Virus record (IMG/VR): IMGVR_UViG_3300025276_000002
Source of the DNA: an uncultured virus (IMG/VR IMGVR_UViG_3300025276_000002)
Lineage: Duplodnaviria > Heunggongvirae > Uroviricota > Caudoviricetes
Length of the DNA: 64,000 nucleotides
Reading direction: 5' to 3' (one strand)
Below the pieces are notes generated by a model. That model worked only from the letters and a program-made list of their open reading frames with translations, had not been told where the DNA came from and searched no databases. Positions 1-64,000 of this stretch are shown in pieces. Position numbers and translations under genes: made by a program. The stretch's first letter is position 1; each line of letters opens with the position of its first letter.

Positions 1-3000
1 ACAACATCACCAGCACCGTTGTTAATAGTGTAAGTACCATCACCATTATCTGTTATCGTAGGGATAGGTGCATTTTCACCATCATATATTGTGGCTTCTT
101 CTGTACCATTAGAAATAGTTACCGATCCATCTGGGTTAGTGCTTATCGCAGGAGTTCTTCCTGTAATACGAGATACATCCCTCCAAGCACCAAGAACACC
201 ATTTGTAACAGTAGCTGTACGTCTGAAAAGATCACCTGTGGTGTAATCGTCATGCCATGCAGTACTTCCGTCTACAGAATATTGATAGACCTCATAGATA
301 GTGTCTCCATCTAAAGCACGTATATCATCTTCTGATTCAACAGTATATCCACCTACAACAACGTTACCCGTAAATACCCACTTGTTCAAATCTGCCCTGT
401 ATTGCAAGGCAGGATTACCAGAGGAGTCATCAAATTGAACCACATCACCTTGGAATCGTAATCCATTTGTAGAGGAATCTGCAGTGATACCTGTAACCGT
501 AGTCTTTCCATCAACCGTCTCACTAACACCGAGATATGCCCTGCTTGAAACAACACCTAATCCGTTTGTCTCAGAATATAGGAGAAGTTCTGCTTGTGAC
601 AAATCTCCATCAACATTCTCTACCTTAGTCGAGAGTGCTGCTAGTGCTGATGCATTACCTTCAATGTCTGTCTCTGCTTGTTGTATTCTTGTAGAGTTCG
701 CCGTTACCTGCCCTTCAATGGTCCCAGATGCTGCAGTTAGTTCCAGTATCTCTTGAGAGAGTGCCCCTTGATCTGTAGAGAGTGCTTTTAGTTGAGTATC
801 TACTATTGCAACTGAGTCTCCTAATTCGAGATCCCTGTTCTTCTGATCAAGTATCTTCAGTTCTGTATAAAACTGTAGCTCTTCTAAGTCTTTAGATTTT
901 GTATCTAGTCTGTTTATACTTACCAAGTTAGATCGAATCTTAGCACCATCTATTGTGCTGAGTTCCTGTTGAACTGTGTTCAATCCTCCAATGAGACCCT
1001 CGATCTGATCATCAATTCCACCCTCTTCTGCATTGAAACTAACCACATTAGAGCGTATGGTTGCATTTGCTCCATCTACCCAGAGAGACGCGCTGTTTGC
1101 TTTAGTGATCGTCCCTTCATTATCAAGCTCTTGCTGGGTTGCTCTCAAAGAGATTATAGCTTCCTCACCATCTAGTACTTGAGTTACATTGTTAAGTGTT
1201 ACCGAGTTCTCATCATAAAAGGCAGTAGTGACAAAACTAGTCAGTTGACCTTCAATAGCGTCCACGTCTATACCTAACTGATTTACCTGTGCGGTTACTC
1301 CATCTAGAGCTTCTAGTTGAGCAGAGGGTTTTCCTATTGTTATACTTGATACTTCAAACTCATCAGAAGAAGATTCTCCTAAGATGATTCTCAGACCTGT
1401 TACTGTTCCAGTGTAAGTTGCATCTTCTGTCAGGTTCAAGTTCTGAACATTTGTTACTCCCACAGTCCCTTGTGATAAAGCTGCTGTGTATGTCTCTGTG
1501 GCACCTCCATCAAACGTTACAACTAAGTTACCTGTGAAACCACTTCCTGATAGTCTCTTTGTTGTGAGGGTAATAATAGGATTATCATCTGCTGAATAGT
1601 TGAGCATTTGATTCTCTATATCGCCCCAAGTTGTGCTTATAAAGCTATTTCCTTGGGTGATAGTTCCATTCACAGCCGACCAGCCTTCTGAGCTGTTGAA
1701 GAATCCAAAAGAATATGCAGGAATGATTGCATCCAATGCTCCATTTACATATTCTGTCATCTCTGTATAGCTTGCCTTTATTTCTACCTGACCTGCAAGT
1801 ACATCTATACTTGCATTCGCGTCTTGAACAGAAGTACCCAGATCTATAATCTTTCCAGCATTAATACTGACCTTTGCATCTACACCATCAATTAAAATAC
1901 CCGCTTGGGTAAATTGAGTATCTGCATAGTTATATGCTCTCAGCTCTATTGTACCTGTTTCGGGATTCACTTCAAATGTAGCGTCTCTGAGTGTATTGAA
2001 TTCACTATTACTGTTTCTTCTGAACTCAGCAAGTGAAGCAGTGGTATTGAAAAGCTCTCTATCGCTTTCCTCTCTTCTTAAAGTCTCAAGGTTCAACTGT
2101 GGCTTTAATTCACCATCTACCTGATCTCTTACATCAAGAATATCATCCCTAACCTCAAGAATATCATTTCTAATATCTTCCACGTTAGCGTAAGGAATTG
2201 TAATACCTACAACTGTCCCTGATGCCTCTGAATCTGCACTAGATATATTGGAAACTGTGGTGTATATTTCATACTCACTGTTATAGTCCAGCCCTTCGAT
2301 AATAAAAGTACCTGACTGAGTCCCTTCATCATAGCTTACTCGTACATCCCCTTCAAAAAGGTAACTGTCATCTAGTAGGAACTCTCCTGACTCGCTGGTT
2401 TTTCTGTAATAGACTTTCATCTTTTCCAGCCAAACACCATCGTGTTCAAACTCTACTTGAATACCTGTGATAGAGTAGGCATTGGCTCTTACTAAGGTCA
2501 TTGGCTCAGGTATAAGTACATCAGGGCCAAATGCTATTTGGGCTCTTCCATAGTTAGTTTCTGTTTCTCCAAAACCATCAATCCAAGCTGCCTCAAACAC
2601 ATAATCTCTGTTATCATATATTAAGGTGTCATTAGGCAGATCTATTTCCGCAACTTGGTTACTGCGGAATACTAATGCTGTAGAGGGTCTAACTGAATTT
2701 ATGTCTGAACTTTCCCAGACATAAACAATAGAGCCTATTGCATCTTCGGGTATGCCACTATTAGAAGATAATAAAATATCTCCTGTAACTCTTACAGTTA
2801 TCTCTGGAGACAAAGGTGCAGCATTGTTGACTATTCTTGTAACAGTTGGTGCAGATGCTAATGTATCATCATATGCAATAAGTCTTGCTGTGAAACTTCT
2901 AGAATAATTCTCACCAAATGCTTCTGTAAGCGCCTGTGACGTTACTTGATAAGATCTATAGTCACTTGTTAGTCTATATTCTAAAGTGTCTCCACCCTGC

Positions 3001-5330
3001 GTTATACGGAGGATATAACCCATTAGATAAGGGGATTCTGTTCCAACTTGTTGATCCCATTTTAGTGTGAATCCGCTCCCTTCATAAGTACCTTGGCCAT
3101 TCTCTGTATCAAAGTTTGTTGGCTGAGGGATTGAAGATGTGGCAGAATCTGTTATATCCAGATTAATACTCACACTTTTTGTTGAACTGCTTTCACCTGT
3201 CAACTCGTTTAATATATACACAGAAAACTCATATCTGGCAGGTTCTAATGGTAGCGGTAACGTATTGTTTGACAAACTTGTTTGACCACTTGTAACTAAG
3301 ATGCCTGTGTTATTAGGATCTCTCTCCGTATCTCCTGTAAACTTCTTCCAGAAATAAACATATGTACCTTCTTCTGCATCATCCCAGTTTGCAGAGATAC
3401 CTGCCGTAATCTTTGTGAGAGAGAGTCCTTGGATGTCCTCTTGGAGATCTGGAAGTATTCGAGTAACAGGGACTAAGAGATCTGTGCCCTCCTCTATGTG
3501 AGAAAATATAGAATCATTGTAATCAACACCCTCTGCTTGAATAACACCTTGGTTGTTGGTGATCCCTAGCACTTTTATAAGTACAGGTTTTAACCCTAAG
3601 GTGTCTCCACTTTTTACACCAAAAGATGTGAAGGAGAGTGGAGCTTCTTCCAAGGGGGTTGAAAGGATGATGTAAGAATCTGTCCACTCTGAAATATCAA
3701 CCTCAATAGGCTCTTCTCGGTTATTGTCAAAAACTATTTTAGGATTAGTTATACCCTCTATATTGATAGGTGTTCTAGGATCTATCTCTATTCTCGTATT
3801 GGTACTTCCCTCTCTTGTCTTTCCACAATAGTTAGATCTTGAGTAAATTCGATCATATAACTCTACAACCTCTCCGATTTGGATATCTTCATGCGTGTGG
3901 CCTACTGAGAAGGCATAAGAAGCTACAGCAATTTGTGAGTTAACAAGTACCTTTTTGATTGTTCTGTCTGCTTCTAGAGGGTCACTACAGGTTATTAATT
4001 GCAGCTTCTCTTGAACTAATCCATTCTTAACAATGGCACCGTCATCTTGTACAGAAACAATCGTTGTCTGGTAGTTATTGGTTTTATCAGAAAACTCTGC
4101 CTCTACATAGTTGGTTTTCTTTTTCTCTGGGACGGTTGTCTTTTTAACTTTCTCATTAAGAATATCATAAGATGTAATGACTCGTCTTTTATCTGTTTGT
4201 CTGTCTATTGAGACAGCAACCCTTCCACTTGTGTCTTCATATAGTTTACCATCTGCAGCGCCAACAATTTGAGAAGCAATCCTGAAGTAGCTATCTGACT
4301 TCAGGAGTTCTTGACTATGGCTGTATCTCTTACTACCATCAGCCATTATCTCAGAAATGTATTTATCAAACTCTACAAAACTGGTTACGTTTATCTTGTC
4401 TATGGGTAGTCCAGCTCCCCACTTCTCATCTACGAGTACGGCCATTGCATTCCAAGCATGGCTATATGAAACTGCCTTGGTGAATTCTCCTAGAAAGAGA
4501 TTGTTCTCTCCTATATATACAGGAACATCTACCTTATAGCCTTTTACCAAATACTCCCTCTTTGGAGAACTTCCTGAGAGGTCTCTAGCGACAACATTGC
4601 CACTTACCATAGCTACATTCTCATAAGATTGCGTCTCTTTGTAAAGCTCTGTAATAGTAGAAGCAGACCATGTTCCAGAAACTGTAGTTCCATAAAAGTT
4701 GACACGGATCTTCATCTCCACTTCATATTCCCAGACTCTCTTCACATCCTCTTCTCTGGCAAGGATTGTACAACCCACTGATGTAGGATTAGAGGCATAG
4801 TATTTAGAATTGGCAACCTTAGAGGATTTAATACGATTACCTTCCTCATCTAGGAGGTACACAGTGAAATCAGCCTCTGCTGTCTTGCGTCTGTTCTCTT
4901 TGTCTCTGTGGACAAATTGAGATGTGTTAAAATTAATACGAACACCAGAAACACCTACCCCACTTACTGATCGGGTAAATGTGGTGGTAGAAACCTTTCC
5001 CTTATCCCCTTCTACGATCTCTGCTTGTTTGCCTAGTGTATATGTTCTCTCCACGTAAGGGAAATTGCCATCAAACGCTGTTGTTGCACTGTCTCCTGTG
5101 TGAACAAAGATCTCTGTGTTTGGGAACTCTCCTGTATCTAAATTAACATCATTAATATACATTTCGTCAATAGATTCAATTGGGCCTACAGAAACTACAT
5201 CTACAAAGTTTGCATTACTATCACTTCCGTAGGTTATTAGTCCTGAACCACCATAAAGAGATGGTTTGTCAAACCCTGTATTAGTTGTTTTTTGCTCTAA
5301 AGACCTCACAGGTTTTTTATTATCTATCAT
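1..5330 (-). CDS. Tail tip / host-specificity protein (lambda gpJ-like), >1770 aa, 3' end outside the window
   Basis: ATG at 5330 overlaps the stop of the upstream gene (ATGA). The frame is still open and in phase at position 1 (TITDNGDGTYTINNGAGDV). Probably absent from the ORF track because it has no stop here; the middle was not checked codon by codon. It follows the M-L-K-I-like genes. Confidence 0.85.
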   Translation of the reverse strand, partial: MIDNKKPVRSLEQKTTNTGFDKPSLYGGSGLITYGSDSNANFVDVVSVGPIESIDEMYINDVNLDTGEFPNTEIFVHTGDSATTAFDGNFPYVERTYTLGKQAEIVEGDKGKVSTTTFTRSVSGVGVSGVRINFNTSQFVHRDKENRRKTAEADFTVYLLDEEGNRIKSSKVANSKYYASNPTSVGCTILAREEDVKRVWEYEVEMKIRVNFYGTTVSGTWSASTITELYKETQSYENVAMVSGNVVARDLSGSSPKREYLVKGYKVDVPVYIGENNLFLGEFTKAVSYSHAWNAMAVLVDEKWGAGLPIDKINVTSFVEFDKYISEIMADGSKRYSHSQELLKSDSYFRIASQIVGAADGKLYEDTSGRVAVSIDRQTDKRRVITSYDILNEKVKKTTVPEKKKTNYVEAEFSDKTNNYQTTIVSVQDDGAIVKNGLVQEKLQLITCSDPLEADRTIKKVLVNSQIAVASYAFSVGHTHEDIQIGEVVELYDRIYSRSNYCGKTREGSTNTRIEIDPRTPINIEGITNPKIVFDNNREEPIEVDISEWTDSYIILSTPLEEAPLSFTSFGVKSGDTLGLKPVLIKVLGITNNQGVIQAEGVDYNDSIFSHIEEGTDLLVPVTRILPDLQEDIQGLSLTKITAGISANWDDAEEGTYVYFWKKFTGDTERDPNNTGILVTSGQTSLSNNTLPLPLEPARYEFSVYILNELTGESSSTKSVSINLDITDSATSSIPQPTNFDTENGQGTYEGSGFTLKWDQQVGTESPYLMGYILRITQGGDTLEYRLTSDYRSYQVTSQALTEAFGENYSRSFTARLIAYDDTLASAPTVTRIVNNAAPLSPEITVRVTGDILLSSNSGIPEDAIGSIVYVWESSDINSVRPSTALVFRSNQVAEIDLPNDTLIYDNRDYVFEAAWIDGFGETETNYGRAQIAFGPDVLIPEPMTLVRANAYSITGIQVEFEHDGVWLEKMKVYYRKTSESGEFLLDDSYLFEGDVRVSYDEGTQSGTFIIEGLDYNSEYEIYTTVSNISSADSEASGTVVGITIPYANVEDIRNDILEVRDDILDVRDQVDGELKPQLNLETLRREESDRELFNTTASLAEFRRNSNSEFNTLRDATFEVNPETGTIELRAYNYADTQFTQAGILIDGVDAKVSINAGKIIDLGTSVQDANASIDVLAGQVEIKASYTEMTEYVNGALDAIIPAYSFGFFNSSEGWSAVNGTITQGNSFISTTWGDIENQMLNYSADDNPIITLTTKRLSGSGFTGNLVVTFDGGATETYTAALSQGTVGVTNVQNLNLTEDATYTGTVTGLRIILGESSSDEFEVSSITIGKPSAQLEALDGVTAQVNQLGIDVDAIEGQLTSFVTTAFYDENSVTLNNVTQVLDGEEAIISLRATQQELDNEGTITKANSASLWVDGANATIRSNVVSFNAEEGGIDDQIEGLIGGLNTVQQELSTIDGAKIRSNLVSINRLDTKSKDLEELQFYTELKILDQKNRDLELGDSVAIVDTQLKALSTDQGALSQEILELTAASGTIEGQVTANSTRIQQAETDIEGNASALAALSTKVENVDGDLSQAELLLYSETNGLGVVSSRAYLGVSETVDGKTTVTGITADSSTNGLRFQGDVVQFDDSSGNPALQYRADLNKWVFTGNVVVGGYTVESEDDIRALDGDTIYEVYQYSVDGSTAWHDDYTTGDLFRRTATVTNGVLGAWRDVSRITGRTPAISTNPDGSVTISNGTEEATIYDGENAPIPTITDNGDGTYTINNGAGDV

Positions 5331-5833
5331 GAAGATCTGCTCCTATAAATTTCTGAATCTATACCAAAAGATGCAACCCTGCTGCCCGTTCTTCGTTCTC
5401 CTAGAATGACAGGCATTGCGCCACCTTGACCTACAACATTTTCAGGTGTAGACCAGTTAGACCCTGATGTTGTATCTTGGTCTGTGTTTATTTTAGGAGC
5501 AAGTAGGAAGGAAAGTCCTATTGAAATTACAGATATAACAATGGCTATTACTGTAAGTATTTCTGCTCCTTCAGGATCAGGGTAAATGTGGATTGTCCTT
5601 TGCTCATCTGGTAACTCTTGTTCAGGATCGAAAAGCTCCGTAAGTTCACCTTCTTTATTTTCAAAAGCAATTCTTAAACCTTTCTCTTTCAGAAGCTCAG
5701 GGTATGCACTTTTAAAAACAATGCTTAAAAGGTTGAACATACTGTCTGCATATACTTCCAGAGGAGCAACTTGATACTTTTCTTGGTAAATACCATGAAA
5801 CTGTACTACTCTTTTCCTAGGGTGCCTTTTCAT
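5327..5833 (-). CDS. Tail assembly protein (gpI-like)
   Basis: Hydrophobic segment, then ENVVGQGGAMPVILGERRTGSRVAS typical of gpI C-termini; lies between K-like and J-like genes. Confidence 0.75.
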   Translation of the reverse strand: MKRHPRKRVVQFHGIYQEKYQVAPLEVYADSMFNLLSIVFKSAYPELLKEKGLRIAFENKEGELTELFDPEQELPDEQRTIHIYPDPEGAEILTVIAIVISVISIGLSFLLAPKINTDQDTTSGSNWSTPENVVGQGGAMPVILGERRTGSRVASFGIDSEIYRSRSS

Positions 5834-6144
5834 GATACCTCCTTTATAGTTGTTACATTTTTTCCATCTGTCCCTATAATTAGGAAAGGGATTCCCGTGG
5901 ATCTTTGTGATTGTAAGTCTAATTGACTAGGGTGCTGGTCCATGTTAGGATGTGAATGCACCAGATACTCTACTTTATTATTTAAGACCAGTAATTTATC
6001 TGCAACTGAAAGTTGATATCTTTTCCGAGGATCTGTTGAAATGTTCTTTAATGCATGGAATTTTCCATTCTTTATGTACCCCACCATTTCCTCTGGAAAT
6101 CTGTTTACAGCTTCCTTCTTTATATCTTCTTCACATCCGTACAT
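5830..6144 (-). CDS. JAB/MPN-domain tail assembly protein (gpK-like, JAB domain only)
   Basis: FPEEMVG...VHSHP...PSQLD matches the JAMM motif E...HxH-x7-S-x2-D; tail-tip gene order. Confidence 0.8.
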   Translation of the reverse strand: MYGCEEDIKKEAVNRFPEEMVGYIKNGKFHALKNISTDPRKRYQLSVADKLLVLNNKVEYLVHSHPNMDQHPSQLDLQSQRSTGIPFLIIGTDGKNVTTIKEVS

Positions 6145-6145
6145 A

Positions 6146-6718
6146 TTATCCTCTCTCTTGTGAAATGTTCCTGTTTACTGCAGGGAAAATATTAATAGCC
6201 GAGACACTCCCATTAGGAAGCCCTGCTGTAAAGGAAATAGTAGGCACATCCACATCTTTAGAAAGAGGATCTACCGTGTTTAAAACTACCTCCCCTATTG
6301 TGTCTGAATCCTCTACGTAATCAACAATGTGATCAAGCCTCTTTACATAGGCCAAGGGGTTTGCATCAGGAGATGTGTCTAAGAATACTCCGTAGACTTT
6401 TAATTCTGTCACTTTTGCCCCTTGCAGATCGCCCCCTACTTTATCTATAAACCTAGAAATAGTAAGTCCCTCATTATCTGATAATGATATTTTAGCATTA
6501 TTGGTGTTTGAAGATGCTGATCTCTTAACCTGCTTTAGTTCATAAGGGTAAGGTGTGTACTTGTTAGTTTGGAAAGTAACACCCTCTCCATTCTCTCCAT
6601 AATTATTTACCAATCTCAAGACATGTGTCGGATCTTCAGTCACATCCCGCATATCAATTGTAAGTAGGTAGACCAATCCACCTAGATCCTCTTTTGCTCT
6701 ATGAGTAATTAAGCTCAC
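6146..6718 (-). CDS. Minor tail protein (gpL-like)
   Basis: YTPYPYE and DLQGAKVT...FLD resemble gpL N-terminal motifs; synteny. Confidence 0.7.
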   Translation of the reverse strand: MSLITHRAKEDLGGLVYLLTIDMRDVTEDPTHVLRLVNNYGENGEGVTFQTNKYTPYPYELKQVKRSASSNTNNAKISLSDNEGLTISRFIDKVGGDLQGAKVTELKVYGVFLDTSPDANPLAYVKRLDHIVDYVEDSDTIGEVVLNTVDPLSKDVDVPTISFTAGLPNGSVSAINIFPAVNRNISQERG

Positions 6719-6731
6719 TGGCCTTCCTCCT

Positions 6732-7118
6732 TTATTCGTTATATAAGTATTCTAAACTTAATGATGCTTCAAATATTGTACCTGCCGTGTTACTCTCTTT
6801 ATAAGAGTTGGGTACGGTCCTCCAGATCCTTGTCTGAGGTATGTCGAAAGGTTTCCACCTTACCTTATTTATGTACGCCAGTTTGTAAAACTCTCTGACC
6901 ACTTCTATATCATGATCGACACCTTGCCCCTTGTCAAACTCTAAGAGCTTCCATGAGACTTTCCATATAGAGTTTCGAGATGCTTCAATACTGGGACCAT
7001 TAAATGTCCGTTGTGATACCTTACCAGAATATACAATCTCATTTAGATCGAAGCTATCAGATGTAGCTCCAGATTCTCTATCAATGATATCTTGGTAAGG
7101 AAGATCAATGATTGCCAC
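6732..7118 (-). CDS. Distal/minor tail protein (gpM-like)
   Basis: 128 aa directly after the tape measure gene; F...WKP pattern. Confidence 0.6.
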   Translation of the reverse strand: MAIIDLPYQDIIDRESGATSDSFDLNEIVYSGKVSQRTFNGPSIEASRNSIWKVSWKLLEFDKGQGVDHDIEVVREFYKLAYINKVRWKPFDIPQTRIWRTVPNSYKESNTAGTIFEASLSLEYLYNE

Positions 7119-7138
7119 TAATCTTCCTCCTTATTTTG

Positions 7139-10100
7139 TTATATCGGGTTCAAGAACCCACCGACTTCATTCTCCTGCTGTATAGACTGCAGAGAGACAC
7201 CCTGAGCTATCTGTTCAACCCTGTTCTCATAATCCCTTAGCTTAGACTCAATAAGACCTACAGTCCGTTCTGAAGCGTCCCCTTGGATATTGATAACTGG
7301 AGAAGATGTAAATGAACTACCACCTCCTTGTCTGATAGGTAATCCAGCATTCATTCTTTCAAGAGTATCCTTATATCTAGCTGTGGCAGGGGCTGTCATT
7401 ACTGACTCACCTCTTGCAATATTTGCCTTGATACTATCTGATCTGCCTGTACCTTCCCCCTGAATATCTACACCACCGAAAGCAAAAGATGGCTCTTTCA
7501 AAGATCTTGCCTGACCTACCAACTGCGTACCTGTTGCAAACGCTTCTGCTATTATAGGTATGTTGGCTGGCCAACCTACTGCTGATGCCTTAGCTATACT
7601 TTGAACGAGTGCCGTTGATGTTTCAAAGATTGCAGCAGCTTTAGAGATCTTAGCCAACTTCTTACTGTTACCTGCAACCGCTGATAACATCTTAGCGCCA
7701 CTAGATATGACACCTGCCACCTCCCCTTGTCTTGATAATGCTTGAGCTTCTGCTGTGGCTTCCCAAGCAGCTATCTTAGCATTGGTTATCTTATCTTCAT
7801 AATCTACATTTAGCTGCCTCTTTCTTTCCAGATATTGCTCTTCAGTTATAAGATCTTCTTCCTGCCACAACTCTTTAAGTTCTTTTTCCTGAACCCGCAA
7901 TTCCTCCTGTAGAAGATTTAACTCTGTTGCTGCCTGAATAGCTCCTTCTTCATCTACAAAGAAACCTAATGGAATGAGTATTTCATTCTTTTCATCCATG
8001 AAAGTGGCTTTAAGATTTTCTTTTAGCTTATCCACCATTTCTTGAGAAATACCATTCTCAACATCTACAAGATTGTCTAGCTTAATAAGTTCATCAGGAA
8101 GTGCCGATGTTAGTTGGTTTAGTGTACCTTCTATCTGAGCACCACCTGTAGATGAGAAACTAATACCTGCATCTGCTAAGTCCTGATACTTTTGTAGTTC
8201 AGATCTTTTAGCAGCTATTGCCTCTGCGTTCTTAAGTAATTGCATATACTCTTGACTATCTATAGCTACTGCATTTGTCTTGATAGTGTTAAGAGCTTTT
8301 AAACGCTCTTCTTCATAAATGTATTCAGAAGATGTCTTACTAACACCTGTTGACAAAAGTTTTTGTAATTCTATTTGCCTATTAAGTGTAGCTACGTTTG
8401 CACTATTTGCATCACTAGCTTTTAATGCATTAAGTACAGCTTGGTTACGTTGTGCTTTTAGTAATTCTACATTCTCTTGATACAAAGCCTTAGTCTGTGC
8501 TTCAGTAACTTCTCCGCTTATCCTTTTTATATCATTAGCCGTCTTGATACTAGCTGATAATTGAATAAAAGCCTCTGAGTTCTTAAGTATACCACTTGTC
8601 GTTGCCTTGTATAATTCTACTTCTCTTTCAAGACCATCTTGCTGCGCTTGTAGGGATTTGGTCTTTTGAAGTACAGTGTTGTAAGTTACACGTTGCCTAG
8701 TAAGATCAGATGTTGCTAGGATGTTCTCATAAATAATCTTTAGCTCTTTTTCTTGAACTGTAAGATTCTCTTTCCCACCTGCAATAACATTCTTAATCTT
8801 AGAGAGAGACTCTTCTGATACAGCAAGTTCTCTTTTCGTAGCCTCTGTTAATGCATCTTGTCCAGCTTTAACTGAAAGGTAGTAGTCACTTGCTGTATCC
8901 CCTGCCTGCAAGAAGGCTGCTGTAAGTTGCTTCTGCTTTTCAAGTTCTTGTTCAGAAGTTTCTCTTGCTTTCTGCTGTGCATCTGTCAGGAGAGATACAT
9001 AGTTAGAATACTCACCATTTTGCTGTTTCTGTTTTTCTACCAATTCTTCTTTAAGTCTTAATAGCGAAATAGATTCTTTCTGCTCATCTGTATAAAATCT
9101 GTCAGAAAGTTCTCTAGCGGAGATTATACCGTCACCTATTCCAAACCAAGATGCTTGCATCCTAAGGAAGCCCTCAACAGCAGTCCCTGCCTCTAGCGAT
9201 AGCCTTTTCACCTCATCTGATAGGCTAAGTTCATCACTTGACTTACTCAATTCTTCGAGACGCTGATCTATTAGGGCTATTTGCTTGGCTGTGTCTTCTG
9301 ATGTCTTGGTAAGTCCCTGCATCTCATTTCTTTGCTTTCTCAGCATGGTTTCAACATCTGTCTCTGATAGTTGTTGTGCGAGCTCTAGCCATTGAGACCA
9401 GTTTTGAACAACTGTCCTGAGTGGGCCACTAGCCCCTCTTCCTAGTGTTTCGAACAACTCTGTCCATTGCTGATTGACCGTATCAAGATCTCCAGCTAAG
9501 GTGTCTGCTTGCGCCCTAGCTATATCTCCATACCTTTCATTAATTCTGCTTAGGATTATCTCTTGAGCTTCATAAAGTCTACCTTCTACTTGTAAACTCT
9601 TTATCCGATCCTTATCACCTTTTTCAAGATCAATCCTCAACTCTTTTAGAGACTCTAGTTTAGAGATGGGATTATCCAGCACTCTGCCAAGCTGATTAAC
9701 AACTTCTTTAGTGGATTTACCAGCCACAATAGCAATATCTTGAGATTTCCTTATGACATCTTCAAACACAGCAGATGAGACATTTGTAAAAGACAGGAGA
9801 GATTGAATACTAGTTCTTACATTATCTGTACTGTCTAAAGTACCTCTTGCTATGTTTCTGGCCATCATGTCTAATTGGGTAGCTGAGTACCCTGCTGCAT
9901 TACCTGTTGCCTCTATTTGAGCTTCAAGTGTTTTAAATGCAACCTCAGACTCTTTAGCAGTTGTTATGCCTCTGGAAAGTTGTTGGGTAAACAATGCAAC
10001 ACCTATACCAAGGCCTGTTAGGGCTATTGCCCCTCCTATGCCGCCTGTAGACTTAAGAATAGTACTTAAGGTTGTAAGTCGTGAGGCTATACCGCCTAAT

Positions 10101-10915
10101 GGTCCATCTACAAGTGCTGCCTGTTTAGCCATATCATCTAGTCCGTCAGTGAACTTACTCGCACCCTTAGTGCTTTCTGTTGTTTCTTTCTGAAGACGCT
10201 TTCTGGCTGCGGTAGATTGCTCTATGGCTTTGGTATTCTTTACTATCTGGTTGTATTCATCAGATCCTGTTTTAAGTCCTTTCTGCTTAGCCTTTTCAAT
10301 TCCAAGGATTTCTCCTCTGGCCTCTGCATACTCATCACTCAGTCTGTCTAAACCTTTCTCTTCTAGCTTGAGAAGTTTTGTTGCCGTTTCTCTGGCTATA
10401 TTAGAGGATGCTAGTGCTTTCTCCTGAGCCTTCTCAGCGGCTGTCTGCTTGCCTTGAGCTAGTGCCTCTAGCTCTGCTGCCTTTTGTGATTTAGTCATCT
10501 CAGCGACTTTCTGAGCTTGCTCTGCTGCTAATCTCTTAGAAGCTGTTGTTGCTAACTCTGTTGCCTTGATGTTGTTGAGAAGTATGTCATATTCTTTACT
10601 TCCTGTTTCTATACCTTTCTTAGCAGCGACTTCTCTAGCTTTTATAGCTGCTTGCTCAGTTGCATACGCATCACTGAGCTTGTGAAGACCTTGTTGGTGC
10701 AATCCTAACATGTCTACAGCTTTCTTCCTAGCAATCTCTGCTGCCTTTAGTGCTGTATTTAATTTAGTTTGCGAAGCTTCTTGTGCTTTATTCTCGGTAC
10801 TTAATTTATCAAGACCTTTGTCTAGTTGATCAAGCTTGCTTATTAAAGCATCAATTGCCGATGTTGTCTTCTCAACGCTGTCATGCTTAATCCTGAGTTC
10901 GGCTTCTTGAGCCAT
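7139..10915 (-). CDS. Tail tape measure protein
   Basis: 1258 aa, Ala/Lys/Glu-rich and helical. C-terminal FAFGG...GTGRSDSI...GESV motif. Follows the tail chaperones. Confidence 0.93.
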   Translation of the reverse strand: MAQEAELRIKHDSVEKTTSAIDALISKLDQLDKGLDKLSTENKAQEASQTKLNTALKAAEIARKKAVDMLGLHQQGLHKLSDAYATEQAAIKAREVAAKKGIETGSKEYDILLNNIKATELATTASKRLAAEQAQKVAEMTKSQKAAELEALAQGKQTAAEKAQEKALASSNIARETATKLLKLEEKGLDRLSDEYAEARGEILGIEKAKQKGLKTGSDEYNQIVKNTKAIEQSTAARKRLQKETTESTKGASKFTDGLDDMAKQAALVDGPLGGIASRLTTLSTILKSTGGIGGAIALTGLGIGVALFTQQLSRGITTAKESEVAFKTLEAQIEATGNAAGYSATQLDMMARNIARGTLDSTDNVRTSIQSLLSFTNVSSAVFEDVIRKSQDIAIVAGKSTKEVVNQLGRVLDNPISKLESLKELRIDLEKGDKDRIKSLQVEGRLYEAQEIILSRINERYGDIARAQADTLAGDLDTVNQQWTELFETLGRGASGPLRTVVQNWSQWLELAQQLSETDVETMLRKQRNEMQGLTKTSEDTAKQIALIDQRLEELSKSSDELSLSDEVKRLSLEAGTAVEGFLRMQASWFGIGDGIISARELSDRFYTDEQKESISLLRLKEELVEKQKQQNGEYSNYVSLLTDAQQKARETSEQELEKQKQLTAAFLQAGDTASDYYLSVKAGQDALTEATKRELAVSEESLSKIKNVIAGGKENLTVQEKELKIIYENILATSDLTRQRVTYNTVLQKTKSLQAQQDGLEREVELYKATTSGILKNSEAFIQLSASIKTANDIKRISGEVTEAQTKALYQENVELLKAQRNQAVLNALKASDANSANVATLNRQIELQKLLSTGVSKTSSEYIYEEERLKALNTIKTNAVAIDSQEYMQLLKNAEAIAAKRSELQKYQDLADAGISFSSTGGAQIEGTLNQLTSALPDELIKLDNLVDVENGISQEMVDKLKENLKATFMDEKNEILIPLGFFVDEEGAIQAATELNLLQEELRVQEKELKELWQEEDLITEEQYLERKRQLNVDYEDKITNAKIAAWEATAEAQALSRQGEVAGVISSGAKMLSAVAGNSKKLAKISKAAAIFETSTALVQSIAKASAVGWPANIPIIAEAFATGTQLVGQARSLKEPSFAFGGVDIQGEGTGRSDSIKANIARGESVMTAPATARYKDTLERMNAGLPIRQGGGSSFTSSPVINIQGDASERTVGLIESKLRDYENRVEQIAQGVSLQSIQQENEVGGFLNPI

Positions 10916-10926
10916 AAGCTTTGCTC

Positions 10927-11307
10927 CTATTTATAATTATCTATTACTGTAGCTCTATATGCAAGATCCATTTCCATTAGAACTTTGTATTCCCATTTAC
11001 TCACCTTCCTGCCTGAGAGTTCAAAGTGATCCCTCATCTTGGTAGGATTAAAAGAAGGGACTCCTAAGTCCGTACTTTGCTCCCTAAGGTAATGCACATC
11101 CCAGAAAAGATCAATCAATGATCCTACATCTGAAATGTCTAGATTACGCTCTCTTTCTAACAAGTCAGACTTTTCACCAAACTTCTCTTCTTTGAGTTTA
11201 TGAGCATTTCTGGCAACATGTACTTTCTTACCTTTCCTTACTGGAACATCAAGTGCAGCGTGTAATTCTATCCATTCTACAACTATGCACTTGCACTTGG
11301 CAAAAAA
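10927..11307 (-). CDS. Tail assembly chaperone, frameshifted C-terminal part (gpT-like)
   Basis: The -1 frame is open from the slippery TTTTTTG (11307-11301) through AKCKCIVVEWIELHAALD... into ORF 10927..11163. Confidence 0.8.
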   Translation of the reverse strand, partial: FFAKCKCIVVEWIELHAALDVPVRKGKKVHVARNAHKLKEEKFGEKSDLLERERNLDISDVGSLIDLFWDVHYLREQSTDLGVPSFNPTKMRDHFELSGRKVSKWEYKVLMEMDLAYRATVIDNYK

Positions 11308-11762
11308 GCCTCTCTATCCTTAATAAGAGCTGCTAGTTGGTTATAGATGTGATTATTAGCTGGGTCTGAGAACAACTCAGAAGCTCTCTGAGGAGAGTAT
11401 TCACCTTCAAAGAACCCTTCATCCCATTTTTCAATTGATGCAATTACAGCCTCTCTCATGAAGCTCTCAATGGCTTCTTTAAACTTCTCCTGAGGAACAC
11501 TAATATCAACATCCTCTACTTTATCTTTTTCAGCTTTCTCTTTGATCTCTTGAATCTCTTTACGAGCAAGTTCAGTATCTTCTTGATAAGCAATGATATG
11601 AGGAGCTACTCGCTTTTGATAAATAGGATCATCTTCTCCTCGAATCTCTACCCAACCTACCACAGTGTCTTTTTGTACCTTGCCATCTTTACCTATAATA
11701 TCTAATTTGATATCTTTCTTAACTGTTCGGAATTGTGTTCCGCTAATTGTAAACTTTGCCAT
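11283..11762 (-). CDS. Tail assembly chaperone (gpG-like)
   Basis: Lies upstream of the tape measure gene and ends GCT TTT TTG (slippery site) shortly before its stop. Confidence 0.8.
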   Translation of the reverse strand: MAKFTISGTQFRTVKKDIKLDIIGKDGKVQKDTVVGWVEIRGEDDPIYQKRVAPHIIAYQEDTELARKEIQEIKEKAEKDKVEDVDISVPQEKFKEAIESFMREAVIASIEKWDEGFFEGEYSPQRASELFSDPANNHIYNQLAALIKDREAFLPSASA

Positions 11763-11773
11763 TAAATGTTTCC

Positions 11774-12199
11774 TTATCCTATTAATCCGTTCTTCTGTAA
11801 ATTATATATCCAAATATTCTCCACTTGAGGAACTGTTGGTGTCACCATTCCATTAGGAGCCTGTCTTGAACTACCTGCTTCTAGATCCCATATGTAGTCT
11901 ACAGGATTATAGAACAGTGATTCTGGTTTCTTATATAAATCTTTGACTTGGTATGAAATCGCATTTAAAGATGATAGACCTTTTCCGCCTTCAAACCCTG
12001 CCCCTCTCTCTGCCTCTGTTGTGCCGTCTGCTGTAACATTCCAATTATTAGAGGCGAGACCTGTCTTCAAGGGTGTATAATAAACAAGCCTCTCTCCAAT
12101 CTCATACATAGTCACTTGATGAGAGATGATCAAGTCTTGCTTGATCATCTCCAGTTCACGAACAGTAGCCTTAATAGCCGCTGAAAGTGAATTAGCCAT
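11774..12199 (-). CDS. Neck/tail completion protein (HK97 gp10-like)
   Basis: TPLKTG...NNW and YIWDLEAGSSRQAPNGMV motifs. Confidence 0.7.
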   Translation of the reverse strand: MANSLSAAIKATVRELEMIKQDLIISHQVTMYEIGERLVYYTPLKTGLASNNWNVTADGTTEAERGAGFEGGKGLSSLNAISYQVKDLYKKPESLFYNPVDYIWDLEAGSSRQAPNGMVTPTVPQVENIWIYNLQKNGLIG

Positions 12200-13430
12200 T
12201 TAAAACACCAATAACAAGGCTGTCTCCAGCTCCTGCATCAACTGTAGCCATGCCACTGATACTCGCAGTTACAAGTCCAGAGTTTGGATTATTCAATGTG
12301 TACGCTGTAGCTTTAAAGGCTGGCAGATAGATAATTAAAGATTTATCACTTGCTCGGTCTTTCAATTTAAGAAGTACTTTGTTGTATTTCTCATTTCGGA
12401 AAGATACGAAGTCGTCTTCACTTTGGAACAATGCTTCATAGTCAAGTGTGATTCGTAACTTACCAGACACTGTACCAATTGCATCAAAATCACAACCTAC
12501 GAAGTGAGTCTCTGTGCCATTTTCAATACCCACAGACCCTGACATCCAAATACAACGTGTATTAGTTTCGTTAGAAATTAATTCACCATCTTGAAGTACA
12601 AGTGGGTCATATTTTACGTGAGGCAATACACTTGTGTGTGCATCTGTACTGTCTGTTAGTGTAGGATCAAATGTACTATACTCTTGACCTGCATATTTTC
12701 CTGATGCTAACATTGAAAATGTTGCCTTAGCAGACGCATCAGAAGGAAGATCAAAAGAAACACCAGAAACTACACAACCTGCTGTCATAAATCGTGCAAT
12801 AGTTGCACCATCCTCTGAATACAAAATCTCTTCTGCATTGAAAGATTTAATACTACGATCAGGTCGGATATTCTCAATAGACTCAACTGTAAGATCTACA
12901 GAGGTAGTTGCAAGTGTTTCTGATTTCTGAGCTGGGCAGTAGAATGTGACATCTGTAGCTGTAACAGATTCAACTACTGCAATATCTGAAAGGCTTGCCA
13001 GTGGTGCTTCTACTACAAGATTAAAGATAGTACCTACAGAGATACCTGCTGTAGCTTGCTCACCTGTTGTCATTGGGATTACAAGTTCAAATTTCTTAGT
13101 ACCAGAAACATCTACTGCGGTAAGACTTACATCTGTACCACTTAATGTTGCTTCACCATACAAAGCGGATTCCAGCAATGCTGTGTAATTCTCAGGGTCA
13201 ATCTCAACAGGAAATGAACCTGCTACATTCTTATTACCAAGTCGAACACTGTCTAACTGTGCATTAGGTGTACGCGCTTCTGATTCAATAGTACCACGTG
13301 TCTCATCGAAACTTCCATCATTATTCTGGAAGAACTTGCCACCTGCATAACTTGAAGGTGGTTTTGCCCAACCCTGATCTTCCTCTACTAATGTAATTGT
13401 AGAGTTATCACCCTTAAAGAGTGTTGCCAT
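12192..13430 (-). CDS. Major tail tube protein
   Basis: 412 aa, beta-rich; lies between the terminator-like gene and the chaperones. Confidence 0.75.
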   Translation of the reverse strand: MATLFKGDNSTITLVEEDQGWAKPPSSYAGGKFFQNNDGSFDETRGTIESEARTPNAQLDSVRLGNKNVAGSFPVEIDPENYTALLESALYGEATLSGTDVSLTAVDVSGTKKFELVIPMTTGEQATAGISVGTIFNLVVEAPLASLSDIAVVESVTATDVTFYCPAQKSETLATTSVDLTVESIENIRPDRSIKSFNAEEILYSEDGATIARFMTAGCVVSGVSFDLPSDASAKATFSMLASGKYAGQEYSTFDPTLTDSTDAHTSVLPHVKYDPLVLQDGELISNETNTRCIWMSGSVGIENGTETHFVGCDFDAIGTVSGKLRITLDYEALFQSEDDFVSFRNEKYNKVLLKLKDRASDKSLIIYLPAFKATAYTLNNPNSGLVTASISGMATVDAGAGDSLVIGVLNG

Positions 13431-13441
13431 AGAATATTCTC

Positions 13442-13951
13442 CTATTTATTATTATTATTAAAGTAGTTCTCACAATCTATGAAAACTCTGTTAAACATCC
13501 TACCTGAGTCACTATCAGTAACCACAGTAGCTTGTTGATATGTTTTTAAAATTGTAAGGGTATTGCCATTATCTAAAGATATGTGCATGTTGTTGGGGAA
13601 GTGCTCTTCAATAAGACCTGCTATCATTTCATTGTAAACAGATCCATATTCTAAAGGTGTCTTTACCCATATACCATACTGGTATGCTTTTCTTGAGATA
13701 CCGCAACCAGCAGGTGTGTATATTGTTTGAGGAGATTTTACTAAAAAGTGTTCCACCCAAGATTTATCCTGTGGCTTATTCTCTGCTCTCTCTCCTTCCG
13801 CTACAAATATATCTGCTGTGGGGAAAGCTGGAAATCCATATACAGATGTATCCAGTTGACGACTTTTGCCATTATCCCCTGTCTCTGTTCCTAGTGTGTA
13901 TAAGTGTGTGTTCAGTTTTAACCTAATATCTAGGTCTACAAATACTGACAT
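13442..13951 (-). CDS. Putative tail terminator protein
   Basis: Size and position just upstream of the tail tube gene. Confidence 0.5.
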   Translation of the reverse strand: MSVFVDLDIRLKLNTHLYTLGTETGDNGKSRQLDTSVYGFPAFPTADIFVAEGERAENKPQDKSWVEHFLVKSPQTIYTPAGCGISRKAYQYGIWVKTPLEYGSVYNEMIAGLIEEHFPNNMHISLDNGNTLTILKTYQQATVVTDSDSGRMFNRVFIDCENYFNNNNK

Positions 13952-13952
13952 A

Positions 13953-14342
13953 TTATGCTCCTAGAAATATACGAGCAAGAATCGGTGTGACACCATCTGC
14001 TCTGGTTATTTGTGAATACTTAGCTGTAAACTTCTTACCATCTGGCAAGGTGATTTTCAGACCCTTATTTTCCACTAGGTCTACAAAATCTGTAATACTT
14101 TCTCCACTAACTTTTAAAGGTGATACTAAGATTTTCAGCATACCATTCGCAAGGGCAGGATTTGCTATATCTTCTCTAGAATAGTTGACAACTACAAAGT
14201 TGAGAACCTCTGTTCGACCTGTGCCGTCAGGAAATCCCGTAATAGGGTCAGTACCTCCTGTTGTTTTAAAAACAGCTTCTGCTCCATCTCCTGCTCTTAG
14301 AATAGCCTTTTGAACTTGAGAAGCCTCTCTATTATATGCCAT
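13953..14342 (-). CDS. Putative head closure / head-tail joining protein
   Basis: Probable start MAYNRE at 14342 (the ORF track extends to 14381); TDPITG motif; synteny. Confidence 0.5.
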   Translation of the reverse strand: MAYNREASQVQKAILRAGDGAEAVFKTTGGTDPITGFPDGTGRTEVLNFVVVNYSREDIANPALANGMLKILVSPLKVSGESITDFVDLVENKGLKITLPDGKKFTAKYSQITRADGVTPILARIFLGA

Positions 14343-15099
14343 ACCAAGACTTCTCCCATTCTGTATCAACAAGGTTCTCACCGTCTATCCAGAAACCGTA
14401 TACGGGATTTTTAAAGTAAACAGAAGTGATGGCTTGAGACTGGATGAAAGATATATCACTGACTAGATTATCTGTCCTTTTCCCCTCTTCACTAAATGAG
14501 ATACCATCTAAGGAGGCAAGATCATTACCACCAGATGCAACGGAATCACTTACAACCTCTCCTGCTGATCTTGATAACTCTTCTGCAACAAATGCAAAAG
14601 GATCTAGTCTAGAGTTGAATAACATTTGAGTTATGTCTGCATCTCTATACTTCACATTATTGGTATCTGTGTCTCCGAGGTATCTCCGCACAATATAAAT
14701 AGGATTGTTAACATCATTAGTAGGATAAGTGACACTATCGTCTCCCTCTGCGTTTATAAGTTTAACAATGTAACGCAGGGGGATAGTTTCTAAGAATACC
14801 TGTAAGTCATAATCAGTATACCTAAGAGCACCTTCATCTGTGTCACCTGTGAGCATCCTTATACGACTCTCATAGCTTATTGGTGCTGTAGTGGTGTAAT
14901 TCCAAGGGGTTTCTCCTAAGTAGCCTGTCAGGTCTTGCCACACAGCTACACGGTCACTTTCTACCAGCAGTTCAATAAGAAGATTGTCACTATATGTATA
15001 GTTCCCTATTTCTGTATCTTTTAAATATGATCTTAGATATGCTAACTGTGTAGCACCATCTTGTCCATCCCTTTCTGGGATATCTAAAACTGTAGACAT
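14332..15099 (-). CDS. Head-tail adaptor-like protein with three internal repeats
   Basis: Three copies of R-x-x-x-[GK]-DT-x5-Y-x-D; located after the capsid genes. Confidence 0.6.
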   Translation of the reverse strand: MSTVLDIPERDGQDGATQLAYLRSYLKDTEIGNYTYSDNLLIELLVESDRVAVWQDLTGYLGETPWNYTTTAPISYESRIRMLTGDTDEGALRYTDYDLQVFLETIPLRYIVKLINAEGDDSVTYPTNDVNNPIYIVRRYLGDTDTNNVKYRDADITQMLFNSRLDPFAFVAEELSRSAGEVVSDSVASGGNDLASLDGISFSEEGKRTDNLVSDISFIQSQAITSVYFKNPVYGFWIDGENLVDTEWEKSWYGI

Positions 15100-15108
15100 A
15101 AGTACTCC

Positions 15109-15606
15109 TTAATCAAGGAGACCTTTTTTCTTGGCTTCCTGTTCTAAAATCTCTAACATCTTTTTGATGCTAACTGTAGTCTTATTAGGTAGGTTAATTT
15201 TAAATTGCTTTGCATAGCCTATCAAATCTTTCTTGTTCTTCAGTAGTTCAGCATTTTCCATATAGAATTTATCTTCATCTTCATCTAATGCACTTGCATC
15301 AATATTAGGATTAAACTCTGAAGGCGGTACTGCTTCATATGGGTTAGCTACAAACATGGCAATTGGCATCATAAAACCATTGTCAATATACAACTTTAAA
15401 GGATGACCTTGTAGACTGTCAAGCTCTTCTTTAGTACCTATCACACCATTGTTGAAATGCGTGTGCATGACTGCTAAGTGGCAATACTCTGGATATGCGT
15501 CACCGAACTTTAATTCATATCCATCTGCGATTAGCTTTTCACTAAGAACATAGAGTGTACCTGTGTTCCAAGGATCATACTCTCGATTTTCTCTTTTTAA
15601 GCTCAT
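15109..15606 (-). CDS. Hypothetical protein in the head module
   Basis: 165-aa ORF with AAGGAG RBS. Confidence 0.6.
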   Translation of the reverse strand: MSLKRENREYDPWNTGTLYVLSEKLIADGYELKFGDAYPEYCHLAVMHTHFNNGVIGTKEELDSLQGHPLKLYIDNGFMMPIAMFVANPYEAVPPSEFNPNIDASALDEDEDKFYMENAELLKNKKDLIGYAKQFKINLPNKTTVSIKKMLEILEQEAKKKGLLD

Positions 15607-15620
15607 TTTTACTCCTTACG

Positions 15621-15657
15621 AAAAATAGGGCAAGACAGGAGTTCCCATCTTGCCCAT
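15621..15657 (-). terminator. Intrinsic terminator after the major capsid gene
   Basis: GGGCAAGA...TCTTGCCC stem followed by TATTTTT on the minus strand. Confidence 0.8.
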
Positions 15658-15679
15658 AATTTATTATAGCTTTAAGCTA

Positions 15680-16813
15680 TTAGATTACATCTTTTAAGAA
15701 TAAACCTAATGCAGGTGCTACGATATGGTAGCTAAAGGCTGTACGGCCTTCGATGAACTCAGAGCTAAATTCTTCCATGCGGTAGCGTTTAAACACAGTA
15801 TTACCTAGTTCACCACCATCAGGGTATAAACCAGTCCACTGAGCACATACTGCAGCAGTTGCTGAGTATTGACCATTTGAAGTCTTATCTACATGCATAA
15901 GTAAGATACCATTACCACCAATAAATTGATTAGCAAGAGTTGTGTCACCAGCAGCATTAGTTGCATAGCCTTCTGCATCAGTAGTGATTTGGTAAGTAGT
16001 GCCATCAATTGTAGCTGCTGAAGCTGGCTCAACCACATCTAATACATAGATGTCAGAGGCCATGATACCTAGGTGGCTGGCGATAGTATCCATGATAGCA
16101 TCATCAGAACCAGAGTTACCGTTAGTATATAGCTTAGTGGTCTTGATTGAAGCATTACGCTTAAGGGCTGTCCATACAGTACGTGTTAGTACCATTGTGT
16201 TAGGACGTAAGCCTGATTTAAGCTGGATAGTCTGCATAGCTTCATCTAATACATCTAAAGGCTTAGATGTTGCTGCTGTGAACTTCTGGAAAGCACCTGC
16301 TTCTACAACAGCTAATGGATCAGTAAGAGCTGCATCTTGGCCTGTCCAATCTGTACCCCATACACCATCAGCTAGGATAGCTTCAGCCATTTTCTTCTCT
16401 TTGTTAAGAAGGAACTGACGAGTAACAAATTGAGCTGCATCTTCATAGATACGATCAATAGGCTTATCAGCATTTGCTACAGTCTCATCTGTAACTGGCT
16501 GCTTAAGTGCATATACTTTAGTAGTGAATGGTTTACGACTTACGCCATATTTAGCCTTAGCTGCTTCTGCACCCTCTGCACGTTCTTTAACCTGATTGAT
16601 CATGAAATATGCAGGTTCATAGAAGTAGTACATATCTTGACGATGCTTAGAGTTAAAGTTACTTAGGATCTGACGGGCTTTAAAGTGTGTATCATCTTGT
16701 ACAACTTTTACAGAAAAATCAGAAAGTGGCTTATCTACGTGAACTGAAGATAGACCGTTTACACCAGCTTCACCACCAACAACGGCTTTAGCTTTATTTA
16801 CTTGTTCAGACAT
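15680..16813 (-). CDS. Major capsid protein
   Basis: 377 aa after protease and scaffold; HVDKPLSDFSV, RPNTMVL and IVAPALGLFLKDV motifs; strong RBS and its own terminator. Confidence 0.88.
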   Translation of the reverse strand: MSEQVNKAKAVVGGEAGVNGLSSVHVDKPLSDFSVKVVQDDTHFKARQILSNFNSKHRQDMYYFYEPAYFMINQVKERAEGAEAAKAKYGVSRKPFTTKVYALKQPVTDETVANADKPIDRIYEDAAQFVTRQFLLNKEKKMAEAILADGVWGTDWTGQDAALTDPLAVVEAGAFQKFTAATSKPLDVLDEAMQTIQLKSGLRPNTMVLTRTVWTALKRNASIKTTKLYTNGNSGSDDAIMDTIASHLGIMASDIYVLDVVEPASAATIDGTTYQITTDAEGYATNAAGDTTLANQFIGGNGILLMHVDKTSNGQYSATAAVCAQWTGLYPDGGELGNTVFKRYRMEEFSSEFIEGRTAFSYHIVAPALGLFLKDVI

Positions 16814-16858
16814 TAATGTCTCCTTTATTGTTATTATTATTTTTATTTACAAATGACA

Positions 16859-18151
16859 TTAAGCGTAGTTAGCTACGTATTCATCTGATTGACGTACAGT
16901 TGCACGAAGTGCAGCCATATTATAAGACTCACCTGCTTTATCTTTCTCAGCAGCTAAAGACTTAGATTTGACTTCTACAAATTCATCTGGGCTCATTGTG
17001 TTGACGGTATCTGAACTACCTACATCACGGAATAACTCACCAGCAGATGTAATTACCGATGCATTATCCAAAGCTTTTGCAATAATAGAATAAGCTTCTG
17101 GATTAGAAACTTCCAAATCAATCATTGTGTCTGTGATCTGATCAGTAGTACACTCTTCAGAGCTGATGCGTTTGTATTTCTCAGCACCTTCTTCACGAGC
17201 TTTAGCTCGGATAACAGCTTCACGTTCTTGTTCAGCATGTAAAGCTTTCTGACTATTCTCACGGAATAAGGCTGCAAGTGCAGGGTCTGAAACTTCAAGT
17301 GCTTTTAACTTGTCATCAAGAGTTGCTTCTTCAGCTACTTTTAAAGATTTAGCTTTAGATGTACGAGTATTAACCTCATCCCATACCTCATCCCATACCT
17401 TGTTCCATGTGGCTGTATCATCATACCAAGTTGCCACATCTACTGTGTAAACGGTATCGTATATAACATCAAACACTTCCCAAGATTCTGCTTCAGGCGC
17501 TTTAGCTTTGATCTCTTTAACCAACTTAGATATACCATCAAGTGCTGATTTAGATGCTTCTAGATATTCGTCCATTGAGTACATTTTCTGTTTCTCAACT
17601 TTCTCATCTTCATTCTTCGGTTCAACCGCTTTCTTTGCATCTTCTTCTTCACCTTCTGGATCAGCTTCTACTTTTTCTTCCTCATCTTCGTCTTCCTCTT
17701 TTGCCTTGTCTTTAGCCTTAGCTTTCTCAACAGGTTCAGATTCTTCCTCTGATGCTTCTGTAATATCCTCTGAGGGGTTTTCTTCCTCAGTCTGTTCAAC
17801 TACAGCTTCAACCTCTGAAGTCTCTTCTGGTGCGTCCTCAGACACCTCAGCTTCAACATCTGGGGTTTGCTCTTCAGCAGACTTTGACTTTTCAGTCTCA
17901 ACAACTTCCTCTGAAGCAACTGCTTCTAATTCAGCCTGTTCTGCATCGAGAGCTTTAGCTTTATCAATCTTTGACATGATAGCTTTTCCCTCCTCAGTTT
18001 CTATAAATTCTTCATTACTTTTTAACTTAGTAATATTACGACCTAACGCGCCTTTGCCAACTAGACTGATTGTGTGTACTTGATAGTCAGATAATACATT
18101 ACCTGCTGTACCTTCTTCATCAATCTGTTGGATATTATGCTCTACAGCCAT
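16859..18151 (-). CDS. Capsid scaffolding protein
   Basis: Very acidic, Glu/Ala/Lys-rich; between protease and capsid genes. Confidence 0.7.
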   Translation of the reverse strand: MAVEHNIQQIDEEGTAGNVLSDYQVHTISLVGKGALGRNITKLKSNEEFIETEEGKAIMSKIDKAKALDAEQAELEAVASEEVVETEKSKSAEEQTPDVEAEVSEDAPEETSEVEAVVEQTEEENPSEDITEASEEESEPVEKAKAKDKAKEEDEDEEEKVEADPEGEEEDAKKAVEPKNEDEKVEKQKMYSMDEYLEASKSALDGISKLVKEIKAKAPEAESWEVFDVIYDTVYTVDVATWYDDTATWNKVWDEVWDEVNTRTSKAKSLKVAEEATLDDKLKALEVSDPALAALFRENSQKALHAEQEREAVIRAKAREEGAEKYKRISSEECTTDQITDTMIDLEVSNPEAYSIIAKALDNASVITSAGELFRDVGSSDTVNTMSPDEFVEVKSKSLAAEKDKAGESYNMAALRATVRQSDEYVANYA

Positions 18152-18153
18152 TA

Positions 18154-18549
18154 TTACTCCTCTAATACCTTATGCTCAAAAACTGAGCCCTCAGGACTAT
18201 ATCCTGCCAATTCTCCTGTGATAAGCATTTCCCACACTACGTCTCCGACATGCGTTCTATCAATCTCAGTCTTAGCCATCCACGTACCTGCTACTAAGGT
18301 TTCTCCGTCAATCTCACAATCGACCTCTAAGATGTATGATTCAATAACCCTTGCACAGTCTACTTGCAACATGTGATTTAAGTCACAGCTTCCAAAATGA
18401 TTCTTGTTATAATAATGGCAAGCATACTCAACCTCATTCTTAGATAATCCATCATTGTGAAGGTCAAACCGATCAGGGATAAGGACTGGCCCTAACACAT
18501 GTCGTTTCTCTTCATCAAACTCACGGATATCTGGTATGATTACTGACAC
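18154..18549 (-). CDS. Prohead protease (XkdF-like serine protease)
   Basis: GPVLIPD..D.HND, DLNH, IESYI, GTW and GELAGYSPEG motifs. Confidence 0.85.
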   Translation of the reverse strand: MSVIIPDIREFDEEKRHVLGPVLIPDRFDLHNDGLSKNEVEYACHYYNKNHFGSCDLNHMLQVDCARVIESYILEVDCEIDGETLVAGTWMAKTEIDRTHVGDVVWEMLITGELAGYSPEGSVFEHKVLEE

Positions 18550-18559
18550 ATAACCTCCG

Positions 18560-18862
18560 TTAATAGTACCGAATAGGTGATGGCTTAAGCCCCATAGAAC
18601 TTAATGCCTTTTTGACCTTCTCTTTATGGTACATATAATTGATATTCCCACTTTCTATATAACCTGAGTAAGATAGAGGGGAATAAATAGTGAGTATCTT
18701 TGTACTCTTATTCCATCGGGTAGCTAAGCTTCTTAGAAACTCCCCCGAATCAACAGCAGCGACATCACGGATCTTTTCTCTGACATAATCTCTAATCTTA
18801 TTCAATTGAGATGGGTTGAGATCTAAATCAACTAATCTAATATCATAATAAAATCCGCTCAT
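18560..18862 (-). CDS. Small morphogenesis protein (HK97 gp10-like motifs)
   Basis: AVDSGEFLRS and YSGYIESG resemble PVDTGxLxxS and YAxYVExG. Confidence 0.45.
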   Translation of the reverse strand: MSGFYYDIRLVDLDLNPSQLNKIRDYVREKIRDVAAVDSGEFLRSLATRWNKSTKILTIYSPLSYSGYIESGNINYMYHKEKVKKALSSMGLKPSPIRYY

Positions 18863-18870
18863 AAATCACC

Positions 18871-20415
18871 TCATTCATCTAAGATGTTTTTCAGAGTATC
18901 ATCTGTAATGTCACTTGCTTTTGTATCTGGAATATCATTATCATTCACAGGAGGGTCTATACCATCAGAGCTGTCCGCACTATCAACACTACTGGCTTGA
19001 GTTTGTTTCTTAAACTCTTCCTTTTCTTTTAAGCGTCTTTCTAGTCCTTCCTTCTGTCCTGAGTTATCAACACCGAGAACCTGAGCTGCTTTGTTCTGAA
19101 TCTGAGGTGTTACTTCAAACACACCCATTTCAATAGACTTCTGCAATGCACCAAAGAACTCTGTAACATCATCTTTAACAAATTCTGAGAATGTAATCTT
19201 AGGTAAGAAATGATCTCCCTTTGAAACACCTTCACGGTTAATAGCAAACAAACGAGGGATTGCCTCATTGTTCATAATACCTTGAATTTGGATCATTATT
19301 CCACGAAGTGAATTGATGAATACTTCAGACTGATTCTTGCTTAACGCATATGAACCACCTTTACCTTGAATAGTCATGAACTGTGCAAGCATTGAACGAG
19401 CTATTGACTGCTCTTTCTGATCAATGATAATCTTAGCATCTTGGATCTTAGAGTTACCACCACCATCACTTGAGCCCATAATACGGACTTCAGCTAATAG
19501 GTTATTATGCTCATCTCTATCTGCTGGTAGGATAAATGCTTCATCCTTACGTGCATCAATATTAAGAACAGCCTTTTTAACGGCCTGTACAGCCGCAGCA
19601 GCGGACTTGTTATTCTTAGCATCATTGGCTAGCTTAGAATGAATACGAGCATATGGTATACCCTCAAGGCTCCTACGGAGACCTGTCATCTGTATCTTGT
19701 TAGCATCAACTAAGTCAAGCCAATCTAAGTATGCACCTTCAAGTAAACTCTTACCTGTTGGATCATTGTTAGATGCAGTAGTTCTAAATAACAACATACG
19801 AGAGCGAGGTATTTCTACCTCTTTTGCATCGTATGGTGATAATTGTGTGATACCTGTTAACCCTAGGAAGCCTGTCCCTCTTGGAGAGTTCCACTTGTAA
19901 ATAGTCTTAGGGTTGACTGGTAGGAAGGATTTCCAACCTATCTTGCCATCATAGTATCTACTATTAAAACTAGGATTATTATCGTAACCTGTTCTTGCCT
20001 TGAATTGAGGAACCATTATCTTGAAGCCCATAGCGAGCATATCAAGTATCTCTGCAATTACATCAGAAAATGGTGTCTGCATATCATCAAGACATTCCTC
20101 TAAGAACTTAGCTCGCTTACTTGCCCGTTCCCTGTCAGGATCATCTGGGTTTTCAGTTACAATAAGTTTAGGAGTTTGACATAATGATTTAAAAGCAAGT
20201 ATAATACCAGAGATTGTAGAGTTAATCTGCATCTGGTTAAATACCTCAACCTTTCCACCTATAGTTTTTAGACTAGGTATGGGGTTTCTTTCGTCCGTGT
20301 AGAGGCTACAATCTACATAACCATCAGATTCACCTGCTGGCTTCGGGACTTTCCCGTTATCTAATACGGGACTATCAATGAGGGTATTTAGTGGGTCATT
20401 GTTGCTTTCAGCCAT
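18871..20415 (-). CDS. Portal protein
   Basis: 514 aa after TerL; NDPTGKSLL, IARSMLAQF, GGSYALS and IPRLFAIN motifs. Confidence 0.88.
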   Translation of the reverse strand: MAESNNDPLNTLIDSPVLDNGKVPKPAGESDGYVDCSLYTDERNPIPSLKTIGGKVEVFNQMQINSTISGIILAFKSLCQTPKLIVTENPDDPDRERASKRAKFLEECLDDMQTPFSDVIAEILDMLAMGFKIMVPQFKARTGYDNNPSFNSRYYDGKIGWKSFLPVNPKTIYKWNSPRGTGFLGLTGITQLSPYDAKEVEIPRSRMLLFRTTASNNDPTGKSLLEGAYLDWLDLVDANKIQMTGLRRSLEGIPYARIHSKLANDAKNNKSAAAAVQAVKKAVLNIDARKDEAFILPADRDEHNNLLAEVRIMGSSDGGGNSKIQDAKIIIDQKEQSIARSMLAQFMTIQGKGGSYALSKNQSEVFINSLRGIMIQIQGIMNNEAIPRLFAINREGVSKGDHFLPKITFSEFVKDDVTEFFGALQKSIEMGVFEVTPQIQNKAAQVLGVDNSGQKEGLERRLKEKEEFKKQTQASSVDSADSSDGIDPPVNDNDIPDTKASDITDDTLKNILDE

Positions 20416-20440
20416 TAATCCTCCTCTTTATTTAATATCT

Positions 20441-20650
20441 TCACATGAAGACATCTTCATCATCCACAAAGCCAATCAAACTATATGGATTATAAGCGTT
20501 ATCAACTTGACTATATAATTCTTCATACAAGTCGGTAACTTTAGTTTTTGAACCAGTATCCATAGAGTCAGTTACAGTATCACTGTCAAACATACCTCTC
20601 ATGGAACTTGGATATAAGTATGTTAGTCCCCAAACTAGGGAATCTAATCG
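20441..20650 (-). CDS. terL: Terminase large subunit, exon 2
   Basis: Open frame RLDSLVWGLTYLYP...DEDVFM*. Joining it to exon 1 restores the conserved SPD-RLD-x-LVW nuclease motif. Confidence 0.9.
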   Translation of the reverse strand, partial: RLDSLVWGLTYLYPSSMRGMFDSDTVTDSMDTGSKTKVTDLYEELYSQVDNAYNPYSLIGFVDDEDVFM

Positions 20651-21883
20651 CTTTTTTCTTTGTTACTGAGTTTAGTTTATCCCTCAGTTGTAATAGGTGT
20701 GTTTCTTAATTTTATTAACTTGTTTACGTATTTCTTACCTTTTCCGTCTATCTTGTTTTGGAACTCTTCATCAGAAAGTGCTTTCAATCTAAGTATAAGA
20801 TCTCGTTCTGATTGTTCCTTTGTTTTAGGAGGAGGCTTTACGTATGGCTTTTTCTTCTCTGGAGGATTTATAAGATTGTTGACATAAGTTATGAAAGAAG
20901 GTTTCTTATCTTTAAGATAGTTTTCAAGCTCTACCTCATCCATGTTTCTGATCTTATCTTGAAACACTTGGTTAGACGTATTACCCTTCATTTTCTCAGA
21001 TATCTTTTTTCTTCTCTCAGGCTTTCTGGCTGCTTCCCTTAAATTGATCAAAGCTTCTTCTGTGACAGGTTTTGATATCTTTAATCTCCAAGCTTCTTTT
21101 TGCTCTGGTGTCAGTTTCCTCATAGGACTCTTGTCACCTGAGATCCTTCCTACATTTCCATATTGAGAATTGTTCTTACCTCTTCTGTATTTTACACAGA
21201 AAGCTTCATATTCCTCTTCAGTAGAAAAACGATCTCTAAATGATATTCCGTAACTGCCATTATTTTCGCCCCTGATCTTCTCAGCTACCCGCTTTCTGAC
21301 TTCTGGGTGTGCAGCTCTTTCTACCGCTCTAGATTGCGCCATTACAAAGTTGTTAATAAAACCATGCTTCTTAGCATGTTCATCAGGAGTAAGTAACTCT
21401 AAGTTCTCTGGATGATTATTACTGTGGTCATGATCTTTATGATGTATATGCATTCCTGATATTTCATCATCAGAAGCTCCTGTCCATAGTTGATAAATCC
21501 TTCTATAAGATTTACTACCCTTTTGGTACAATTCCATTGCTCTTTCTTTGTCCATAATTTATGCTCCTATTACATCTTTATGTTTCCATAAAGGTCAGAC
21601 TATATCTTCATCTTCACCATTACGTGTTAAGAGTCTCCCGTTTCGATTCCACTTGGAACCTACACACCTTAAAGGTGTTAGTCGTTGAGCCCATCTCTTC
21701 TTGAGAGACTTTGCTGCATTGGTTATCCAATCTTTAAAGGTTTTCACTATACCCACTTCCGTTACAAAATGGTGAACACAGTATATTACTATCTGTGAAC
21801 AGTACTTTAAAGCTCTAAGGATGTTCCTGCATTAGAGAGATTACAATTATCACTATTTCTAATGATACCAGACCGATAACATA
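20651..21883 (-). ncRNA. Group I intron in terL (1233 nt)
   Basis: P1: exon CCAGAU pairs with intron GUCUGG, with U.G at the splice site. Core elements AAUGCAGGAA, AAUGCAGC, CUCAACGACUA and AAGAUAUAGUCU. Terminal G at 20651; P10 AUCG/CGAU. Confidence 0.92.
20677..21555 (-). CDS. Intron-encoded HNH homing endonuclease with NUMOD3-like repeats
   Basis: HIHHKDHDHSNNHPENLELL...H; lies inside the terL intron, 3' of the catalytic core. Confidence 0.88.
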   Translation of the reverse strand: MDKERAMELYQKGSKSYRRIYQLWTGASDDEISGMHIHHKDHDHSNNHPENLELLTPDEHAKKHGFINNFVMAQSRAVERAAHPEVRKRVAEKIRGENNGSYGISFRDRFSTEEEYEAFCVKYRRGKNNSQYGNVGRISGDKSPMRKLTPEQKEAWRLKISKPVTEEALINLREAARKPERRKKISEKMKGNTSNQVFQDKIRNMDEVELENYLKDKKPSFITYVNNLINPPEKKKPYVKPPPKTKEQSERDLILRLKALSDEEFQNKIDGKGKKYVNKLIKLRNTPITTEG

Positions 21884-23248
21884 ATCTGGCGATTTCTTAT
21901 GCACCTGTGGATTGTACTCACACATCTGTGCTTCAAGGTCTCGATGAATACCTACATGGTATATCTTACCTCGCTCGTATAGTAAACCAATCGGTTCTGC
22001 ACGAGCACGTTTACCTTTGGATGCAAATACTTTCTTAACAACTACCATTGGGTCGATGTTGAAAATAGCTGCTGGTATAAAGTCACCACCATTGTTGGTT
22101 TCTATAATTACAGCATCTGCATTGTATTCATAATATAGTCTTACGATGTCTCTATATATCTCAGATATCTTACCTCTTCGAGAGGCATCTTTGAATACAT
22201 AACCTTTGTCATTCTTCCTACCTACAACTGTGATACCTGTCTCATCTGAGTTAATATCTTCAACCACGTTAGGATCGACAGCTACAACTATAGAGTCCAT
22301 AGACTTTACTAGTTTTAGATAGCGTTCATCATATTTATCAGGATCAAGTCCTACATCATCAAGATTAATCCTTTCGATGGATTCATATGAGAAAATGGCA
22401 CCAAGATTTTCTTCTAGGATCATTCCAAGTATTTCTTGGTTATAAAGGCTTGTGCCTTCTCCAAGCTTAACCTCATCTATGAAAGACTGTGGCAATGAAT
22501 AATTATCAAAGGTGGTTCCTGTGGTAAATCTTATGTTGGAATTTTCTTTTTTGGAGTCTTTGTAGAGATCTTTCAAACCCTTTATAGGGCGAGGGGAGGT
22601 GGTTATTACATATCGAGGATACCTGCCAGCACGTAGTGCCTTCTTAGCATTGTCCCATATATCATCATCTCCTGCTGATCTCTTGAAGAACGCCCACTCA
22701 TCTGACCAAACAAGATGAAAGTTTTCCCCACGAACACGGTCACCATTCTCTGCTGAGAAGACTTTAGCTGTGGCACCATTGGGCCAAGTTAAAGTACCAT
22801 CACTTTTATTGTACTTGGGTTTAAATCCTATAGGGGAAAGTCCTAATATACCTGATGAGCCTTGAATCATGTTTTGCTTGGACATGGCAAACGTTGGGCC
22901 TAAGAGGCCTATACGTGCATTTGGTGTCTGTATAGCAAATTCTATAACGGCAGCCGCTCCACAATAACTCTTTCCGAAACCGCGACCTGTACACCATATA
23001 GCCCCTACCCAAGACTTATCTTCGTAAGGAGGTGTCAGTTGATCGTCTCTGAGAAAAATTCTTATATCATTTGAGATGTATCTTAGAACTTCTGCATACC
23101 TGTTTCCAAACATCGACTCAAGATCTTTCAAGAATGCTGACCTTTTACTTTCAGATTGCTCCATGATAAGTTTTTCTCTTATCCATCTTGCCGTCTTTAA
23201 ACTATAAGGGTGTTTAAATGATCCAGAGGAGAGTGCATTATTAGACAT
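21884..23248 (-). CDS. terL: Terminase large subunit, exon 1
   Basis: Walker A GRGFGKS, Walker B VWSDE, TTSP, nuclease motifs VAVDP and IETNNGG; ends KKSPD at the 5' splice site. Confidence 0.93.
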
Positions 23249-23912
23249 CTTCCCTCTCCTCTAATGGTCTACACATCCAGCCTCTATGTTGAGTCGCTAT
23301 TCCTATCTTAACATTGTGCATTGATCCTGCTAACAGATTATTTTCTCTGGAGAACTTTGCTAAATTGTAAATCTCTTTCCAGTCACCATCTTCCACCCTT
23401 TTTACTAGAAACCTTTTCGCAATAGCTTCTTCTGTATTTTCTTGGGCAGTTGCCCATCTGCAATTATCGGGTTCGTAATTCCCTTTGTCTCCGTTTCTGC
23501 AAAGAGAGGTGACACCTTCTTCATATCCATTCTCTAGCGACCATTTCTTGAAGGAAAGATAACCTTTACCATCTCCCTCTAGCCACTCTGGAAACACGTT
23601 ACAATCATCTCCTATCTCTTTTCTTTTCCTAGATCTTTGTTTCATGTTTGTATATTGCTTGTACAGAGGCGTTCGAGATTCACTGTGTTTGATTATCTTA
23701 TCCCACCTTGCACATCCACAGGAGGTGGCCTTACCTAATCTGACATCTTTTAGATCCGCTTCTTTCTCTCCGCTACCGCAAGAGCAAGACACTAAAACCC
23801 TTCTCACTCTTCTGTATCTGACCTTGCCTCTGTATTGAGGCTCGATCTCTTTAAGTATTGTTAACTTTCCGAAAACTTCTCCAACAGGGCAAGGTTTGTC
23901 TCTTGATTTCAT
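23241..23912 (-). CDS. Free-standing HNH-type homing endonuclease
   Basis: FGKLTI, CSCG, SCGC, MKQR and GNYEPDNCRWAT motifs; sits between terS and terL. Confidence 0.8.
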   Translation of the reverse strand: MKSRDKPCPVGEVFGKLTILKEIEPQYRGKVRYRRVRRVLVSCSCGSGEKEADLKDVRLGKATSCGCARWDKIIKHSESRTPLYKQYTNMKQRSRKRKEIGDDCNVFPEWLEGDGKGYLSFKKWSLENGYEEGVTSLCRNGDKGNYEPDNCRWATAQENTEEAIAKRFLVKRVEDGDWKEIYNLAKFSRENNLLAGSMHNVKIGIATQHRGWMCRPLEEREDV

Positions 23913-23925
23913 AAGACCTCCTTGA

Positions 23926-24495
23926 TTATCTTTTAGGAGAAGATTCTTCTGCCTTCACCATTAACTTAGCAAACTCCTCCTCCGCACTACCAACCACATC
24001 AGATGTTTCATCTGTCTTAGCAACAGGCTTAGAGTTCTCAAACTGCATTAGCTCCCTACGAGCATCCTGCTTCTCTTTCAATTTGGTATTAGGATCTGCT
24101 AATATATCCATAGCAAGCATAGAAGGTGTAACTATTTCATCTGCTGTAAGCCCTCTTAGAATAGCATGTTGCTTAATCATCTTGAGATATTGAGCACTTA
24201 CAGAGTCACGGAATCGTTCATCTATTTCGGCCACTAGTGCAGCCTCTTTTTTCTTCTTAGAACGATCAGATGTGTATTCACCATCTATATCATCAGCCTC
24301 TTGCCTTAAACGTTCAGCCTCTTCTTGAAGTCTCTGTGCTTCATCACGTAGCTTATCTGCTTCAGCTATTCTTTGATTACGTATTTCATTGTTACGCTTT
24401 CTAGCTGCAACACCTTTCTTCCTAATAGCATCTGCTTGTTCAGGGTCCATACCTGCAAAGCCAGCACCGCTTTTAGCTTTAGTAGCTTTAGCCAT
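23926..24495 (-). CDS. terS: Probable terminase small subunit
   Basis: 189-aa helical protein, first sizeable gene of the late operon, upstream of terL; AAGGAGG RBS. Confidence 0.6.
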   Translation of the reverse strand: MAKATKAKSGAGFAGMDPEQADAIRKKGVAARKRNNEIRNQRIAEADKLRDEAQRLQEEAERLRQEADDIDGEYTSDRSKKKKEAALVAEIDERFRDSVSAQYLKMIKQHAILRGLTADEIVTPSMLAMDILADPNTKLKEKQDARRELMQFENSKPVAKTDETSDVVGSAEEEFAKLMVKAEESSPKR

Positions 24496-24524
24496 AGTTC
24501 CTCCTTGTAGGTTATGGTTGTTAT

Positions 24525-24571
24525 AAAAAAAGCCTTTACGATTTGAGCTTCATATGATAGGCTTGAAAGGC
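24525..24571 (-). terminator. Terminator-like hairpin just upstream of terS
   Basis: GCCTTT...AAAGGC followed by TTTTTTT on the minus strand. Confidence 0.55.
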
Positions 24572-24580
24572 ATATTTGTC

Positions 24581-24729
24581 AGCAGTTGGCTGTTATCAAT
24601 ACTTGTAATCAAGCGTAAGAGGACAGGACTGCTTAAAATTTATTGGTTGTGTGATAATAAAAACAACTCTTATCGATATTCACGGGCTTGTGGGTCATCC
24701 TACGCCGATGGTTATCACACACCAATAAA
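24581..24729 (-). ncRNA. Two structured RNA modules of unknown family
   Basis: An 18-bp stem with one bulge closes 24639-24729; AGCAGT/ACTGCT closes an imperfect hairpin at 24581-24633. Confidence 0.5.
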
Positions 24730-24805
24730 CTCTATCCTAGATAATCCAATCCCTGATCATCTCCAACCAATGGTCCATAATCATCATTTAATTCCACTAT
24801 TATAT

Positions 24806-24925
24806 TTATGGACCTGTAAACTCTCCATTTTTAAGTTTAAAATCTACAAGACAGAGTAGCCTCTCAATTTCAAGAATACATTCAAAACCTTCTTCTAAGA
24901 GTTTATCCATACCTTTAACTTTCAT
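24806..24925 (-). CDS. Possible 39-aa small protein
   Basis: MKVKGMDKLLEEGFECILEIERLLCLVDFKLKNGEFTGP*, preceded by AGGGG. Confidence 0.4.
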   Translation of the reverse strand: MKVKGMDKLLEEGFECILEIERLLCLVDFKLKNGEFTGP

Positions 24926-25034
24926 ATTAAACCCCTATAAATCCATTGTCAATAAAGTCTTCCGTAGAGATAGTCAAACTTCCCTCTTTAATCACATGCA
25001 TAATATTCTCCTTATTAAATTCTAATTAAAAATA

Positions 25035-25109
25035 ACTCAGCAGCAGTCTCACGACTCAAGCTAAGTCCATCAGGTGTCGTGATCCTGACTACGCCACATA
25101 ACCCTGTGG
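25035..25109 (-). ncRNA. Three-hairpin structured module ending in a U-rich tract
   Basis: CCACA/UGUGG, UCAGG/CCUGA and ACUUAGC/GCUGAGU (inner AGUC-GUGA-GACU), followed by UAUUUUU. Confidence 0.45.
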
Positions 25110-25131
25110 AGGGAGATGTCCTCTAAGAGTG

Positions 25132-25668
25132 TCATGTGATCAATAAAGTACCTTTATACTCCCATCTAAAACCTCTATACCTGAGTCTTCCTTTAATATT
25201 ATTGCAGGATTGTGATATTCTGCCACTAGATAGACCTAGCTTTTGAGCTTGAAAACTAGATCCGAAGAGCATTGTTTCACCCTCTTTTTTAGCAATGAGG
25301 TTGAAGGTATAGCAATTATCACCCAAACGGTACTTACTTCCTACCATCCTCCCTTTAGTCTCAGGATAGTTCATGTTCTCTCTGTGAGTACCAACCTTTA
25401 TATGACAAGGATTTATGCAAGCTCTGTTATGACACTCGTGCATCATTTCAAACTTAGTCTGATCAAAATCTCCCTTGTGCAGTATATATGAAACTTTATG
25501 AGCTCCTAAACTTCTACCACCAATTTTAAACACACCATATCCACAAGAATCTTTTTTACCAGTAAAATTCCAGCACCCGTTCTTGTCATATTCAACCTTA
25601 CTCAAAAGCCTTTCAACAGGACAACTTCTGACCTTCCTCGTTAAAAGCCAATTTAAATCAAAACTCAT
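25132..25668 (-). CDS. HNH endonuclease (His-Cys type)
   Basis: CWNFTG...GYG...AHKVSY...HECHNRACINPCH...GTHREN. Confidence 0.88.
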   Translation of the reverse strand: MSFDLNWLLTRKVRSCPVERLLSKVEYDKNGCWNFTGKKDSCGYGVFKIGGRSLGAHKVSYILHKGDFDQTKFEMMHECHNRACINPCHIKVGTHRENMNYPETKGRMVGSKYRLGDNCYTFNLIAKKEGETMLFGSSFQAQKLGLSSGRISQSCNNIKGRLRYRGFRWEYKGTLLIT

Positions 25669-25671
25669 ATT

Positions 25672-25756
25672 AACCTCACAGTGTCCAGCTCTAGATGATA
25701 AAGTGACAAGACATAGAGCTGTGATTGTGTCCTTTCGGGAGCTACCCTAGTCACTT
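25672..25756 (-). promoter_or_regulatory. Structured leader of the HNH gene
   Basis: AAGUGAC/GUCACUU closing stem with an inner GGG-UAGCU-CCC hairpin; loop UCACAGCUCUA is complementary to the segment next to the RBS. Confidence 0.6.
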
Positions 25757-25769
25757 ATTAAGTTAATAA

Positions 25770-26510
25770 TAAAAAATCCAACCACCACTTTCGATCAGAC
25801 TTGCTCTGATACAGCATAAGCTGCTGGGTAGCACTCTCTCAGTTGGTACGTTGCTACGAAATATCCCTAATTACACATTACCGCACATGGGCTCGACCTT
25901 GTTACAGGTTTGCTGAGGTACTTTTACGCATGGGCTGCCTCATTATGGTAATTATTTAACAATCGCAAATCTCAGGTGAATAAATCACTCGTGAGAAGCC
26001 GTAAGTCGTATCTGGTACTAAGTACCTTTTTTGTTAAATAGTTGCAGTCTTTCCTGCTGTCATCGGTTTACTATGCATTACTGTAAAGTCCTCCCTCTGT
26101 AAAGGGCTTGGCCTACAATGGCTCCTCTGGCGCACCCAACTCGAAACGCTCGCTATAAATAAACTATTAAAACTTACTTATAGCAAATGTCTTTAAGGGC
26201 CTTTAAAAAAGCAACACCAACCCTTGTTATTATTATTAGAGGTTGGTGTTGAAAGATTCGGTAACTCGGCATAAAGCAACAAGCACCTAAAAGTGAATCT
26301 CCATATTAACTTGAAGTATCACCTACTCACCAATGAAACATCTGTGTGTTCTTGTTATGAGCTATCCATGAAATAGCATCAGATCGTCCATTGGGAAGTA
26401 TTAATATATAACCTAAAGAGTCTACGTGAAATGCGAATAGTCTCTCATATTCGATTCAATTAATTGATTAAATACTTAGGTTTGATAGTTTAAATAGTAA
26501 TCATCCTATC
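25770..26510 (-). ncRNA. Array of abutting structured RNA modules of unknown family
   Basis: No ORF >=60 aa. Successive inverted repeats at 25778-25846, 25877-25952, 25953-26040, 26152-26184, 26212-26251, 26254-26300, 26324-26400 and 26410-26482. Confidence 0.65.
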
Positions 26511-26530
26511 ATATAGGTGCGGTTTAAGGA
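26508..26530 (-). promoter_or_regulatory. Putative phage RNAP promoter (late, leftward)
   Basis: TCCTTAAACCGCACCTATATGAT is 22/23 identical to 33445-33467 in the opposite orientation; T7-promoter-like length with TATA-like 3' end. Confidence 0.75.
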
Positions 26531-26557
26531 ATATGTATATAAAACAAAAGTTTAGCT

Positions 26558-26586
26558 ATTTTAAAGATCTTGACTATTTTAATCAA
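26558..26586 (-). promoter_or_regulatory. Putative sigma70 promoter (leftward)
   Basis: TTGATT-17 nt-TAAAAT, overlapping the palindrome GATCTTGA-N9-TCAAGATC. Confidence 0.55.
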
Positions 26587-26651
26587 GATCCCAGTTGAAA
26601 ATTGGTATGTAAGCTGCAAGGTTTTAGATTAGATGACCCTATTATTTTTAC

Positions 26652-27128
26652 TTAAGTGTCAGCACCCTTCTCCCAGATATCATACCAATAATCGCCACCT
26701 TGTGGTGTTCCGAACCACCAAAATGCGTCTATAAGTCCTTCCTGCCAATTAAACGGGGGAGAGTTTGATGCAGGAGTATACCCCCTGTAAGCCCTTGTAA
26801 GCTCTTCTAATGCAGCCACCTTACCAATCACACTACTTACATCTTTAAACAGTTTTGACTCGGTTATATTGAGCTTATTACTGTGTTTACTCATATCCTC
26901 TTTCCTCCAAGAGTCTTTCTTTATTTCATGCCAGCTTTCTACATACTCTGGCGGATTTAAGCCTAAACAGTGAGTGTCTAGCTTTTCTGTCTTACCACAC
27001 TTTTTACAAACCCGTATTCTGTCTTTTAATGTTAAGCCCATTTCCTCATGTTTGTAATCTAGGTATTCTCTTTCTTGCACAATGTCCCAACTGTGAAAGT
27101 GCAGTCCCTCTCTGAATGATAAGCTCAT
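26652..27128 (-). CDS. Hypothetical protein (CxxC N-terminal part, Trp-rich C-terminal part)
   Basis: 158-aa ORF overlapping the stop of the upstream gene (ATGA). Confidence 0.65.
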   Translation of the reverse strand: MSLSFREGLHFHSWDIVQEREYLDYKHEEMGLTLKDRIRVCKKCGKTEKLDTHCLGLNPPEYVESWHEIKKDSWRKEDMSKHSNKLNITESKLFKDVSSVIGKVAALEELTRAYRGYTPASNSPPFNWQEGLIDAFWWFGTPQGGDYWYDIWEKGADT

Positions 27129-27703
27129 ATTTTACCTACAAAATGTAATTTTTGTATAAGGTGCAAATCTTTTTCCCAAACATCTATGCAATTTCCGTGA
27201 CCTTCACCATACTCTACAGTGTATTTAAAATTAATACCTAGATTGGTTTCGTAAGAACTTCTCTTAACGATAACGCCTGTTTTAAAAGCATTAAACACTT
27301 GAACTCTTACTTTCTGATTGAGACTATATTTAAAAGTGTTTTCTTTACCGTAATCGTAGAGATTAGCTTCTTCTGGGAAATGTCTAATACAACTACTATC
27401 AAGTCTTTTAGTAGGAAGAATATACTCTGGGTTGAAAGGTTGTCCACTAGAAGTAGCAATCTTAAAAGCATTAGAACGATTATAGAAATGACCTGACTCG
27501 TCAATAAAACCCTGACCATTATCACCAAGCTCTTTCTTAGCCTTGAGGGTACATCCGAACCCTTCACGAAGGAAATGATAAACTTCTTGCATATTGCGTC
27601 CCATGTGACAACAATCAACTAAAGTCACATCCTGTAAATAATTACCTTCTTTATCAAAAACCTCAAAAACATTTGCTGCCGCAGATATCATATTTTTAAA
27701 CAT
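27125..27703 (-). CDS. Hypothetical phage protein
   Basis: 192 aa with AAGGAG RBS; QGFID..G.FYNR..AF.IA motif. Confidence 0.7.
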   Translation of the reverse strand: MFKNMISAAANVFEVFDKEGNYLQDVTLVDCCHMGRNMQEVYHFLREGFGCTLKAKKELGDNGQGFIDESGHFYNRSNAFKIATSSGQPFNPEYILPTKRLDSSCIRHFPEEANLYDYGKENTFKYSLNQKVRVQVFNAFKTGVIVKRSSYETNLGINFKYTVEYGEGHGNCIDVWEKDLHLIQKLHFVGKI

Positions 27704-27742
27704 AACACTCTCTCCTTACAATTTGGTATCTCAGAAACGAGA

Positions 27743-27776
27743 AAACCTTTAATAGATATAATTCTACTAAAGGTTT
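27743..27776. terminator. Intergenic hairpin, possible terminator
   Basis: AAACCTTTA...TAAAGGTTT inverted repeat. Confidence 0.5.
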
Positions 27777-27789
27777 CTTTTGGTGTCAA

Positions 27790-28437
27790 CTAGTTTTCTT
27801 CCTTATCTTTACATCTAAGTTTCCAAGCAGGTGTTATGTTATATTTGTTCTTTACAAAATACGGATACCTGTATAAGTATTTCTCACTATCTACAGATTT
27901 AGAAACGTTCCACATACAAGGTATGAAATCATAATCAAGATCTTCTAATTTTTTAAATTCAAAAGAAAAAGGATTTTCTTCAAAACACCTTGCCTTGTCT
28001 AAAAACACCTTGTTATTTAACTTAGGCAGTATTTTTAGAATCAAGTAGTTCTCCAAATTATCCATCTCATCCTTATTCCTGCACTGGCAGATAAGTATTT
28101 CATCGAAATCTTTGTCAAGGTGCTTTTTAAGCCTTGCTGACACATTTATAGATTGGCCTATATAGACCTCCTTACCATTTTTCATAAGTTTGTAAACGTG
28201 ATAAAGTTTAGGACTTACCTTTTTAAAAATAGATTCCATAAGACTTAATCTATTAGTTTTATAATTCTCTAAGAGGTGGATTACAAGTAATTCATGATAG
28301 ATGTATTTCAAATCTATATCAGAATCTTCAAGGTAGTCCGCTAACACATCTAAACAATCCTCTGACTTCGCCTTTTTAGTATCCTTCTCTTCTAGGTAAT
28401 AAAGACAGTGCTCTATTATTTCATCTTCTATTCTCAT
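27790..28437 (-). CDS. GIY-YIG nuclease-family protein
   Basis: HVYKL...VYIGQSINVSARLKKH...LENYLI...PKLN. Confidence 0.75.
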   Translation of the reverse strand: MRIEDEIIEHCLYYLEEKDTKKAKSEDCLDVLADYLEDSDIDLKYIYHELLVIHLLENYKTNRLSLMESIFKKVSPKLYHVYKLMKNGKEVYIGQSINVSARLKKHLDKDFDEILICQCRNKDEMDNLENYLILKILPKLNNKVFLDKARCFEENPFSFEFKKLEDLDYDFIPCMWNVSKSVDSEKYLYRYPYFVKNKYNITPAWKLRCKDKEEN

Positions 28438-28444
28438 ATATTCC

Positions 28445-29926
28445 TCACTTAATCTTACAATTTAACTTACTACCCATTACAAACTCATAAGCATCTGTCA
28501 TTACCTGCTCTGCTTTATCAGAACAAGATGATTTAATGATCAATGAATCGTGTACAGGAAACAATACCTCATCCATTTTCAAGAATTGAGAAATACAATA
28601 CTCCACCATCTTAGAATCTAGATTCTGAAACCTGATACCTACACCAGAACAAAAGTATTCGGAAATATCCTTGTGGTACTCCATAGCTTTCTTAACAGTC
28701 TCTTTAACAGGTGCATTTACAATCCCTACAAACTTACGACTAGAGCCTAACTTCTTAGAGAAATCTTTAGCTACATTGTAGCGAATACCTGAGATTGTAC
28801 TTTCCACACCTGTAGCATTCATCAATACAAGCAAGACGGTCTTCTTAAAGTTACGTACAGGATCATATGCGCCCCTATTAACCCCGTTTGTCTTGCACCA
28901 TCTAGACAAGGCTTTCTCATCTATTTCAATATCTAAATCGAAATCATAAGGATCTTTCTCAAACTGAATACCTTTCTCTTCATATGCCATAGCTACATGT
29001 AAGTACTTGTAGTCTTTCTCTACTGTAGGCTCTCCATCTATCGTAACCGTCTTTCTGATCGACTCAGGAGACTTCTGAATAGAGGATTTTGTTTCATAGA
29101 ATCTACCTCCACTTGAGAAATCACCTGAGAATACTCTTCGAAAGAACGTCTCAGGTACATCAAAGCCATTAGCCTTTACAGTGACTTCTTTAAGCTTCTC
29201 ATTGTACACGTCCATCATCTTCTCTAGCTTACCAGCCATCATCTTCTCCTCTTTGCTAAGTATAATATCATAATTATGATCCTTATGTATAACTACTGAA
29301 TCTCCCTCCACTGATCTAAACTCTTCTTCAATCTTTACAGGGTTATCGCAATTACAATAATCTATGAAGTTGGGATTAAGAATGAGTAAGCTAGTTGCAG
29401 ATGCCTCACCTGACAAACTAAACCCTGTAAAGCTTACAGCATCTTCTTTGGATTTAAGAAACTCTATAAACTCCATAAAGTATGACCTGCTAAGTCCGCG
29501 ACTTACTGACTTCCAGTATTTAGTACAAGATCTATACCTAAGTGAATATTTGTTGTGATACTTAAGTCTGCTTATATTTTTAAAGAACATAAGCAATGTA
29601 TTCTTCAACTTCCTATCTGATACAAGCTTTCTAGTGAGTAACAAATAATCCTTAAAACTATCACAGATTTCAGCATAAGCATGATGACACCGTAAAGGAA
29701 GACCTTCTCTGCTGAATATAACTTCCATACTTAAACTGTTATAATCATATAGCTTCCTAACTTCATAGTTAGAATACCAGAAGGAAGACTTTTCATCTTG
29801 ATCTTTGAATACAAACTGAAGATCAGAGTCTATTTCTACTATATCAAATATATCAGTTATGCTTACATCTTTGTGAGTATTTAGGATAAAAGGTTTCTTA
29901 ATATACTCCCTTAATTTGTCACTCAT
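28445..29926 (-). CDS. Superfamily-A polymerase-like protein (TV-Pol-like), distinct from the RNAP and PolA
   Basis: GGRFY, motif A VEKDY, DPY, motif B RNFKK...LMN, FQNLDS and motif C VHDSL. Confidence 0.7.
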   Translation of the reverse strand: MSDKLREYIKKPFILNTHKDVSITDIFDIVEIDSDLQFVFKDQDEKSSFWYSNYEVRKLYDYNSLSMEVIFSREGLPLRCHHAYAEICDSFKDYLLLTRKLVSDRKLKNTLLMFFKNISRLKYHNKYSLRYRSCTKYWKSVSRGLSRSYFMEFIEFLKSKEDAVSFTGFSLSGEASATSLLILNPNFIDYCNCDNPVKIEEEFRSVEGDSVVIHKDHNYDIILSKEEKMMAGKLEKMMDVYNEKLKEVTVKANGFDVPETFFRRVFSGDFSSGGRFYETKSSIQKSPESIRKTVTIDGEPTVEKDYKYLHVAMAYEEKGIQFEKDPYDFDLDIEIDEKALSRWCKTNGVNRGAYDPVRNFKKTVLLVLMNATGVESTISGIRYNVAKDFSKKLGSSRKFVGIVNAPVKETVKKAMEYHKDISEYFCSGVGIRFQNLDSKMVEYCISQFLKMDEVLFPVHDSLIIKSSCSDKAEQVMTDAYEFVMGSKLNCKIK

Positions 29927-30098
29927 TGTTACCTCCTTTTTTAAGAGTTGATTTAATAAATTATCTAATAAGAATACTGCCGTATTGATGGGTTAAGGAA
30001 AGAGAAGTCCGTTTTTTCCTTAGAATACAATAACTTGCAACTCTAAAAATTGACTTTCTAAAACTACCCTATAATTAGCTCGATTTTGTGATCATTTC

Positions 30099-30545
30099 CT
30101 ACCCAAATTTAGCCATATATTGTTCCAATTCTTCCTCTTCTAAGTATTCATCAACTTGATAAGAATCCTTGATTGTAACACCATTATGATCCATCATTTC
30201 TTCTGTGTCAACTTCTTCTGAATTGAGACAGCTTTCTTGAGTGGCATTTAAAGCGTCTGTGCTAGACTGTAAAGCGTTTAATATGTTGTAGTACAGTCTT
30301 AGCTTATTATCTGAATGAACAGCCTTACGTAAGCGCTCCTTGTCCATATCAGTGAAGTAGTCAGAGCCTGTCTCGATTAAGGTTTGAAATAAGTAGTTAC
30401 GATCATATTCATCCATTTTCTCTAACTCATCCTGAGATTCAAAGTGAGCTGTAGGGAACATGAATGATGCTGAGAAAATATCCTCTACTTCCCAGCCAGT
30501 TGTGTTAGTTACGTTGTTATTGTTATTATTGATTGCATTTGTCAT
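30099..30545 (-). CDS. Acidic hypothetical protein
   Basis: 148-aa ORF downstream of the RNAP gene with AAGGA RBS. Confidence 0.65.
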   Translation of the reverse strand: MTNAINNNNNNVTNTTGWEVEDIFSASFMFPTAHFESQDELEKMDEYDRNYLFQTLIETGSDYFTDMDKERLRKAVHSDNKLRLYYNILNALQSSTDALNATQESCLNSEEVDTEEMMDHNGVTIKDSYQVDEYLEEEELEQYMAKFG

Positions 30546-30608
30546 ATAAGTTATTCCTTCTATTATTTATTAAAAGAGGGGATTTGATTATCACCCTCAA
30601 GTTTGTTC

Positions 30609-33251
30609 TTATTTAAAGCAGTGTACACTACTTAACATTTCATTTAAATCATACTCTCCATACACTATACCAAACTGCTTAGGTGATAGCAACAGGTTTC
30701 TTTGATCTTCATCAAGCTGTGATTGGAACTCTTCATAAAGCTTCTGAAGGATATCTTCCTCAAATATCTTGATAAACTCCTCTCGAATAATACGGTTAAA
30801 TCTTCGAGTGTAACAACAGTGAGCAGCAAGAGAGTCATGCACCATTAATAAGTGATCTATCTTCTCAGATTCGCATCTCAAAGCAACAGCTTGGACCAGA
30901 CAACTGTCAAGACTATGCACTATATCTGGAGCTACAGATGACTTCATTTTACCTACATCAAGAACCTTTTGCAACACACCGTTTTTATCCTCAGCCATTT
31001 TAGGTAGCTTGACAGTGAAGCGTCTTGCATCACCCATGAAGTCAGCATGTACTAAAATGTTCTCCATCTTGTACTTAGCCATTGTAGCCTTAAAGCCCAT
31101 AGGTGTAGTCCACTTCACAGGTTTACCACAATTACCCAATACATCAGCAACATGTACAAACCATTCCATCACCTGACCAGCTCCAGTAATTACCTGATTG
31201 ATTGAATCAAAGATCATATTACCCATGTAACTAGCAGCTTGACCTGTCCCTTCACATCTGAAGTTATCCTCCCACTGCTTCTCAACAATGAACTCAGAAC
31301 AGTGTTGGATATTACCATATCGAGTACCTGAATAGAATTTAACCATAACTGGCTTCTTAACAAGGTTGCGAATAATAAAGCTTAATCTTACCTGCTCTAA
31401 ACGGTCAAAGTCTAGATAAGTATTTAAGTATAATTCTTCCAGTGTGTCAAACTCTTTTGAACGGCTAATAATCATCTCTTGGGTTCTTGATGAAAGTATA
31501 TCATCTTCTTGCCCATTTAAGACGTTCTGTAGGCGCTCTAAGACGTTAACTCGACCTAACCAATCCTGAGCCATAGGGTCTTCTTTAAAAACGCTTAGAA
31601 GGTTGTCTAGAACCTTTCCTGCCACAGCCATATAGAGATCTTGAGCATCTGGTAATGCACATAAGTTTGTATGTCTAGCTCCGACAATATCTCTAGTCAT
31701 TGCAGAAAGGATCTGAGCACCTGAACAACTCGCATCATTAGGATCAGGCAAGTGAGATACAAACTTGTAATCACCATTTTTTGCAAAGTATTCTTTCCAT
31801 GCAGCCCACTCAAAAGCAGCAGCTAAGAATTGTAAAGGCTTATCAGCAGACATCCACTTACACTTTTCAAGAGGATTAACAGAGCATTCAATAATCCAAT
31901 CATTGTTCTCATTGATCCATTTTATTGAATCTTGTTCAGTCAGCTTATCTGTCTTGATACCATTGCCTGAGTCGTTACCCCAGTGATTACAAAGGGTCTT
32001 GATAATACCATACTCACCACCCTTGCCATCACCATCATGATCAAGTGGTAAACCTACAGAGAACTCCAAAACAGCCTTCTGAAAATCAGCACCTTGAAGA
32101 TTAATACCTGACATAGCAGAAGGATATACACGACTACGACCATCTGTGCTTAAAGGCCAATATAGCTCATCTTCTTCCTTAACCATCTCAGTAATCTGTA
32201 TGGTAGCTTCTAAGGCACGATCTAAAGACTTCTTACCTGCAACCTTCTTTACATATGCTTCTTTCCTGTCAACCCATTTGAAGAACTCTTTACGCTTTTC
32301 ATTAGAGGCTTCATCTTGGAAAGCAAGAACCATTGCCTTCTTCTTCTTGCCTGTCTTCTTATCAACCTTTTCACCTTCTACCTTCTCCCAGATATGTTCA
32401 TCAAGTTCCTTATCAATTGGACAAGGTTCATTGAAAGACTTGGGTAGGTTATTAAGAAATAACTTACCCATCTCATCAGGACGAGAAGCTTGTAGCGTCT
32501 TGTAGAGTCCAAAGATCCTTTGATTGATCCTGTGAGGAGTCTTTTGCATATGGTTAATAGATGCAAACAAACGATCATCCTCTGGAAGCTCATGCTTATG
32601 CTTGCCCTTAACAAAAGGATTAGTTGCTTTACCAACTTCTGATAAATATCCACCACCTATCATGTCTTTCCAATCATCAGGTTCACAAACCATTGGCATC
32701 TTCTTAGCTGAAACAGTTGCAAATAGTTCTTCATTGTCATTTACGAGAGTATTCCAATTATCAGTTGCAGAGACTTTCCACTCTGTCACGGACTTACTAA
32801 TACGCTCTAGTTCTGTACGGAACAACTTAAGAGGCTTTAGACCTTCTAATGTTAAATCTAATAACATAATACCTGCTGACACAGAATCAACTACAATCTT
32901 TTTATCCTTAGAGAAAGTATCTTCTGATCTCCCTGCTTTAGAAAGAAGACTGTTACCGATACTAGTTGCAATACGTGTCACAGGTAATGAAGCTTCCATT
33001 GATAAACTAGACACAAGAGCTTTAATACCTATGAATGCAACTTCTTTATGTTCCAACTCCTTAGTAAGTTTAAAGAATGATGCTCTCTTACGTTGAACAG
33101 TGTCATGCTTGTTTTTGATAGCTGCCTCAACAAGATTACACATGTCAACAAGAATTGTAGCATCTCGGTTATTATCCAAGTTCTCTAGAAAACCTTCGAT
33201 AGTAGTTTCATTGAAGTACATCTTTTCTAGTTCTAACTGCTTTTCTCTCAT
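30609..33251 (-). CDS. T7-like single-subunit RNA polymerase
   Basis: PMVCEP.DW..GGY, DGRSRVY, QGAD, motif A DASCSGAQ, motif B RNLVKKPVMVKFYS, PDIVHSLDS and motif C VHDS. Confidence 0.95.
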   Translation of the reverse strand: MREKQLELEKMYFNETTIEGFLENLDNNRDATILVDMCNLVEAAIKNKHDTVQRKRASFFKLTKELEHKEVAFIGIKALVSSLSMEASLPVTRIATSIGNSLLSKAGRSEDTFSKDKKIVVDSVSAGIMLLDLTLEGLKPLKLFRTELERISKSVTEWKVSATDNWNTLVNDNEELFATVSAKKMPMVCEPDDWKDMIGGGYLSEVGKATNPFVKGKHKHELPEDDRLFASINHMQKTPHRINQRIFGLYKTLQASRPDEMGKLFLNNLPKSFNEPCPIDKELDEHIWEKVEGEKVDKKTGKKKKAMVLAFQDEASNEKRKEFFKWVDRKEAYVKKVAGKKSLDRALEATIQITEMVKEEDELYWPLSTDGRSRVYPSAMSGINLQGADFQKAVLEFSVGLPLDHDGDGKGGEYGIIKTLCNHWGNDSGNGIKTDKLTEQDSIKWINENNDWIIECSVNPLEKCKWMSADKPLQFLAAAFEWAAWKEYFAKNGDYKFVSHLPDPNDASCSGAQILSAMTRDIVGARHTNLCALPDAQDLYMAVAGKVLDNLLSVFKEDPMAQDWLGRVNVLERLQNVLNGQEDDILSSRTQEMIISRSKEFDTLEELYLNTYLDFDRLEQVRLSFIIRNLVKKPVMVKFYSGTRYGNIQHCSEFIVEKQWEDNFRCEGTGQAASYMGNMIFDSINQVITGAGQVMEWFVHVADVLGNCGKPVKWTTPMGFKATMAKYKMENILVHADFMGDARRFTVKLPKMAEDKNGVLQKVLDVGKMKSSVAPDIVHSLDSCLVQAVALRCESEKIDHLLMVHDSLAAHCCYTRRFNRIIREEFIKIFEEDILQKLYEEFQSQLDEDQRNLLLSPKQFGIVYGEYDLNEMLSSVHCFK

Positions 33252-33285
33252 CTCAATTAAATCCTCCTACGTGGTTATGCGTTCA

Positions 33286-33313
33286 AGTATATACGTTTTC
33301 AGATTGCTGTCAA
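33286..33313 (-). promoter_or_regulatory. sigma70 promoter for the RNAP gene
   Basis: TTGACA-16 nt-TATACT, then GGAGGA RBS and ATG at 33251. Confidence 0.75.
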
Positions 33314-33420
33314 CAGCTTTATGTAAATAAGTTCTAAATACTTTCAAAAGGTATACATTATAGAGAGAATCTAAGTGTAGTTTGTGATCATTATCAAAAA
33401 GAGGGTAAAACGGGTGTTTG

Positions 33421-33433
33421 TAAGTTATTGATA
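33421..33433 (-). promoter_or_regulatory. IHF-consensus site
   Basis: TATCAATAACTTA matches WATCAANNNNTTR, in the divergent promoter region. Confidence 0.45.
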
Positions 33434-33444
33434 TTAAATAACAA

Positions 33445-33467
33445 TCCTTAAACCGCACCTATGTGAT
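33445..33467 (+). promoter_or_regulatory. Putative phage RNAP promoter (replication operon, rightward)
   Basis: TCCTTAAACCGCACCTATGTGAT; second copy at 26530-26508. Confidence 0.75.
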
Positions 33468-33520
33468 TATACCAGCAGTGGGAAAAGTACCCCACCTTTA
33501 CATTTTAATAGGAGGATTTT

Positions 33521-33814
33521 ATGACTGATTGCAAAGAGCAAGGTGCTAAACTAGAGAAACAACTTAAGCGACAAATGCTAAGTACACTCATAGGCGTAAC
33601 TGAGGGGAAAATTAAGAAAGAAAGTATTAAACTGTCTGAGATGGAGGAGGATTTAGTCTTCTACAAAGGACAGCTAGAGAAGATCACCAAGTCAGACACA
33701 GTGGTGCATGCAAGGATTAAAGTTCTTGAGAGTGATATTAAGATGTGGAAACACCTAGGCGCTAATCTGGAACAAGGTGTAGAGTTCTTGAAAGACTTGA
33801 AGAAAGCTTTGTAA
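33521..33814 (+). CDS. Coiled-coil hypothetical protein
   Basis: 97 aa with AGGAGG RBS; first gene after the putative phage promoter. Confidence 0.7.
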   Translation: MTDCKEQGAKLEKQLKRQMLSTLIGVTEGKIKKESIKLSEMEEDLVFYKGQLEKITKSDTVVHARIKVLESDIKMWKHLGANLEQGVEFLKDLKKAL

Positions 33815-33836
33815 AATATAAACTAAGGAGGCTTGA

Positions 33837-35738
33837 TTGATTTTAAATAATGCACATGAATTTGAAGAGGCGATTTCTCCATCTCAAGCCTCTAAGAAAC
33901 GTACTTCACGTAGAGCTAGTAGAAAGCGTGAGGAGATAGTTGGTAACACAGCTTGCCCTGCTTGCCGTGAGAAAGGAGGAGACAGCACAGGTAATCACAT
34001 GATGATCTTTGAAAGCGGTAAGGGGTATTGCAACCGATGTCCTAAACACTTTACCAAAGAGGAAGTAGAGGCCGCTAAGAAGCCTCAGGCAAGCCGTAGA
34101 GCTCGCAAATCATATGGTGGCAGTTCAGGTTATAATAATTATAACAAAGGTCTGACGCTGGATGACATGCCTCATTTAGGCTTCTCAGGAGATAAGCTCC
34201 GAGGAATCACTGCTGAGACAGATAGACGATTTGGTATCAGAACAGAATTCGACACTTCATCAGGCAGAGCGTTGGCAAGATATTATCCATATTATTTAGA
34301 AGATGAGTTGTATGGATATAAAATGCGTAAATTGCCTAAAGATTGGGGAGCTGCTGTTGGTACTTTAAATGGTACAGACATGTTTGCTTGGAACTTGCTT
34401 AGTGGCAAGTATCAAGTATTGTTAATCGTGGAAGGTGAAGAAGACTGTGCATCCTTGTATCAATTGCACAAGGCTATGAATTTCAGATCTACAAACAGAC
34501 GAATCAAAAGATCTGAAGTAGATGTAGTTTCTTTACCATCTGGTGCAAAAGGTGCTCACAAAGCATTGCTGCATCATATTGAGGAAATCTCTCGATACCA
34601 GAAAGTATTCTGGGCAGGTGATAACTATAAGATTGACACAGAAGGCAAAGCTTGCTTAGAAGCTGCTGTTCAGATAATTGGTGTAGATAAGCTTTACATC
34701 ATGGAGTACCCTGACCGTAAGAAAGATATGTCAGATATTCTTAAGATCGGTGGTGAAGATGCTATAGATATTTATAGTGAAATGTACTTCGGAGCTAAGA
34801 AATATTCTCCATCTGATATTATTGATGGCAAAGACTTAGAGCTTGCTGATATAGAGAAAGATGTTGTGGTGGGATATAGTTTACCTTTTCCAAATCTGCA
34901 AGATCCGATGCAAGGAATGCGACTTTTTGAGCATACGATCTTGACGAGTTCAGCAGGATCTGGCAAGTCAAGCCTTATAACAGCTATAGCTCATCACATG
35001 TCAACAGAACATGGTTGGATGGTTGGAAATATTTTCCTAGAAGAGAAGGTTGTTAAGAGTCAACAGCGATATATTGCATATGATAATAGTGTTGCCCTTA
35101 ATGAATACCGTAAGGATTTTGGGATAATCCCTCTGGAAGATAAGCTAAAGACAAAAGCTGAGATCATTGATAATATGATGTTCTTGGATCACTCAGGTTC
35201 AATTGATCCAGATGTCCTTATGAACAAGATACGTTATTTGGTTGCCAAAGGTTGCAAGCTTATTATACTTGACCACATCTCTCTTGTTGTAACAGGATCA
35301 GATGATGAACGAAAAGATATAGACACTTTGCTTGAGAAGATATACAGATTTGTAGAACATACGCCTGTGCATATCCTATCTGTCGTACATATTAATCGTG
35401 GAGATTCAAAAAAGGATGTATCAAAAGGCGCAGAGATAACACCTAATCTATTACGTGGATCTCAGTCTATAATTCAGTTAGGATTTTCGGTTGGAGCTAT
35501 CGAAGGATGGAACGAAGATGAAGACTATGGCAATACCCGTTTCATCAGGTGGCTGAAGATACGAGAGACAGGTACATTAGGACTAACCAAAGGTTGTCTA
35601 GAATATAACACCAAGACTGGCAGGTTCAGTTACAACCCTAGCTTACATAAGAAAGATGTTGAAGCTGCTATCAAGGAACGGGATAAAGAAGACTTTATTC
35701 CAAAGGTAGGAAACTCTTTTAACAATAAAGCGGTTTAA
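33837..35738 (+). CDS. T7 gp4-like primase-helicase
   Basis: Zn ribbon CPAC...CNRC, TOPRIM EGEED, Walker A AGSGKS, ILDHIS and LRGS; TTG start after AAGGAGG. Confidence 0.92.
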   Translation: MILNNAHEFEEAISPSQASKKRTSRRASRKREEIVGNTACPACREKGGDSTGNHMMIFESGKGYCNRCPKHFTKEEVEAAKKPQASRRARKSYGGSSGYNNYNKGLTLDDMPHLGFSGDKLRGITAETDRRFGIRTEFDTSSGRALARYYPYYLEDELYGYKMRKLPKDWGAAVGTLNGTDMFAWNLLSGKYQVLLIVEGEEDCASLYQLHKAMNFRSTNRRIKRSEVDVVSLPSGAKGAHKALLHHIEEISRYQKVFWAGDNYKIDTEGKACLEAAVQIIGVDKLYIMEYPDRKKDMSDILKIGGEDAIDIYSEMYFGAKKYSPSDIIDGKDLELADIEKDVVVGYSLPFPNLQDPMQGMRLFEHTILTSSAGSGKSSLITAIAHHMSTEHGWMVGNIFLEEKVVKSQQRYIAYDNSVALNEYRKDFGIIPLEDKLKTKAEIIDNMMFLDHSGSIDPDVLMNKIRYLVAKGCKLIILDHISLVVTGSDDERKDIDTLLEKIYRFVEHTPVHILSVVHINRGDSKKDVSKGAEITPNLLRGSQSIIQLGFSVGAIEGWNEDEDYGNTRFIRWLKIRETGTLGLTKGCLEYNTKTGRFSYNPSLHKKDVEAAIKERDKEDFIPKVGNSFNNKAV

Positions 35739-35750
35739 TAAGGAGGAACT

Positions 35751-37061
35751 TTGAATGAATTAAATAATCCAACTCCTCCATCACGTACCCAGCAACGCAG
35801 GACAGAGAGACGTAGGAGAGACAGAGAAAGGCGTAAACTACTTAAGCAATGCAATGATACTACTAATCAGATAGAAGCTGTTACAGCCCCTGTCAGCAAG
35901 GCTCATAGACGTTTAACTGTAACTGATCTGGATGATGATCAACTTGAAGCCTATAATGGTATTAAAGAGTGGTGGACTGTTCAGCAGAACATAGGTGGAA
36001 CGGCTAAGCCTGTTGTACTATCGGGGTATAGTGGTACAGGTAAGTCAACACTGATGAGCTTAGTATTATCTGACCTTGAAAATCCAGATGGAAGCAAACC
36101 ACATATCAAGTCAGCAGCGTATACAGGTAAAGCAGCAGATGTCCTTCGTAAGAAGGGTGTTGCTGCCGACACACTGCACTACTTACTTTATAATTGGCTA
36201 CCAGAGGGTAATCGATTAGTCCCTATCAAAAAGGACAGATATGAAGTGGGTGCAGATCTTATAGTTGTAGATGAAGCATCTATGTTGGCTAATGATTTGA
36301 GACAAGACTTGGAAGAACTTTGTATCCCTATCGTATATTTAGGTGATATTGGACAGCTCAGCGCTATTGTAACTGACAAGAAAGATAAGCGTCCTAACGT
36401 AATGTCAGAGCCTGACTTTATGCTTACACATGTACACAGACAAGCTCTAGAGAGCGGTATTATATCAGTAGCTACAGATGTACGCCTTGGTAAGAATGTA
36501 GACAAAGGTGTCTATGGTGTTAAGAAAGATATGATTAAGCTAGGTAGCGATGCTCTTAATGATAAAGATCTTATAGCTAATGCTGATACTGTTATTTGTT
36601 ATTACAATAAGACCAGACACCTCTATAACGACATGATACGAACTTATAGAGGATTCAGTGGATCATTTCCAGAAGTAGGTGAACGGCTCATATGCATACG
36701 TAACAACAGAGAGATGGGACTAGTAAATGGCCTTGTAGTCTTTGTTAAACATGTTGTATATGAGAACAATACACTTATTATGGATCTTGTTGATGAGGTT
36801 GGAAAAGAGTTCTATAAGGTGCAGGTACATCCTGAATACTTCCTTGGAAAAGAACATCCACCTATGACAGGTAAATTGACTAAGAATTACTTTGAATTTG
36901 GATATTCCATAACTTGCCATAAAGGACAGGGGAGTTCATTTGGAGAGATTGTTGTCATAGAGGAGAATATGAAAGGACGTATTTCCGAGAAGAGACGTTG
37001 GATGTACACAGCTATTACTCGTGCAGAATATAAGTGTACGTGGATAAGTAAATTTAGATAA
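35751..37061 (+). CDS. SF1 helicase (Dda/RecD-like)
   Basis: GYSGTGKS, VDEASM, GDIGQL, HRQA, TCHKGQGS and YTAITRA. Confidence 0.92.
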   Translation: MNELNNPTPPSRTQQRRTERRRRDRERRKLLKQCNDTTNQIEAVTAPVSKAHRRLTVTDLDDDQLEAYNGIKEWWTVQQNIGGTAKPVVLSGYSGTGKSTLMSLVLSDLENPDGSKPHIKSAAYTGKAADVLRKKGVAADTLHYLLYNWLPEGNRLVPIKKDRYEVGADLIVVDEASMLANDLRQDLEELCIPIVYLGDIGQLSAIVTDKKDKRPNVMSEPDFMLTHVHRQALESGIISVATDVRLGKNVDKGVYGVKKDMIKLGSDALNDKDLIANADTVICYYNKTRHLYNDMIRTYRGFSGSFPEVGERLICIRNNREMGLVNGLVVFVKHVVYENNTLIMDLVDEVGKEFYKVQVHPEYFLGKEHPPMTGKLTKNYFEFGYSITCHKGQGSSFGEIVVIEENMKGRISEKRRWMYTAITRAEYKCTWISKFR

Positions 37062-37073
37062 GGAGTATAATGT

Positions 37074-37571
37074 ATGAGTGAATCTTATATCATCAATTTA
37101 ATAACTGAGTCTGCTAAGGTGGAGATTGAAAATCAAATTAACCACTTGGAAAGTATGTCTAAAGAAGATGAATATAAAGAAAGGTACTCAGCTATGTTAC
37201 AAGGTGCTAAAACGGTAATATGGTTGTTAGAGAATGAATCTATTGCTAAGCAAGGAACTTATGCATTCTTGAACCACTTAGACAGGGATCAGTTGGAATA
37301 TGCTATCTCAGCGGCTAAGGAGATCAAGAAGCTGAAAACAGATATAGGTAAGGTTGAGCTGTTTGGCATCTTTGGAGGAGATAAAGGATCAGAGTGGTTT
37401 TATGATGAGGGTTTAGCAAAAGAGGCATATCTTCGTGCAGCATCTGAGAGTTTATCTGGACCATGCCCAGAGGTCAGTTTTGAAAGTAAGAAAGTTCCAG
37501 CAGAAGAGTTGGAAGAATATCTGAAAAAGGATGAAATAGGTATCGCATTGGGGCTTATAGAGAAGCCTTGA
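37074..37571 (+). CDS. Hypothetical protein
   Basis: 165 aa with AAGGAG RBS. Confidence 0.7.
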   Translation: MSESYIINLITESAKVEIENQINHLESMSKEDEYKERYSAMLQGAKTVIWLLENESIAKQGTYAFLNHLDRDQLEYAISAAKEIKKLKTDIGKVELFGIFGGDKGSEWFYDEGLAKEAYLRAASESLSGPCPEVSFESKKVPAEELEEYLKKDEIGIALGLIEKP

Positions 37572-37614
37572 TGTCTCAAGAAGAATAAGCCAAACAACTA
37601 AGAGGAGGTAAACT

Positions 37615-37767
37615 ATGAAACTAACGATAGATCAAATACTGGTCATCCTGAGAGCATTGGACTATTACGAAGGCAGGGAAGAAAATACAATGGAAGAAGA
37701 TCTGAAGGTACGTACCATTGAAGATATCTTAGAGGAAGAAGGTTTTAAACTATCTCAAGAGGAATAG
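37615..37767 (+). CDS. 50-aa hypothetical protein (below the ORF-track cutoff)
   Basis: MKLTIDQILVILRALDYYEGRE...KLSQEE*, after GAGGAGG. Confidence 0.65.
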   Translation: MKLTIDQILVILRALDYYEGREENTMEEDLKVRTIEDILEEEGFKLSQEE

Positions 37768-37797
37768 TCACAACAGCTAAGAGAAAAGGAGGAAAGT

Positions 37798-38073
37798 ATG
37801 TATTTTAGTTATTGTCCAGATGCTGGATTTGAGATACATGATACAGCACTGGAAGCAGAAAAATCAGCTCAAGATTCATTAGATTATTTCAGAGATAACG
37901 CATGTGATGGTTGGTCGGAAGAGGTTGATGGCATTTGTTGGGGAACAGTTTCACAAGATACACAAAAGGTCTTAGAAATGTCAAGAGAGGATGCCGAAAA
38001 AGAAGGTATACTTGTATCGAAAGATTGTTGTGGATTCGTAGATTATTCATTAGTCAATACTAAAAGCCATTGA
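37798..38073 (+). CDS. Hypothetical phage protein
   Basis: 91 aa with AAGGAGG RBS; DGWSEEV..ICWG motif. Confidence 0.7.
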   Translation: MYFSYCPDAGFEIHDTALEAEKSAQDSLDYFRDNACDGWSEEVDGICWGTVSQDTQKVLEMSREDAEKEGILVSKDCCGFVDYSLVNTKSH

Positions 38074-38123
38074 ATGTAGTTAGTTAAATAATAATCAAGC
38101 CAAACAACTAAGAGGAGGGTGTA

Positions 38124-40400
38124 ATGGCAGAGGTACAATATAAGTTTCCAGATAACATCAAAGATATCTTAGTATGTGGTGATATTGAGGCTAATGGTCT
38201 TCTGGAAGATAAGAAAGAGTGGAAAGGCGGTCAACTAATTGTCCATAAGAAAGTGGACAGGGTGTGGATGGCATGTTACAAGATTCCAGAAGCAGGTGGT
38301 GCATGTTATGACTTCATTGATGATGAAATGCTGAAGTTACACAAGAGAGCACTACTACGTCACAATAGACAACACGGACGAAGTGATACTAAGCTTCTCC
38401 CACTAAGTGCTTTACCAAGTTTCTGTGAACATGTTGGAATCCAAGTCATGCACTTTGGTATGAAATATGATTTCCCTCTTATGGAGATGCTTTTAGATTG
38501 TGTAGTTCCAAGAGAGAAAAGATGGGATACATTCGTACAAAGCTCAACACAATTCTGTGATAGAGACTTAGTAGAAGGTTCTAAGTCTGGGGCTCACAGT
38601 TTGGAAAGTTTCGCAATTAGATTAGGAAACGGCTTTAAGGTTGAACATGAAGATTGGTTAAACTTTTCAATTGATATGTATAGACGCTGTTGGCGAGATG
38701 TTGAGATCCAATGTGAGGTATACGATTACCTGCAAGAAGAGAGAGAACGTGATCGATTAGAGTGCAATATCGATTGGACAGGGCCACTTCAAACTGAAAT
38801 GGATGCAGCATACTGGATCTCATGGTCAGAAATCCACGGGTTTCCTATTGATGAGAAGTATGCACGTAGTCTTGTTAAGAAGTGGGATGAACACCTAGCC
38901 GATATTGAAGATAAGCTTTTACCAGATATGCCATTCAGATTATCATTTGATGGATGCGGTTCTCCAATAAACTTTGAAACTTATTGTGAAGGTATGTTGA
39001 AGAATACTAACCTATCCAAGATACCTCTTGGCTGGTGCTGGGAAGAGGGTGCAGCTAATAAACCTACACCTGTTTGGAATCCATTCAAGAAAGATGGTGA
39101 TCCTAGTGAGAATGTTAAGAACTACTGGTTAGGCAAAGATGCCACAGATTATGTTCCAGAAGAGCCTGAGCGCTTCTCTAGCCCTGCTGTATTGGATGAT
39201 AATGGTAAAGTGATACAAAAGGCTGTCCGAGCTAGAAAAGCCCGTCCTGCTAAGGAGGCGAAGCCTAGACGACCTAACTGTTATGAAGATGATGCAGGAT
39301 TAACAGAACCACCTCTAGTCAAGATGGATGAGACTGATGTTGCAGGACCATATACCAGAATACAATGGAACCATTATAACCTTGGATCTAACAATCAGGT
39401 TATCGAATATTTGACTAGATATACGGATTGGACACCTACTGAATATACAGAGAAGGGGAGTCCGAAGCTTACGGAAGATAGTTTTGATTCGATAGGTGGA
39501 GATGGTGTAGGTGCTTTAATCAAAGATTACCTTATAACCAAATCTCGTAGAACTAATGTGGAGAACTTCTCTCGACCAGATAAAGGTTGGTTAAATCATA
39601 TTAGAGATGATGGTCGTGTGACCGCTATTAATAATACAATGGGAACCCCCACTACTCGAAGTAGACACAGTGTGATTGTAAATGTCCCATCTGGATCTGC
39701 TAGGTGGGGAAAAGAGATGAGAAAGTGTTGGGTAGCAGCAGAAGGTTGCAGACAACTAGGTATAGATGCAGCAGCGATCGAAGCAAGAGCTATGGCATTC
39801 GAAATAGATTGTGAAGATACTAGACACGAGATAGTTGATGGAGATTTTCACACTTTAGTCTGGAATCAGATACTAGAGTTCTCATCTAGTCGAGGAAATA
39901 CAAAAGGTATTGAATATGCACTTCTCTATGGAGCTTCAGATGAAAAACTAGGGACACTAATTGATGTTGAAGGTTGTCTTAACAGATTTGCCTCTGAAGA
40001 TAAGTTATTAGAAAGGGGGTGGATAAAAGATGTTCATGGAAAGTGGAGACACAAGCAATGGAATCCTAAAAAAGAATCACTTACTTTAAAACAAGCGCAA
40101 TGCACTGTTTGTGGATCTATTATTCGGATGAGAATAATGAGCGGATTACAACCACTAGGTAAAGCTATTGAGAAGTTTGTTAAACTATCTGAAAAAGGTT
40201 ACTTAAAGGCTCTTGATGGAAGAAAGCTTAATTGCAGATCCTCACACAGTGCATTCAACCTCAGGTTGCAATCAACAGGTAGTATTATCTGCAAAACCGC
40301 AATGATACTTACAATGGAAATGCTTCAAAAAGAGGGATTGGTGGTGGTAGGAAGATGCCACGATCCTAAGAAACATGTAGAGCTTTACACCTTTTACCAT
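38124..40400 (+). CDS. polA: Family A DNA polymerase, exon 1
   Basis: ExoI DIEANGL, TPTTRSRH, motif A DAAAIEAR, GDFH, motif B RGNTKGIEYALLYG and LQSTG; ends FYH. Confidence 0.93.
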
Positions 40401-41215
40401 AAATAATATTGTGGTGCTCAGTGGTGACATTGAGTAGAAAACCCTATTAATTGACTGGGAATCTTAGCTAGGCAAACTTCACATGTCGAGATGATATCAG
40501 GAGAGAGTTAGTAGAAGACAATCAGCAGCTATAGGAGAAATTATAATGAAAGAATATAAAGGTTACAGAGTACTAGAAGATGGTACAGTTTTAAATAGAG
40601 ATGGAAGCATTAAGAGGTGGTCGGAAAATCAAAAAGGTTATCTTATATCTGCAATTTCTGTGGAAGGAAAGAGGATAGCGATATCACATCATAGAATGGT
40701 TGCGGCAGCTTTTTATGGAAAATGTCCAAAGAAGCATGAGGTGAACCATAAGGATAACGATAGGAAAAACAACCACCCTTCTAATTTAGAATATGTAACA
40801 AAATCGAAGAACAATCAGCAATCTTGGGACTCAGGAAATAGATGTGCCACAGGTATAAACAATGCGAATTGTAAAGTATCAGAAAAAGATGTGCATATGG
40901 TTTGTAAACAAATAGAGAATGATTTCAAACTAAACGTTTCAGAGTTATCGAGAAAAACAGGAATATCACGAACCACTATTACTAAGATCAAATTCAAAGA
41001 GCAGTGGTCACATATCTCTAAGCATTATAATTTCTAACTATAGTCCACAGACTATCGAAAGGCAGCAGAATAAGCTGAACTGAGTAGAGTAGATTACAAG
41101 TGTAGTCGAAACATAGGGCATCTCTAAGAGATGGTGATATAGTCGCGTCCCATCAGAAATGGTGGCAGATCTTAAAAGATCGGGCATGGAATAACGAACC
41201 ATGTTGAAGGTAACG
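40401..41215 (+). ncRNA. Group I intron in the DNA polymerase gene (815 nt)
   Basis: P1: UACCAU pairs with GUGGUG (U.G at the splice site). Core elements AAUUGACUGGGAA, AAUCAGCAG, CACAGACUA and GAUAUAGUC. Terminal G at 41215; splicing restores motif C H-DE. Confidence 0.92.
40546..41037 (+). CDS. Intron-encoded HNH homing endonuclease
   Basis: HRMVAAAF...VNHKDNDRKNNHPSNLEYVT..N; bracketed by the stem GCTATAG/CTATAGT. Confidence 0.9.
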   Translation: MKEYKGYRVLEDGTVLNRDGSIKRWSENQKGYLISAISVEGKRIAISHHRMVAAAFYGKCPKKHEVNHKDNDRKNNHPSNLEYVTKSKNNQQSWDSGNRCATGINNANCKVSEKDVHMVCKQIENDFKLNVSELSRKTGISRTTITKIKFKEQWSHISKHYNF

Positions 41216-41557
41216 GATGAGTTGCAAATGGGAGTACCTGAATATCTGTATGATCCTGATAAGGTATTTAATATAGATTTTTCTGAATATGATTTGACAA
41301 CTAAAGAAGGTAAAAAAGCAGCAACAGCGAAAGCTGAAAATATTGTTTCAAGATTCTCTAAGAGAGAGTACAGAACAAAAGGCTATGTATGGTCTCGTCC
41401 TAAAGTAGATTTAGAAAAAGGGACAGCAACCATATCTCATACAGTGGTAGCGGATATCTCAACTCAGGCATTTCTTGAAGCAGGTTTAAAGTATGGATTT
41501 ACAATACCTGTGCTTGCTGAATGGGATTCAGGTCAAAATTGGTATGATTGTCACTAA
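41216..41557 (+). CDS. polA: Family A DNA polymerase, exon 2
   Basis: DELQ...EAG...IPV.AE...GQNWYDCH* is a T7-like PolA C-terminus. Confidence 0.92.
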   Translation, partial: DELQMGVPEYLYDPDKVFNIDFSEYDLTTKEGKKAATAKAENIVSRFSKREYRTKGYVWSRPKVDLEKGTATISHTVVADISTQAFLEAGLKYGFTIPVLAEWDSGQNWYDCH

Positions 41558-41600
41558 GAGCCACCAACATTTTAAACAAAATAGAAGGATAATATAAATT

Positions 41601-41825
41601 ATGTCTAAATCAGATAAAGGATTTTACTACGTAAATGTAAACTCAGAGTTACTATTGGATCTGTGTGAATGCACAGAAGCATTAATATTACTGGTGTCAA
41701 GCTACGTAAGAGAGTTAAATGAAACAGGTACTTATGATGGAATTATGGTGATGCCATCAGATACTGATGAGAATGGTGATCCGCTGATCTCTATTGGCTT
41801 CCAGACTTACGAAAACAAATACTAA
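41601..41825 (+). CDS. Hypothetical protein
   Basis: 74-aa ORF within the operon. Confidence 0.6.
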   Translation: MSKSDKGFYYVNVNSELLLDLCECTEALILLVSSYVRELNETGTYDGIMVMPSDTDENGDPLISIGFQTYENKY

Positions 41826-41867
41826 TCAATCAAACATTTTAAATTAATCAAATAAGGAGAACATTAT

Positions 41868-42845
41868 ATGTCATTCATTTTAAACAACGCTAAAGGCAAT
41901 ACTGAGTACACCCCTGACCCGTTTTTAGATACAGGTGCAGAGTATGAGGCAAAATTAATCGGCATTGTAGAAACAGGCAAGCACCAGCAAGAAGACTTTG
42001 ATGATCCTAGCAAGGTATCAGAAAAGCTAGAGTGTCTTATCACATATGAGCTAGTTGAAGAGGAGACACGAGTGACTCGTGGTGCAGAAGGCTCTGAGTA
42101 TACAGTTCCTCGCCTATTCACTAAGTTCGACAAGTTCTCATCACATGAGCTGTCTTCTCTGTACAAGCAGTGTAAGACCGCTAACCAAGATTGTGTAACA
42201 CAAGATGGCTTAGATATTACAGCAGCTCTGGGTCAGCCTGTGATGCTTGTATTGAAGAATAACAAGAAAGGTGATCGTCAGAACATTGCAGAAGTTAAAG
42301 GTGTTCCAGTTAAGTTCCGCAGCAGCATTGGTGAAGCAGAAGGCAAGCCTTTCCTTTACACTTGTTCTGTAAATGCAGGTGCTCACGTAGGTACTATTGA
42401 AGATGTTCCAGTATGGATGCTTAAACGTGCAGTGGATAAATCTTTATACCCTGAACAGTTCCCTAATCTTGAAGAAATTGAAGACTACATTGAAGCAGGT
42501 GGTAAATCGTCTAAGACTGCTGGTGAAGAATTAGAAGGTGATCGTGCTCCTGCTAAAGAGGAAAAGAAACCTGCTAAGAAAGCTCCAGCTAAGAAAGAGA
42601 AAGCAGAAGAGGTTGTAGAGGAAAAAGCTGAAGAAGCTCCAGCAGAGAAATCTACACGTACTCGTCGTAAGAAAGCTGAGCCAAAAGCAGAAGCTGACCC
42701 ATATGCAGACTTAGATGAAGCAGCCCTTGAAGATTTGCTAATCGAGAAAGGCATCTCCGATGAAGACTTAGATGCAATTAGTGAAGGTGCTGATTCAGAT
42801 GAAGCATACCTATCAGCATTGAAAGCTAAACTTACAAGCCTTTAA
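41868..42845 (+). CDS. Probable ssDNA-binding/annealing protein
   Basis: Beta-rich N-terminal domain, Lys/Ala/Glu linker and acidic tail; between polymerase and exonuclease; strong RBS and terminator. Confidence 0.55.
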   Translation: MSFILNNAKGNTEYTPDPFLDTGAEYEAKLIGIVETGKHQQEDFDDPSKVSEKLECLITYELVEEETRVTRGAEGSEYTVPRLFTKFDKFSSHELSSLYKQCKTANQDCVTQDGLDITAALGQPVMLVLKNNKKGDRQNIAEVKGVPVKFRSSIGEAEGKPFLYTCSVNAGAHVGTIEDVPVWMLKRAVDKSLYPEQFPNLEEIEDYIEAGGKSSKTAGEELEGDRAPAKEEKKPAKKAPAKKEKAEEVVEEKAEEAPAEKSTRTRRKKAEPKAEADPYADLDEAALEDLLIEKGISDEDLDAISEGADSDEAYLSALKAKLTSL

Positions 42846-42856
42846 TCTGTAATGAT

Positions 42857-42894
42857 GTCCGTGGATCACAAGAGAGGTTCACGGACTTACTTTT
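42857..42894 (+). terminator. Intrinsic terminator
   Basis: GTCCGTG...CACGGAC followed by TTACTTTT. Confidence 0.7.
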
Positions 42895-42908
42895 AAAGGA
42901 GGAAAAGA

Positions 42909-44315
42909 ATGGCATTTATATTAAACAATGCACACTTAGATTATGAAGCAAATATTGATAAACGGTTTGACTTTGTAGAAGGTGGTTTACGTCTCTTAGT
43001 AGATGCAGATCCAATTGCATATCTAGCAGCATCAGCCTGTGAATCAGCAACACATCACATCAAGATCAATGATAAATCCACCTATCAGGTGGTAGGTGGA
43101 AAGACTGAATTGTATACAGCCTTAGGCTTCGAGAACAAGGCTCAGTTTGAATCAATGTTAGAAACTAACCCTAGCATTACTTATGAGATTGAAGTCCGTA
43201 CAGACGACCAGAAGAACATGAAGCACACCATTAAGCGTCAAGTTGCTAAACTTGTTAAACGTGTTGGTGCAGGTTCAGTTGAGCTGTATCTGACAGACAG
43301 TAAGAGTAACTTCCGTATTACGGAAGAGATTGCTACAATCTTAAAGTACAAAGGTAATCGTTCTTCAGATAGCAAACCTAAGCTCCTCAGTGAGGCTAGA
43401 AACTACTTACTCGAAGAACTTGATGCAATCATGTGCTATGGTATGGAAGCCGATGACAAGCTTGCTATAGAGCATAGAAAGGCATGGGCTCAAGCCATGA
43501 AAGATGCTGAAGAGTTTTATATAGGTGAAAAGGTTGATACTGAGACTTTAGAGAAGAAAGCTATGGAGTTGACAACAACTGTATTAGCATCTATTGATAA
43601 GGACTTGAAGCAGGTAGCTGGTAAATACATTAATCCAGATGAAGACTTAGGTATTGAAGAAATCTTTCCACTAGGTCACATGTTCTTACAAGAGAAAGGT
43701 AAGTCTAAGAAGTTACGATTCAATGGCCTTAAAGCGTTCTATGCTCAGCTAATCATCGGAGACAACTGCGATAACATTCCAAGTGTATACTTCTGTGGTG
43801 ATACCAAAGCTTATGAAGTTCTGAAAGATTGTAAGAATGAGGAAGAGTTATTCAAAGCTGCATTACGTGAAACATATGAAGGATTCCATCGTGAGATGAT
43901 TAAGTCACTTGATCCTATTATTGATGGCAAAGTTGAGACAGCACTTGAAACAGGCTTGCATGGTAATGACAATAAGAGCAATCGCACTAAACTACGTAAG
44001 AAGTTCAAAGACTATTATATTAGCAATGCTGCATATAAAGATAAGCATTATTACCCTTGGTGGTGCTATGTTGAGAATGAAGATGGTACGGTCTCTAAAG
44101 AACTGAAAGAAGGTATTGACAGTTCAGATATACAAACCATTTCACCTATTGAACACATGATTGAGGTTGCACGATTAGTTTACATGCTTGAAAAAGAGCC
44201 TTGTGAAGATGGTAGTCATTTATGGACACCACCTAATGAGAAGTGGATCAAAGATGTTCAAGATGAGTATATTGAAAAGAATCTTCTTAGAATCGATACA
44301 GAGTGGGTATTATGA
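42909..44315 (+). CDS. 5'-3' exonuclease (T7 gp6-like)
   Basis: VDAD, NFR, YKGNR...KP, EADD, SIDKDL and GDNCDNIP. Confidence 0.9.
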   Translation: MAFILNNAHLDYEANIDKRFDFVEGGLRLLVDADPIAYLAASACESATHHIKINDKSTYQVVGGKTELYTALGFENKAQFESMLETNPSITYEIEVRTDDQKNMKHTIKRQVAKLVKRVGAGSVELYLTDSKSNFRITEEIATILKYKGNRSSDSKPKLLSEARNYLLEELDAIMCYGMEADDKLAIEHRKAWAQAMKDAEEFYIGEKVDTETLEKKAMELTTTVLASIDKDLKQVAGKYINPDEDLGIEEIFPLGHMFLQEKGKSKKLRFNGLKAFYAQLIIGDNCDNIPSVYFCGDTKAYEVLKDCKNEEELFKAALRETYEGFHREMIKSLDPIIDGKVETALETGLHGNDNKSNRTKLRKKFKDYYISNAAYKDKHYYPWWCYVENEDGTVSKELKEGIDSSDIQTISPIEHMIEVARLVYMLEKEPCEDGSHLWTPPNEKWIKDVQDEYIEKNLLRIDTEWVL

Positions 44316-45037
44316 TTGATGCCAGAACAAGACGTAAGTTAAAGCGAGAGCGTGACAATCGTGATGAACATGTTCTGGTAGCTGTTGACCAGAGCTTGGG
44401 CAACTTTGCGGCTGTTAAGTTTGTAAATGGTATCCCTACTGATCGAGTAGTATTTCATTCAGGAGACTCCACAGCTCAAAAGAATAAGCTGAAACAGTAT
44501 GGTGCTTATTTTGAGACACCCACTCTACAGCTTAATTACCTAACTGAGATGTTCTTAGATAAGCTAGAAGATTGGAATCCTAATACAATAGTGTTTGAGG
44601 GGCTCTCATTTGGTTCTACAAGCTCTTCAATCTTCCAACTAGGGGCATTGTACTATGGAATGCAAGTAACCATCCACAGAGAGTTTGGGTTGCCGTATGA
44701 CAGCATATTATCAGTAACTCCTGCACAAGCTAAGAACACAGCAAGGACATTCCTTGTTAACGGTGATCAGTATGAGCGTGAAAAGACAGGTGAAGTTATA
44801 AGGTTGAAATCAGGCAAACCTAAGATGAAAGTGATGACTAAAAAAGATATGAAGGCCGCCCTAGATAATACACCTTATGCTTGGATTACAGACGGGTATA
44901 CACACGATGGACTGGTTGCATCTAGAACAATAGAGAGTGGGATTTTTGACCTACCTGACGGATTTTTCATAGGGATGTACGCTTTGGAGAAGTTCTTCAA
45001 GCACAAGTATGAACGTCCAAAAGATGATGACGAATAA
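44303..45037 (+). CDS. RuvC-like Holliday junction resolvase
   Basis: VAVDQS, VFEGLSFG, VTPAQAK, KKDM and DLPDG. Confidence 0.7.
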   Translation: MGIMIDARTRRKLKRERDNRDEHVLVAVDQSLGNFAAVKFVNGIPTDRVVFHSGDSTAQKNKLKQYGAYFETPTLQLNYLTEMFLDKLEDWNPNTIVFEGLSFGSTSSSIFQLGALYYGMQVTIHREFGLPYDSILSVTPAQAKNTARTFLVNGDQYEREKTGEVIRLKSGKPKMKVMTKKDMKAALDNTPYAWITDGYTHDGLVASRTIESGIFDLPDGFFIGMYALEKFFKHKYERPKDDDE

Positions 45038-45068
45038 TAAATAAAACAATAATAGGAGATAAGTGTGA

Positions 45069-47333
45069 ATGATTAAAGTTACAAAACGTAATGGTGATTT
45101 AGAGGATTGCGATTTAGATAAAGTACATAAAGTACTTGAATGGGCAGCAGAAGGATTAGATGTATCTGTTTCTCAGGTTGAGATGAAATCCCATATCCAG
45201 TTTTATGATGGAATAACTACACAAACCATTCATGATACACTGGTTAAAACGGCAGCGGATTTGATATCAGTTGATGAACCAGATTACCAGTACATGTCTG
45301 CTAGATTACTTATGTTCCAACTCCGTAAAGAGGTATATGGTAGATTCGAGCCTATAAGTCTTTCGCGTCATGTTGAGAATCTGACAAATAAAGGTATGTA
45401 TGATAAACATATCCTAGAAGACTTTAGCAAAAAAGAGCTAGGACAGTTAGATGACTATATTGATCACTCACGAGATCTTAAGTTCTCCTATGCAGGGTTA
45501 AAGCAACTAGAAGGTAAATATCTTGTCCAGAACAGAGCGACAGATGTAGTGTATGAGACACCTCAGATGTTATATATGCTTGTAGCTGCTTGCTTGTTCA
45601 GCAAGTACCCTAAAAGTACGCGTATGAGCTATATTAAAAAGTTCTATGATGCTACATCCTTGTTTAAGATATCACTACCAACACCTATTATGGCTGGTGT
45701 TAGGACACCTACCCGCCAGTTCAGTTCTTGTGTCCTAATCGAGTCAGGAGACAGCCTAGATAGTATAAGTGCTGCATCAGGTGCTATTATCAAATATGTA
45801 TCTCAAAGAGCAGGTATTGGTATCAATGCAGGACGTATTCGTGCAGAGGGAAGCTCTATACGTAATGGAGAAGCTAAACACACAGGCTGTATTCCTTTCT
45901 ACAAACACTTCCAGACAGCAGTGAAGAGTTGCTCACAAGGTGGTGTAAGAGGTGGTGCTGCGACACTGTTCTACCCTCTTTGGCATCTAGAGGTCGAAAA
46001 CCTTTTGGTACTTAAAAATAACCGTGGAGTAGAAGACAATCGAGTACGTCACCTTGATTATGCTGTACAATTCAACAAAGTGATGTATGAGCGGCTTATC
46101 AAGGGTGGAAACATAACATTGTTTAGCCCAAGTGATGTAGAAGGTCTCTATGATTCTTTCTTTGAAGATCAGGATCTATTTGAGAAACTATACACTGAAG
46201 CAGAGAATAACCCAGATATTCGTAAAAAGGTTGTAAAAGCTGTTGACCTATTTTCATCCTTTGCCCAAGAACGTGCAGGTACAGGAAGAATATACTTGCA
46301 AAATGTGGATCACTGTAATACTAATAGTCCTTTTGATAGCAAGAAAGCCCCAATCAGGCAATCCAATCTTTGCGTTGAAGTTAGTCTTCCGACCAAACCT
46401 CTTAAGTACATCCAAGACCCAGATGGAGAGGTGGCATTGTGTACATTGTCTGCATTTAATCTGGGAGAAATAACACTAGACGAGTTACCTATGTTGTCTG
46501 ACTTAATTGTACGTGCATTAGATAGTTTACTCGATTATCAAGACTACCCATTACTTGCGGCAGAGAATTCAAGCATGAACCGTAGGACATTGGGTGTGGG
46601 TTTGATCAATTATGCAAACTACTTAGCTAAGAATGGTGTTAAGTATTCAGATGGTTCAGCTAACAAACTTACTCATCAGTTGATGGAGAAGTTCCAGTAT
46701 AACCTTCTAGTTGCATCTAATAATTTAGCTAAAGAGAAAGGCGCTTGTCCGTTATTCAATGAAACAACTTACTCACAAGGCATTCTACCAATCGACCGTT
46801 ACAAGCCATCTGTAGATAACATTGTAGAGAATGAATTAAAAGAAGACTGGGAGAGTTTACGAAAGTCTATTGTAGAACATGGATTACGCAACTCCACACT
46901 CTCTGCATTGATGCCTTCGGAAACATCAAGCCAAGTTTCTAATGCAACCAACGGTATTGAACCTCCACGAGGTTATATCAGCGTCAAACAAAGCAAGGAA
47001 GGTATCCTCAAACAAGTAGTACCTAATCTTGATATCTTGAAAGACAGCTATGAATTATTGTGGGACATCCCAGACAACAAAGGGTATCTAGAACTCGTTG
47101 CTATCATGCAAAAGTTTGTAGACCAGACTATCTCAGCTAATACAAATTATGATCCTAGTAAGTTTTCAGGTGACAAAGTTCCTATGAAGATTTTATTAAA
47201 GGATATACTCACAGCTTATAAGCTAGGTATTAAAACACTTTATTATCACAATACACGAGATGGTAGCAATGATGCCCAAGTGGACATTCCTGTAGAGGAT
47301 GAGTCTTGTGAAGGAGGAGCATGTAAGATTTGA
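45069..47333 (+). CDS. nrdA: Class Ia ribonucleotide reductase, alpha subunit
   Basis: ATP cone VTKRNG, FSSCVL, SNLCVE, KTLYY and C-terminal CEGGACKI. Confidence 0.97.
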
Positions 47334-48430
47334 CATATTCAACATTTAATAAAAAATCCTTCGATGCAACCAAAGAGCCTATGTTCTTTGGTGAAGGTGT
47401 GAACGTATCAAGATACGATCAGCAACGTTATCCTATTTTTGAAAAGCTTATTGAAAAGCAATTGTCTTTCTTCTGGAGACCAGAAGAGATAGATGTTTCT
47501 AAAGACAGGCACGACTTCAACGGATTACCAGAGCATGAAAAACATATTTTCTTGAGTAATCTTAAATATCAGACACTACTGGATAGTATACAAGGAAGAT
47601 CACCTAACGTTGCATTTCTCCCACTGGTTTCAGTCCCAGAGCTGGAGACTTGGATAGAGACTTGGGCGTTTTCGGAAACGGTGCATTCTAGGTCATATAC
47701 ACATATTATCCGTAATATTGTAAAAGATCCTAGCTTAATATTTGATGATATTGTTACTAACTCATTTATTAGTAAACGTGCTGAATCTGTTACAAAGTAC
47801 TATGACGATCTTATAAAATTAGTGAACCAATATAGTTTAGACAAAGGTTCTTTAGATTTGTATGAAATCAAGAAATCATTGTATTTATCTATGATGTCTG
47901 TAAATATCTTAGAGGCTGTTAGGTTCTATGTCAGTTTCGCATGTTCGTTCGCATTTGCAGAGCGTGAACTTATGGAGGGCAATGCGAAGATCATTAAGCT
48001 TATCGCCCGTGATGAAGCTCTTCACCTTTCAGGTACTCAACATATCCTGAGTATCATGCAAAAAGGTATTGATGATCCAGAGATGAGACTTATATCAGAA
48101 GATTGTAAAGAAGAATGTTCTGAAATGTTTATGGAGGCTGCTAATCAAGAAAAAGAATGGGCAGAATACTTGTTCAAAGATGGTTCTATGATTGGACTTA
48201 ACAAACACATTCTCTCTCAGTACGTGGAATATATTACAAATATAAGAATGTCAGCAGTAGGTTTAAAACCTGTTTTTGATACAAAGTCAAACCCAATCCC
48301 TTGGATAAATTCTTGGCTAGTATCTGATAATGTGCAAGTGGCTCCGCAGGAGACGGAAATAAGTTCTTATCTAGTAGGACAAATAGATTCATCAGTTGAT
48401 GATGGTGAGTTTGATGATTTCGATTTATAA
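47330..48430 (+). CDS. nrdB: Class Ia ribonucleotide reductase, beta subunit
   Basis: [30 protein letters not shown] and [11 protein letters not shown]. Confidence 0.97.
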
Positions 48431-48440
48431 AGGAGTAACA

Positions 48441-48752
48441 ATGGCAGATTTGAATAAACATTTTAATAACTTTACAAGTTGGTCAAATGATCGTAAGATT
48501 ATCCAAAATGGCAACATCTTAGCTCAAGCTTTAAAATTCTTCTCAGAAGCAGGTGAACTGGCAGATAATCTAGCTAAAGGACGTTGTGTAAAGGATGACA
48601 TAGGTGATTGCTTAGTGGTTCTTAATAACTTAGCACACATGTCGGGGTTATCATTAGAAGAGTGCTGTGAGCAAGCTTGGAATGATATTAAAGATCGTAA
48701 AGGCCACATGAATGAACATGGGGTTTTTATTAAAGAATCAGATAAGGAGTAA
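48441..48752 (+). CDS. MazG-like NTP pyrophosphohydrolase
   Basis: KFFSEAGELA...KDDIGD; start MADL follows AAGGAG. Confidence 0.85.
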   Translation: MADLNKHFNNFTSWSNDRKIIQNGNILAQALKFFSEAGELADNLAKGRCVKDDIGDCLVVLNNLAHMSGLSLEECCEQAWNDIKDRKGHMNEHGVFIKESDKE

Positions 48753-48755
48753 TAC

Positions 48756-48980
48756 ATGGAAAATCAGCACAAATTAATTAAAGGCTATCGGAATTTATCA
48801 CAATCAGAGATTGATGCAATGAATACTATTAAAGCTGAAGGTGTTCGACTAGGGTTACTGATTGAGGACTTACGTGATAACGCAGGGCTTGATCAACGAT
48901 GGGTAAGTATTGCGGAGACACATCTACAGCAAGGCATTATGGCTGCTGTGCGTTCTGTGGCTCAGCCTACAACGTTCTAG
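48756..48980 (+). CDS. acb2: Anti-CBASS cyclic-nucleotide sponge, Acb2 family
   Basis: MENQHKLIKGYRNLSQSEIDAMN.IK...RW..IA.T.LQ.G.MA..R..AQP..F matches Acb2 end to end as I recall it; Y11 and K26 are present. Confidence 0.88.
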   Translation: MENQHKLIKGYRNLSQSEIDAMNTIKAEGVRLGLLIEDLRDNAGLDQRWVSIAETHLQQGIMAAVRSVAQPTTF

Positions 48981-48989
48981 ATCATTACT

Positions 48990-49020
48990 AAGGGGGTTTC
49001 CAGCAGAGACCCTCTTGTTA
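48990..49020 (+). terminator. Hairpin terminator after acb2
   Basis: AAGGGGGTTTC/GAGACCCTCTT stem. Confidence 0.55.
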
Positions 49021-49047
49021 AGTGTTTTAATTAGATAGGAGAAACGG

Positions 49048-49836
49048 ATGAAGAAAGAATTTATATTTAATATCAGCAAGAATATGTTCGACGAGATTGA
49101 GTTCACATGTAATGATATTATAGTAGAAGGTGGTGTAACTTGTGACACAGCTCAAGAGTGTTACAATGCAGTATTGATTTATAATAACATCATTGAGTGG
49201 CATATTGATTTAGAAGAAGGACAAGCAAAGCAACGATGTGATGATTATGGTATTCGAGTAATATTTAAAGGAGCAGATTGATGGCTGAAATACTCTCACA
49301 GGTTCTCATCCTTTGTACAGGTGGTGTTGCAGTTTACCTTTCTCAGCAGAATAATGAGAAGCTTAAAAAATTCGCATGTCTATTTGGTGCAATAGGCCAG
49401 CCTTTTTGGTGGTACTCAACACTACAGGCAGAACAGTATGGAATGTTCTTATTAACATTACTATACACATATTCTTGGTGCCTTGGTATTTATAACAATT
49501 GGATAAAGGAGAAGATTAATGGATAATTTTAAAGAATATATAACTGGCAAGATGTTTTACACATATGGAGAGGATACTGAAATCTTCTTTTCCAAAGGAA
49601 GTGAAGAATTATATAACAATTTCTTATCAGAATGTGAGGATATAGAGGACTTCCCAGTAGAAATGGTAGACTATGAGGATTTTATCCACAAAAAGATTGT
49701 ATCTGACGCTAGATACTCTGATGGAGATATTTTGAATGAAGACGGCACATACACAACGACTGTTCTAAAGATCTTGCAAACCGCCTCAAAGAATAGCTGG
49801 GAAACACCTTGGCAATTATCGAGTAGTTATAATTAA
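49048..49836 (+). CDS. Three small ORFs (49048-49281; 49278-49526, a membrane protein weakly PnuC-like; 49519-49836)
   Basis: Coupled ORFs with RBSs; the middle one has about three hydrophobic segments. Confidence 0.6.
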
Positions 49837-49846
49837 AAAAGGAAGA

Positions 49847-50473
49847 GTGCAAATGTTTAACGATTTAAAAGGCAAGATAATCTTACTAAACAGTCCACCT
49901 GATTCAGGTAAAGACCTAGCAGCAACTTGGATAAAAGAGCTAACAGGTGCAAAGCATTGTGAATTTAAAAGCACATTGTTCAGTGTAGCCAAAGGTATTA
50001 CAGGGTTATCTCACGAAGATTTCTTCACTATATACAATGACCGTGACAAGAAAGAGCAACCTCAACCTGAGTTCTTCGGACTATCTCCACGAGAGATGAT
50101 GATTTGGATTTCAGAAGATGTTTGTAAACCCAAGTTTGGTAAACTATTCTTTGGAAAGGCAGCAGCTAATCAAGTAGATATTGAAAAAGGCTCTGTATTT
50201 AGTGACTCAGGCTTTCCTGATGAAGTGTTTCCAATTGCAGATAAGTATGGTGCAGAAAGTATCTATGTAGTCCGATTTAACCGTCATGGTTCTGGGTTTG
50301 GCAATGATAGTCGAGATTATCTACAACCAGAAGATTGTCCAGAAGGCGTGAACTTCATTGACTTGAAAAATGATGGAAATACAATTGAGCCATTTGTGAG
50401 GCAAATACTCCTAGATATACGTTCGATGCAGTATGACAGAGAATATTTGGAGCAAACATTCCATGCCTTGTAA
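49847..50473 (+). CDS. Deoxynucleoside monophosphate kinase
   Basis: P-loop LNSPPDSGKD, SPRE.MI..SE...KP.FG and SDSGF.DE. Confidence 0.8.
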   Translation: MQMFNDLKGKIILLNSPPDSGKDLAATWIKELTGAKHCEFKSTLFSVAKGITGLSHEDFFTIYNDRDKKEQPQPEFFGLSPREMMIWISEDVCKPKFGKLFFGKAAANQVDIEKGSVFSDSGFPDEVFPIADKYGAESIYVVRFNRHGSGFGNDSRDYLQPEDCPEGVNFIDLKNDGNTIEPFVRQILLDIRSMQYDREYLEQTFHAL

Positions 50474-51329
50474 ATCACCTCTAAAATATGTAGGTGGGAA
50501 GGGTAAACTACTTGAACACATTGTTCCATATATTCCAGAGACTACAGATGTAATCATAGAACCCTTCTGTGGGAGTGCAGCACTGTCTTTCTCACAAGAT
50601 AAACCTTTCTACTTGTCAGATATGAGTCCAGAGCTTATTAACTTCATGAAAGAGTTGCGAGACAATCCTTATAAATTGTATACAGAGGCCGTAAAGCTCT
50701 CTCAGAGCCATTCTAAGGAGTTTTATCTAGAAGCAAGGCAATGGGATAGGTCAGTAGGTTTTAACACGTCTCAGCCATACCCACGAATCCTCAGAGCTGC
50801 TCGTTACCTTTATATTGTCTACTATGGTTTCAATGGACTATATCGTGTAAATCAGAAAGGTTATTGCAACACACCTTATGGTGGTGACAATCGCAAGTAT
50901 CCTGATAATATTGAACAAATGCTCAAAGATGCTAGTATTCATCTGAATATATGGTGTAAAGGCATTTTCTGTCAAGAGTTTGATGACATGAGTCAATTAG
51001 AATCAATAATCGACTCAGGAAATGAGGCATTTGTTTTTATTGATCCTCCATATGAAGAAGGTGATAATGGCAAGAAGGTTTTTCAAGAATACACACCTAC
51101 CAAAATAGATAGTAAGTTCACAGAACGATTAGTAAGCTATCTTGACAACCTCAATGCAGCAGGTGTACCATTCTTAATGACAAACACATCTTGTAAGTAT
51201 GTCAAGGAGACTTATAATAAATGGGATATTAAAGACGTACCTGTGAACTATGTTGTAGGTGCAGATAAGGAACGGACAGGTAGTAAGTTTGAGATGTTTG
51301 TTTCAAACAGGAATAGTAATGGATCATAA
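50433..51329 (+). CDS. dam: Dam-like N6-adenine DNA methyltransferase
   Basis: KYVGGK, EPFCGS, FNGLYRVN.KG..N.PYG and DPPY. Confidence 0.9.
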   Translation: MTENIWSKHSMPCKSPLKYVGGKGKLLEHIVPYIPETTDVIIEPFCGSAALSFSQDKPFYLSDMSPELINFMKELRDNPYKLYTEAVKLSQSHSKEFYLEARQWDRSVGFNTSQPYPRILRAARYLYIVYYGFNGLYRVNQKGYCNTPYGGDNRKYPDNIEQMLKDASIHLNIWCKGIFCQEFDDMSQLESIIDSGNEAFVFIDPPYEEGDNGKKVFQEYTPTKIDSKFTERLVSYLDNLNAAGVPFLMTNTSCKYVKETYNKWDIKDVPVNYVVGADKERTGSKFEMFVSNRNSNGS

Positions 51330-51452
51330 GTTCACAAAAGACGTTTCAGATGATACAATCCGCAGAAGATTAAAACGGAGTGGATGGTCGGATAAGAAAA
51401 TATCCAGCTTCTTAAGGGGCTGGAATTTAGTTAAGAATAATAAGGAGAAATA

Positions 51453-52409
51453 ATGTCAGAACAAGAATTAGCAGTATCAGTAAAAACCCAGCAAGCAGCA
51501 TCACTATATGGCATTGCATCAGTTATCGTTGGCACAGGCAAAGCACCTGATAAGTCAACACTTAAGACAATTGTAAAACAGACACGTAAAGCAGTCCTTG
51601 CAGATCTAGGTCAGGATGCTGGCTGGGCAATTATGCGAGCTAATAAAGAGCCAATTGAACAATACTTGAAAGGTGTGAAGAATGATCCCCGATTAGATGG
51701 TATTCAAACATTTAAAATGTATCAGGCAGCAGTGGATGACTTAGCAGAGTCTTGCATGAAAGGCTACAAAGCTTTATTTTAGCAGGAGGAAGGTATGAGA
51801 GAGAAACCTCGTTCCCACTTCGGATTCATAAAGCATACTAAGCCTAAGCCTCATGTCCTGTGGGGCACTATGGCTGAGATAGCTGTACAGATAGGTGGCA
51901 ATCGTAGAAACCTCTATCTAGCTTGGAATGGCAAGCGTAATGGGTATCTTGGCTACTTTCCTATCAAGTCAGAAGAAGATATAGCTAAGTATTATCAACC
52001 ACCTAAGCCTCCACCTCCAATTAACAAAGAAGCTCTGCGAGAACAGAAGCGAGAAATGTGGAACGATTGGAAGATTACCATGTATAAAGACTGGAAAAGA
52101 GGTGAACCATATCCTCAAGAGTCAAGCAGGGTGGTTGTAGGAACTGCGTATCAGGTTCAAAAGCATATCAATATAGACAGAGCTAACATGAACAAGTTGA
52201 TAATGAGTTACGAAGGACGGACACCACCTGCTTATTCCAATATGTGGACATATAAGGGATGGAGAATTGCTAGAATACAAAAGAAAGGTGTATCAGCAGT
52301 TCCTCAGGTCAAAATATACATGACAAGGAATACAAGAGAGATTAGGAAAGAGTATCGAAGATTACGTGTTGAAGAGTACAAACAACGTAATAAGATAGGT
52401 GACTCATGA
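51453..52409 (+). CDS. Two hypothetical proteins (51453-51782; 51795-52409, basic, possibly DNA-binding)
   Basis: ORFs with RBSs; no family recognised. Confidence 0.6.
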
Positions 52410-53080
52410 GTGGATATTATACTGCTCAGGTATACTTAATAGAATGTACACACCCTGATTATTCAGATTTAAAGTATGTAGGGCTTGACACTAAGCTAGA
52501 TCCTGCTTATATGAGCTCTTCTACGGTGGTTAAATGGCATATCAATAGACTAGGCAGGGGCTATTTTACTAAATCGATTCTAGACACAGTGACGGGCTCT
52601 ATGTCAGAGATTTGTGAAGTAGAACAGAAGTATATTAAGAAGTTTGATGCAGTCCGTAATCCAGACTTCATGAACATGAGTGGTGGTAGGCAAGTGTTAT
52701 CAGCAGAGAAGATGTTGATTGATCTGGATTGGTCAATACAACCAGTAGATCACAAGGCTAAGGTGTTTATTGGAGATATAATTTCAGAGTGCTCAGAGAG
52801 TGTGAAAATGTTCACTACTCGTAGACAACTTTTATCAAGGATAGTATCCGTGGTTATCTATGGTTATCTGAAATATGACCAAACAAGCTTTGAGTATAGT
52901 CAGCATTCACACTACGGAAGCTCTAAGCCAGAAGATACACAACTGCTTCTAACAGCTTTATCAGAAAATGGTCTTCTAGAATCAGGTCTAGACCTAATAA
53001 CAATAACAGATGATTTGATTGAAAGACTAGAAGACTCAAATGTAAGACATAACCACTTCAAAGTGGTTCAACTATATTAA
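52406..53080 (+). CDS. GIY-YIG (Seg-like) domain protein
   Basis: VYLIE...KYVG...YMSSS...F.K.IL...E..YI...FMN. Confidence 0.6.
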   Translation: MSGYYTAQVYLIECTHPDYSDLKYVGLDTKLDPAYMSSSTVVKWHINRLGRGYFTKSILDTVTGSMSEICEVEQKYIKKFDAVRNPDFMNMSGGRQVLSAEKMLIDLDWSIQPVDHKAKVFIGDIISECSESVKMFTTRRQLLSRIVSVVIYGYLKYDQTSFEYSQHSHYGSSKPEDTQLLLTALSENGLLESGLDLITITDDLIERLEDSNVRHNHFKVVQLY

Positions 53081-53091
53081 CAGGAGATAAG

Positions 53092-53553
53092 ATGACAAAA
53101 ACAACTAAAATAGGTAATGTAGAGAAAGAGTATAAAGGTCAAAAGTTTAATCCTTACAAAGCACTGGATTATATCTATGACTATTGCCTATGCCACGGTA
53201 CAGGAGCTGTGATTACAGTAGTAGGTTATGGTGAATTCTTTGGTGAGAAGATACTGCCAGCTCTGCACCACGTACAGCGTGACCGTGGCTTGCTGAAAGG
53301 ACGTATGAACCATGTAGAGTACAATCCTATTACAAATGAAGTAGAAACCCATACAGGTGCTGTGATTAGCTTTGTAGGGATGTCTGATTTGGACAGTAAC
53401 TCAGAAAAACTAACAAAGATTTGCAATGAGTCTAAAGTTGTGGCACTATGCTCTGAATACAATGAAGCTATCTTAAAAACGATTATTAAAGATCGTGCTA
53501 GTAATGTACTTATTTATGACTTCAGTGACAATAATAAAGAAATTGAAAAATAA
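53092..53553 (+). CDS. Hypothetical protein resembling part of a terminase ATPase domain
   Basis: By-eye similarity to this phage's TerL between Walker A and Walker B; see findings. Confidence 0.4.
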   Translation: MTKTTKIGNVEKEYKGQKFNPYKALDYIYDYCLCHGTGAVITVVGYGEFFGEKILPALHHVQRDRGLLKGRMNHVEYNPITNEVETHTGAVISFVGMSDLDSNSEKLTKICNESKVVALCSEYNEAILKTIIKDRASNVLIYDFSDNNKEIEK

Positions 53554-53556
53554 TTG

Positions 53557-53585
53557 TTGACACATAAGTCCTGTTAGGTAATAAT
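53557..53585 (+). promoter_or_regulatory. Putative sigma70 promoter
   Basis: TTGACA-17 nt-AATAAT in an intergenic gap. Confidence 0.5.
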
Positions 53586-53648
53586 CAATTGGTAGCCAGA
53601 TAATTATGTCTGTCTACCTATTTTTCGTAATAAAACAAAGGAGGGCTT

Positions 53649-54809
53649 ATGAGCCAAATTAACTGTGAAATGGTGATGCAATATTTACCTGTATACGTGG
53701 CAATTCTGATGATTGTGCTTGCTATCTTTATCATCAAGTATGTTTCCAAAGAGCCAGATGAGCAAGTGGTTGAAAAAGGACTGGAAGAGCAAGATATAGA
53801 AGATTCTCGATACGTATTTAAAAAGCCAAGTCGATCTAAAAATGACACCAACCGATTTGCACGTTGGAAGCTTCTAAAGTACAATGGAAAGGAGAAAGTT
53901 GTTGTGGGATATCTTTCTAACATTCTTGAAAACCACACTGATGTGAAGCGATACAAGGAGATTAAATAATGATTAATATATTAATTTCAGTAAGCATTGC
54001 ATACATACTGTATGGTGCAAATCTTGAATACCTTAATTATGGTGTGGGCAAGAAGTTCCGATTAATGACGCTATTAGACTGGCCTTGGCTGATTTATACA
54101 AAAGAGGTAACTACAGTATGATTGGGGTTTATTTGTCATTTGTTGCACTAAATATAGCCTGTATTGTTTTGATGTTTAAGAAGGATTCAAAAGACTATGG
54201 ACGGACATTGATTGATCAGGTGGTGTATGAATACACACGTAGTCACGCTATTATAAAACTATGTGTGCTAGGTATAACATTTGTCCCCCTCTCTGGAGTT
54301 TATATTTTCTTAAAATATGTATCAGAGGACTGACATGGAAAGTATAGGATGGCCTTGGAAGCAAGGACTTATGGATTGTATGGATATGATACAGCAGCAT
54401 AAGGGAGGTGAGGAGGTTGGATATAAAGCTGCTTATCATACACTTCATGGTACTGGTGAGTTGATCTGCCCACGTTACCGAGAAGGTTGGGCAGATGGTT
54501 TAGAACATTATAAGTATTTGGAGGGAGAATTCGATGAGCAGTGAATCATTAGAAGAGTTAAAGGCGATAATTGATAATGCTCCAGAGGGTGCGACACATT
54601 TAGATGACATTAATACATACTGGAAAGTTATCAGTGAATTTGATTATTATTTTCACAATGGTAGTCAGTGGGATGATTCAGAGCCGTTAGAAAATGGTAC
54701 ACGATCGTTATCAGACATAGAGAGAATTATTGAATTAATTGAACAGGTAGAATCTTTGGAAGAGAGGTTACAAGAGGAATTATGGAGAAGTGGAGCAGAT
54801 TATGAGTGA
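53649..54809 (+). CDS. Cluster of small hypothetical ORFs (53649-53969 and 54085-54333 membrane-associated; 54317-54544; 54534-54809)
   Basis: Densely packed co-directional ORFs; the last has a NAPEGATH motif. Confidence 0.55.
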
Positions 54810-55050
54810 AATTACAGTATATGGTTTTACAGTAGGATGTAAGTATTGCGACATTGCCAAAAATACATTAGTAGACCGTGGTGTTGACTTTAAATTTGTA
54901 GATGTCCGAGAAGATATTAATGCTCTTGCACTTTTTAAGCAAGTACACAACACTGTCCCCCAGATCTATGAAGATGGTAAGTGCATGGGAGGTTCTGAAG
55001 CTGCAGAGTTTGTAGGTGCAGAAGATTATGGAGATTTATCACTTGACTGA
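54802..55050 (+). CDS. Glutaredoxin
   Basis: CKYC, TVPQI and GG; probable start MSEITVYG. Confidence 0.88.
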   Translation: MSEITVYGFTVGCKYCDIAKNTLVDRGVDFKFVDVREDINALALFKQVHNTVPQIYEDGKCMGGSEAAEFVGAEDYGDLSLD

Positions 55051-55327
55051 AACAGTGCATTGTGTAAAGATACTTCCTGACAACTTTGAAGATGTACTGT
55101 CTAAGAAGATGTCTTTTCAAATTAGAAAATATGACAGGGATTACAAAGTAAACGACTTTCTTTATCTTAAAGAGTTTGAAGAAGGTTATACTGGAAGATC
55201 AACACCTGTCAAGATTAATCATATCTTGAAGGAGAGTGATGGACTGAAGGAGGGTTACATCCTTCTCAATATCAAGGTGGTAGGTTTGTTAATAAGAGAT
55301 GGTAAACGTTATTCACAGAAACTCTAA
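55028..55327 (+). CDS. ASCH/DUF3850-like protein
   Basis: H.VKILP..F..V....K.SFQIRK.DRDYKV.D.L.LKEF...YTGR. Confidence 0.75.
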   Translation: MEIYHLTETVHCVKILPDNFEDVLSKKMSFQIRKYDRDYKVNDFLYLKEFEEGYTGRSTPVKINHILKESDGLKEGYILLNIKVVGLLIRDGKRYSQKL

Positions 55328-56485
55328 ACAGGAGAAACATATGCAAACTCACGGACTATCTAAAGACGATTACAGACAACTAGTGGCAGAGTGTATATAT
55401 TTGCTGAAAGGTTGGCACTATGGACAAGGTATGCTGGTTACAAAAGGCGAAGGTATTTGTCATAATATCTGGAGAATGACAAGCTTTAATGCACCAACAC
55501 CCTTTAAGGATCAGCTAATGTACTTGATGACTCAGTGGCCTGACTTTTCAGGTGATGAGTTGTTCCCTGTTCCGCCAACTCCAGAGACTCTGGTAAGTGA
55601 TCCTATGGATGCGTACCTTTGTGTTACAAATGAGTGGGCAGGAGAATATGGAAAGAAACGAAGAGAGCTATGCTTATACTTGGCTGAGAGATTAGAGGGG
55701 AATTTATAGTGAAGATAATTACCAAAGATGGAGGGTCAGTTGAACTCTCAAGTGGAATGTCTGAACAGTTTATGATAGAAGTTTCTCAAATAACCCATGA
55801 TGAAGAAGACGTTTCAGCAGCTGTACAAATGACAAACTTTCAAGGATATGAACTGGCAATGAAGATACTTAATCATTTAGAAATTAGTAAAAGATAATAG
55901 GAGAAGTTATAATGCAAATACCAGAATCAAAGATTAAAGAGTTTATTCAACGTTGCTATGATGAAAAGGGTTACAATCGTCAGAGTCTAATAAATGATGT
56001 CGCTTTTAAAATAAATGAAGGAGTGCATAGTTCAGCAGAGGCTGAAATCCTTCCACATGTGTATAATTACCTACAAAATAACCAATAGGCAGGTAATGCT
56101 TGAATAACTGCCCATTACAGAGGGGGGGACAGATTATGGATTCACAGAGACAAGCCAGAATTCAAAAAGACATGCAATCATTCAATTTAAAAAGGAAGGA
56201 GAAAATGGAAAAACTAGAAGATACTTTATCAGAAGTTACATATATTTTACAGTCAGACGTAGATACTAAAGTAGAAGACGCTTTAAGAGTTTTATTAAAA
56301 GATTAATGATGGATATTTCAATCAAATGTTGTAATCAGTTCGGAGAGCGTCATGAAATACAAGAATACATAGACAAGCTTGAAGCAGCTCTCAAGAATAT
56401 AGCTGAGAGCTCTGCACGTCACGCAGAAACGCTTAAACGTATTGCACATGATACATTGTACCCTGAAAGTGAGAAAACGCCTTAG
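55299..56485 (+). CDS. Cluster of small hypothetical ORFs
   Basis: 55299-55709, 55709-55897, about 55912-56088, 56100-56306 and about 56306-56485. Confidence 0.5.
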
Positions 56486-56515
56486 AATGCTTCCCAAGAG
56501 CTTCTAGGGCTTTTT
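56479..56515 (+). terminator. Intrinsic terminator
   Basis: GCCTTAGAA...TTCTAGGGC followed by TTTTT. Confidence 0.7.
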
Positions 56516-56536
56516 GGTTTAATGTGGAAATAGTTG

Positions 56537-56565
56537 TTGACAAATGATCCACAGGTAACTAAGAT
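56537..56565 (+). promoter_or_regulatory. sigma70 promoter
   Basis: TTGACA-17 nt-TAAGAT directly after a terminator. Confidence 0.75.
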
Positions 56566-56595
56566 GTAGGTATTGAAATTAAAGAGGAGAACAAT

Positions 56596-59060
56596 ATGAA
56601 TTGGATTGAGAATAAATATAAAAACCACTTAGGGTACATACCTAATATGAAGACAGATGGTTCACAGGAGTGGAGTATGCTGGAGGTGTTTGGTAAACCC
56701 CCTCCCTACACACAAGAGGAGTTTTCTAAATTATGTCCAAGGACAAGGCTGGCAGGTAATTGTATAGAGGGTAGTTCATTCTGCTCTATCTGTGGAACAT
56801 TGGCGCCAAGTGTACCGATGTCACACCATAAAGATTGTGATTTATTTATTGATAAGGAAGATCACTATCCTACAGTAGAGGAAACTTGGTGGTTGGGTGT
56901 TTGTCCTGATTGTAAAGTTAACGACTTTCCAACACTGAGTATTGACAGTTGTTCGGAATTAGGTTTGTCGGAAATTTCTTGCTCTGAATGTGGATTCAAA
57001 TACCAGAAGAGTTGCTGTGAAGAAGATCTAGTAGGAATGTTTAAATCTTTGATAAAATAAATCGGCTAAAAACTAGGAGTAGAGATAATGACAGCTAAGT
57101 TTACAAAAGGTGATTGGAAACTCTGCTATCAGAGGCGAGAGGAGAACAATATGTTTAAAGACTTTGATTACCACAAATGCGAAAGTCTAATCAGAATAAA
57201 AGAAGAGATGAAAGTGTTCAAGGATATAAAAATTGAATCCGCTGAAGAGGCCTTATATTTATCTACAAAACTTCCAAGTGTATCTCCTAGTGACTTCTTA
57301 GAGGAGATGCTAAAGTATTGGGATGACACTCAAGTGCCACTTCTTGAAGACAAACAAGATAGATTTGTGATGGCGCAAATACATTCTATGGTTTTGAAGA
57401 CTTATACTAAATATCTAATGGCAGAAGCTTTACAATCTAAGCTATGGAGATACTGGTCAGACACTAAGTGGGAATTTGCAAAAGAATTCTGTGAATCACT
57501 TATCTCATCAGGAAGACTTGATATGTCATATGAAGATCTTCGATCAAGAGATCCTCAAAGAGTTGCATTTGATGTGTGTTTAGGGTACTCTAGGGCTTCA
57601 GAATACTTAAGAATTGGTTTTATAGGTTTAGATTTAGAAACAATCCAAAGAGCAGCATCTGCCGCTTGTTGTAATTTTGAAATAACTCAAGAACAAGATC
57701 ACGAGGACAGATACTATACGGAAGGTATGGTAGAGTTTTTAGAAAAGATTAGATGTAGACTTGGACGCAGGACTTTAATTTAAGAAGGAGAACAAAATGA
57801 TAAGCACAGCATTAAAACAACTAATTGATGATATATACAGGCAGCTCGATATTGCAATAGACACTCTTTACCGTTTTGATATTTATAAGGACCGTATAGA
57901 AAGAAGAATGACTCACGGAGAATTGGCAATAAATGCTTTAAACCTAAACCGTAGAGGTGATTATAAAGACTTCATAGTCAACCTTTATATAGATAGGGAT
58001 TACTTTTTCAGAGAAGTGATGCAGGGATCTTATGGGCCCGTTGATCCTCTTTCCCATGAGATTCTGGAAAAGAATAATGTAATGGGAGAGCCTATTGTGT
58101 TAACATTTAATCGATGTGGAGAAAATGATCAACCTCCATACAAAATATTTATCACTATGAAAGGAGAAGAATAATGTTAAAGAATCCACAGACTGAAGAA
58201 CAGATGATAGTAGAAGAAGGTGCTGAGTTTAGAGTAGGGCATATGTATTACAAACATATAAATGGAAGAATATATCGTGCCAGAAAGTCATGTCCAGAGT
58301 GGGTGGTTGCCTACCATAATAGTAAATTTGACTATGAGAGTCTAACTGGCTTTGTAGATCTCAGAACGGAAGTAAAAGAGGAAAAGAATAGCAACATGAA
58401 AAATGAATTATACGCATCACTAGAATTGCAAATCACAATGGCTCAAGACTATGCTGAGTGGTTGAAGCAGGAAACTAAGCGTAATGATGAGCTTTTAAAC
58501 GCACACAGCACAGCCCTAAGACGTTTAAATGGTTTAATGGTACAATCACCCTCTGAAGAAGAGAACGTTGATTCTGGTCGAGAAGAAGAGCTTCCTGATG
58601 GGCTAAAATGGGAAGATGCACCTGAGTGGGCAATGTTCCTAGCTAAAGACAAGGATGAGGGTGGCAGGGAACTTATATGGTGTGATTCTCAATCCTACGA
58701 GTATGTCGACTTTTCTAACAAGTTCACATTCCATAGTACTAGTCGATTCGATGGACTAAGTAGCGTAGATGTTATTGCAACACGACCAGAGGAGGTTTAA
58801 TTATGAAAACTATGAATGATTTTCTGTTTAAATATAGAAATGGATATTACCTAGTGCAGGAAAAATGTGTGTCAGAGGAAACAGGTGATGAGTATTTTAA
58901 AGAGGCCAAGACTTATCCAACTAAAGCTAAAGCTAAGGCATCAATTGCTAAATATGGATTGCCTGAGAGCGAGATTGATGCAGCATATCAAGAGTCTTAC
59001 TTAAAAACTTGTATGAAGAAAGCTAAACCTGATCATTTTAAGAAGGAGTGTGAATTGTGA
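56596..59060 (+). CDS. Five hypothetical ORFs (56596-57060 Cys-rich Zn-ribbon; 57088/57151-57783; 57797-58174; 58174-58800; 58803-59060)
   Basis: Each has a GGAG-type RBS; three CxxC pairs in the first. Confidence 0.65.
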
Positions 59061-59889
59061 TGGAAAAGAAAACATTATACTGTGTGAACAAATCAGGTGG
59101 AGTACAAAGATGAGCAGGTTAGTAAAGTATGCTGGAGTATTAAAAGAAGGGTTGGTGTTGGAGAGTAATAATTATGGAACTTTTGAGGTTGCAAAGTACG
59201 TTAATTCTAGTCAAGTCACAATTAAGTTCTTAAAAACAGGCTTTTGTTTAGTGACAAATTCCTCTACTGCAAGGAGGGGCAATGTAGCTGATAAGTACTA
59301 TCCAAGATATTGGGGCAAAGGTTACTTAGGAGAGGGAGAGTACCATCAAAAGCTGCACAAGGAAAGCTATAACTCTTGGAAATGGATGTTAGGCCGATGT
59401 TACAATGAAAAGAGCAACAGATATAGTAGGTATGGTGGAAGAGGGGTTGTTGTCTGCAAAGATTGGCTAAATTTTCAAAAATATTCTAAATGGTATTACG
59501 AAAATTTACCAAAAAGTAGTAATATTAAATTTAATGTTGATAAAGATATATTAAAACATAACAACAAAGTCTACTGTCCAGAATACTGTTGCATGATTCC
59601 TCAGAGAATGAATGCTGCTTTGGTCACTAATAGTTCTAAAAGAGGGAAATATCCAACAGGTGTGAGCAGTTCTTGCAAGAAGTTTGCAGCCTATTGCAGA
59701 GGATCAACTGAATACCCTCAAGGATATTTAGGGTGCTTTGCTACAGTAGAGGATGCATTTTCAGCCTATAAGGAGGAAAAGAGGAGAGTGCTTAAAGGGT
59801 TGGCAGAAGAATATTATGGCCTAGGAGTGATCTCAGAAAAGATTAGGAAGATATACTCTGAATATCCTATATTAGAGTTTCCAGAGTAG
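59050..59889 (+). CDS. Free-standing HNH-family homing endonuclease with AP2-like C-terminus
   Basis: W..ML.RCY...YGGRGV.VC.DW..FQ...DKDIL...YCPEYC...N...PTGV...YLG.F.T.E.AF.AY. Confidence 0.8.
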   Translation: MNCDGKENIILCEQIRWSTKMSRLVKYAGVLKEGLVLESNNYGTFEVAKYVNSSQVTIKFLKTGFCLVTNSSTARRGNVADKYYPRYWGKGYLGEGEYHQKLHKESYNSWKWMLGRCYNEKSNRYSRYGGRGVVVCKDWLNFQKYSKWYYENLPKSSNIKFNVDKDILKHNNKVYCPEYCCMIPQRMNAALVTNSSKRGKYPTGVSSSCKKFAAYCRGSTEYPQGYLGCFATVEDAFSAYKEEKRRVLKGLAEEYYGLGVISEKIRKIYSEYPILEFPE

Positions 59890-59975
59890 GATGAGGGTTG
59901 TTCCTACATTTGCACGAGGACTTCATTTCCGTGAATGTGATTCACAAGGTAATCCAATGGAGTAGTAAATAATAG

Positions 59976-60019
59976 TTGACTTATGGATTCAAGGTGCTAA
60001 TATCTGATCCATAAGTCAA
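59976..60019 (+). promoter_or_regulatory. sigma70 promoter inside a 13-bp inverted repeat
   Basis: TTGACT-16 nt-TAATAT with extended TG; TTGACTTATGGAT...ATCCATAAGTCAA. Confidence 0.6.
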
Positions 60020-60046
60020 TATCAATTAACTTGAGGAGGATTTAGT

Positions 60047-60280
60047 ATGAATTTAGACAAGTTAGAAGTAATACAACGTTTCTGTGAATTATCATCCAAT
60101 GTTGGGATGGTTAAGTTTAAACATCAAATCCCACATGATTGCTTTTGTGGAGATAATAACATTACTCAAGGTAGCTTTCAATTTGGTGAGGAAGTTTTAG
60201 AATTTATAACAGATGCGGTTAATGAGAAATTGAAAGGAGATTGTTTTGATAAATTTAACCAAAGCACAGAAAATCCTTAA
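60047..60280 (+). CDS. Small DCFC-motif protein, paralogue 1
   Basis: Colinear similarity to 61256-61459. Confidence 0.75.
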   Translation: MNLDKLEVIQRFCELSSNVGMVKFKHQIPHDCFCGDNNITQGSFQFGEEVLEFITDAVNEKLKGDCFDKFNQSTENP

Positions 60281-60759
60281 CAGGAAGATACAAAGATCAG
60301 AATCAGAGGTTGAGAAATACAAAGAGTATAATAGTAAAGACCACACATTTCATGGCGGTTGGTCAAAAGGCTATGCTGATGGTAGACTTTCTGCATTACA
60401 AGATATCGAAGATATGATTGAGGAGGGCCTATTAAATGGATAAGGTTTCTGCTATTGAGATAGTTGAAGGCTACTACAAAGCTATGCTTGATAGATACAT
60501 TAGAGAAGAGTATGGTACATCTAAGGAGAAGTGCGAGTTATATGGGTTGCTCAAGGGTTATAAAAGTGCATTAGGTATCATGAGGAGTATTAAATGAAAA
60601 TGAGAGAGCACGAGTATGCATCTCCTTACGTATTTAAAGAGCGTAGAAGTGTTGCAGATAACCTCCGTATTGAGATCATGGCAGACAAACACAACATACC
60701 TATTTGGAAGGTAGAAAAGTTGTTAGAAGATTCTAATTTAAATAAGAAAGGAGAAAATA

Positions 60760-61254
60760 ATGAGCATTAAGATTGTCAAAGGTTGTATGATTGAGAGTAT
60801 GATAAACAAAGAACTTCAAGCATATGCACACCAAGCTAATTGCTTTTGCACTATGGGAAGAGGTCTTGCTCCCTTGTTAGTAGAAGCTAATCCAGAAATC
60901 TCAAAGGTAGATAAAGAGACAGAGAAAGGCTGTCCTTACAAACTAGGTAAATTCTCTGTGACAACAGATAAGACAAAGCCACTAGTCTACAATATCTATG
61001 GACAGTTTCACTGGAATAAATTTAAGATCGATGGAAGACGTAATACCGATTACAACGCATTAGAAAGCGCCCTAGAACTTGCATTTGAAGATATGTGGAA
61101 TAAGAATATTAAAGCGCTGGGCGTTCCTCTGATTGGATGTGGACTGGCAGGTGGTGATTGGGAGATTGTCAAAGAGATGCTGCATTGTCTGTCTTCATGG
61201 TATCAGATTGATGTGACTGTGTTTGTGCTAGACGATAAGTATTTGGAGGGTTGA
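60760..61254 (+). CDS. Macrodomain protein (ADP-ribose processing)
   Basis: HQANCF.TMGRGLA, NIYGQ, TDY.AL and PLIGCGLAGGDW. Confidence 0.9.
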   Translation: MSIKIVKGCMIESMINKELQAYAHQANCFCTMGRGLAPLLVEANPEISKVDKETEKGCPYKLGKFSVTTDKTKPLVYNIYGQFHWNKFKIDGRRNTDYNALESALELAFEDMWNKNIKALGVPLIGCGLAGGDWEIVKEMLHCLSSWYQIDVTVFVLDDKYLEG

Positions 61255-61255
61255 G

Positions 61256-61459
61256 ATGGATAAGTCAGAAGTAATAGAAGCATTATGTGAATTAGCTGAC
61301 AAAGTAGGTGAACACATATTCAATCATACAGTAGCCTCTGACTGCTTTTGTGAAAATGGTGGCCCTGACGAGTTATTCCGGTTTGATGAAGAAGTGTTGC
61401 AATTTATAAAAGATGCTGTGGATGAGAAATTAAATAAGGAGAAAAGTCATGAGTTATGA
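61256..61459 (+). CDS. Small DCFC-motif protein, paralogue 2
   Basis: Colinear similarity to 60047-60280. Confidence 0.75.
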   Translation: MDKSEVIEALCELADKVGEHIFNHTVASDCFCENGGPDELFRFDEEVLQFIKDAVDEKLNKEKSHEL

Positions 61460-62317
61460 ATATAAAAGACCAGAAGGCAAGCTTTACAAAGTAAGTATTA
61501 AGGAATGGAACAAGGTTTTTGCTCATAGAGGCAGGTGGCCTTTTGTTGTGGCAAATGTCTATCTACAAGAGGATAGTGCCGTTGTTTACTACAATGTTAG
61601 TTTATTTGGTAAGGTAGTCTTCTGGACACTATCACCTTTATATTTTATAATCATGCCATTCTTATGTGGATTTCCAGATGCATATAAAGAGTTTAAAGGG
61701 CTGGTCTCCGATAAGGAATTAGGACAATTCAGTAGTGATGGTTTTTATAGAATACGTAACGATCAAGAATCACAACAATGGTCCAAGCTTATGAAGCTAG
61801 TAGGGGAAGATAAATGAAGACACAAGAACAAGTAATTAAAGACTTTGAAGACTGCATAGATTTTCAAAAGTCTGTAGGTGAAGGTACTCGACATGTTGAA
61901 AGTGATTTAAAACATAACCTTTGGCATTATGAGAATAAGGATTATTATCTCTGCACCAAATGCAAGCGTCCTGAGACAGCAAACTACTCTAACAATGAGG
62001 TAATGGTAGAGAAACAACTTTGCTTCGGCTGTAATCTATGGGAGGAACGTTTAGAGAAAGATTTCACTAAAGGTAATGTATTCGTCTATAACAGAACAAT
62101 GTATTCGATCGGGACATATGGTTTTTCAAAAGAAAAGTATCTAGGTCATGGTGGGACAGTATTTAAGATCACCTATCCTAATGGTAAAGAAGTAGCTAGC
62201 AACAATGTTTGGTGTGGTGGCGATTTACCATTATGGTTGACAGAGGGTTTCAAAACGGCTACTATGGAACGGGTGGTAAGTGTGAATGATCTGAACGATG
62301 TAAAACACCTTTTGTAA
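61449..62317 (+). CDS. Two hypothetical proteins (61449-61817 with a hydrophobic segment; 61814-62317 with CxxC pairs)
   Basis: Coupled ORFs with RBSs. Confidence 0.65.
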
Positions 62318-62423
62318 CGTCAAAATTTTATAAGAATTATTAAGGAGAAAAAAACATGGGTGAGTTAATAAACCTACAAAGAATACAACTTTAGGTTTTA
62401 ACCTAGAAACAAAACAGCTAACA

Positions 62424-63122
62424 ATGAGCAGCAGAGAGATAGCTTCTCTTCTAAACAAGAATCACTCAGATATCAAGCGTAGTGCTGAAAGACTCATAGC
62501 ATCTGGAATAATAAACAACGGTCAGCCGTTGGCTGAGTGTGAATTTCAAACCTCTAGAGGAAACAAGTTTACCGAGTACCTATTAGTTAAAAGGGATAGT
62601 CTTATTCTTGTAGCTCAAAATAGTCCAGAATTTACAGCACTTATTGTAGACAGATGGCAAGAGCTTGAAAACCAAAGTGAGCCACAGATGACCCAAATGG
62701 AGATTATAGCACACAATGCGATGGCGCTAGTAGAGCAAGAGAAACGTATTAACCAAGTTGTACATAATCAAGCTCTACTAGAGGATAAGTTTGAACAACT
62801 AAAAGAGAGCACAGCAATACTACCTAAGAGACCAACTAACGCAGAAGGTATTACATTTGTCCGAGCACGTATGCACAAGTTATACAAACTACCACCTCGT
62901 GTAGTGAATGAAGTATTGTATAGTTCACCCCATGCACCTAAGCCAGCAGGTCAGGTAAGAAACACACATGAACAAGCAGGAAATGCTACTTACACAGTTT
63001 GGTACACAAGTGATGTATCTAAACTATTCACAAGGTTTGTAGAGGAGTGTGAGTTTGTAACTAAGACGCAAGCTGTACATCCAGACATTGATGGTAGATT
63101 TAAGCTGGTAATAGAATCTTAA
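62424..63122 (+). CDS. Rha-family regulatory/antirepressor-like protein
   Basis: MSSREIA...H.....Y.L.KRDSLILVAQ.SPEFTA.IVDRWQELE. Confidence 0.85.
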   Translation: MSSREIASLLNKNHSDIKRSAERLIASGIINNGQPLAECEFQTSRGNKFTEYLLVKRDSLILVAQNSPEFTALIVDRWQELENQSEPQMTQMEIIAHNAMALVEQEKRINQVVHNQALLEDKFEQLKESTAILPKRPTNAEGITFVRARMHKLYKLPPRVVNEVLYSSPHAPKPAGQVRNTHEQAGNATYTVWYTSDVSKLFTRFVEECEFVTKTQAVHPDIDGRFKLVIES

Positions 63123-63156
63123 AATTTACAAAATTATTAAAGGGTCTTTTTCTAGA

Positions 63157-63390
63157 CCCCCATTTTTTCAGAAAATCTTTATACCCCCATTTTTCAAAGA
63201 CACCATCTTCTTACATAGCCCACCTCTTATAGCCAAGCTCCATAGCCCATTTTCATAGCAAAAATTTTATAGCTGATTTTAAAAGACCCCATCTTCCTAT
63301 ATATTCGAAAGGATCATAAGCTGTTAACATAGGCAAAATTACTACAAAATATTAGAAAGGGTGGTGGGAGTATTAACATAGTCAAAAGTA
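63157..63390. repeat. Short-repeat array in the convergent intergenic region
   Basis: CCCATTTT(T)CA x3, AAAGAC.CCATCTTC x2, ATAGC x5 at 13-14-bp spacing, TTAACATAG.CAAAA.TA x2. Confidence 0.75.
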
Positions 63391-63603
63391 GTGCTAGTTT
63401 TACAAGAGGGTTAAGTGAAAATATAGACCCGTACCCCCCGTATGATTCCATCAAATTGTCCAATATAAGCCACTCACAAGCACTCTAAGCAGCGATCGCC
63501 ATATAAGTAATACAATGGCAGCGGGTAGGTTTTAAGACGTCTTAGAATCACATAGAGGAACGCATAGCATAGTTGCATAGCAAAGATGTTTATTACAGGC
63601 ATG

Positions 63604-63626
63604 AAAAAGCCCTCAATGGGAGGGCT
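63604..63626 (-). terminator. Intrinsic terminator for incoming minus-strand genes
   Basis: AGCCCTC/GAGGGCT stem followed by a T-tract on the minus strand. Confidence 0.75.
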
Positions 63627-63644
63627 GGTTACTTTTGATAGTGT

Positions 63645-63848
63645 CTAAAACTCTAACATTGTGCTCTGTCTTAGCTCTTCGCTCCCTAGTTTTTCAATAA
63701 ACCAAAAATATTCATTGCTCCATAAAGGATTAAGAGCAAACCAAGGTGCAGTATAGTAATCACCACCTAGTGTGCGACAATATATTTTAACATCCTGATT
63801 TGATTCTCTTAACTCGTCATAAAGAAGATACATAAGATCCCTCCTCAA
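63645..63848 (-). CDS. Hypothetical protein
   Basis: 67-aa ORF ending just before the terminator. Confidence 0.55.
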   Translation of the reverse strand: MRRDLMYLLYDELRESNQDVKIYCRTLGGDYYTAPWFALNPLWSNEYFWFIEKLGSEELRQSTMLEF

Positions 63849-64000
63849 AGTGTTTCTAGTTGTGAGCCAATGAACTTAATAACTTGGTTGAATTGTTTAG
63901 TGTCATCAATGTGCGCTGGTAAATCTTCGATCTTGTTGCCGTACACTTGAAACTTAAAAGTGAGTTGATCGCGGTCTGCATTGAACATGTATTCTATTAA

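Follow-up and report, generated by a model that had tools for sequence, protein, structure and literature searches.

A stretch on the minus strand of the window (the 64,000 nt of uncultured virus DNA analyzed here) is a train of discrete structured modules. The phage is a marine siphophage with a T7-type RNA polymerase of its own, and the train is wedged between its terS-like gene and a conserved leader, called unit A. The modules are cassettes that have been gained and lost independently by relatives of the phage. Two of them, M2 and M3, are covariation-supported RNA families common to unrelated phages, and at least three (M2, M3 and the M4 core) are conserved RNA elements outside Rfam 15. 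We tentatively read the region as a hypervariable island of exchangeable small structured-RNA genes, equivalent at the RNA level to phage tRNA islands or "moron" zones; we hold this reading at somewhat less than an even chance.

Layout of the island

All genes from 18.8 to 33 kb of the window are carried by the minus strand. The gap between a 158-aa ORF (26652-27128) and the 189-aa terS-like ORF is 2,156 nt long (24496-26651). It contains an HNH_3 ORF, ORFs of 39 and 24 aa and about ten stem-closed modules (Table 1), in agreement with the original prediction, which had noted only one HNH gene and a few tiny ORFs here. The Pfam HNH_3 score of the endonuclease ORF is 22.3 bits (E 1e-4), under the 24.8-bit cut-off. 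The 39-aa product is conserved in the relative L044. The original prediction stated no strand for the folding RNA; that it is the minus strand is shown by G-U pairs, which occur in the terminator at 25774-25802 and in the M2 and M6 helices.

Table 1. Features of the island and its borders (window coordinates)
Feature	Position	Strand	Remarks
Unit A	26205-26640	-	conserved noncoding leader, ~430 nt; ends in strong intrinsic terminator
Box TTCCTTAAACCGCACCTATATGATAGGA	26503-26530	-	possible promoter or protein-binding site (putative function)
Bulged rod	26324-26344 / 26380-26400		arms 76% complementary
M2	26039-26155	-	member of new structured-RNA family; cassette ~26041-26205 including 5' AT-rich hairpin
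M3	25953-26040	-	88-nt three-way-junction RNA; z = -3.7
M3 closing helix	25950-25962 / 26031-26043		arms 92% complementary
M4	25877-25952	-	holds T4-like leader-motif core 25878-25909 (blastn)
M4 stem ATTACC/GGTAAT	25877/25947		read off sequence
M5	25770-25876	-	intrinsic terminator rich in G-U pairs (hairpin 25774-25802; T run 25771-25776)
HNH_3 gene	25132-25668	-	free-standing homing endonuclease; PHROG endonuclease E 6e-25
M6	25020-25117	-	lineage-specific hairpin set ending in T run; z = -1.7
Tiny protein genes	24806-25001	-	24 aa (24927-25001) and 39 aa (24806-24925), both with Shine-Dalgarno sites
M7	24639-24729	-	18-bp-stem module in tRNA slot; z = -3.7
M7 18-bp stem	24634-24657 / 24712-24734		split stem: 14 nt (86% complementary) and 10 nt (100%)
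M7b	24576-24638	-	hairpin cassette; z = -3.6
M8	24525-24575	-	putative abiF-class RNA motif and T run
terS-like gene	23926-24495	-	189 aa; directly downstream of island

The predicted stems are present, as judged from the complementarity of the paired arms. The abutment of two modules at 25952|25953 is also real, and the same point is a cassette border, at which a metagenome contig joins 25773 to 25953. As had been proposed, none of the modules is a tRNA: ARAGORN found no tRNAs in the window, and there was no match to RF00005 at E <= 10 in 24300-26900. The labels "late promoters" and "terS" given to the surroundings are best treated as provisional. The 189-aa protein has no family match in Pfam or PHROG, and we infer that it is terS-like from its position before terL alone; in Colwellia phage 9A and Shewanella phage KASIA, too, homologues are located ahead of terL. 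No repeated promoter box was found in the window.

The suggested novelty of the modules withstood an Rfam scan, in which nothing in the region reached the gathering threshold. At E <= 10, the interval 24300-26900 gave, besides the abiF match described below, only chance-level matches (SNORD95, RAGATH-12 and CPEB3). Rfam searches of the T4-like, lambdoid, jumbo, 9A, KASIA, L091, L093 and Dasania loci retrieved just tRNA, IsrJ and group I introns. Tandem repeat analysis (TRF) of the island returned a single match, a 9-nt unit present twice within coding sequence at 24474-24491, and PADLOC found nothing among proteins flanking the island.

While layout, stems, abutment and absence of tRNAs were as described, folding beyond chance was observed in just 4 of 11 segments: the unit A terminator (z = -4.95), M3, M7 and M7b, all at z <= -3.6 on the minus strand. 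The remaining seven lay between -0.1 and -2.0. Values for A_body, M2 and M6 were -1.7 to -2.0, and those for M4, M5 (z = -0.1), the pre-HNH stretch and M8 were -0.1 to -1.1, no better than shuffles. Six coding segments used as controls gave z from +2.0 to -3.0. Comparative support for the modules is stronger than folding support.

Gain and loss of cassettes

In L044 and L093, block 25118-26205 is swapped for ~110 other bases, while L091 has neither M2 nor the HNH gene and retains M3-M5 at 97.7%. Joints found in metagenome contigs coincide with module borders (25117|26206, 26031|26206 and 25773|25953). The M2 cassette is missing from L091 and from one X4 contig (joint 26031|26206), and M4 and M5, which form one cassette (25774-25952), are cleanly missing in an X4 contig. 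M7b is present in the window and L091 and, according to the alignment, missing in L044 and L093. At the position of M7, L044 has a tRNA-Lys(UUU) with the same flanking stem, the insert of L091 is tRNA-like, including a T arm, but is not called as a tRNA, and L093 has another insert. The region also holds small protein genes, a homing endonuclease gene and a slot that is a tRNA in a relative, alongside the structured modules. Since the modules assort independently among relatives, they behave as separate cassettes and not as one machine; the train of discrete modules in the original prediction is therefore supported, while the "single system" that they were thought to form is not.

Structured RNA surrounds the HNH ORF, and some relatives have or lack the whole 1,088-nt block at once. 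Together with a genuine group I intron (Rfam, 74.6 bits) that carries an HNH_3 ORF and interrupts terL of the same genome, this might suggest that the HNH gene and its flanks form one large catalytic RNA, either a group I/II intron or a giant ribozyme. However, the scan that detected the terL intron gave neither a group I (RF00028) nor a group II match at E <= 10 in 24300-26900, the flanks of the HNH block are noncoding, so that there are no exons to join, and sub-blocks (M2; M4 with M5) are lost separately. In addition, other loci have single short modules in common with the island and not a shared architecture. We consider this explanation very improbable.

The same mosaicism raises the question of whether the island is mostly inert hitch-hiking DNA, made of homing-endonuclease co-conversion debris, recombination linkers and the remains of tRNA genes at an intergenic site that tolerates insertions, with unit A being a DNA-level site (pac/cos or a promoter). 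Mosaic joints are abundant, the M7 slot houses tRNA, tRNA-like and non-tRNA inserts between the same flanks, several modules fold no better than shuffles, and unit A is conserved with little covariation. The genome is also rich in homing endonucleases, with four HNH or HNH-like ORFs (20677-21555, 23241-23912, 25132-25668 and 40546-41037) and one GIY-YIG ORF (27790-28437). The properties of individual modules presented below make this explanation rather unlikely.

RNA families M2, M3 and M4

A covariance model of M2, R1, was built from lambdoid-prophage and Dasania copies, the window being left out of training. It matches M2 of the window over its full length (model positions 1-114) with 78.2 bits (E 4e-20), and phage N1M2 and locus L076 at E about 1e-16. 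Four helices are preserved across four lineages: 7 of 17 pairs are altered on both sides, and 95% of cells are paired, a result matched by none of 500 shuffles. Exact copies of the M2 core are present in eight IMG/VR loci besides the window's own contig, and in phage N1M2. In enterobacterial lambdoid prophages, M2 is flanked by a Q-type ORF with IsrJ on one side and by a second terminator on the other; the order Q-leader-holin is taken from an E. coli prophage with no M2 in its leader. It is also found within jumbo-phage tRNA islands, among the tRNAs of N1M2 and L075, and in a marine Dasania prophage-like region, behind a TTTACA-17-TATAAT promoter-like sequence. The family is rare, being present in 1 of 151 sampled gammaproteobacterial genomes; a scan of 185,579 species genomes with the M2 core retrieved three loci, two of which are unrelated coding DNA.

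Coding explanations for M2 conservation were considered and rejected. A frame on the RNA strand, in which three core differences are silent or conservative, has no start codon and variable stop positions. An opposite-strand 61-aa ORF with a ribosome-binding site in Dasania finds no ORF of at least 30 aa in the window. The hairpin arms covary with indels that disrupt reading frames, and coding was dismissed as the main constraint.

The homologue of M3 in Pseudoalteromonas phage H101 is 79% identical and is located after a gene and before a terminator and a promoter. All 22 pairs are kept (66 of 66 cells paired) and six are compensated. Thus, covariation consistent with the proposed RNA nature of the modules was found for both M2 and M3. 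A 16-mer scan of IMG/VR retrieved 39 loci for M3, 37 of them unrelated sequence, and a gapped pattern retrieved seven, five of them unrelated; M3 is absent from all 151 sampled gammaproteobacterial genomes.

In the case of M4, fold stability alone provides no support (z = -0.5). A blastn search with this module matched 349 phage records, nearly all T4-like. The core is present at 25 IMG/VR loci as 17 distinct cores, whose variable positions are identical in marine and T4-like lineages. In 18 long-form T4-like sequences, the outer helix just 5' of the start codon covaries by eye (CCG/CGG, CAC/GTG, CGC/GCG, CCTG/CAGG). A comparison of cognate and non-cognate duplex energies for the M4 closing helix gave no clear signal, the window's pair being weaker than non-cognate ones. 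The P-loop gene that follows the motif in T4-like phages has no homologue in the window (best tblastn E 5.1), and a literature search returned no relevant account of the T4 motif at the M4 position.

The M5 terminator fold includes 5 G-U among its 11 pairs. M6 is nearly invariant in four phages, and its copies in IMG/VR, like 19-25-mers of both M6 and unit A, are confined to this phage group.

As can be seen, several of these observations argue against inert DNA: the four M2 helices survive seven double-sided changes over four lineages, M3 retains all of its pairs, and the M4 core varies at identical positions in marine and T4-like phages. M6 and M8 are near-invariant in four phages despite 6-23% coding divergence, G-U pairs are strand-specific, and RNA contigs (see below) favor modules over the HNH gene.

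Unit A, terminators and transcription

Unit A ends in a terminator with hairpin arms at 26212-26222 and 26241-26251. Its identity in four related phages is 97-99%, compared to ~80% for the upstream coding sequence. A homologue (64% identity over 268 nt, E 5e-13) is found in Colwellia phage 9A in the gap before the terS-like gene, where the homologue and its terminator directly precede the start codon. Some unit A hairpins are preserved with changed sequence. In the predicted 74-pair structure, 9 pairs are compensated and 28 broken. Since covariation in unit A and M6 is slight in spite of their conservation, they may act as DNA or cis signals. The box TTCCTTAAACCGCACCTATATGATAGGA within unit A occurs once in the window at up to three mismatches, and three tandem look-alikes are present in 9A upstream of the unit A homologue. 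A near-invariant 430-nt leader before packaging genes, common to 9A, in phages encoding RNA polymerase is a separate problem.

Intrinsic terminators follow unit A, M5, M6 and M8, i.e., there are four T-run hairpins in series. Marine metatranscriptome contigs from two studies cover 25777-26146 and 26250-26510, that is, only unit A and M2-M5; just 36 nt of the HNH gene are covered, at low identity. These data are assembled contigs in which DNA carry-over is possible, and uncovered stretches carry no weight as evidence. The contigs span the M2-M3 and M3-M5 borders and so give no support to separate small RNAs or to the processed polycistronic precursor of the original prediction, whose packaging RNAs and antitermination scaffold are likewise speculative.

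One can propose that the region is a purely cis-acting late leader, whose modules are attenuators, antitermination signals or RNase III-type sites with no trans function, and in which unit A and the hairpins meter transcription by the T7-type RNA polymerase into the packaging/structural operon. The phage does encode such a single-subunit enzyme (PF00940, E 9e-65), the unit A homologue of 9A stands with its terminator immediately before the terS-like start codon, and RNA contigs cross module borders. The M4 motif of T4-like phages is a 5' leader whose outer helix adjoins the start codon, and a series of four terminators ahead of essential late genes is also compatible with a leader that is only cis-regulatory. 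Nevertheless, M2, M4 with M5, or the whole of 25118-26205 is missing in close relatives whose downstream genes are the same, and it follows that the cassettes are dispensable for late expression. Moreover, M2 is free-standing behind a promoter-like sequence in the prophage-like region and an insertion in lambdoid leaders, M3 of H101 stands between a gene on one side and a terminator and promoter on the other, and a slot occupied by tRNA-Lys, as in L044, is not regulatory. We therefore regard a purely cis-acting leader as unlikely.

M8 and a possible role of the island

Judging from its sequence, M8 is an orphan abiF-class motif, its match being below threshold but specific. It scored 26.1 bits against Rfam RF03085 (E 0.09 in a 2.6-kb search), below the 37-bit gathering score. 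The L044 counterpart scored 25.9 bits, and a larger Rfam search listed no abiF match at E <= 1 for L091 or L093. Our own model R3, built from 10 bacterial abiF motifs (its E-values are rough and its M8 alignment omits the outer stem), was run over 107 kb and gave M8 of the window as the top match (E 0.028). All five matches listed at E <= 10 fall in the M8 slot: those of the window, L044, L093 and L091, and a second motif in L044 at 4919-4966.

M8 follows the abiF fold plan, in which a 6-bp outer stem encloses an inner one of 3 bp and the unpaired letters are CAAGCCU.UCA ... GCUCAAAUCG. It has CAAGCCTA and GCTCAAATCGT in common with bacterial variants L101 and L102; its outer stem consists of other, AU-rich pairs that are still complementary. 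Its placement also fits the class, with a T run at 24525-24531, the ATG of the terS-like gene 29 nt on, and a tandem arrangement in L044. Eight ORFs downstream of bacterial abiF matches were scanned, of which five are Abi_2 and one is DUF3800; neither family was found among the 61 window ORFs scanned nor in G153, a near-identical 75-kb contig. The "defence decoy" idea of the original prediction thus gains one lead, an RNA resembling an abiF antitoxin with no Abi_2 or DUF3800 gene, but one whose match is sub-threshold.

If the island is indeed a set of exchangeable RNA genes, unit A transcription would mostly end at successive terminators, yielding abundant short stable RNAs, and the cassette RNAs would act in trans through protein binding. 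M8 would mimic the RNA that neutralizes abortive-infection toxins of the AbiF/DUF3800 type, a tRNA in the M7 slot would substitute for a cleaved host tRNA, and M2, M3 and M4 would be decoys or regulators of partner molecules. Cassette exchange would be driven by the HNH endonuclease and by recombination at stems. A more specific version, which we consider doubtful, is an anti-defense RNA battery: orphan protein-binding motifs (abiF/DUF3800-class antitoxin mimics, M2, M3 and M4) and replacement tRNAs, expressed from unit A RNA and swapped to match the hosts' repertoires of abortive-infection or RNA-regulated toxins.

Phage counter-defense is known chiefly as proteins. To our knowledge, there are very few cases of RNA decoys, of which pseudo-ToxI is the classic example. 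A set of structured RNAs other than tRNAs, exchangeable and grouped in an island, would, if true, widen the picture of RNA counter-defense and offer a hunting ground for more such RNAs. The three families outside Rfam 15 are present in T4-like phages, lambdoid late leaders and jumbo-phage tRNA islands. Since these are well-studied systems, direct tests in laboratory strains are possible.

Comparison with known systems

Pseudo-ToxI of phage PhiTE mimics an antitoxin RNA and thereby overcomes abortive infection by ToxIN (PMC3475682). M8 and the additional L044 motif resemble it as putative phage-borne antitoxin-type RNAs without a toxin gene, with the M8 match being sub-threshold. Unlike ToxI, a tandem array of 36-nt repeats, the island has no tandem repeats, and TRF detected no array of roughly 34-50-nt direct repeats of the type III antitoxin kind in it.

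The abiF motif RNA binds and neutralizes the AbiF toxin, and RCd22 is the AbiF antitoxin in C. difficile, as outlined in bioRxiv 10.1101/2025.04.15.648962. With the abiF and RCd22 loci outlined there, M8 shares the hairpin plan, conserved loop letters, T run and nearby start codon, and the L044 tandem is like RCd22. The AU-rich outer stem of M8, a downstream gene that is terS-like and not a toxin, and neighbor modules from other families set it apart from abiF loci. In the annotation of cyanophage S-CREM1 (PMC9964418), an abiF match stands beside wcaG and manA RNAs; several structured RNA motifs lie within ~800 nt there, a feature that recalls the island.

A catalogue that lists more than 10,000 candidates for structured RNAs of viruses, phages included (PMC10690425), likewise contains motifs from comparative genomics of IMG/VR phages, some of them upstream of terminase genes. 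M2, M3 and M4 core strings are absent from six of its supplement files, and overlap is possible via three others.

The lambdoid late leader (Q antiterminator, short terminated leader RNA and IsrJ, RF01393) is similar in its position between a regulatory region and late genes and in its serial terminators, and M2 itself occurs there as an insertion. Unlike lambdoid phages, this phage has no identified Q homologue, uses its own single-subunit RNA polymerase and has cassettes that are dispensable in relatives.

Phage tRNA and small stable RNA islands may contain homing endonucleases; the T4 tRNA cluster, for example, includes two extra stable RNAs and segB. The island differs from tRNA islands in that the window has no tRNA, the folds are non-tRNA, terminators separate cassettes and the position is that of a packaging-operon leader. 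However, it resembles them in its tandem abutting small RNA genes with closing stems, the homing endonuclease inside, gain and loss between relatives, the tRNA-Lys slot of L044 and the presence of M2 among tRNAs in N1M2 and L075.

Gene Layout and Folding of the Island

ORF calls place every gene between about 18.8 and 33 kb on the minus strand. As the original prediction held, the gene-poor stretch contains an HNH_3 ORF, a 24-aa ORF and a 39-aa ORF and no other gene. Since Colwellia phage 9A (54% identity) and Shewanella phage KASIA each encode a homologue of the 189-aa protein directly before terL, "terS-like" is a reasonable, though presumptive, name for its gene. The terL gene carries a group I intron followed by its own HNH_3 ORF; the terL of L091, a related phage contig, lacks this entire 1.24-kb insert. 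KASIA terL has two RF00028 matches; at 59.8 bits one exceeds the threshold, and at 41.7 bits the other falls short of it. Genes of the homing endonuclease type are unusually numerous in the window genome.

Features of the window (in 5′-3′ order of the minus strand, except the last window row) and of other sequences
Feature	Coordinates	Strand	Remarks
T7-type single-subunit RNA polymerase gene	30609-33251	-	PF00940, E 9e-65; first in order
Several small genes, one a GIY-YIG endonuclease		-	3′ of RNA polymerase gene
GIY-YIG ORF (of the preceding row)	27790-28437		
158-aa ORF	26652-27128	-	Directly 5′ of gene-poor stretch
Gene-poor stretch	26651-24496	-	2,156 nt
Unit A	26205-26640		
28-nt box	26503-26530		
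M2	26039-26155		
M3	25953-26040		
M4	25877-25952		
Terminator	25774-25802		11 bp
HNH_3 ORF	25132-25668		
M6	25020-25117		
M8	24525-24575		
189-aa gene		-	3′ of gene-poor stretch; no family match
HNH-like gene, then terL, then portal gene		-	3′ of 189-aa gene
HNH-like ORF (of the preceding row)	23241-23912		terS-like gene on one side, terL on the other
terL group I intron	21576-21895	-	RF00028, 74.6 bits
HNH_3 ORF of terL insert	20677-21555		
HNH_3 ORF	40546-41037		After DNA polymerase gene
Tandem boxes, phage 9A	4448-4685		5′ of unit A homologue
Hairpin cassette, L044; L093; L091	4215-4300; 760-850; 2925-2965		
Second abiF-like motif, L044	4919-4966		
tRNA-like RNA, L091	3240-3350		
M4-like motif, T4-like locus L001	1496-1600		
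M2, lambdoid loci L071; L080	1145-1335; 2445-2560		
M2, Klebsiella phage N1M2	1408-1549		
M2 and 61-aa ORF, Dasania (L083/L095)	about 7590-7770		

The stems predicted originally are real. Folding was scored as a minus-strand z-score for 11 segments and six coding controls. Structure beyond chance was borne out for four segments (the unit A terminator, M3, M7 and M7b; z ≤ -3.6) and not for the rest, with z of -1.7 to -2.0 for A_body, M2 and M6 and -0.1 to -1.1 for M4, M5, pre-HNH and M8; the controls ranged from +2.0 to -3.0, so that thermodynamics alone convinces only in part. Five G-U pairs are present in the 11-bp terminator and more in the M2 and M6 helices; it follows that the minus strand is the folding strand. 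ARAGORN found no tRNAs in the window, in agreement with the claim that no module looks like one, and no Rfam match at threshold was obtained in the island region.

Marine metatranscriptomes of two studies yielded contigs over 25777-26146 and 26250-26510; of the HNH ORF, only 36 nt is matched, at low identity. Since such contigs do not show the strand, ends or level of an RNA and may include carried-over DNA, this cover is a hint only.

Constant and Exchangeable Parts

Unit A and M6 are the constant parts of the island. Between four phages, unit A shows 97-99% identity, compared with about 80% for the adjoining coding sequence. At 64% identity it matches the gap that precedes the 9A terS-like gene, and there its terminator abuts the start codon; some hairpins are kept despite changed sequence, and 28 of 74 predicted pairs are broken. 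The cassette island thus sits between the unit A terminator and the terS-like gene. The 28-nt box of unit A resembles a triple repeat in 9A, a box of roughly 27 nt (AATCCTTAACTTGGGGTATTATGATAG) in three tandem copies; the 9A copies may be phage RNA polymerase promoters or terminase-binding repeats.

In three related phage contigs, the flanking genes share 77-97% nucleotide identity and the module sets differ. L044 and L093 have about 110 nt of a different hairpin element in place of 25118-26205 (M2-M5 plus HNH), and L091 lacks M2 and the HNH gene and retains M3-M5 at 97.7%. A hairpin cassette with the closing stem GGCACACC/GGTGTGTC sits in all three where the window has the M2-HNH block. Contigs from two DNA metagenomes are joined at module borders (25117|26206, 26031|26206 and 25773|25953), and the predicted abutment 25952|25953 is thereby recognized as a cassette border. 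In the M7 slot, an extended flanking stem is constant and the contents vary: tRNA-Lys(UUU) in L044, other inserts in L093 and the window and, in L091, a tRNA-like RNA with canonical T arm and acceptor stem that received no ARAGORN or Rfam call. The latter has a perfect T arm, an encoded CCA, a long variable arm and an odd anticodon arm.

Judged by these sequence comparisons, the modules are cassettes. The best-supported reading of the island is a hypervariable set of exchangeable small structured-RNA genes with terminators in between; a single large ribozyme, a reading on which the modules would form one molecule, is effectively excluded.

Relatives of M3, M4 and M2

M3 forms a three-way junction. 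Pseudoalteromonas phage H101 has a homologue, with a small gene 5′ and a terminator and promoter 3′ of it. In an alignment of three sequences from two lineages, 66 of 66 cells are paired, with compensatory changes in 6 of 22 pairs. IMG/VR scans and 151 sampled gammaproteobacterial genomes yielded no further copies.

The 32-nt core of M4 is 87-89% identical to a motif of T4-like phages, with the same variable positions in both lineages; a blastn search with the whole stretch gave matches in 349 phage records, almost all of them T4-like. In one annotated record, the motif takes up the interval from an endonuclease gene, itself adjacent to the lysozyme gene, to the gene of a 195-aa P-loop protein, PHROG 1488; we take the flanking genes to be denV and vs.8. 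The outer helix adjoining the start codon covaries in 18 long-form sequences, and the motif has no Rfam match. At the T4-like loci (L046-L070 and L001), it is a conserved structured element of roughly 110 nt that takes up the space in front of the P-loop gene, its 24-nt inner loop is invariant, and it is absent from Rfam 15. In these phages it may be a new cis-regulatory RNA or riboswitch. The window has the M4 core and no homologue of the P-loop gene. A rival reading takes the whole island for a purely cis-regulatory leader.

The jumbo phages N1M2, Sureiya and Yubaba match the 48-nt core of M2 at 94% identity, and exact copies of this core occur at eight IMG/VR loci, the window's own contig not counted. 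Seven of these are lambdoid prophages, in which M2 is an insertion of roughly 190 nt. On one side of it lies the IsrJ sRNA (RF01393, scanned in L071 and L075), which follows a 229-aa ORF in the position of Q; on the other lies a second terminator. An E. coli prophage without M2 in its leader has the Q-leader-holin order. L071 and L080 show an enterobacterial lambdoid late leader (Q, IsrJ, terminator, holin) with the M2 insertion and M2's own terminator; L075 has two tRNA genes 3′ of M2. The M2 copy of Dasania phycosphaerae belongs to a prophage-like region (CII, integrases, primase) and has a promoter-like TTTACA-17-TATAAT in front of it.

A covariance model trained on the lambdoid and Dasania copies only matched the window M2 over its full length (78 bits, E 4e-20) and the jumbo-phage copies with E of about 1e-16. 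In the model-fitted alignment, 95% of cells are paired and 7 of 17 pairs show double-sided changes, a result matched by none of 500 shuffles. These paired changes speak against a second rival, on which the island is inert recombination debris. M2 is rare, being found in one of the 151 sampled gammaproteobacterial genomes, which is the training genome, and was not found in the 9A, KASIA and H101 genomes.

Protein-coding readings of M2 fail. In N1M2, the annotated start of an HNH_3 gene falls within the M2 match, about 50 residues ahead of the HNH domain; the N-terminus has therefore probably been annotated incorrectly. The strand opposite M2 in Dasania carries a 61-aa ORF, which has a strong ribosome-binding site and whose product is hydrophobic in its N-terminal half; a type I toxin/antisense pair is conceivable in that genome. 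The window has no intact version of this ORF.

M8 and the abiF Motif

M8 matches the Rfam abiF motif (RF03085) with 26.1 bits and E 0.09, below the gathering score of 37. Only one of the conserved unpaired letters is missing, the outer stem consists of complementary AU-rich pairs instead, and two exact strings are common to M8 and its closest bacterial variants. With a model built from 10 bacterial motifs, M8 was the top match in 107 kb (E 0.028), and all five matches with E up to 10 fell in the M8 slot of four phages. The abiF family has matches in 8 of the 151 genomes, five over threshold; of eight ORFs scanned downstream of these matches, five were Abi_2 and one was DUF3800. Neither gene was found among 61 window ORFs scanned or in a near-identical 75-kb contig. 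In L044, a second, GC-rich, full-length abiF-like motif lies directly 3′ of the M8 counterpart and is among the five matches of that model; this tandem pair resembles pairs upstream of bacterial toxin genes.

In C. difficile, according to bioRxiv 10.1101/2025.04.15.648962, abiF motif RNA binds and neutralizes the AbiF toxin, and cyanophage S-CREM1 has an annotated abiF match next to wcaG and manA RNAs (PMC9964418). Trans-acting, protein-titrating roles of the cassette RNAs are plausible. M8 as an abiF-class antitoxin mimic, likewise plausible, would be the most concrete case, for which pseudo-ToxI is a precedent (PMC3475682).

Comparison with Known Systems

Three RNA families absent from Rfam 15 and an orphan abiF-class motif in a packaging-operon leader are new, with the proviso that the phage RNA catalogue PMC10690425, compared in part, may list the families and the motif. 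Phages with clusters of small RNAs and tRNAs are already known, as is RNA antitoxin mimicry; non-tRNA folds behaving as cassettes in a packaging-operon leader are new. In its exchangeable small RNA genes, the island is analogous to phage tRNA islands.

Follow-up and report, generated by a model that had tools for sequence, protein, structure and literature searches.

TV-Pols are minimal superfamily-A polymerases for which a combined primase and polymerase activity has been predicted (Iyer, Abhiman and Aravind, 2008; PMC2579912). One enzyme that Iyer et al. counted among them, CcPol-MP of SCCmec, is reported to be a dNTP-using primase (PMC7581432; PMC10061031), and by the first of these accounts a minimal A-family polymerase can thus prime de novo. 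A remark in the initial annotation of the locus described here, that TV-Pols have seen little experimental characterisation, does not hold for CcPol-MP with its demonstrated activity; it does hold for the branch with an N-terminal domain that concerns us. Related enzymes are also described at the start of replication. According to a preprint, the T7 origin is primed by T7 RNA polymerase, and in PLE-like satellites the initiator slot is described as filled in some cases by a RepA_N protein and in others by one with a 'DNA Pol I domain' (LeGault et al., 2022; PMC9410903).

We analysed a 64,000-nucleotide stretch of DNA from an uncultured virus of the Caudoviricetes, called the window below, in which a 493-aa ORF had been singled out as a further superfamily-A polymerase beside PolA, an RNA polymerase (RNAP) and a primase. 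These three enzymes are all present elsewhere in the window, the ORF is confirmed with its ATG start, and every motif ascribed to it (GGRFY, motif A Asp, RxxxK, HDS and an Asn) is found. The invariant residues in a 136-member family alignment are R275, R291, D305, Y327, K362 and D460, and G274, H310, R358, N370, D437, S438 and H459 are conserved in at least 90% of members; because of this conservation, we regard the motifs, as read from sequence, as not due to chance. Asp305 and Asp460, invariant in all 136 relatives, are the putative catalytic pair. A Pfam search of the ORF is empty at E≤1: there is no exonuclease domain, as had been claimed, and no match to DNA_pol_A (PF00476) or to the T7-like RNAP family (PF00940). 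PolA and T7 RNAP carry a Tyr in motif B at the place of Asn370, and T7-like RNAPs have a small residue five positions past the motif A Asp, where this ORF has His310. These unusual active-site residues, the His after motif A and the Asn in motif B, bear on the choice between ribo- and deoxyribonucleotides.

Features of the window, with positions counted from its first nucleotide
Feature	Position	Strand	Details
TV-Pol-like polymerase gene (P0001)	28445..29926	minus	ORF, 493 aa, ATG start; phrog_4756 E 1.3e-89
N-terminal domain, residues 1-250	29177..29926	minus	alpha/beta in model, winged-helix-like module ~84-196
Putative palm/fingers core, residues 251-493	28448..29176	minus	R275, D305, H310, R358/K362, N370, Q434/D437/S438, H459/D460/S461
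GGRFY motif, G273-Y277	R275 at 29102-29104	minus	493-aa ORF
Motif A Asp305	29012-29014	minus	493-aa ORF
RxxxK, R358 and K362	28853-28855, 28841-28843	minus	493-aa ORF
Asn370	28817-28819	minus	eight residues past K362, 493-aa ORF
HDS, H459-D460-S461	28544-28552	minus	493-aa ORF
Free-standing gene for a homing endonuclease of the GIY-YIG type, 215 aa	27790..28437	minus	PF01541 E 2.3e-5, phrog_314 E 2.6e-4
172-nt leader	29927..30098	minus	between acidic 148-aa ORF and polymerase gene; Shine-Dalgarno before ATG
T7-like RNA polymerase, 880 aa	30609..33251	minus	PF00940 E 9.2e-65; phrog_414 E 4e-153
Divergent intergenic region, candidate promoter/origin	33252..33520	.	strand switch and cumulative GC-skew minimum
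gp4-like primase/helicase, 633 aa	33837..35738	plus	phrog_239 E 3.4e-125
PolA	38124..40406		PF00476 (P0208); phrog_17 E 1.5e-80

In the structure model, residues 251–493 fold as a palm/fingers core of the PolA/T7 RNA polymerase type, which bears out the polymerase fold proposed for the ORF. The best Foldseek match is Pol I (E 6.3e-5); 11 matches reach E≤1e-3, and the best 50 listed are all family-A DNA polymerases. VIA-align places Aquifex Pol I (Z 10.6, rmsd 4.5, 204 residues aligned) and the apicoplast Pol (Z 10.6) first, with T7 RNAP at Z 10.3, yeast mtRNAP at 10.1, Klenow at 9.3 and N4 RNAPII gp16 at 7.1. Its best 16 matches are all PolA-family DNA polymerases or T7-like RNAPs, span residues ~250–493 and range from Z 10.6 to 6.4. 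Searches of solved structures by sequence returned a single chance match for the protein itself (E 0.075), none for profile A1 and ribosomal protein L20 alone for profile A2 (E 2.1). In the ESM Atlas, the best scores for residues 245–493 are at most 0.85, which we treat as leads; one cluster, at a score of 0.79, has PF00476 in 21% of its members.

Folded alone, residues 1–250 reach a pLDDT of 86.6 and a pTM of 0.75, and in the model the long helix 225–247 at the end of this domain leads into the polymerase core. Fold matches to the N-terminal domain are weak (Z≤5.8, Foldseek E≥0.1) and mostly to winged-helix DNA-binding domains; no nuclease fold is among the best 50 listed. Across 135 relatives compared with the window protein, divergence in this domain is roughly double that in the core (mean identity 16% versus 33%), as expected of a specificity domain.

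The family to which the ORF belongs, phrog_4756, is very large and found in many marine phages; it has 6722 cluster representatives at E≤1e-3, occurs in at least 286 phage records and includes ORF100 of phage ICP1. Its members are labelled 'hypothetical' in every annotated record among the matches listed. It has no Pfam model (none of 21 sampled relatives reaches any Pfam cut-off), five members searched against NCBIfam gave no match, and we found no paper on it. Using hhalign, the phage family profile (A2) aligns with a set of eight bacterial proteins (A4) at a probability of 100% and E 2.2e-42, over 377 columns that run from residue 77 to the end and so include the N-terminal domain. Six of the eight bacterial loci are from Rhodobacterales. 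The gene lies directly behind a tyrosine integrase in four of them (L041, L043, L045 and L047), is accompanied by a partial integrase in L042 and is flanked by an integrase on either side in L040; resolvases are near it in L042, L045 and L047. Both this integrase/resolvase context and the taxa agree with the published account of those TV-Pols that have an N-terminal domain (PMC2579912), and it is by taxa and context in that text, not by accession, that the A4 proteins are taken as TV-Pols. A further relative is MAP_030 of Ma-LMM01, which adjoins two transposases. It aligns with A2 over 95 columns at 28% identity (P 3.4e-4) and weakly with A4 (P 0.013), and its direct match is also weak (genome-wide E 2.9e-4).

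Several of the features described for TV-Pols recur in the 493-aa protein. The predicted RRM-like palm carries two putative metal-binding Asp, D305 and D460 (fold Z 10.6/10.3); a hairpin of strands 249–252 and 255–258 is followed by the invariant R275; in the fingers, R358 and K362 of RxxxK stand at the start of helix 356–370; and there is no fused or linked nuclease, the GIY-YIG neighbour being facultative. The loop that carries R275 (268–281) is modelled at low confidence. In the thumb region, where TV-Pols have two antiparallel helices, the model shows helix 225–247 only, and residues 204–224 have a pLDDT below 50. TV-Pols are described either with a D5-like helicase or with an N-terminal domain together with an integrase, resolvase or transposase (PMC2579912). 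The phage protein has an N-terminal domain homologous to that of the bacterial proteins. No D5 helicase or recombinase adjoins the gene in the phage loci; transposases are near it in L007 and L026 only, and other helicases in L008, L001 and L016. The likeness to TV-Pols that had been suggested is thus supported by the fold matches, by the profile match to integrase/resolvase-linked bacterial proteins and by MAP_030. Because the full-length bacterial homologues fit the published description, we count the protein as a TV-Pol, and its sequence fits membership in the subset of this known, barely characterised kind that carries an N-terminal domain.

Is the enzyme a DNA or an RNA polymerase? Aligned with T7-like RNAPs by hhalign, the family gives a local match of 51 columns between residues 434–484 and RNAP positions 779–830 (P 1.3e-4), which covers the stretch from xxLDS to HDS; a second, co-linear match lies at motif B (E 0.15 with A2, 0.011 with A1). 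The phage PolA alignment yields no true match (E 0.34, at non-homologous positions). The ORF could be read as a cryptic minimal single-subunit RNAP dedicated to one class of phage genes; ICP1-like phages would then have it as their sole RNAP and this phage as its second, comparable to the situation in N4. The only profile signal outside the family, to T7-like RNAPs and not to PolA, speaks for this reading, as do the VIA-align scores for T7 RNAP and N4 RNAPII gp16, the lack of a T7-like RNAP in the other carrier genomes and of a predicted one in ICP1, the early expression of ORF100, the position of the gene at the head of operons, and the two paralogues found in genomes G002 and G003. We nevertheless consider it improbable. 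PF00940 is not matched, the predicted core has only ~240 residues with a reduced thumb and shows nothing equivalent to the elements that confer promoter specificity, and this phage already encodes a complete RNAP. The bacterial elements with full-length homologues are small and integrase-linked, and are unlikely to maintain a transcriptase of their own. Nor does the window contain a repeated promoter-like motif family: matches are scattered, in two to four copies, and an exact 18-mer occurs twice, once in the divergent intergenic region (33445–33462).

The polymerase had also been described as paired with a GIY-YIG protein. The two genes are physically adjacent; as a functional partner, the GIY-YIG protein fails. 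Its ORF scores 25.0 bits against PF01541 (cut-off 22.6), and the phrog_314 family that it matches is labelled 'homing endonuclease'. The block 27797–28444 is a precise 648-bp indel: it is missing from the related locus L003, and a contig from run X5 joins 27796 to 28445 without the 648 nt. A GIY-YIG-like ORF occupies the corresponding position in L006. The gene combines a catalytic domain with presence or absence at one set position next to a conserved gene; it is a homing endonuclease gene inserted behind that gene and unrelated to the polymerase. No small partner gene of the PolA-SSB type is conserved next to the polymerase; downstream genes differ between loci, and the 215-aa and 192-aa genes found downstream here are both missing from L003. 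A conserved pairing with the 192-aa phrog_839 gene was considered and rejected, since that gene lies 4 kb away in ICP1 and is missing from L003.

Other insertions and replacements affect the same segment: comparison with L003 reveals an HNH insertion, and in a 94-kb contig from run X7 the block 27801–30101 is replaced by 1435 other letters. The gene itself could be cargo, or what is left of a selfish TV-Pol element carried along by phages, as proposed for Ma-LMM01, and serve its own spread. TV-Pols are typical of integrative elements, and the transposases beside MAP_030 agree with this idea; so do a phrog_506 transposase, which in L007 lies just upstream of the gene and in L026 downstream, the endonuclease genes that directly follow it in L006 and L007, the hot spot of mobile DNA and the X7 replacement, and the divergence of the protein between the window and L003, faster than that of its neighbours (85.6% identity versus 98.3% for the RNAP). 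Several observations make it quite unlikely. In the window and in 16 of 18 phage loci, the 4.5 kb around the gene are free of integrases, resolvases and transposases; even very distant phages keep its position after a strand switch; the catalytic residues do not vary among 136 sequences; and the gene is found in all ICP1 isolates among the matches listed and is strongly expressed early in ICP1. Homing endonucleases, moreover, usually sit beside conserved and useful genes.

We compared the genomes in which the gene is found. A gp4-like primase/helicase (phrog_239) is encoded in all five other carrier genomes and a PF00476 PolA in four of them, so the phrog_4756 family is not the replicative polymerase. 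None of the five has a T7-like RNAP, with a working positive control on G001; the RNAP adjacency of the polymerase gene is therefore peculiar to this lineage. In the window, the divergent intergenic region separates the RNAP arm from the primase-helicase arm, and the GC-skew minimum falls in bin 32001–34000. The polymerase gene is the first ORF (≥70 aa) past a divergently oriented ORF in 10/18 loci, and a strand switch lies within ~2.3 kb upstream in 17/18. In L008, a DNA helicase gene (phrog_1967) follows immediately downstream, and L016 has a divergent primase/helicase gene 2.5 kb upstream.

ICP1 is the best-studied cholera phage, and its replication initiation and transcriptional control are described as unknown; ORF100 is one of its conserved early genes. 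In ICP1_2006_E, ORF100 spans 58,951–60,618, and early bidirectional replication peaks 'near the 60 kb position', a placement of the theta origin that derives from 1-kb coverage bins and from that phrase. The CRISPR-deleted reference used for RNA-seq has ORF100 at 56,043–57,710, and because the coordinates differ, the offset between gene and origin could be 2–4 kb. ORF100 transcripts are abundant by 4 min and peak at 8 min, ahead of the late genes. We found no paper that ties ORF100 to the ICP1 origin of replication, none on gp100, and none on ICP1 and rifampicin that addresses phage transcription.

Taken together, we see about an even chance that the ORF is a catalytically competent, minimal TV-Pol with an N-terminal domain that probably acts as an initiator primase-polymerase, the GIY-YIG gene being unrelated to it. 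Origin priming is a plausible role that would be in line with indirect evidence: the gp4-like primase-helicase in 5/5 carriers, none of which has an RNA polymerase, the position at strand switches, and the early expression and origin proximity of ORF100. CcPol-MP, the initiators of PLE-like satellites and the fast divergence of the N-terminal domain point the same way. From the fold, the invariant residues, the full-length bacterial homology and a phage family that includes ORF100, we infer the following mechanism. The fast-evolving N-terminal head, with its winged-helix-like module, would bind either a DNA site particular to the phage or a partner in the replisome. In the 240-residue core, Asp305 and Asp460 would carry out two-metal catalysis, Arg275 would contact the template or primer, and Arg358 and Lys362 the incoming triphosphate. 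As theta replication starts, the core would make or extend a short primer de novo and hand it to a T7-type replisome of gp4-like primase-helicase and PolA. The proposed job is that of T7 RNA polymerase in T7 and of the Rep/Pri protein in integrative satellites. Were this so, it would explain how replication starts in phages that have a T7-type replisome and lack an RNA polymerase, and would offer a first functional handle on the TV-Pols with an N-terminal domain.

Several observations count against an initiator. All the carrier genomes we examined already encode a DnaG-type primase as part of their gp4-like protein, and the RNAP of this phage could prime the origin as in T7, so a further primase is not obviously needed. 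In 11 upstream or divergent regions we found no consistent iterons, inverted repeats or other repeats. The fold matches behind the winged-helix reading are weak, and one thumb helix is modelled where two are expected. The enzyme might instead be an accessory DNA polymerase that serves repair, gap filling, recombination-dependent replication or end processing. Pol I enzymes come first in Foldseek, a proofreading domain is missing as in translesion and gap-filling enzymes, and the gene co-occurs with phage genes for replication and nucleotide metabolism. Three points lead us to hold this unlikely: the steric-gate Glu and the Phe by which CcPol and Pol I guard against ribonucleotides are missing, the gene heads early operons and its expression is early, and in the bacterial elements it is the sole replication-type gene beside the integrase, which an initiator fits better than a repair enzyme. 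Extending the initiator reading to the whole family, we tentatively propose, at somewhat less than even confidence, that the T7-type replisomes of the many phages without an RNAP of their own have phrog_4756 proteins as their missing origin-specific initiators. Each would be a self-contained enzyme: the variable N-terminal head would recognise the origin and the minimal PolA/T7-RNAP-like core would lay the first leading-strand primer, with ICP1 ORF100 as the model case and a Rep/Pri equivalent in the integrase-linked elements.

A link between the polymerase and an RNA array about 2 kb downstream on the same strand had been raised as a speculation. The arrangement is as claimed, with 1.8 kb between the gene and the non-coding stretch 25669–26651, and the link finds no support. 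Among the loci compared by blastn, only L003 and L004, which are the two closest relatives, have the array sequence, and L003 lacks 25118–26205 of it. No Rfam family is found in 25500–26750 at E≤1 and no tRNA in the window. The leader of the polymerase gene is ordinary in its folding, no better than shuffles (z −0.54); 118 nt of it are kept at 90.7% in L003, it contains no repeats, and a short pattern shared with the leader gives 5 matches versus 2.17 expected, which is not above chance.

Compared with known systems, the ORF comes close to the TV-Pols in its minimal superfamily-A core, hairpin Arg, two palm Asp, RxxxK and freedom from nucleases, and to their subset with an extra N-terminal domain in being a protein of 400–600 residues (PMC2579912). 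Its family differs in occurring in lytic-type phages, at the head of early operons, with no adjoining integrase, D5 helicase or transposase. The N-terminal domain was predicted to be all-helical in TV-Pols (PMC2579912), whereas here it is modelled as alpha/beta and winged-helix-like. PolA provides the best structural matches and has its catalytic motifs in the identical order, but the exonuclease domains, the steric-gate Glu and the motif B Phe/Tyr are all missing from the ORF. With T7-like RNAPs, N4 RNAPII included, the ORF shares the fold (Z 10.3 and 7.1), and with the RNAP of this phage it shares the HDS of motif C and the xxLDS stretch; it is roughly half their size and lacks the PF00940 match. 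CcPol-MP, encoded by a mobile element, is likewise an A-family polymerase in truncated form, and is described as making primers de novo and working beside a helicase (PMC7581432). As described there, CcPol requires a small OB-fold partner (MP), for which no conserved gene stands beside this ORF, and has no TV-Pol N-terminal domain; it also keeps the equivalents of E710 and F762 and uses dNTPs, whereas by motif register His310 and Leu366 occupy these positions here. In the PLE-like satellites, finally, a PolA-type domain protein is described in the slot of a replication initiator, and the replisome used is of the ICP1 type (PMC9410903), a setting that resembles, by description, the one proposed for this polymerase.

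The polymerase ORF belongs to phrog_4756, a family of 'unknown function', and no Pfam or NCBIfam family was found for its protein. Searching 1.84 billion cluster representatives with a profile recovered 6722 relatives at E<=1e-3 (4235 at E<=1e-10); all 21 relatives sampled belong to phrog_4756 and none of the 21 reaches a Pfam cut-off. By tblastn, the family turns up in 286 phage records, 142 of them for Vibrio, 115 for Rheinheimera, 14 for Aeromonas and the rest for others; of the 40 matches listed, 36 bear the label 'hypothetical protein' and the other 4 have no annotation. In ICP1 (ICP1_2006_E) the homologue is ORF100, at 58,951-60,618. A single member is encoded in the window. Two phage genomes carry paralogue pairs (G002:C1:5931-7184 and 82056-83435; G003:C1:11620-12924 and 43124-44422; all E<=1e-82), and three phage records among the tblastn matches listed also have two family places.

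Features around the polymerase ORF in the window
Feature	Position	Strand	Remarks
Gp4-like primase/helicase	across strand switch		phrog_239, E 3.4e-125
Dda-like helicase and PolA	across strand switch, same side as gp4-like primase/helicase		
18-nt repeat, copy 1	33445-33462	plus	
Strand switch	about 33.3-33.5 kb		separates RNAP-side genes from primase/helicase side
T7-like RNA polymerase	30609-33251	minus	PF00940, E 9e-65
Acidic 148-aa ORF	between RNAP and leader	minus	ORF map
172-nt leader	between acidic 148-aa ORF and polymerase ORF	minus	
493-aa polymerase ORF	28445-29926	minus	phrog_4756, E 1.3e-89
215-aa GIY-YIG ORF	27790-28437	minus	
18-nt repeat, copy 2	26513-26530	minus	
Non-coding stretch	25669-26651	minus	983 nt
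HNH gene	25132-25668		
Group I intron	21576-21895	minus	RF00028, 74.6 bits, E 4e-17

The exact 18-nt repeat (two copies versus 0.01 expected) may be a phage promoter or protein-binding site. Both copies are oriented like the genes downstream of them; copy 1 lies ~60 nt ahead of the primase-helicase operon and copy 2 inside the long non-coding stretch.

The motifs that the initial annotation had read in the ORF (GGRFY, the motif A Asp, RxxxK, HDS and an Asn near the usual motif B Tyr) are all present where it had placed them, and they are family-wide features. In an alignment of 136 relatives, R275, R291, D305, Y327, K362 and D460 are invariant, and conservation is 90% or higher at G274, H310, R358, N370, D437, S438 and H459. 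An AlphaFold2 model was built from 21 sequences (mean pLDDT 75.7). Foldseek searches of the PDB with the full model gave 11 matches at E<=1e-3 (best E 6.3e-5), all of them family-A DNA polymerases, which also fill all of the best 50 rows; the TM-scores are low, near 0.2, since the match covers just half of the protein. Using VIA-align without Foldseek pre-filtering, residues from about 250 to 493 match Aquifex Pol I (Z 10.6, rmsd 4.5, 204 residues), the apicoplast polymerase (10.6), T7 RNAP (10.3), yeast mitochondrial RNAP (10.1) and Klenow (9.3), and the best 16 rows are exclusively PolA-type DNA polymerases or T7-type RNAPs. The fold does not distinguish a DNA polymerase from an RNA polymerase. 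The N-terminal 250 residues, modelled separately (pLDDT 86.6), have no strong structural match (Foldseek E >=0.1; best VIA Z 5.8). The match lists are mostly winged-helix DNA-binding domains, at residues of about 84-196, a weak lead to a possible winged-helix character. This domain is evolving at twice the rate of the core.

The region downstream of the gene is variable. The GIY-YIG protein had been proposed as a partner of the polymerase, a pairing left unsupported by the absence of its 648-nt block from two related sequences: phage locus L003 is missing 27797-28444, the polymerase stop codon running straight into the window's post-GIY-YIG sequence, and in a contig from sequencing run X5, 27796 is joined to 28445. 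Other endonuclease genes take the same downstream position in phage loci L006 and L007. The GIY-YIG ORF is a free-standing homing endonuclease, and the region contains others, namely the HNH gene at 25132-25668 and the group I intron with its HNH gene in the terminase gene. Protein identity between the window and L003 is 98.3% for the RNAP, 95.2% for the primase-helicase (partial sequence compared), 93.7% for a 189-aa ORF and 85.6% for the polymerase; recombination near the homing-endonuclease site may account for the polymerase's excess divergence. The HNH gene lies within another indel of the region. The initial annotation had also raised, as speculation, a link between the polymerase and an 'RNA array', the non-coding stretch downstream. 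This link is not borne out: among the loci compared, the stretch has blastn matches only in L003 and L004, and L003 lacks 25118-26205, that is, half of the stretch and the HNH ORF. The stretch matched no Rfam family, has a stronger predicted fold than its shuffled versions (z -3.35 on 20 shuffles) and contains a terminator-like hairpin ending near 26205; in contigs of sequencing runs X5 and X7, 26032-26205 is exchanged for 33 other letters.

Further differences were seen nearby. L003 lacks 26908-27707, which holds a 192-aa phrog_839 gene (27125-27703) and the N-terminal part of a 158-aa ORF (26652-27128); this gap is another indel of the same variable stretch. In a 94-kb X7 contig with a closely similar RNAP region, 27801-30101 (GIY-YIG gene, polymerase gene and leader) is exchanged for 1435 unlike letters, perhaps a highly divergent allele, perhaps another gene. 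The terminase large-subunit ORF has the group I intron at its 3' end, and after the intron comes an ORF for an HNH endonuclease (ORFs concerned, 21815-23248 and 20677-21555); a mobile intron appears to interrupt the terminase gene. Two phage loci have a phrog_506 transposase gene near their family member (L007:6201-7295; L026:11516-12610), just as transposase genes lie beside MAP_030 in phage Ma-LMM01.

What might the polymerase do? In five complete or near-complete carrier genomes, a gp4-like primase/helicase is found in all five, a PolA match in four and a T7-like RNAP in none (control search positive). In 10 of 18 loci, no other ORF of 70 aa or more stands between the family gene and a divergently transcribed ORF, and 17 of the 18 have a strand switch no more than about 2.3 kb upstream; the gene is surrounded by early, nucleotide-metabolism or replication genes, helicases included. 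Excerpts of PMC7145576 and its preprint place an early bidirectional replication peak of ICP1 'near the 60 kb position'. The wild-type record has ORF100 at 59-60.6 kb, the CRISPR-deleted reference at 56.0-57.7 kb. In Data Set S1 of PMC7567579, reads of ORF100 are high at 4 min and reach their maximum at 8 min, unlike those of late genes. A review section states that no RNAP is predicted in ICP1 (PMC9040626), and the ICP1 authors remark in one passage that T7 primes its origin with its own RNAP. PLE-like satellites are described, in an excerpt of PMC9410903, as having a 'DNA Pol I domain' protein in place of the PLE initiator RepA, and the SCCmec primase CcPol-MP (PMC7581432) is proof that a minimal A-family polymerase can prime de novo. 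Taken together, this contextual evidence (co-occurrence, gene position, ICP1 data, satellite and CcPol-MP analogies and N-terminal divergence) favours a predicted initiator primase-polymerase. Against this reading, a DnaG-type primase is always co-present, the window phage has its own RNAP, no iterons were found in the upstream and divergent regions searched, and the ICP1 origin has been located only at coarse resolution.

A further point against it is sugar choice: the enzyme may use either NTPs or dNTPs. PolA and RNAP have a Tyr in motif B, whereas Asn370 occupies that position in the family, aligned by motif register. CcPol retains the E710/F762 equivalents and uses dNTPs, according to an excerpt of PMC7581432; the family, aligned in the same way, has His310 and Leu366 there.

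HMM searches against PDB sequences returned no useful match. In profile-profile comparison with 40 aligned T7-like RNAPs, the xxLDS...HDS region matched locally (P 1.3e-4), and motif B gave another match, co-linear with the first; no match came from an alignment of 91 sequences related to the phage's PolA. Bacterial relatives of 430-475 aa are encoded at eight loci, six of them in Rhodobacterales. A tyrosine integrase lies directly ahead of the gene in four (L041, L043, L045, L047), a partial integrase is present in L042, an integrase flanks the gene on either side in L040, and resolvases are nearby in three of the eight. The phage family matches these proteins over 377 columns, including the N-terminal domain (probability 100%, E 2.2e-42), and both share GGR-x-Y, R-x-x-x-K, LPVHDSLIV and a His or Gln five residues past the motif A Asp. 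The integrase-linked proteins provide the decisive link to known families: their context, taxa and architecture fit the TV-Pol subset with an N-terminal domain described by Iyer et al. (PMC2579912). Ma-LMM01, a phage named in the same paper, encodes a weaker relative, the transposase-flanked MAP_030 (genome-wide E 2.9e-4; hhalign P 3.4e-4). The bacterial homologues, their context and the MAP_030 similarity support the proposed likeness to TV-Pol, and we file the ORF as a putative TV-Pol, with TV-Pols identified by the paper's description, not by accession. TV-Pols are a kind already known but barely characterised, of which the polymerase ORF is a further member.

What the first reader, a model, noticed from the sequence alone, without database searches (positions are those of the whole stretch)
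33837..42935. Shared N-terminal ILNNA peptide on three unrelated replication proteins
Seen: primase-helicase MILNNAH, SSB-like MSFILNNAK and exonuclease MAFILNNAH; the SF1 helicase begins MNELNNP. The DNA differs only at third codon positions (ATT TTA AAT AAT GCA / ATT TTA AAC AAC GCT / ATA TTA AAC AAT GCA), which favours selection on the peptide. Inference: a short docking motif, analogous to clamp-binding motifs or SSB tails, recruiting these proteins to a common hub such as PolA, or a shared degron. I know of no description of it.
Basis: partly seen in the sequence, partly recalled or inferred. Interest (0 to 1): 0.75.

Follow-up and report, generated by a model that had tools for sequence, protein, structure and literature searches.

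The report
Shared start tag on replication proteins
Three unrelated DNA-replication proteins of this marine phage and its relatives begin with the same short floppy peptide, most likely a shared docking label whose reader has not yet been shown.

Summary
ILNNA occurs three times in the window's six-frame translation, against 0.06-0.09 expected. Each copy opens a replication gene whose start is fixed by an in-frame stop and a Shine-Dalgarno site. The genes are a T7-type primase-helicase, a PHROG-862 OB-fold SSB-like protein and a FEN 5'-3' exonuclease. The SF1 helicase's ELNNP is not conserved.

In Colwellia phage 9A, Shewanella phage KASIA and 86 metagenomic orthologues, all three families begin [M/F]-[IL]-[ILV]-x-[N/T]-x. 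Hydrophobic residues and Asn are conserved, not AU-rich codons. Distant homologues lack the extension. AlphaFold2 leaves the tag disordered in both proteins modelled.

The SSB-like and exonuclease tags change in step (8 genomes, p=0.004). Their homologues in SP6/K1-5-like phages share a different tag, F-D-F-G-A, in 7 of 7 phages.

So this is a peptide-level docking tag. Its reader is not shown. I favour the SSB-like protein itself over PolA: the tag would be its self-association peptide, copied by its clients.

Literature searches found no description. This scan has noted the SP6-type tag (e1-121421) and other private tags on other DNA. I rate it a new variant of a known kind.

The parts
33837..33857 (+). 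Tag of the primase-helicase: TTG ATT TTA AAT AAT GCA CAT = M-I-L-N-N-A-H
   Evidence: Shine-Dalgarno AAGGAGG lies 5 nt upstream and an in-frame TGA sits directly before the TTG. Orthologues start M-[ILx]-[ILV]-N-N (29 of 29 start with M; N at position 4 in 21 of 29).
33837..33953 (+). N-terminal extension of the primase-helicase (residues 1-39): the tag, then a basic Ser/Arg/Lys linker, ahead of the zinc finger (CPAC at residues 40-43)
   Evidence: BLASTP to the SP6 primase starts at window residue 34 = SP6 residue 3. The 12 distant homologues P0096-P0107 begin at the zinc finger.
33837..35738 (+). T7 gp4-type primase-helicase gene (633 aa)
   Evidence: Pfam DnaB_C 4.7e-11. 56-64% identical to the primases of phages 9A and KASIA.
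41868..41894 (+). Tag of the SSB-like protein: ATG TCA TTC ATT TTA AAC AAC GCT AAA = M-S-F-I-L-N-N-A-K
   Evidence: AF2 pLDDT is below 50 for residues 1-15. 12 of 12 family members carry [MF]-[IL]-[ILV].
41868..42845 (+). SSB-like protein (325 aa, PHROG 862): tag; conserved F-x-P-D-P; beta-rich OB-like core 22-213; disordered charged linker 214-275; three-helix C-terminal domain 284-324
   Evidence: PHROG 862 at 2.6e-9. hhalign to the SP6/K1-5 gene-16 family gives 93.6% probability, E 2e-7. AF2 model. Weak OB-fold/SSB matches. BFVD gave 43 matches at E<=1e-3, including DUF669 proteins.
42909..42935 (+). Tag of the exonuclease: ATG GCA TTT ATA TTA AAC AAT GCA CAC = M-A-F-I-L-N-N-A-H
   Evidence: AF2 pLDDT is below 50 for residues 1-11. 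45 of 45 clade members carry the tag. A 96%-identical relative (L010) keeps FILNNAHL with 3 synonymous changes.
42909..44315 (+). FEN-type 5'-3' exonuclease gene (468 aa)
   Evidence: PHROG 107 exonuclease 1.9e-48. Pfam 5_3_exonuc is weak. BLASTP to the K1-5 exonuclease gives 7e-30. AF2 mean pLDDT 87.8.
35751..37061 (+). SF1 (Dda-like) helicase. NOT a tag carrier; its MNELNNP is a chance resemblance.
   Evidence: Pfam AAA_30/UvrD_C_2. The N-termini of 3 orthologues do not keep it.
38124..41557 (+). PolA in two coding pieces (38124-40406 and 41201-41557) around an HNH endonuclease gene (40546-41037).
   Evidence: Pfam DNA_pol_A and HNH_3. Alignment to the intact 9A PolA places the break at YH|DE. 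A weak group I intron match lies at 40971-41166.

Best explanation
The tag [M/F]-[IL]-[ILV]-x-N-x is a short linear docking peptide on a flexible N-terminal tail.

Most likely mechanism (inferred, not shown): it is the peptide by which the phage's OB-fold SSB-like protein (PHROG 862) contacts a neighbouring copy of itself on single-stranded DNA. The flap exonuclease carries a copy of that peptide, and so, in this clade, does the primase-helicase. They can therefore dock on the same acceptor site of the SSB-like protein at the lagging strand.

Shown here:
- The tag is real and selected at the peptide level.
- It is conserved across the clade and disordered in two models.
- It is restricted to these three genes.
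- The SSB-like and exonuclease tags change in step, both within the clade and between this clade and SP6-like phages.

Inferred: that the tag binds anything at all, that the acceptor is the SSB-like protein, and that this protein binds ssDNA.
For: 1. Non-chance and restricted to three genes.
- ILNNA occurs 3 times against 0.06-0.09 expected.
- I scanned Shine-Dalgarno-preceded starts with a loose tag pattern. In the window it hit 5 of 163: the three genes plus two starts that are not gene starts.
- In the other 36 kb of the same phage it hit 0 of 95.
- In the whole KASIA genome it hit 3 of 358, exactly the three orthologues.
- In 9A bases 1-98,999 it hit 5 of 221: the three orthologues, one internal start and one small ORF.

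2. Conservation.
- Exonuclease, 45 of 45: position 2 is I/L/V in 44, position 3 is I/V/L in 43, position 5 is N in 31 and T in 10.
- SSB-like protein, 12 of 12.
- Primase, 29 of 29 begin with M; position 3 is I/V/L in 28; N at position 4 and at position 5 in 21 each.
- Homologues at about 30% identity lack the extension (P0058-63, P0096-107).

3. Peptide-level, not RNA-level selection.
- Within-genome differences are all synonymous third positions.
- Val (GUN) is common at position 3.
- Lys never occurs at position 5 of the exonuclease or SSB-like tags, although its codons are as AU-rich as Asn's.
- The KASIA and L008 primases use CTC GTT and CTC ATA AGC.
- No other well-translated gene of the window has the tag.

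4. Disorder. pLDDT is below 50 for SSB-like residues 1-15 and exonuclease residues 1-11, beside well-folded cores.

5. Coupling of the SSB-like and exonuclease tags.
- Exact permutation over 8 genomes gives p=0.0039 (identity) and 0.001 (BLOSUM).
- Without the window, 7 genomes give 0.031 and 0.0083.

6. The same rule in a second deep lineage with another tag.
- The SSB-like protein is homologous to SP6/K1-5 gene 16. All 7 of those proteins are PHROG 862, as is the window's protein. hhalign gives 93.6%, E 2e-7.
- In 7 of 7 SP6-like and Colwellvirinae phages, that protein and the FEN exonuclease both begin with F-[DN]-[FY]-G-[AG].
- These were the only 14 six-frame matches in the 7 loci.
- In K1-5, 6 of 7 tag residues are identical and 5 of those use different codons.

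7. Where the upstream SSB is gp2.5-like (PHROG 112), the exonuclease has no extension (L019).

8. Published support for an SSB-centred reading (PMC13687109; section 9 and passages read).
- A phage DUF669 SSB has an N-terminal region (1-20), an OB fold and an acidic flexible tail.
- AlphaFold3 places the N-terminal region of one copy on the middle region of the next.
- AP-MS with that SSB enriched the neighbouring helicase and exonuclease.
- The window's model matches DUF669-labelled proteins in BFVD at E 2.4e-4 to 1.4e-3.
Against: - No binding of any kind was shown here.
- The AF2 monomer models do not dock the tag on its own protein.
- The primase tag does not co-vary with the exonuclease tag. 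Over 14 genomes p=0.18, and 0.59 without the window. Nor does it co-vary with the SSB-like tag (6 genomes, p=0.225).
- SP6-like primases carry M-A-I-I-N-N directly in front of the zinc finger. The primase's copy may therefore have a separate origin and role.
- The co-variation tests are small. Most genome pairs were matched only by equal contig length. Related genomes are not independent.
- The SSB label rests on weak fold matches: best PDB Foldseek E 0.01 and PrgE at Z 5.3.
- Pfam finds no DUF669 or any other family, and the PDB sequence profile search finds nothing.
- In Xanthomonas phage Xp10, protein 37L is a structural neighbour of the SSB-like protein. It shares no visible tag with the exonuclease 36L.
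- The published N-terminal contact in the DUF669 SSB is itself a prediction.
Confidence: 0.4

Rival explanations
1. The reader is the phage PolA, as in the T7 replisome. There, the tails of helicase-primase and SSB both dock on the polymerase. The exonuclease tag would tether the flap nuclease to PolA and so recreate the Pol I arrangement.
For: - The module is T7-like: a gp4-type primase-helicase, a family A polymerase and a FEN nuclease.
- PolA is the core replisome protein without a tag.
- In T7 the acidic C-terminal tails of the helicase contact basic patches on the polymerase (PMC8472574, passages). The gp2.5 tail anchors to the polymerase's front basic patch (PMC12339929, passages).
- The clade's SSB-like protein lacks the acidic tail ending in an aromatic residue that its SP6-like homologues keep. 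Some other link to the polymerase is therefore needed.
Against: - SP6-like homologues keep a gp2.5-style acidic tail ending in F or Y and also carry an N-terminal tag. This suggests the N-terminal tag does a different job from polymerase docking.
- A PolA reader predicts that all three tags co-vary, yet only the SSB-like and exonuclease tags do.
- The tag is hydrophobic and Asn-rich, not acidic. The T7 mode of binding cannot be carried over directly.
Confidence: 0.15
2. Only the SSB-like protein and the exonuclease share a true tag. The primase's M-I-L-N-N is a displaced copy of the strand that leads into the zinc ribbon. Its identity with the other two in this phage is convergence or chance within a narrow consensus. 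This reading is compatible with the main explanation for the other two proteins.
For: - SP6, K1-5, Era103 and CPP1m primases begin MAIINNIPCP, MAIIQNVPCP, MAIVNNIGCP and MGQIVKNIPCP.
- Clade primases such as P0068 begin MIINNNIPES and keep a second I-V-x-N-x-x-C-P before the zinc finger.
- There is no significant primase co-variation.
- Position 2 of the primase tag tolerates R, Q or K (8 of 29), unlike the other two families.
Against: - In this clade the primase string has been detached from the zinc finger by a linker of about 30 residues. This happened in the same lineage in which the SSB-like and exonuclease tags look like it.
- Rare states coincide in single genomes. The window lineage has L at position 3 in all three. 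Contig c75105 has E at position 4 in all three.
- This scan's notes report another SSB-primase-exonuclease triple in a crAss-like phage (e1-5931406; not checked here).
Confidence: 0.25
3. The tag is read by a host protein, for example a protease adaptor (a shared degron), a chaperone or a host replication factor.
For: - The tag is terminal, disordered and short, as degrons and host-hub motifs are.
- No phage-encoded sliding clamp or other obvious hub was found among the 60 window proteins scanned.
Against: - The tag was swapped wholesale (M-I-I-x-N versus F-D-F-G-A) between phage lineages that infect overlapping groups of gamma-proteobacteria. Host hubs such as the clamp or ClpX are conserved.
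- The tag does not resemble the beta-clamp motif QL[SD]LF. That consensus is recalled, not tested.
- A timed degradation of SSB, primase and nuclease has no precedent in lytic T7-like phages (my own knowledge).
Confidence: 0.1
4. The shared start acts on gene expression, not on protein binding. It could be an unstructured AU-rich initiation region, an operator for a translational repressor, or a nascent-peptide effect on early elongation.
For: - The window's tag codons are almost pure A/U.
- The tag lies at codons 2-8, where such effects act.
- T4 RegA sets a precedent for a repressor of several replication mRNAs (recalled).
Against: - Copies differ at synonymous sites only.
- G/C-containing codons encode the same residue classes in relatives.
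- Val is frequent, and Lys is absent at position 5 of the exonuclease and SSB-like tags.
- In two window genes the tag is shifted 6 nt from the start codon by M-S or M-A.
- The SP6-type tag is GC-richer and is kept with different codons.
- The major head protein gene and other genes with strong Shine-Dalgarno sites lack the tag.
- No Rfam family reaches its threshold at these sites.
Confidence: 0.06

Closest known systems
T7 replisome tails: the acidic C-terminal tails of gp4 helicase-primase and gp2.5 SSB, read by gp5 polymerase (PMC8472574 and PMC12339929, passages read)
   Same: The replisome type is homologous. Unrelated replisome proteins, including the SSB and the helicase-primase, carry the same kind of short disordered terminal peptide as a docking label.
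   Different: Here the tag is N-terminal and hydrophobic plus Asn, not acidic with a terminal aromatic residue. It is also on the flap exonuclease. The SP6-like homologues carry both a gp2.5-style C-terminal tail and an N-terminal tag.
F-D-F-G-A tag shared by the gene-16 (PHROG 862) protein and the FEN exonuclease of SP6/K1-5-like and Colwellvirinae phages. I saw it here in 7 of 7 phages. This scan had noted it earlier as e1-121421. It was not found in the papers searched.
   Same: The same two homologous protein families. The tag is at the same position, ahead of F-x-[NP]-P-[ED] in the SSB-like protein and ahead of the FEN core. It is maintained at the peptide level with different codons.
   Different: The tag sequence is entirely different. 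In those phages the primase does not carry the SSB/exonuclease tag. Those SSB-like proteins end in an acidic tail with F or Y, whereas the window's ends in a three-helix domain.
DUF669 phage SSB Gp63 of the 'Healer' system (PMC13687109; abstract, section 9 and passages read)
   Same: The architecture matches: an N-terminal tail of about 20 residues, an OB-fold core, then an acidic flexible region. The published AlphaFold3 model puts the N-terminal tail of one copy on the next copy. AP-MS enriched the neighbouring helicase and exonuclease. The window's model matches DUF669-labelled proteins by fold.
   Different: There is no Pfam DUF669 match here. That paper does not describe partner proteins carrying a copy of the SSB's N-terminal peptide. 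Its partners are a Sak4-like recombinase and a Cas4-type nuclease, not a T7-type replisome.
T4 gp32 N-terminal B domain (cooperativity peptide with the LAST motif), recalled from my own knowledge
   Same: An N-terminal peptide of a phage SSB that binds the neighbouring SSB and gives cooperative ssDNA binding. This is the mechanism I propose for the tag on the SSB-like protein.
   Different: The gp32 peptide is basic (Lys/Arg/Ser/Thr). To my knowledge no gp32 partner carries a copy of it. gp32 partners use its acidic C-terminal domain.
Bacterial SSB C-terminal tip (DDDIPF) as a hub motif for many genome-maintenance proteins. The motif is named in a passage of PMC13687109; the rest is recalled.
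   Same: A terminal peptide with a hydrophobic tip on a flexible tail organises SSB-centred protein traffic.
   Different: There the SSB carries the tag and the clients carry the pockets. Here the SSB-like protein and its presumed clients all carry the same tag, which implies competition for one acceptor.

Membership tests
T7-type acidic C-terminal docking tails (gp4, gp2.5) | The tail is at the C-terminus, is acidic and ends in an aromatic residue | tested here: not met
   The tags are N-terminal and uncharged. The primase ends ...FNNKAV and the SSB-like protein ends ...KLTSL. The SP6-like homologues do end ...DAEY, DKEF or EEEF.
T7-type acidic C-terminal docking tails (gp4, gp2.5) | The same kind of disordered terminal peptide is shared by SSB and helicase-primase | tested here: met
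T7-type acidic C-terminal docking tails (gp4, gp2.5) | The tail binds the family A DNA polymerase | not testable with these tools
It needs peptide-PolA binding assays.
PHROG 862 (SP6/K1-5 gene-16 family) | A profile match over the core | tested here: met
   PHROG 862 at E 2.6e-9, residues 22-142. hhalign A3 versus A10 gives 93.6%, E 2e-7 over 151 columns. All 7 SP6-like proteins are PHROG 862.
DUF669 phage SSB (Pfam PF05037) | A match to the Pfam model | tested here: not met
   None of the 13 family members matched it at E<=10.
DUF669 phage SSB (Pfam PF05037) | An OB-fold core flanked by an N-terminal tail and an acidic flexible C-terminal region | tested here: inconclusive
   The AF2 core 22-213 is beta-rich, with a disordered N-terminus and a disordered linker at 214-275. 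Best PDB Foldseek E is 0.01 to PrgE and SSBs. VIA gives Z 5.3. BFVD DUF669-labelled proteins match at E 2.4e-4 to 1.4e-3. The Atlas reports a DUF2815-like model at TM 0.69.
DUF669 phage SSB (Pfam PF05037) | Binds single-stranded DNA | not testable with these tools
   Needs EMSA with purified protein.
T4 gp32 B-domain type cooperativity peptide | An N-terminal peptide of the SSB on a flexible tail | tested here: met
T4 gp32 B-domain type cooperativity peptide | Basic Lys/Arg/Ser/Thr composition (the LAST motif; consensus recalled) | tested here: not met
   The tag is M/F-I/L-I/L/V-x-N-x.
T4 gp32 B-domain type cooperativity peptide | Mediates SSB-SSB contact and cooperative binding | not tested
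   No homo-oligomer model or assay was made here.
Bacterial beta-clamp-binding motif | The QL[SD]LF / QLxLxL pattern (recalled) | tested here: not met
   By inspection of the tag consensus: there is no Gln and no hydrophobic residue at positions 4-5.
T7 gp4-type primase-helicase | An N-terminal Cys4 zinc finger plus a DnaB-like helicase domain | tested here: met
   CPAC...CNRC at residues 40-68. DnaB_C. Aligned with the SP6 primase-helicase at 5e-30.

The most novel reading that the evidence does not exclude
T7-like replisomes built around a PHROG-862 SSB use an 'SSB-mimicry' address code. The SSB polymerises on ssDNA through its N-terminal peptide. The enzymes that must work on SSB-coated lagging-strand DNA each carry a copy of that same peptide and plug into the free acceptor site. 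These are the flap exonuclease everywhere and, in the 9A/KASIA clade, also the primase-helicase. Peptide and acceptor sit in one protein, so whole lineages can swap the code in concert (M-I-I-x-N here, F-D-F-G-A in SP6 and K1-5). That would give each phage group a private, non-cross-reacting replisome wiring.
Probability: 0.3. Interest if true: 0.8.

Novelty: new variant of a known kind. Interest (0 to 1): 0.6.

Why it matters
Replisomes are held together by short terminal peptides: the T7 tails, the bacterial SSB tip and clamp-binding motifs. This tag would be a further code of that kind. It is N-terminal and uncharged, and it includes the flap nuclease.

It links an uncultivated marine phage clade to the well-studied phages SP6 and K1-5. 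There the homologous protein pair carries a different tag, and genetics and biochemistry are easy.

If the tag is the SSB's own self-association peptide copied by its clients, it gives a simple, testable rule for how nucleases and primases find SSB-coated DNA, and for why such tags change in step.

It also gives a functional lead for PHROG 862, a widespread phage family listed as 'unknown function'. Practically, a tag that is conserved and fixed at the start of the protein marks the true start codons of these genes.

Tried and rejected
1. Complex prediction. PolA in two chains (A7 residues 1-759 and A8) was folded with the primase tail (A5 residues 1-39) as partner. The verdict was 'no answer', score 0.01 against a mark of 0.32, and the controls were not run. 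This is no evidence either way.

2. Co-variation of the primase tag. It was not significant against the exonuclease tag (14 genomes, p=0.18/0.22; 0.59/0.66 without the window). It was not significant against the SSB-like tag (6 genomes, p=0.225).

3. SF1 helicase as a fourth carrier: rejected.

4. Close DNA relatives. Megablast of the module against named phages found no match. The window's own assembly is not held. G001 is the same phage and adds no orthologue.

5. Harvest of further loci.
- Viral contigs with the single exonuclease gave 1 locus.
- Viral contigs with alignment A1 gave 6 loci.
- Viral contigs with A3 gave 3 loci, none from a new lineage.
- Metagenome contigs gave 12 loci, of which 5 belong to the clade.
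- Genome contigs gave 2 loci, of which 1 was useful.

6. Naming the SSB-like protein.
- Pfam found nothing.
- The PDB sequence profile search gave 0 matches at E<=10.
- PDB Foldseek gave nothing at E<=1e-3.
- The VIA wide search gave Z<=6.2, with weak OB and small helical-bundle rows only.

7. Generality beyond these clades. Pseudomonas phage KIL4 shows no shared tags, and its exonuclease begins at the FEN core. Xp10 proteins 37L and 36L share no tag.

8. RNA element at the tag sites. Rfam at gathering threshold found only a group I intron elsewhere in the window.

9. A hidden sliding clamp or other hub. Pfam or PHROGs scans of 60 window proteins named none. 38 ORFs listed, most under 100 aa, were not scanned.

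10. Literature.
- 'Colwellia phage 9A' gave 7 papers, seen as a listing only. I read passages of the KASIA genome paper PMC8541194, and none mentions the tag.
- 'short linear motif' + bacteriophage + replisome + N-terminal gave 1 paper, a beta-clamp review (listing only).
- SP6 + K1-5 + SSB + exonuclease + primase gave 0 papers.
- gp2.5/exonuclease/gp6/N-terminal/interaction/SP6 gave 15 papers, none on this tag judging by title and abstract.
- Supplements were not opened.

Full report
**What the window is.** The window is part of a phage of about 95-100 kb. Structural genes lie on the minus strand, including terminase, portal, major head protein and tape measure. A T7-type single-subunit RNA polymerase lies at 30609-33251 on the minus strand. 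A T7-like replication module runs on the plus strand from 33.5 kb. It holds a primase-helicase, an SF1 helicase, PolA interrupted by an HNH gene, an SSB-like protein, a FEN exonuclease, a RuvC-like resolvase and ribonucleotide reductase. [quoted passage not shown] Megablast found no close DNA match among named phages.

**The observation.**
- The three peptides are present as described.
- ILNNA occurs three times in 127,996 six-frame residues, against 0.06 expected from composition. Across 200 shuffles the mean was 0.085, the maximum 1, and none reached 3.
- Each carrier gene starts at the first start codon after an in-frame stop and 5-8 nt behind AAGGAG(G). For the primase, any later start would remove the zinc finger.
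- The three 15-nt copies differ in four columns. All four are synonymous third positions (P=0.0037 if placed freely).
- The SF1 helicase's MNELNNP is not kept in three orthologues and is chance.

**Conservation.**
- In 9A the three orthologues begin MLINNAD, MIIDNAG and MIINNAV. In KASIA they begin MLVNNNI, MLIKTTG and MIIRTKD.
- Searches of the 5.8-billion-protein collection gave 12 SSB-like relatives, 51 exonuclease relatives and 44 primase relatives at E<=1e-60.
- I tabulated all 12 SSB-like proteins, the 45 exonucleases at 46% identity or more, and 29 primases at 43% identity or more.
- I dropped P0081, P0086 and P0095, which are N-terminally truncated. I set aside the 6 distant exonucleases and 12 distant primases.
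- All tabulated proteins carry [M/F]-[IL..]-[ILV]-x-[N/T]-x.
- In the exonuclease, position 2 is I/L/V in 44 of 45, position 3 is I/V/L in 43 of 45, and position 5 is N in 31 and T in 10.
- In the primase, position 3 is I/V/L in 28 of 29 and N occupies positions 4 and 5 in 21 of 29 each. Position 2 is R, Q or K in 8 of 29.
- In 9 of the 45 exonucleases the tag follows 2-10 extra residues. Where the tag's first residue is M, this may be a mis-called start. Where it is F, as in the window, the extension is real.
- The distant homologues begin directly at the FEN core or at the zinc finger. The tag therefore belongs to a clade-specific N-terminal extension.
- The hits are 90%-identity cluster representatives and are related to each other, so the counts are not independent events.

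**Peptide or RNA.**
- The conserved properties are hydrophobicity at positions 2-3 and a small polar residue, mostly Asn, at position 5.
- Val, with G-containing codons, is frequent at position 3.
- Lys never occurs at position 5 of the exonuclease or SSB-like tags, although its codons are as AU-rich as Asn's.
- The KASIA and L008 primases spell the tag CTC GTT AAT AAC AAC and CTC ATA AGC ACT.
- A 96%-identical exonuclease (L010) keeps FILNNAHL through three synonymous changes.
- In two of the window's genes the tag is displaced 6 nt from the start codon by M-S or M-A.
- No other gene of the window has the tag, including genes with strong Shine-Dalgarno sites.
- A loose pattern applied to every Shine-Dalgarno-preceded start found the three genes plus two starts that are not gene starts in the window (5 of 163). 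It found nothing in the other 36 kb of the same phage (0 of 95). It found exactly the three orthologues in the whole KASIA genome (3 of 358). In 9A bases 1-98,999 it found the three orthologues plus two others (5 of 221).

**Structure.**
- AlphaFold2 with family alignments gives a confident FEN fold (mean pLDDT 87.8) with residues 1-11 below 50.
- For the SSB-like protein it gives a beta-rich core at residues 22-213 with pLDDT around 90. Residues 1-15 and 214-275 are disordered, and a three-helix domain lies at 284-324.
- The primase tag is followed by a basic low-complexity linker of about 30 residues before the zinc finger. No model was made of the primase.

**What the SSB-like protein is.**
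- Pfam and a PDB sequence-profile search find nothing.
- Fold searches give only weak OB-fold and SSB rows: PrgE at E 0.01 and Z 5.3, then SSB and PriB.
- BFVD gives 43 matches at E<=1e-3. Nearly all are uncharacterised phage proteins, and some are labelled DUF669.
- The protein matches PHROG 862, 'unknown function'.
- It is homologous to gene 16 of SP6 and K1-5 and their relatives. All 7 of those proteins are PHROG 862, and hhalign gives 93.6%, E 2e-7 over 151 columns.
- Those relatives end in an acidic tail closing with F or Y. From my own knowledge that is the hallmark of the T7 gp2.5 tail.
- I therefore call the protein 'SSB-like' with moderate confidence. ssDNA binding is not shown.

**Co-variation.**
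- The SSB-like and exonuclease tags are more alike within genomes than between them. Eight genomes give exact p=0.0039 (identity) and 0.001 (BLOSUM). Seven genomes without the window give 0.031 and 0.0083.
- The primase tag shows no such signal against the exonuclease tag (14 genomes, p=0.18; 0.59 without the window). It shows none against the SSB-like tag either (6 genomes, p=0.225).
- Single cases are suggestive. The window lineage has L at position 3 in all three proteins. Contig c75105 (L030) has E at position 4 in all three.
- The tests are small and the genomes are related to each other.

**A second lineage with another tag.**
- I looked at the next-nearest exonuclease relatives. In Vibrio phage AS51 the PHROG-862 protein and the FEN exonuclease both begin with ...FDYGG....
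- The same holds in K1-5, SP6, Era103, Reminis, CPP1m and DT115P1, making 7 of 7 phages examined.
- The pattern F-[DN]-[FY]-G-[AG] has exactly two six-frame matches in each of the seven loci, always at these two N-termini. It has none in the window.
- In K1-5, 6 of 7 tag residues are identical and 5 of those 6 use different codons. The likeness is therefore kept at the peptide level and is not a recent gene conversion.
- The tags sit at homologous positions in both clades. In the SSB-like protein they lie ahead of F-x-P-D-P or F-K-N-P-E. In the exonuclease they lie ahead of the FEN core.
- Where the SSB upstream of the exonuclease is gp2.5-like (PHROG 112), the exonuclease has no extension.
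- KIL4 also lacks tags. Xp10's structural neighbour 37L shares nothing visible with its exonuclease. The rule is therefore not universal.
- After finding this I looked in the scan's notes. An earlier report, e1-121421, had described the same SP6-type tag. Other notes report private terminal tags on replication proteins of other phages, among them an SSB-primase-exonuclease triple in a crAss-like phage. These are unchecked AI notes, except that I reproduced the SP6-type tag myself.

**The primase.**
- SP6-like primases begin M-A-I-I-N-N-I-P-C-P, with the tag-like string directly in front of the zinc finger.
- BLASTP aligns that string with window residues 34-41, I-V-G-N-T-A-C-P.
- The clade's primases thus carry a second, free copy of this string at the end of a new linker. 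P0068, for example, begins M-I-I-N-N-N-I-P-E-S.
- This could be a relic duplication.
- Alternatively, the primase's leading strand was recruited as a tail in the same clade in which the SSB-like and exonuclease tags came to look like it.

**Mechanism.**
- What is shown: there is a conserved, disordered, peptide-level tag, restricted to three replication proteins, and two of the tags are coupled across deep lineages.
- What I infer: both coupled tags fit one acceptor that can change with them. The simplest place for such an acceptor is the SSB-like protein itself. The tag would be its self-association peptide, and the exonuclease, and probably the primase-helicase, would copy it to dock on SSB-coated DNA.
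- A 2026 paper on a DUF669 phage SSB supports this kind of arrangement (PMC13687109, section 9 read). The protein has an N-terminal region 1-20, an OB fold and an acidic tail. AlphaFold3 places the N-terminal region on the next copy. AP-MS enriched the neighbouring helicase and exonuclease.
It remains possible, but it does not explain why SP6-like SSBs keep both a gp2.5-type tail and an N-terminal tag.
- Host-factor, degron and translational readings are less likely, for the reasons given under the rival explanations.

**Novelty and verdict.**
- Shared terminal docking peptides in replisomes are a known kind of thing. Examples are the T7 tails, the bacterial SSB tip and clamp-binding motifs.
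- This one is N-terminal, uncharged and present on the flap nuclease. It has a sister tag in SP6/K1-5-like phages.
- My searches found no description of it (listings and passages only; supplements were not opened).
- The scan itself has seen such tags on other DNA before.
- I rate it a new variant of a known kind. It is of solid interest because it is directly testable in SP6 and K1-5.

Noticed in passing
L032, L034-L039 (Vibrio phage AS51, K1-5, SP6, Reminis, Era103, CPP1m, DT115P1): The PHROG-862 protein (gene 16 of SP6/K1-5) and the FEN exonuclease both start with F-[DN]-[FY]-G-[AG]-x-[VIL] in 7 of 7 phages. These were the only 14 six-frame matches in the loci. In K1-5, 5 of the 6 identical residues use different codons.
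   Followed up: yes
L034:8524-9330 and the other members of alignment A10: PHROG 862, listed as 'unknown function', looks like the SSB of SP6-like phages. The proteins end in an acidic tail closing with F or Y, like T7 gp2.5. The window's homologue lacks that tail and instead ends in a three-helix domain (residues 284-324) behind a 60-residue disordered charged linker.
   Followed up: partly
window 21576-21895 (-), with ORFs 20677-21555 and 21815-23248: A group I intron (Rfam RF00028, 74.6 bits) lies next to an HNH endonuclease ORF and the terminase large-subunit ORF. The terminase gene thus seems to be split by an intron, as is annotated for KASIA.
   Followed up: partly
window 40404-41215 (+): PolA is interrupted exactly at the conserved Y-H|D-E motif by an 0.8-kb insert. 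The insert carries an HNH_3 endonuclease gene (40546-41037). There is only a weak group I intron match (40971-41166; 19.6 bits against a threshold of 50; E 0.021). The 9A PolA is uninterrupted, and the KASIA PolA is annotated in three pieces.
   Followed up: partly
window 33837-33953 versus L035:1260-1290: The primase carries two copies of a hydrophobic-hydrophobic-x-N string. One is at its very start. The other (I-V-G-N) lies directly before the zinc finger. SP6-like primases have only the second, as their own N-terminus (MAIINNIPCP).
   Followed up: partly
window 20677-21555, 23241-23912, 25132-25668, 40546-41037, 52406-53080, 59050-59889: There are unusually many HNH or homing endonuclease genes for one phage: six in 64 kb by PHROGs/Pfam.
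   Followed up: no
L013:2108-4360 (a near-identical relative; exonuclease 99% identical): Between the primase and the next conserved gene this relative has an extra 204-aa ORF and a 541-aa ORF. The window has the 436-aa SF1 helicase there. This may be an insertion in, or a replacement of, the helicase gene.
   Followed up: no
L004:5675-7938 (an IMG/VR relative whose exonuclease is 99% identical): The large ribonucleotide reductase subunit reads as two overlapping ORFs (306 and 467 aa). In the window it is one ORF of 754 aa (45069-47333). This could be a frameshift, an assembly error or a real split.
   Followed up: no
window 30609-33251 (-): A T7-type single-subunit RNA polymerase lies in a genome of about 95-100 kb with lambda-like tail genes. 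It is transcribed divergently from the replication module. The KASIA paper already notes that this is rare for siphoviruses.
   Followed up: no
L027 (Colwellia phage 9A) record 80589-80930, COPG_00095: A 113-aa ORF begins MKEFILANQE, and the rest of its start looks hydrophobic. It was the only annotated non-orthologue that fitted the loose tag pattern in 9A. It is probably chance.
   Followed up: no
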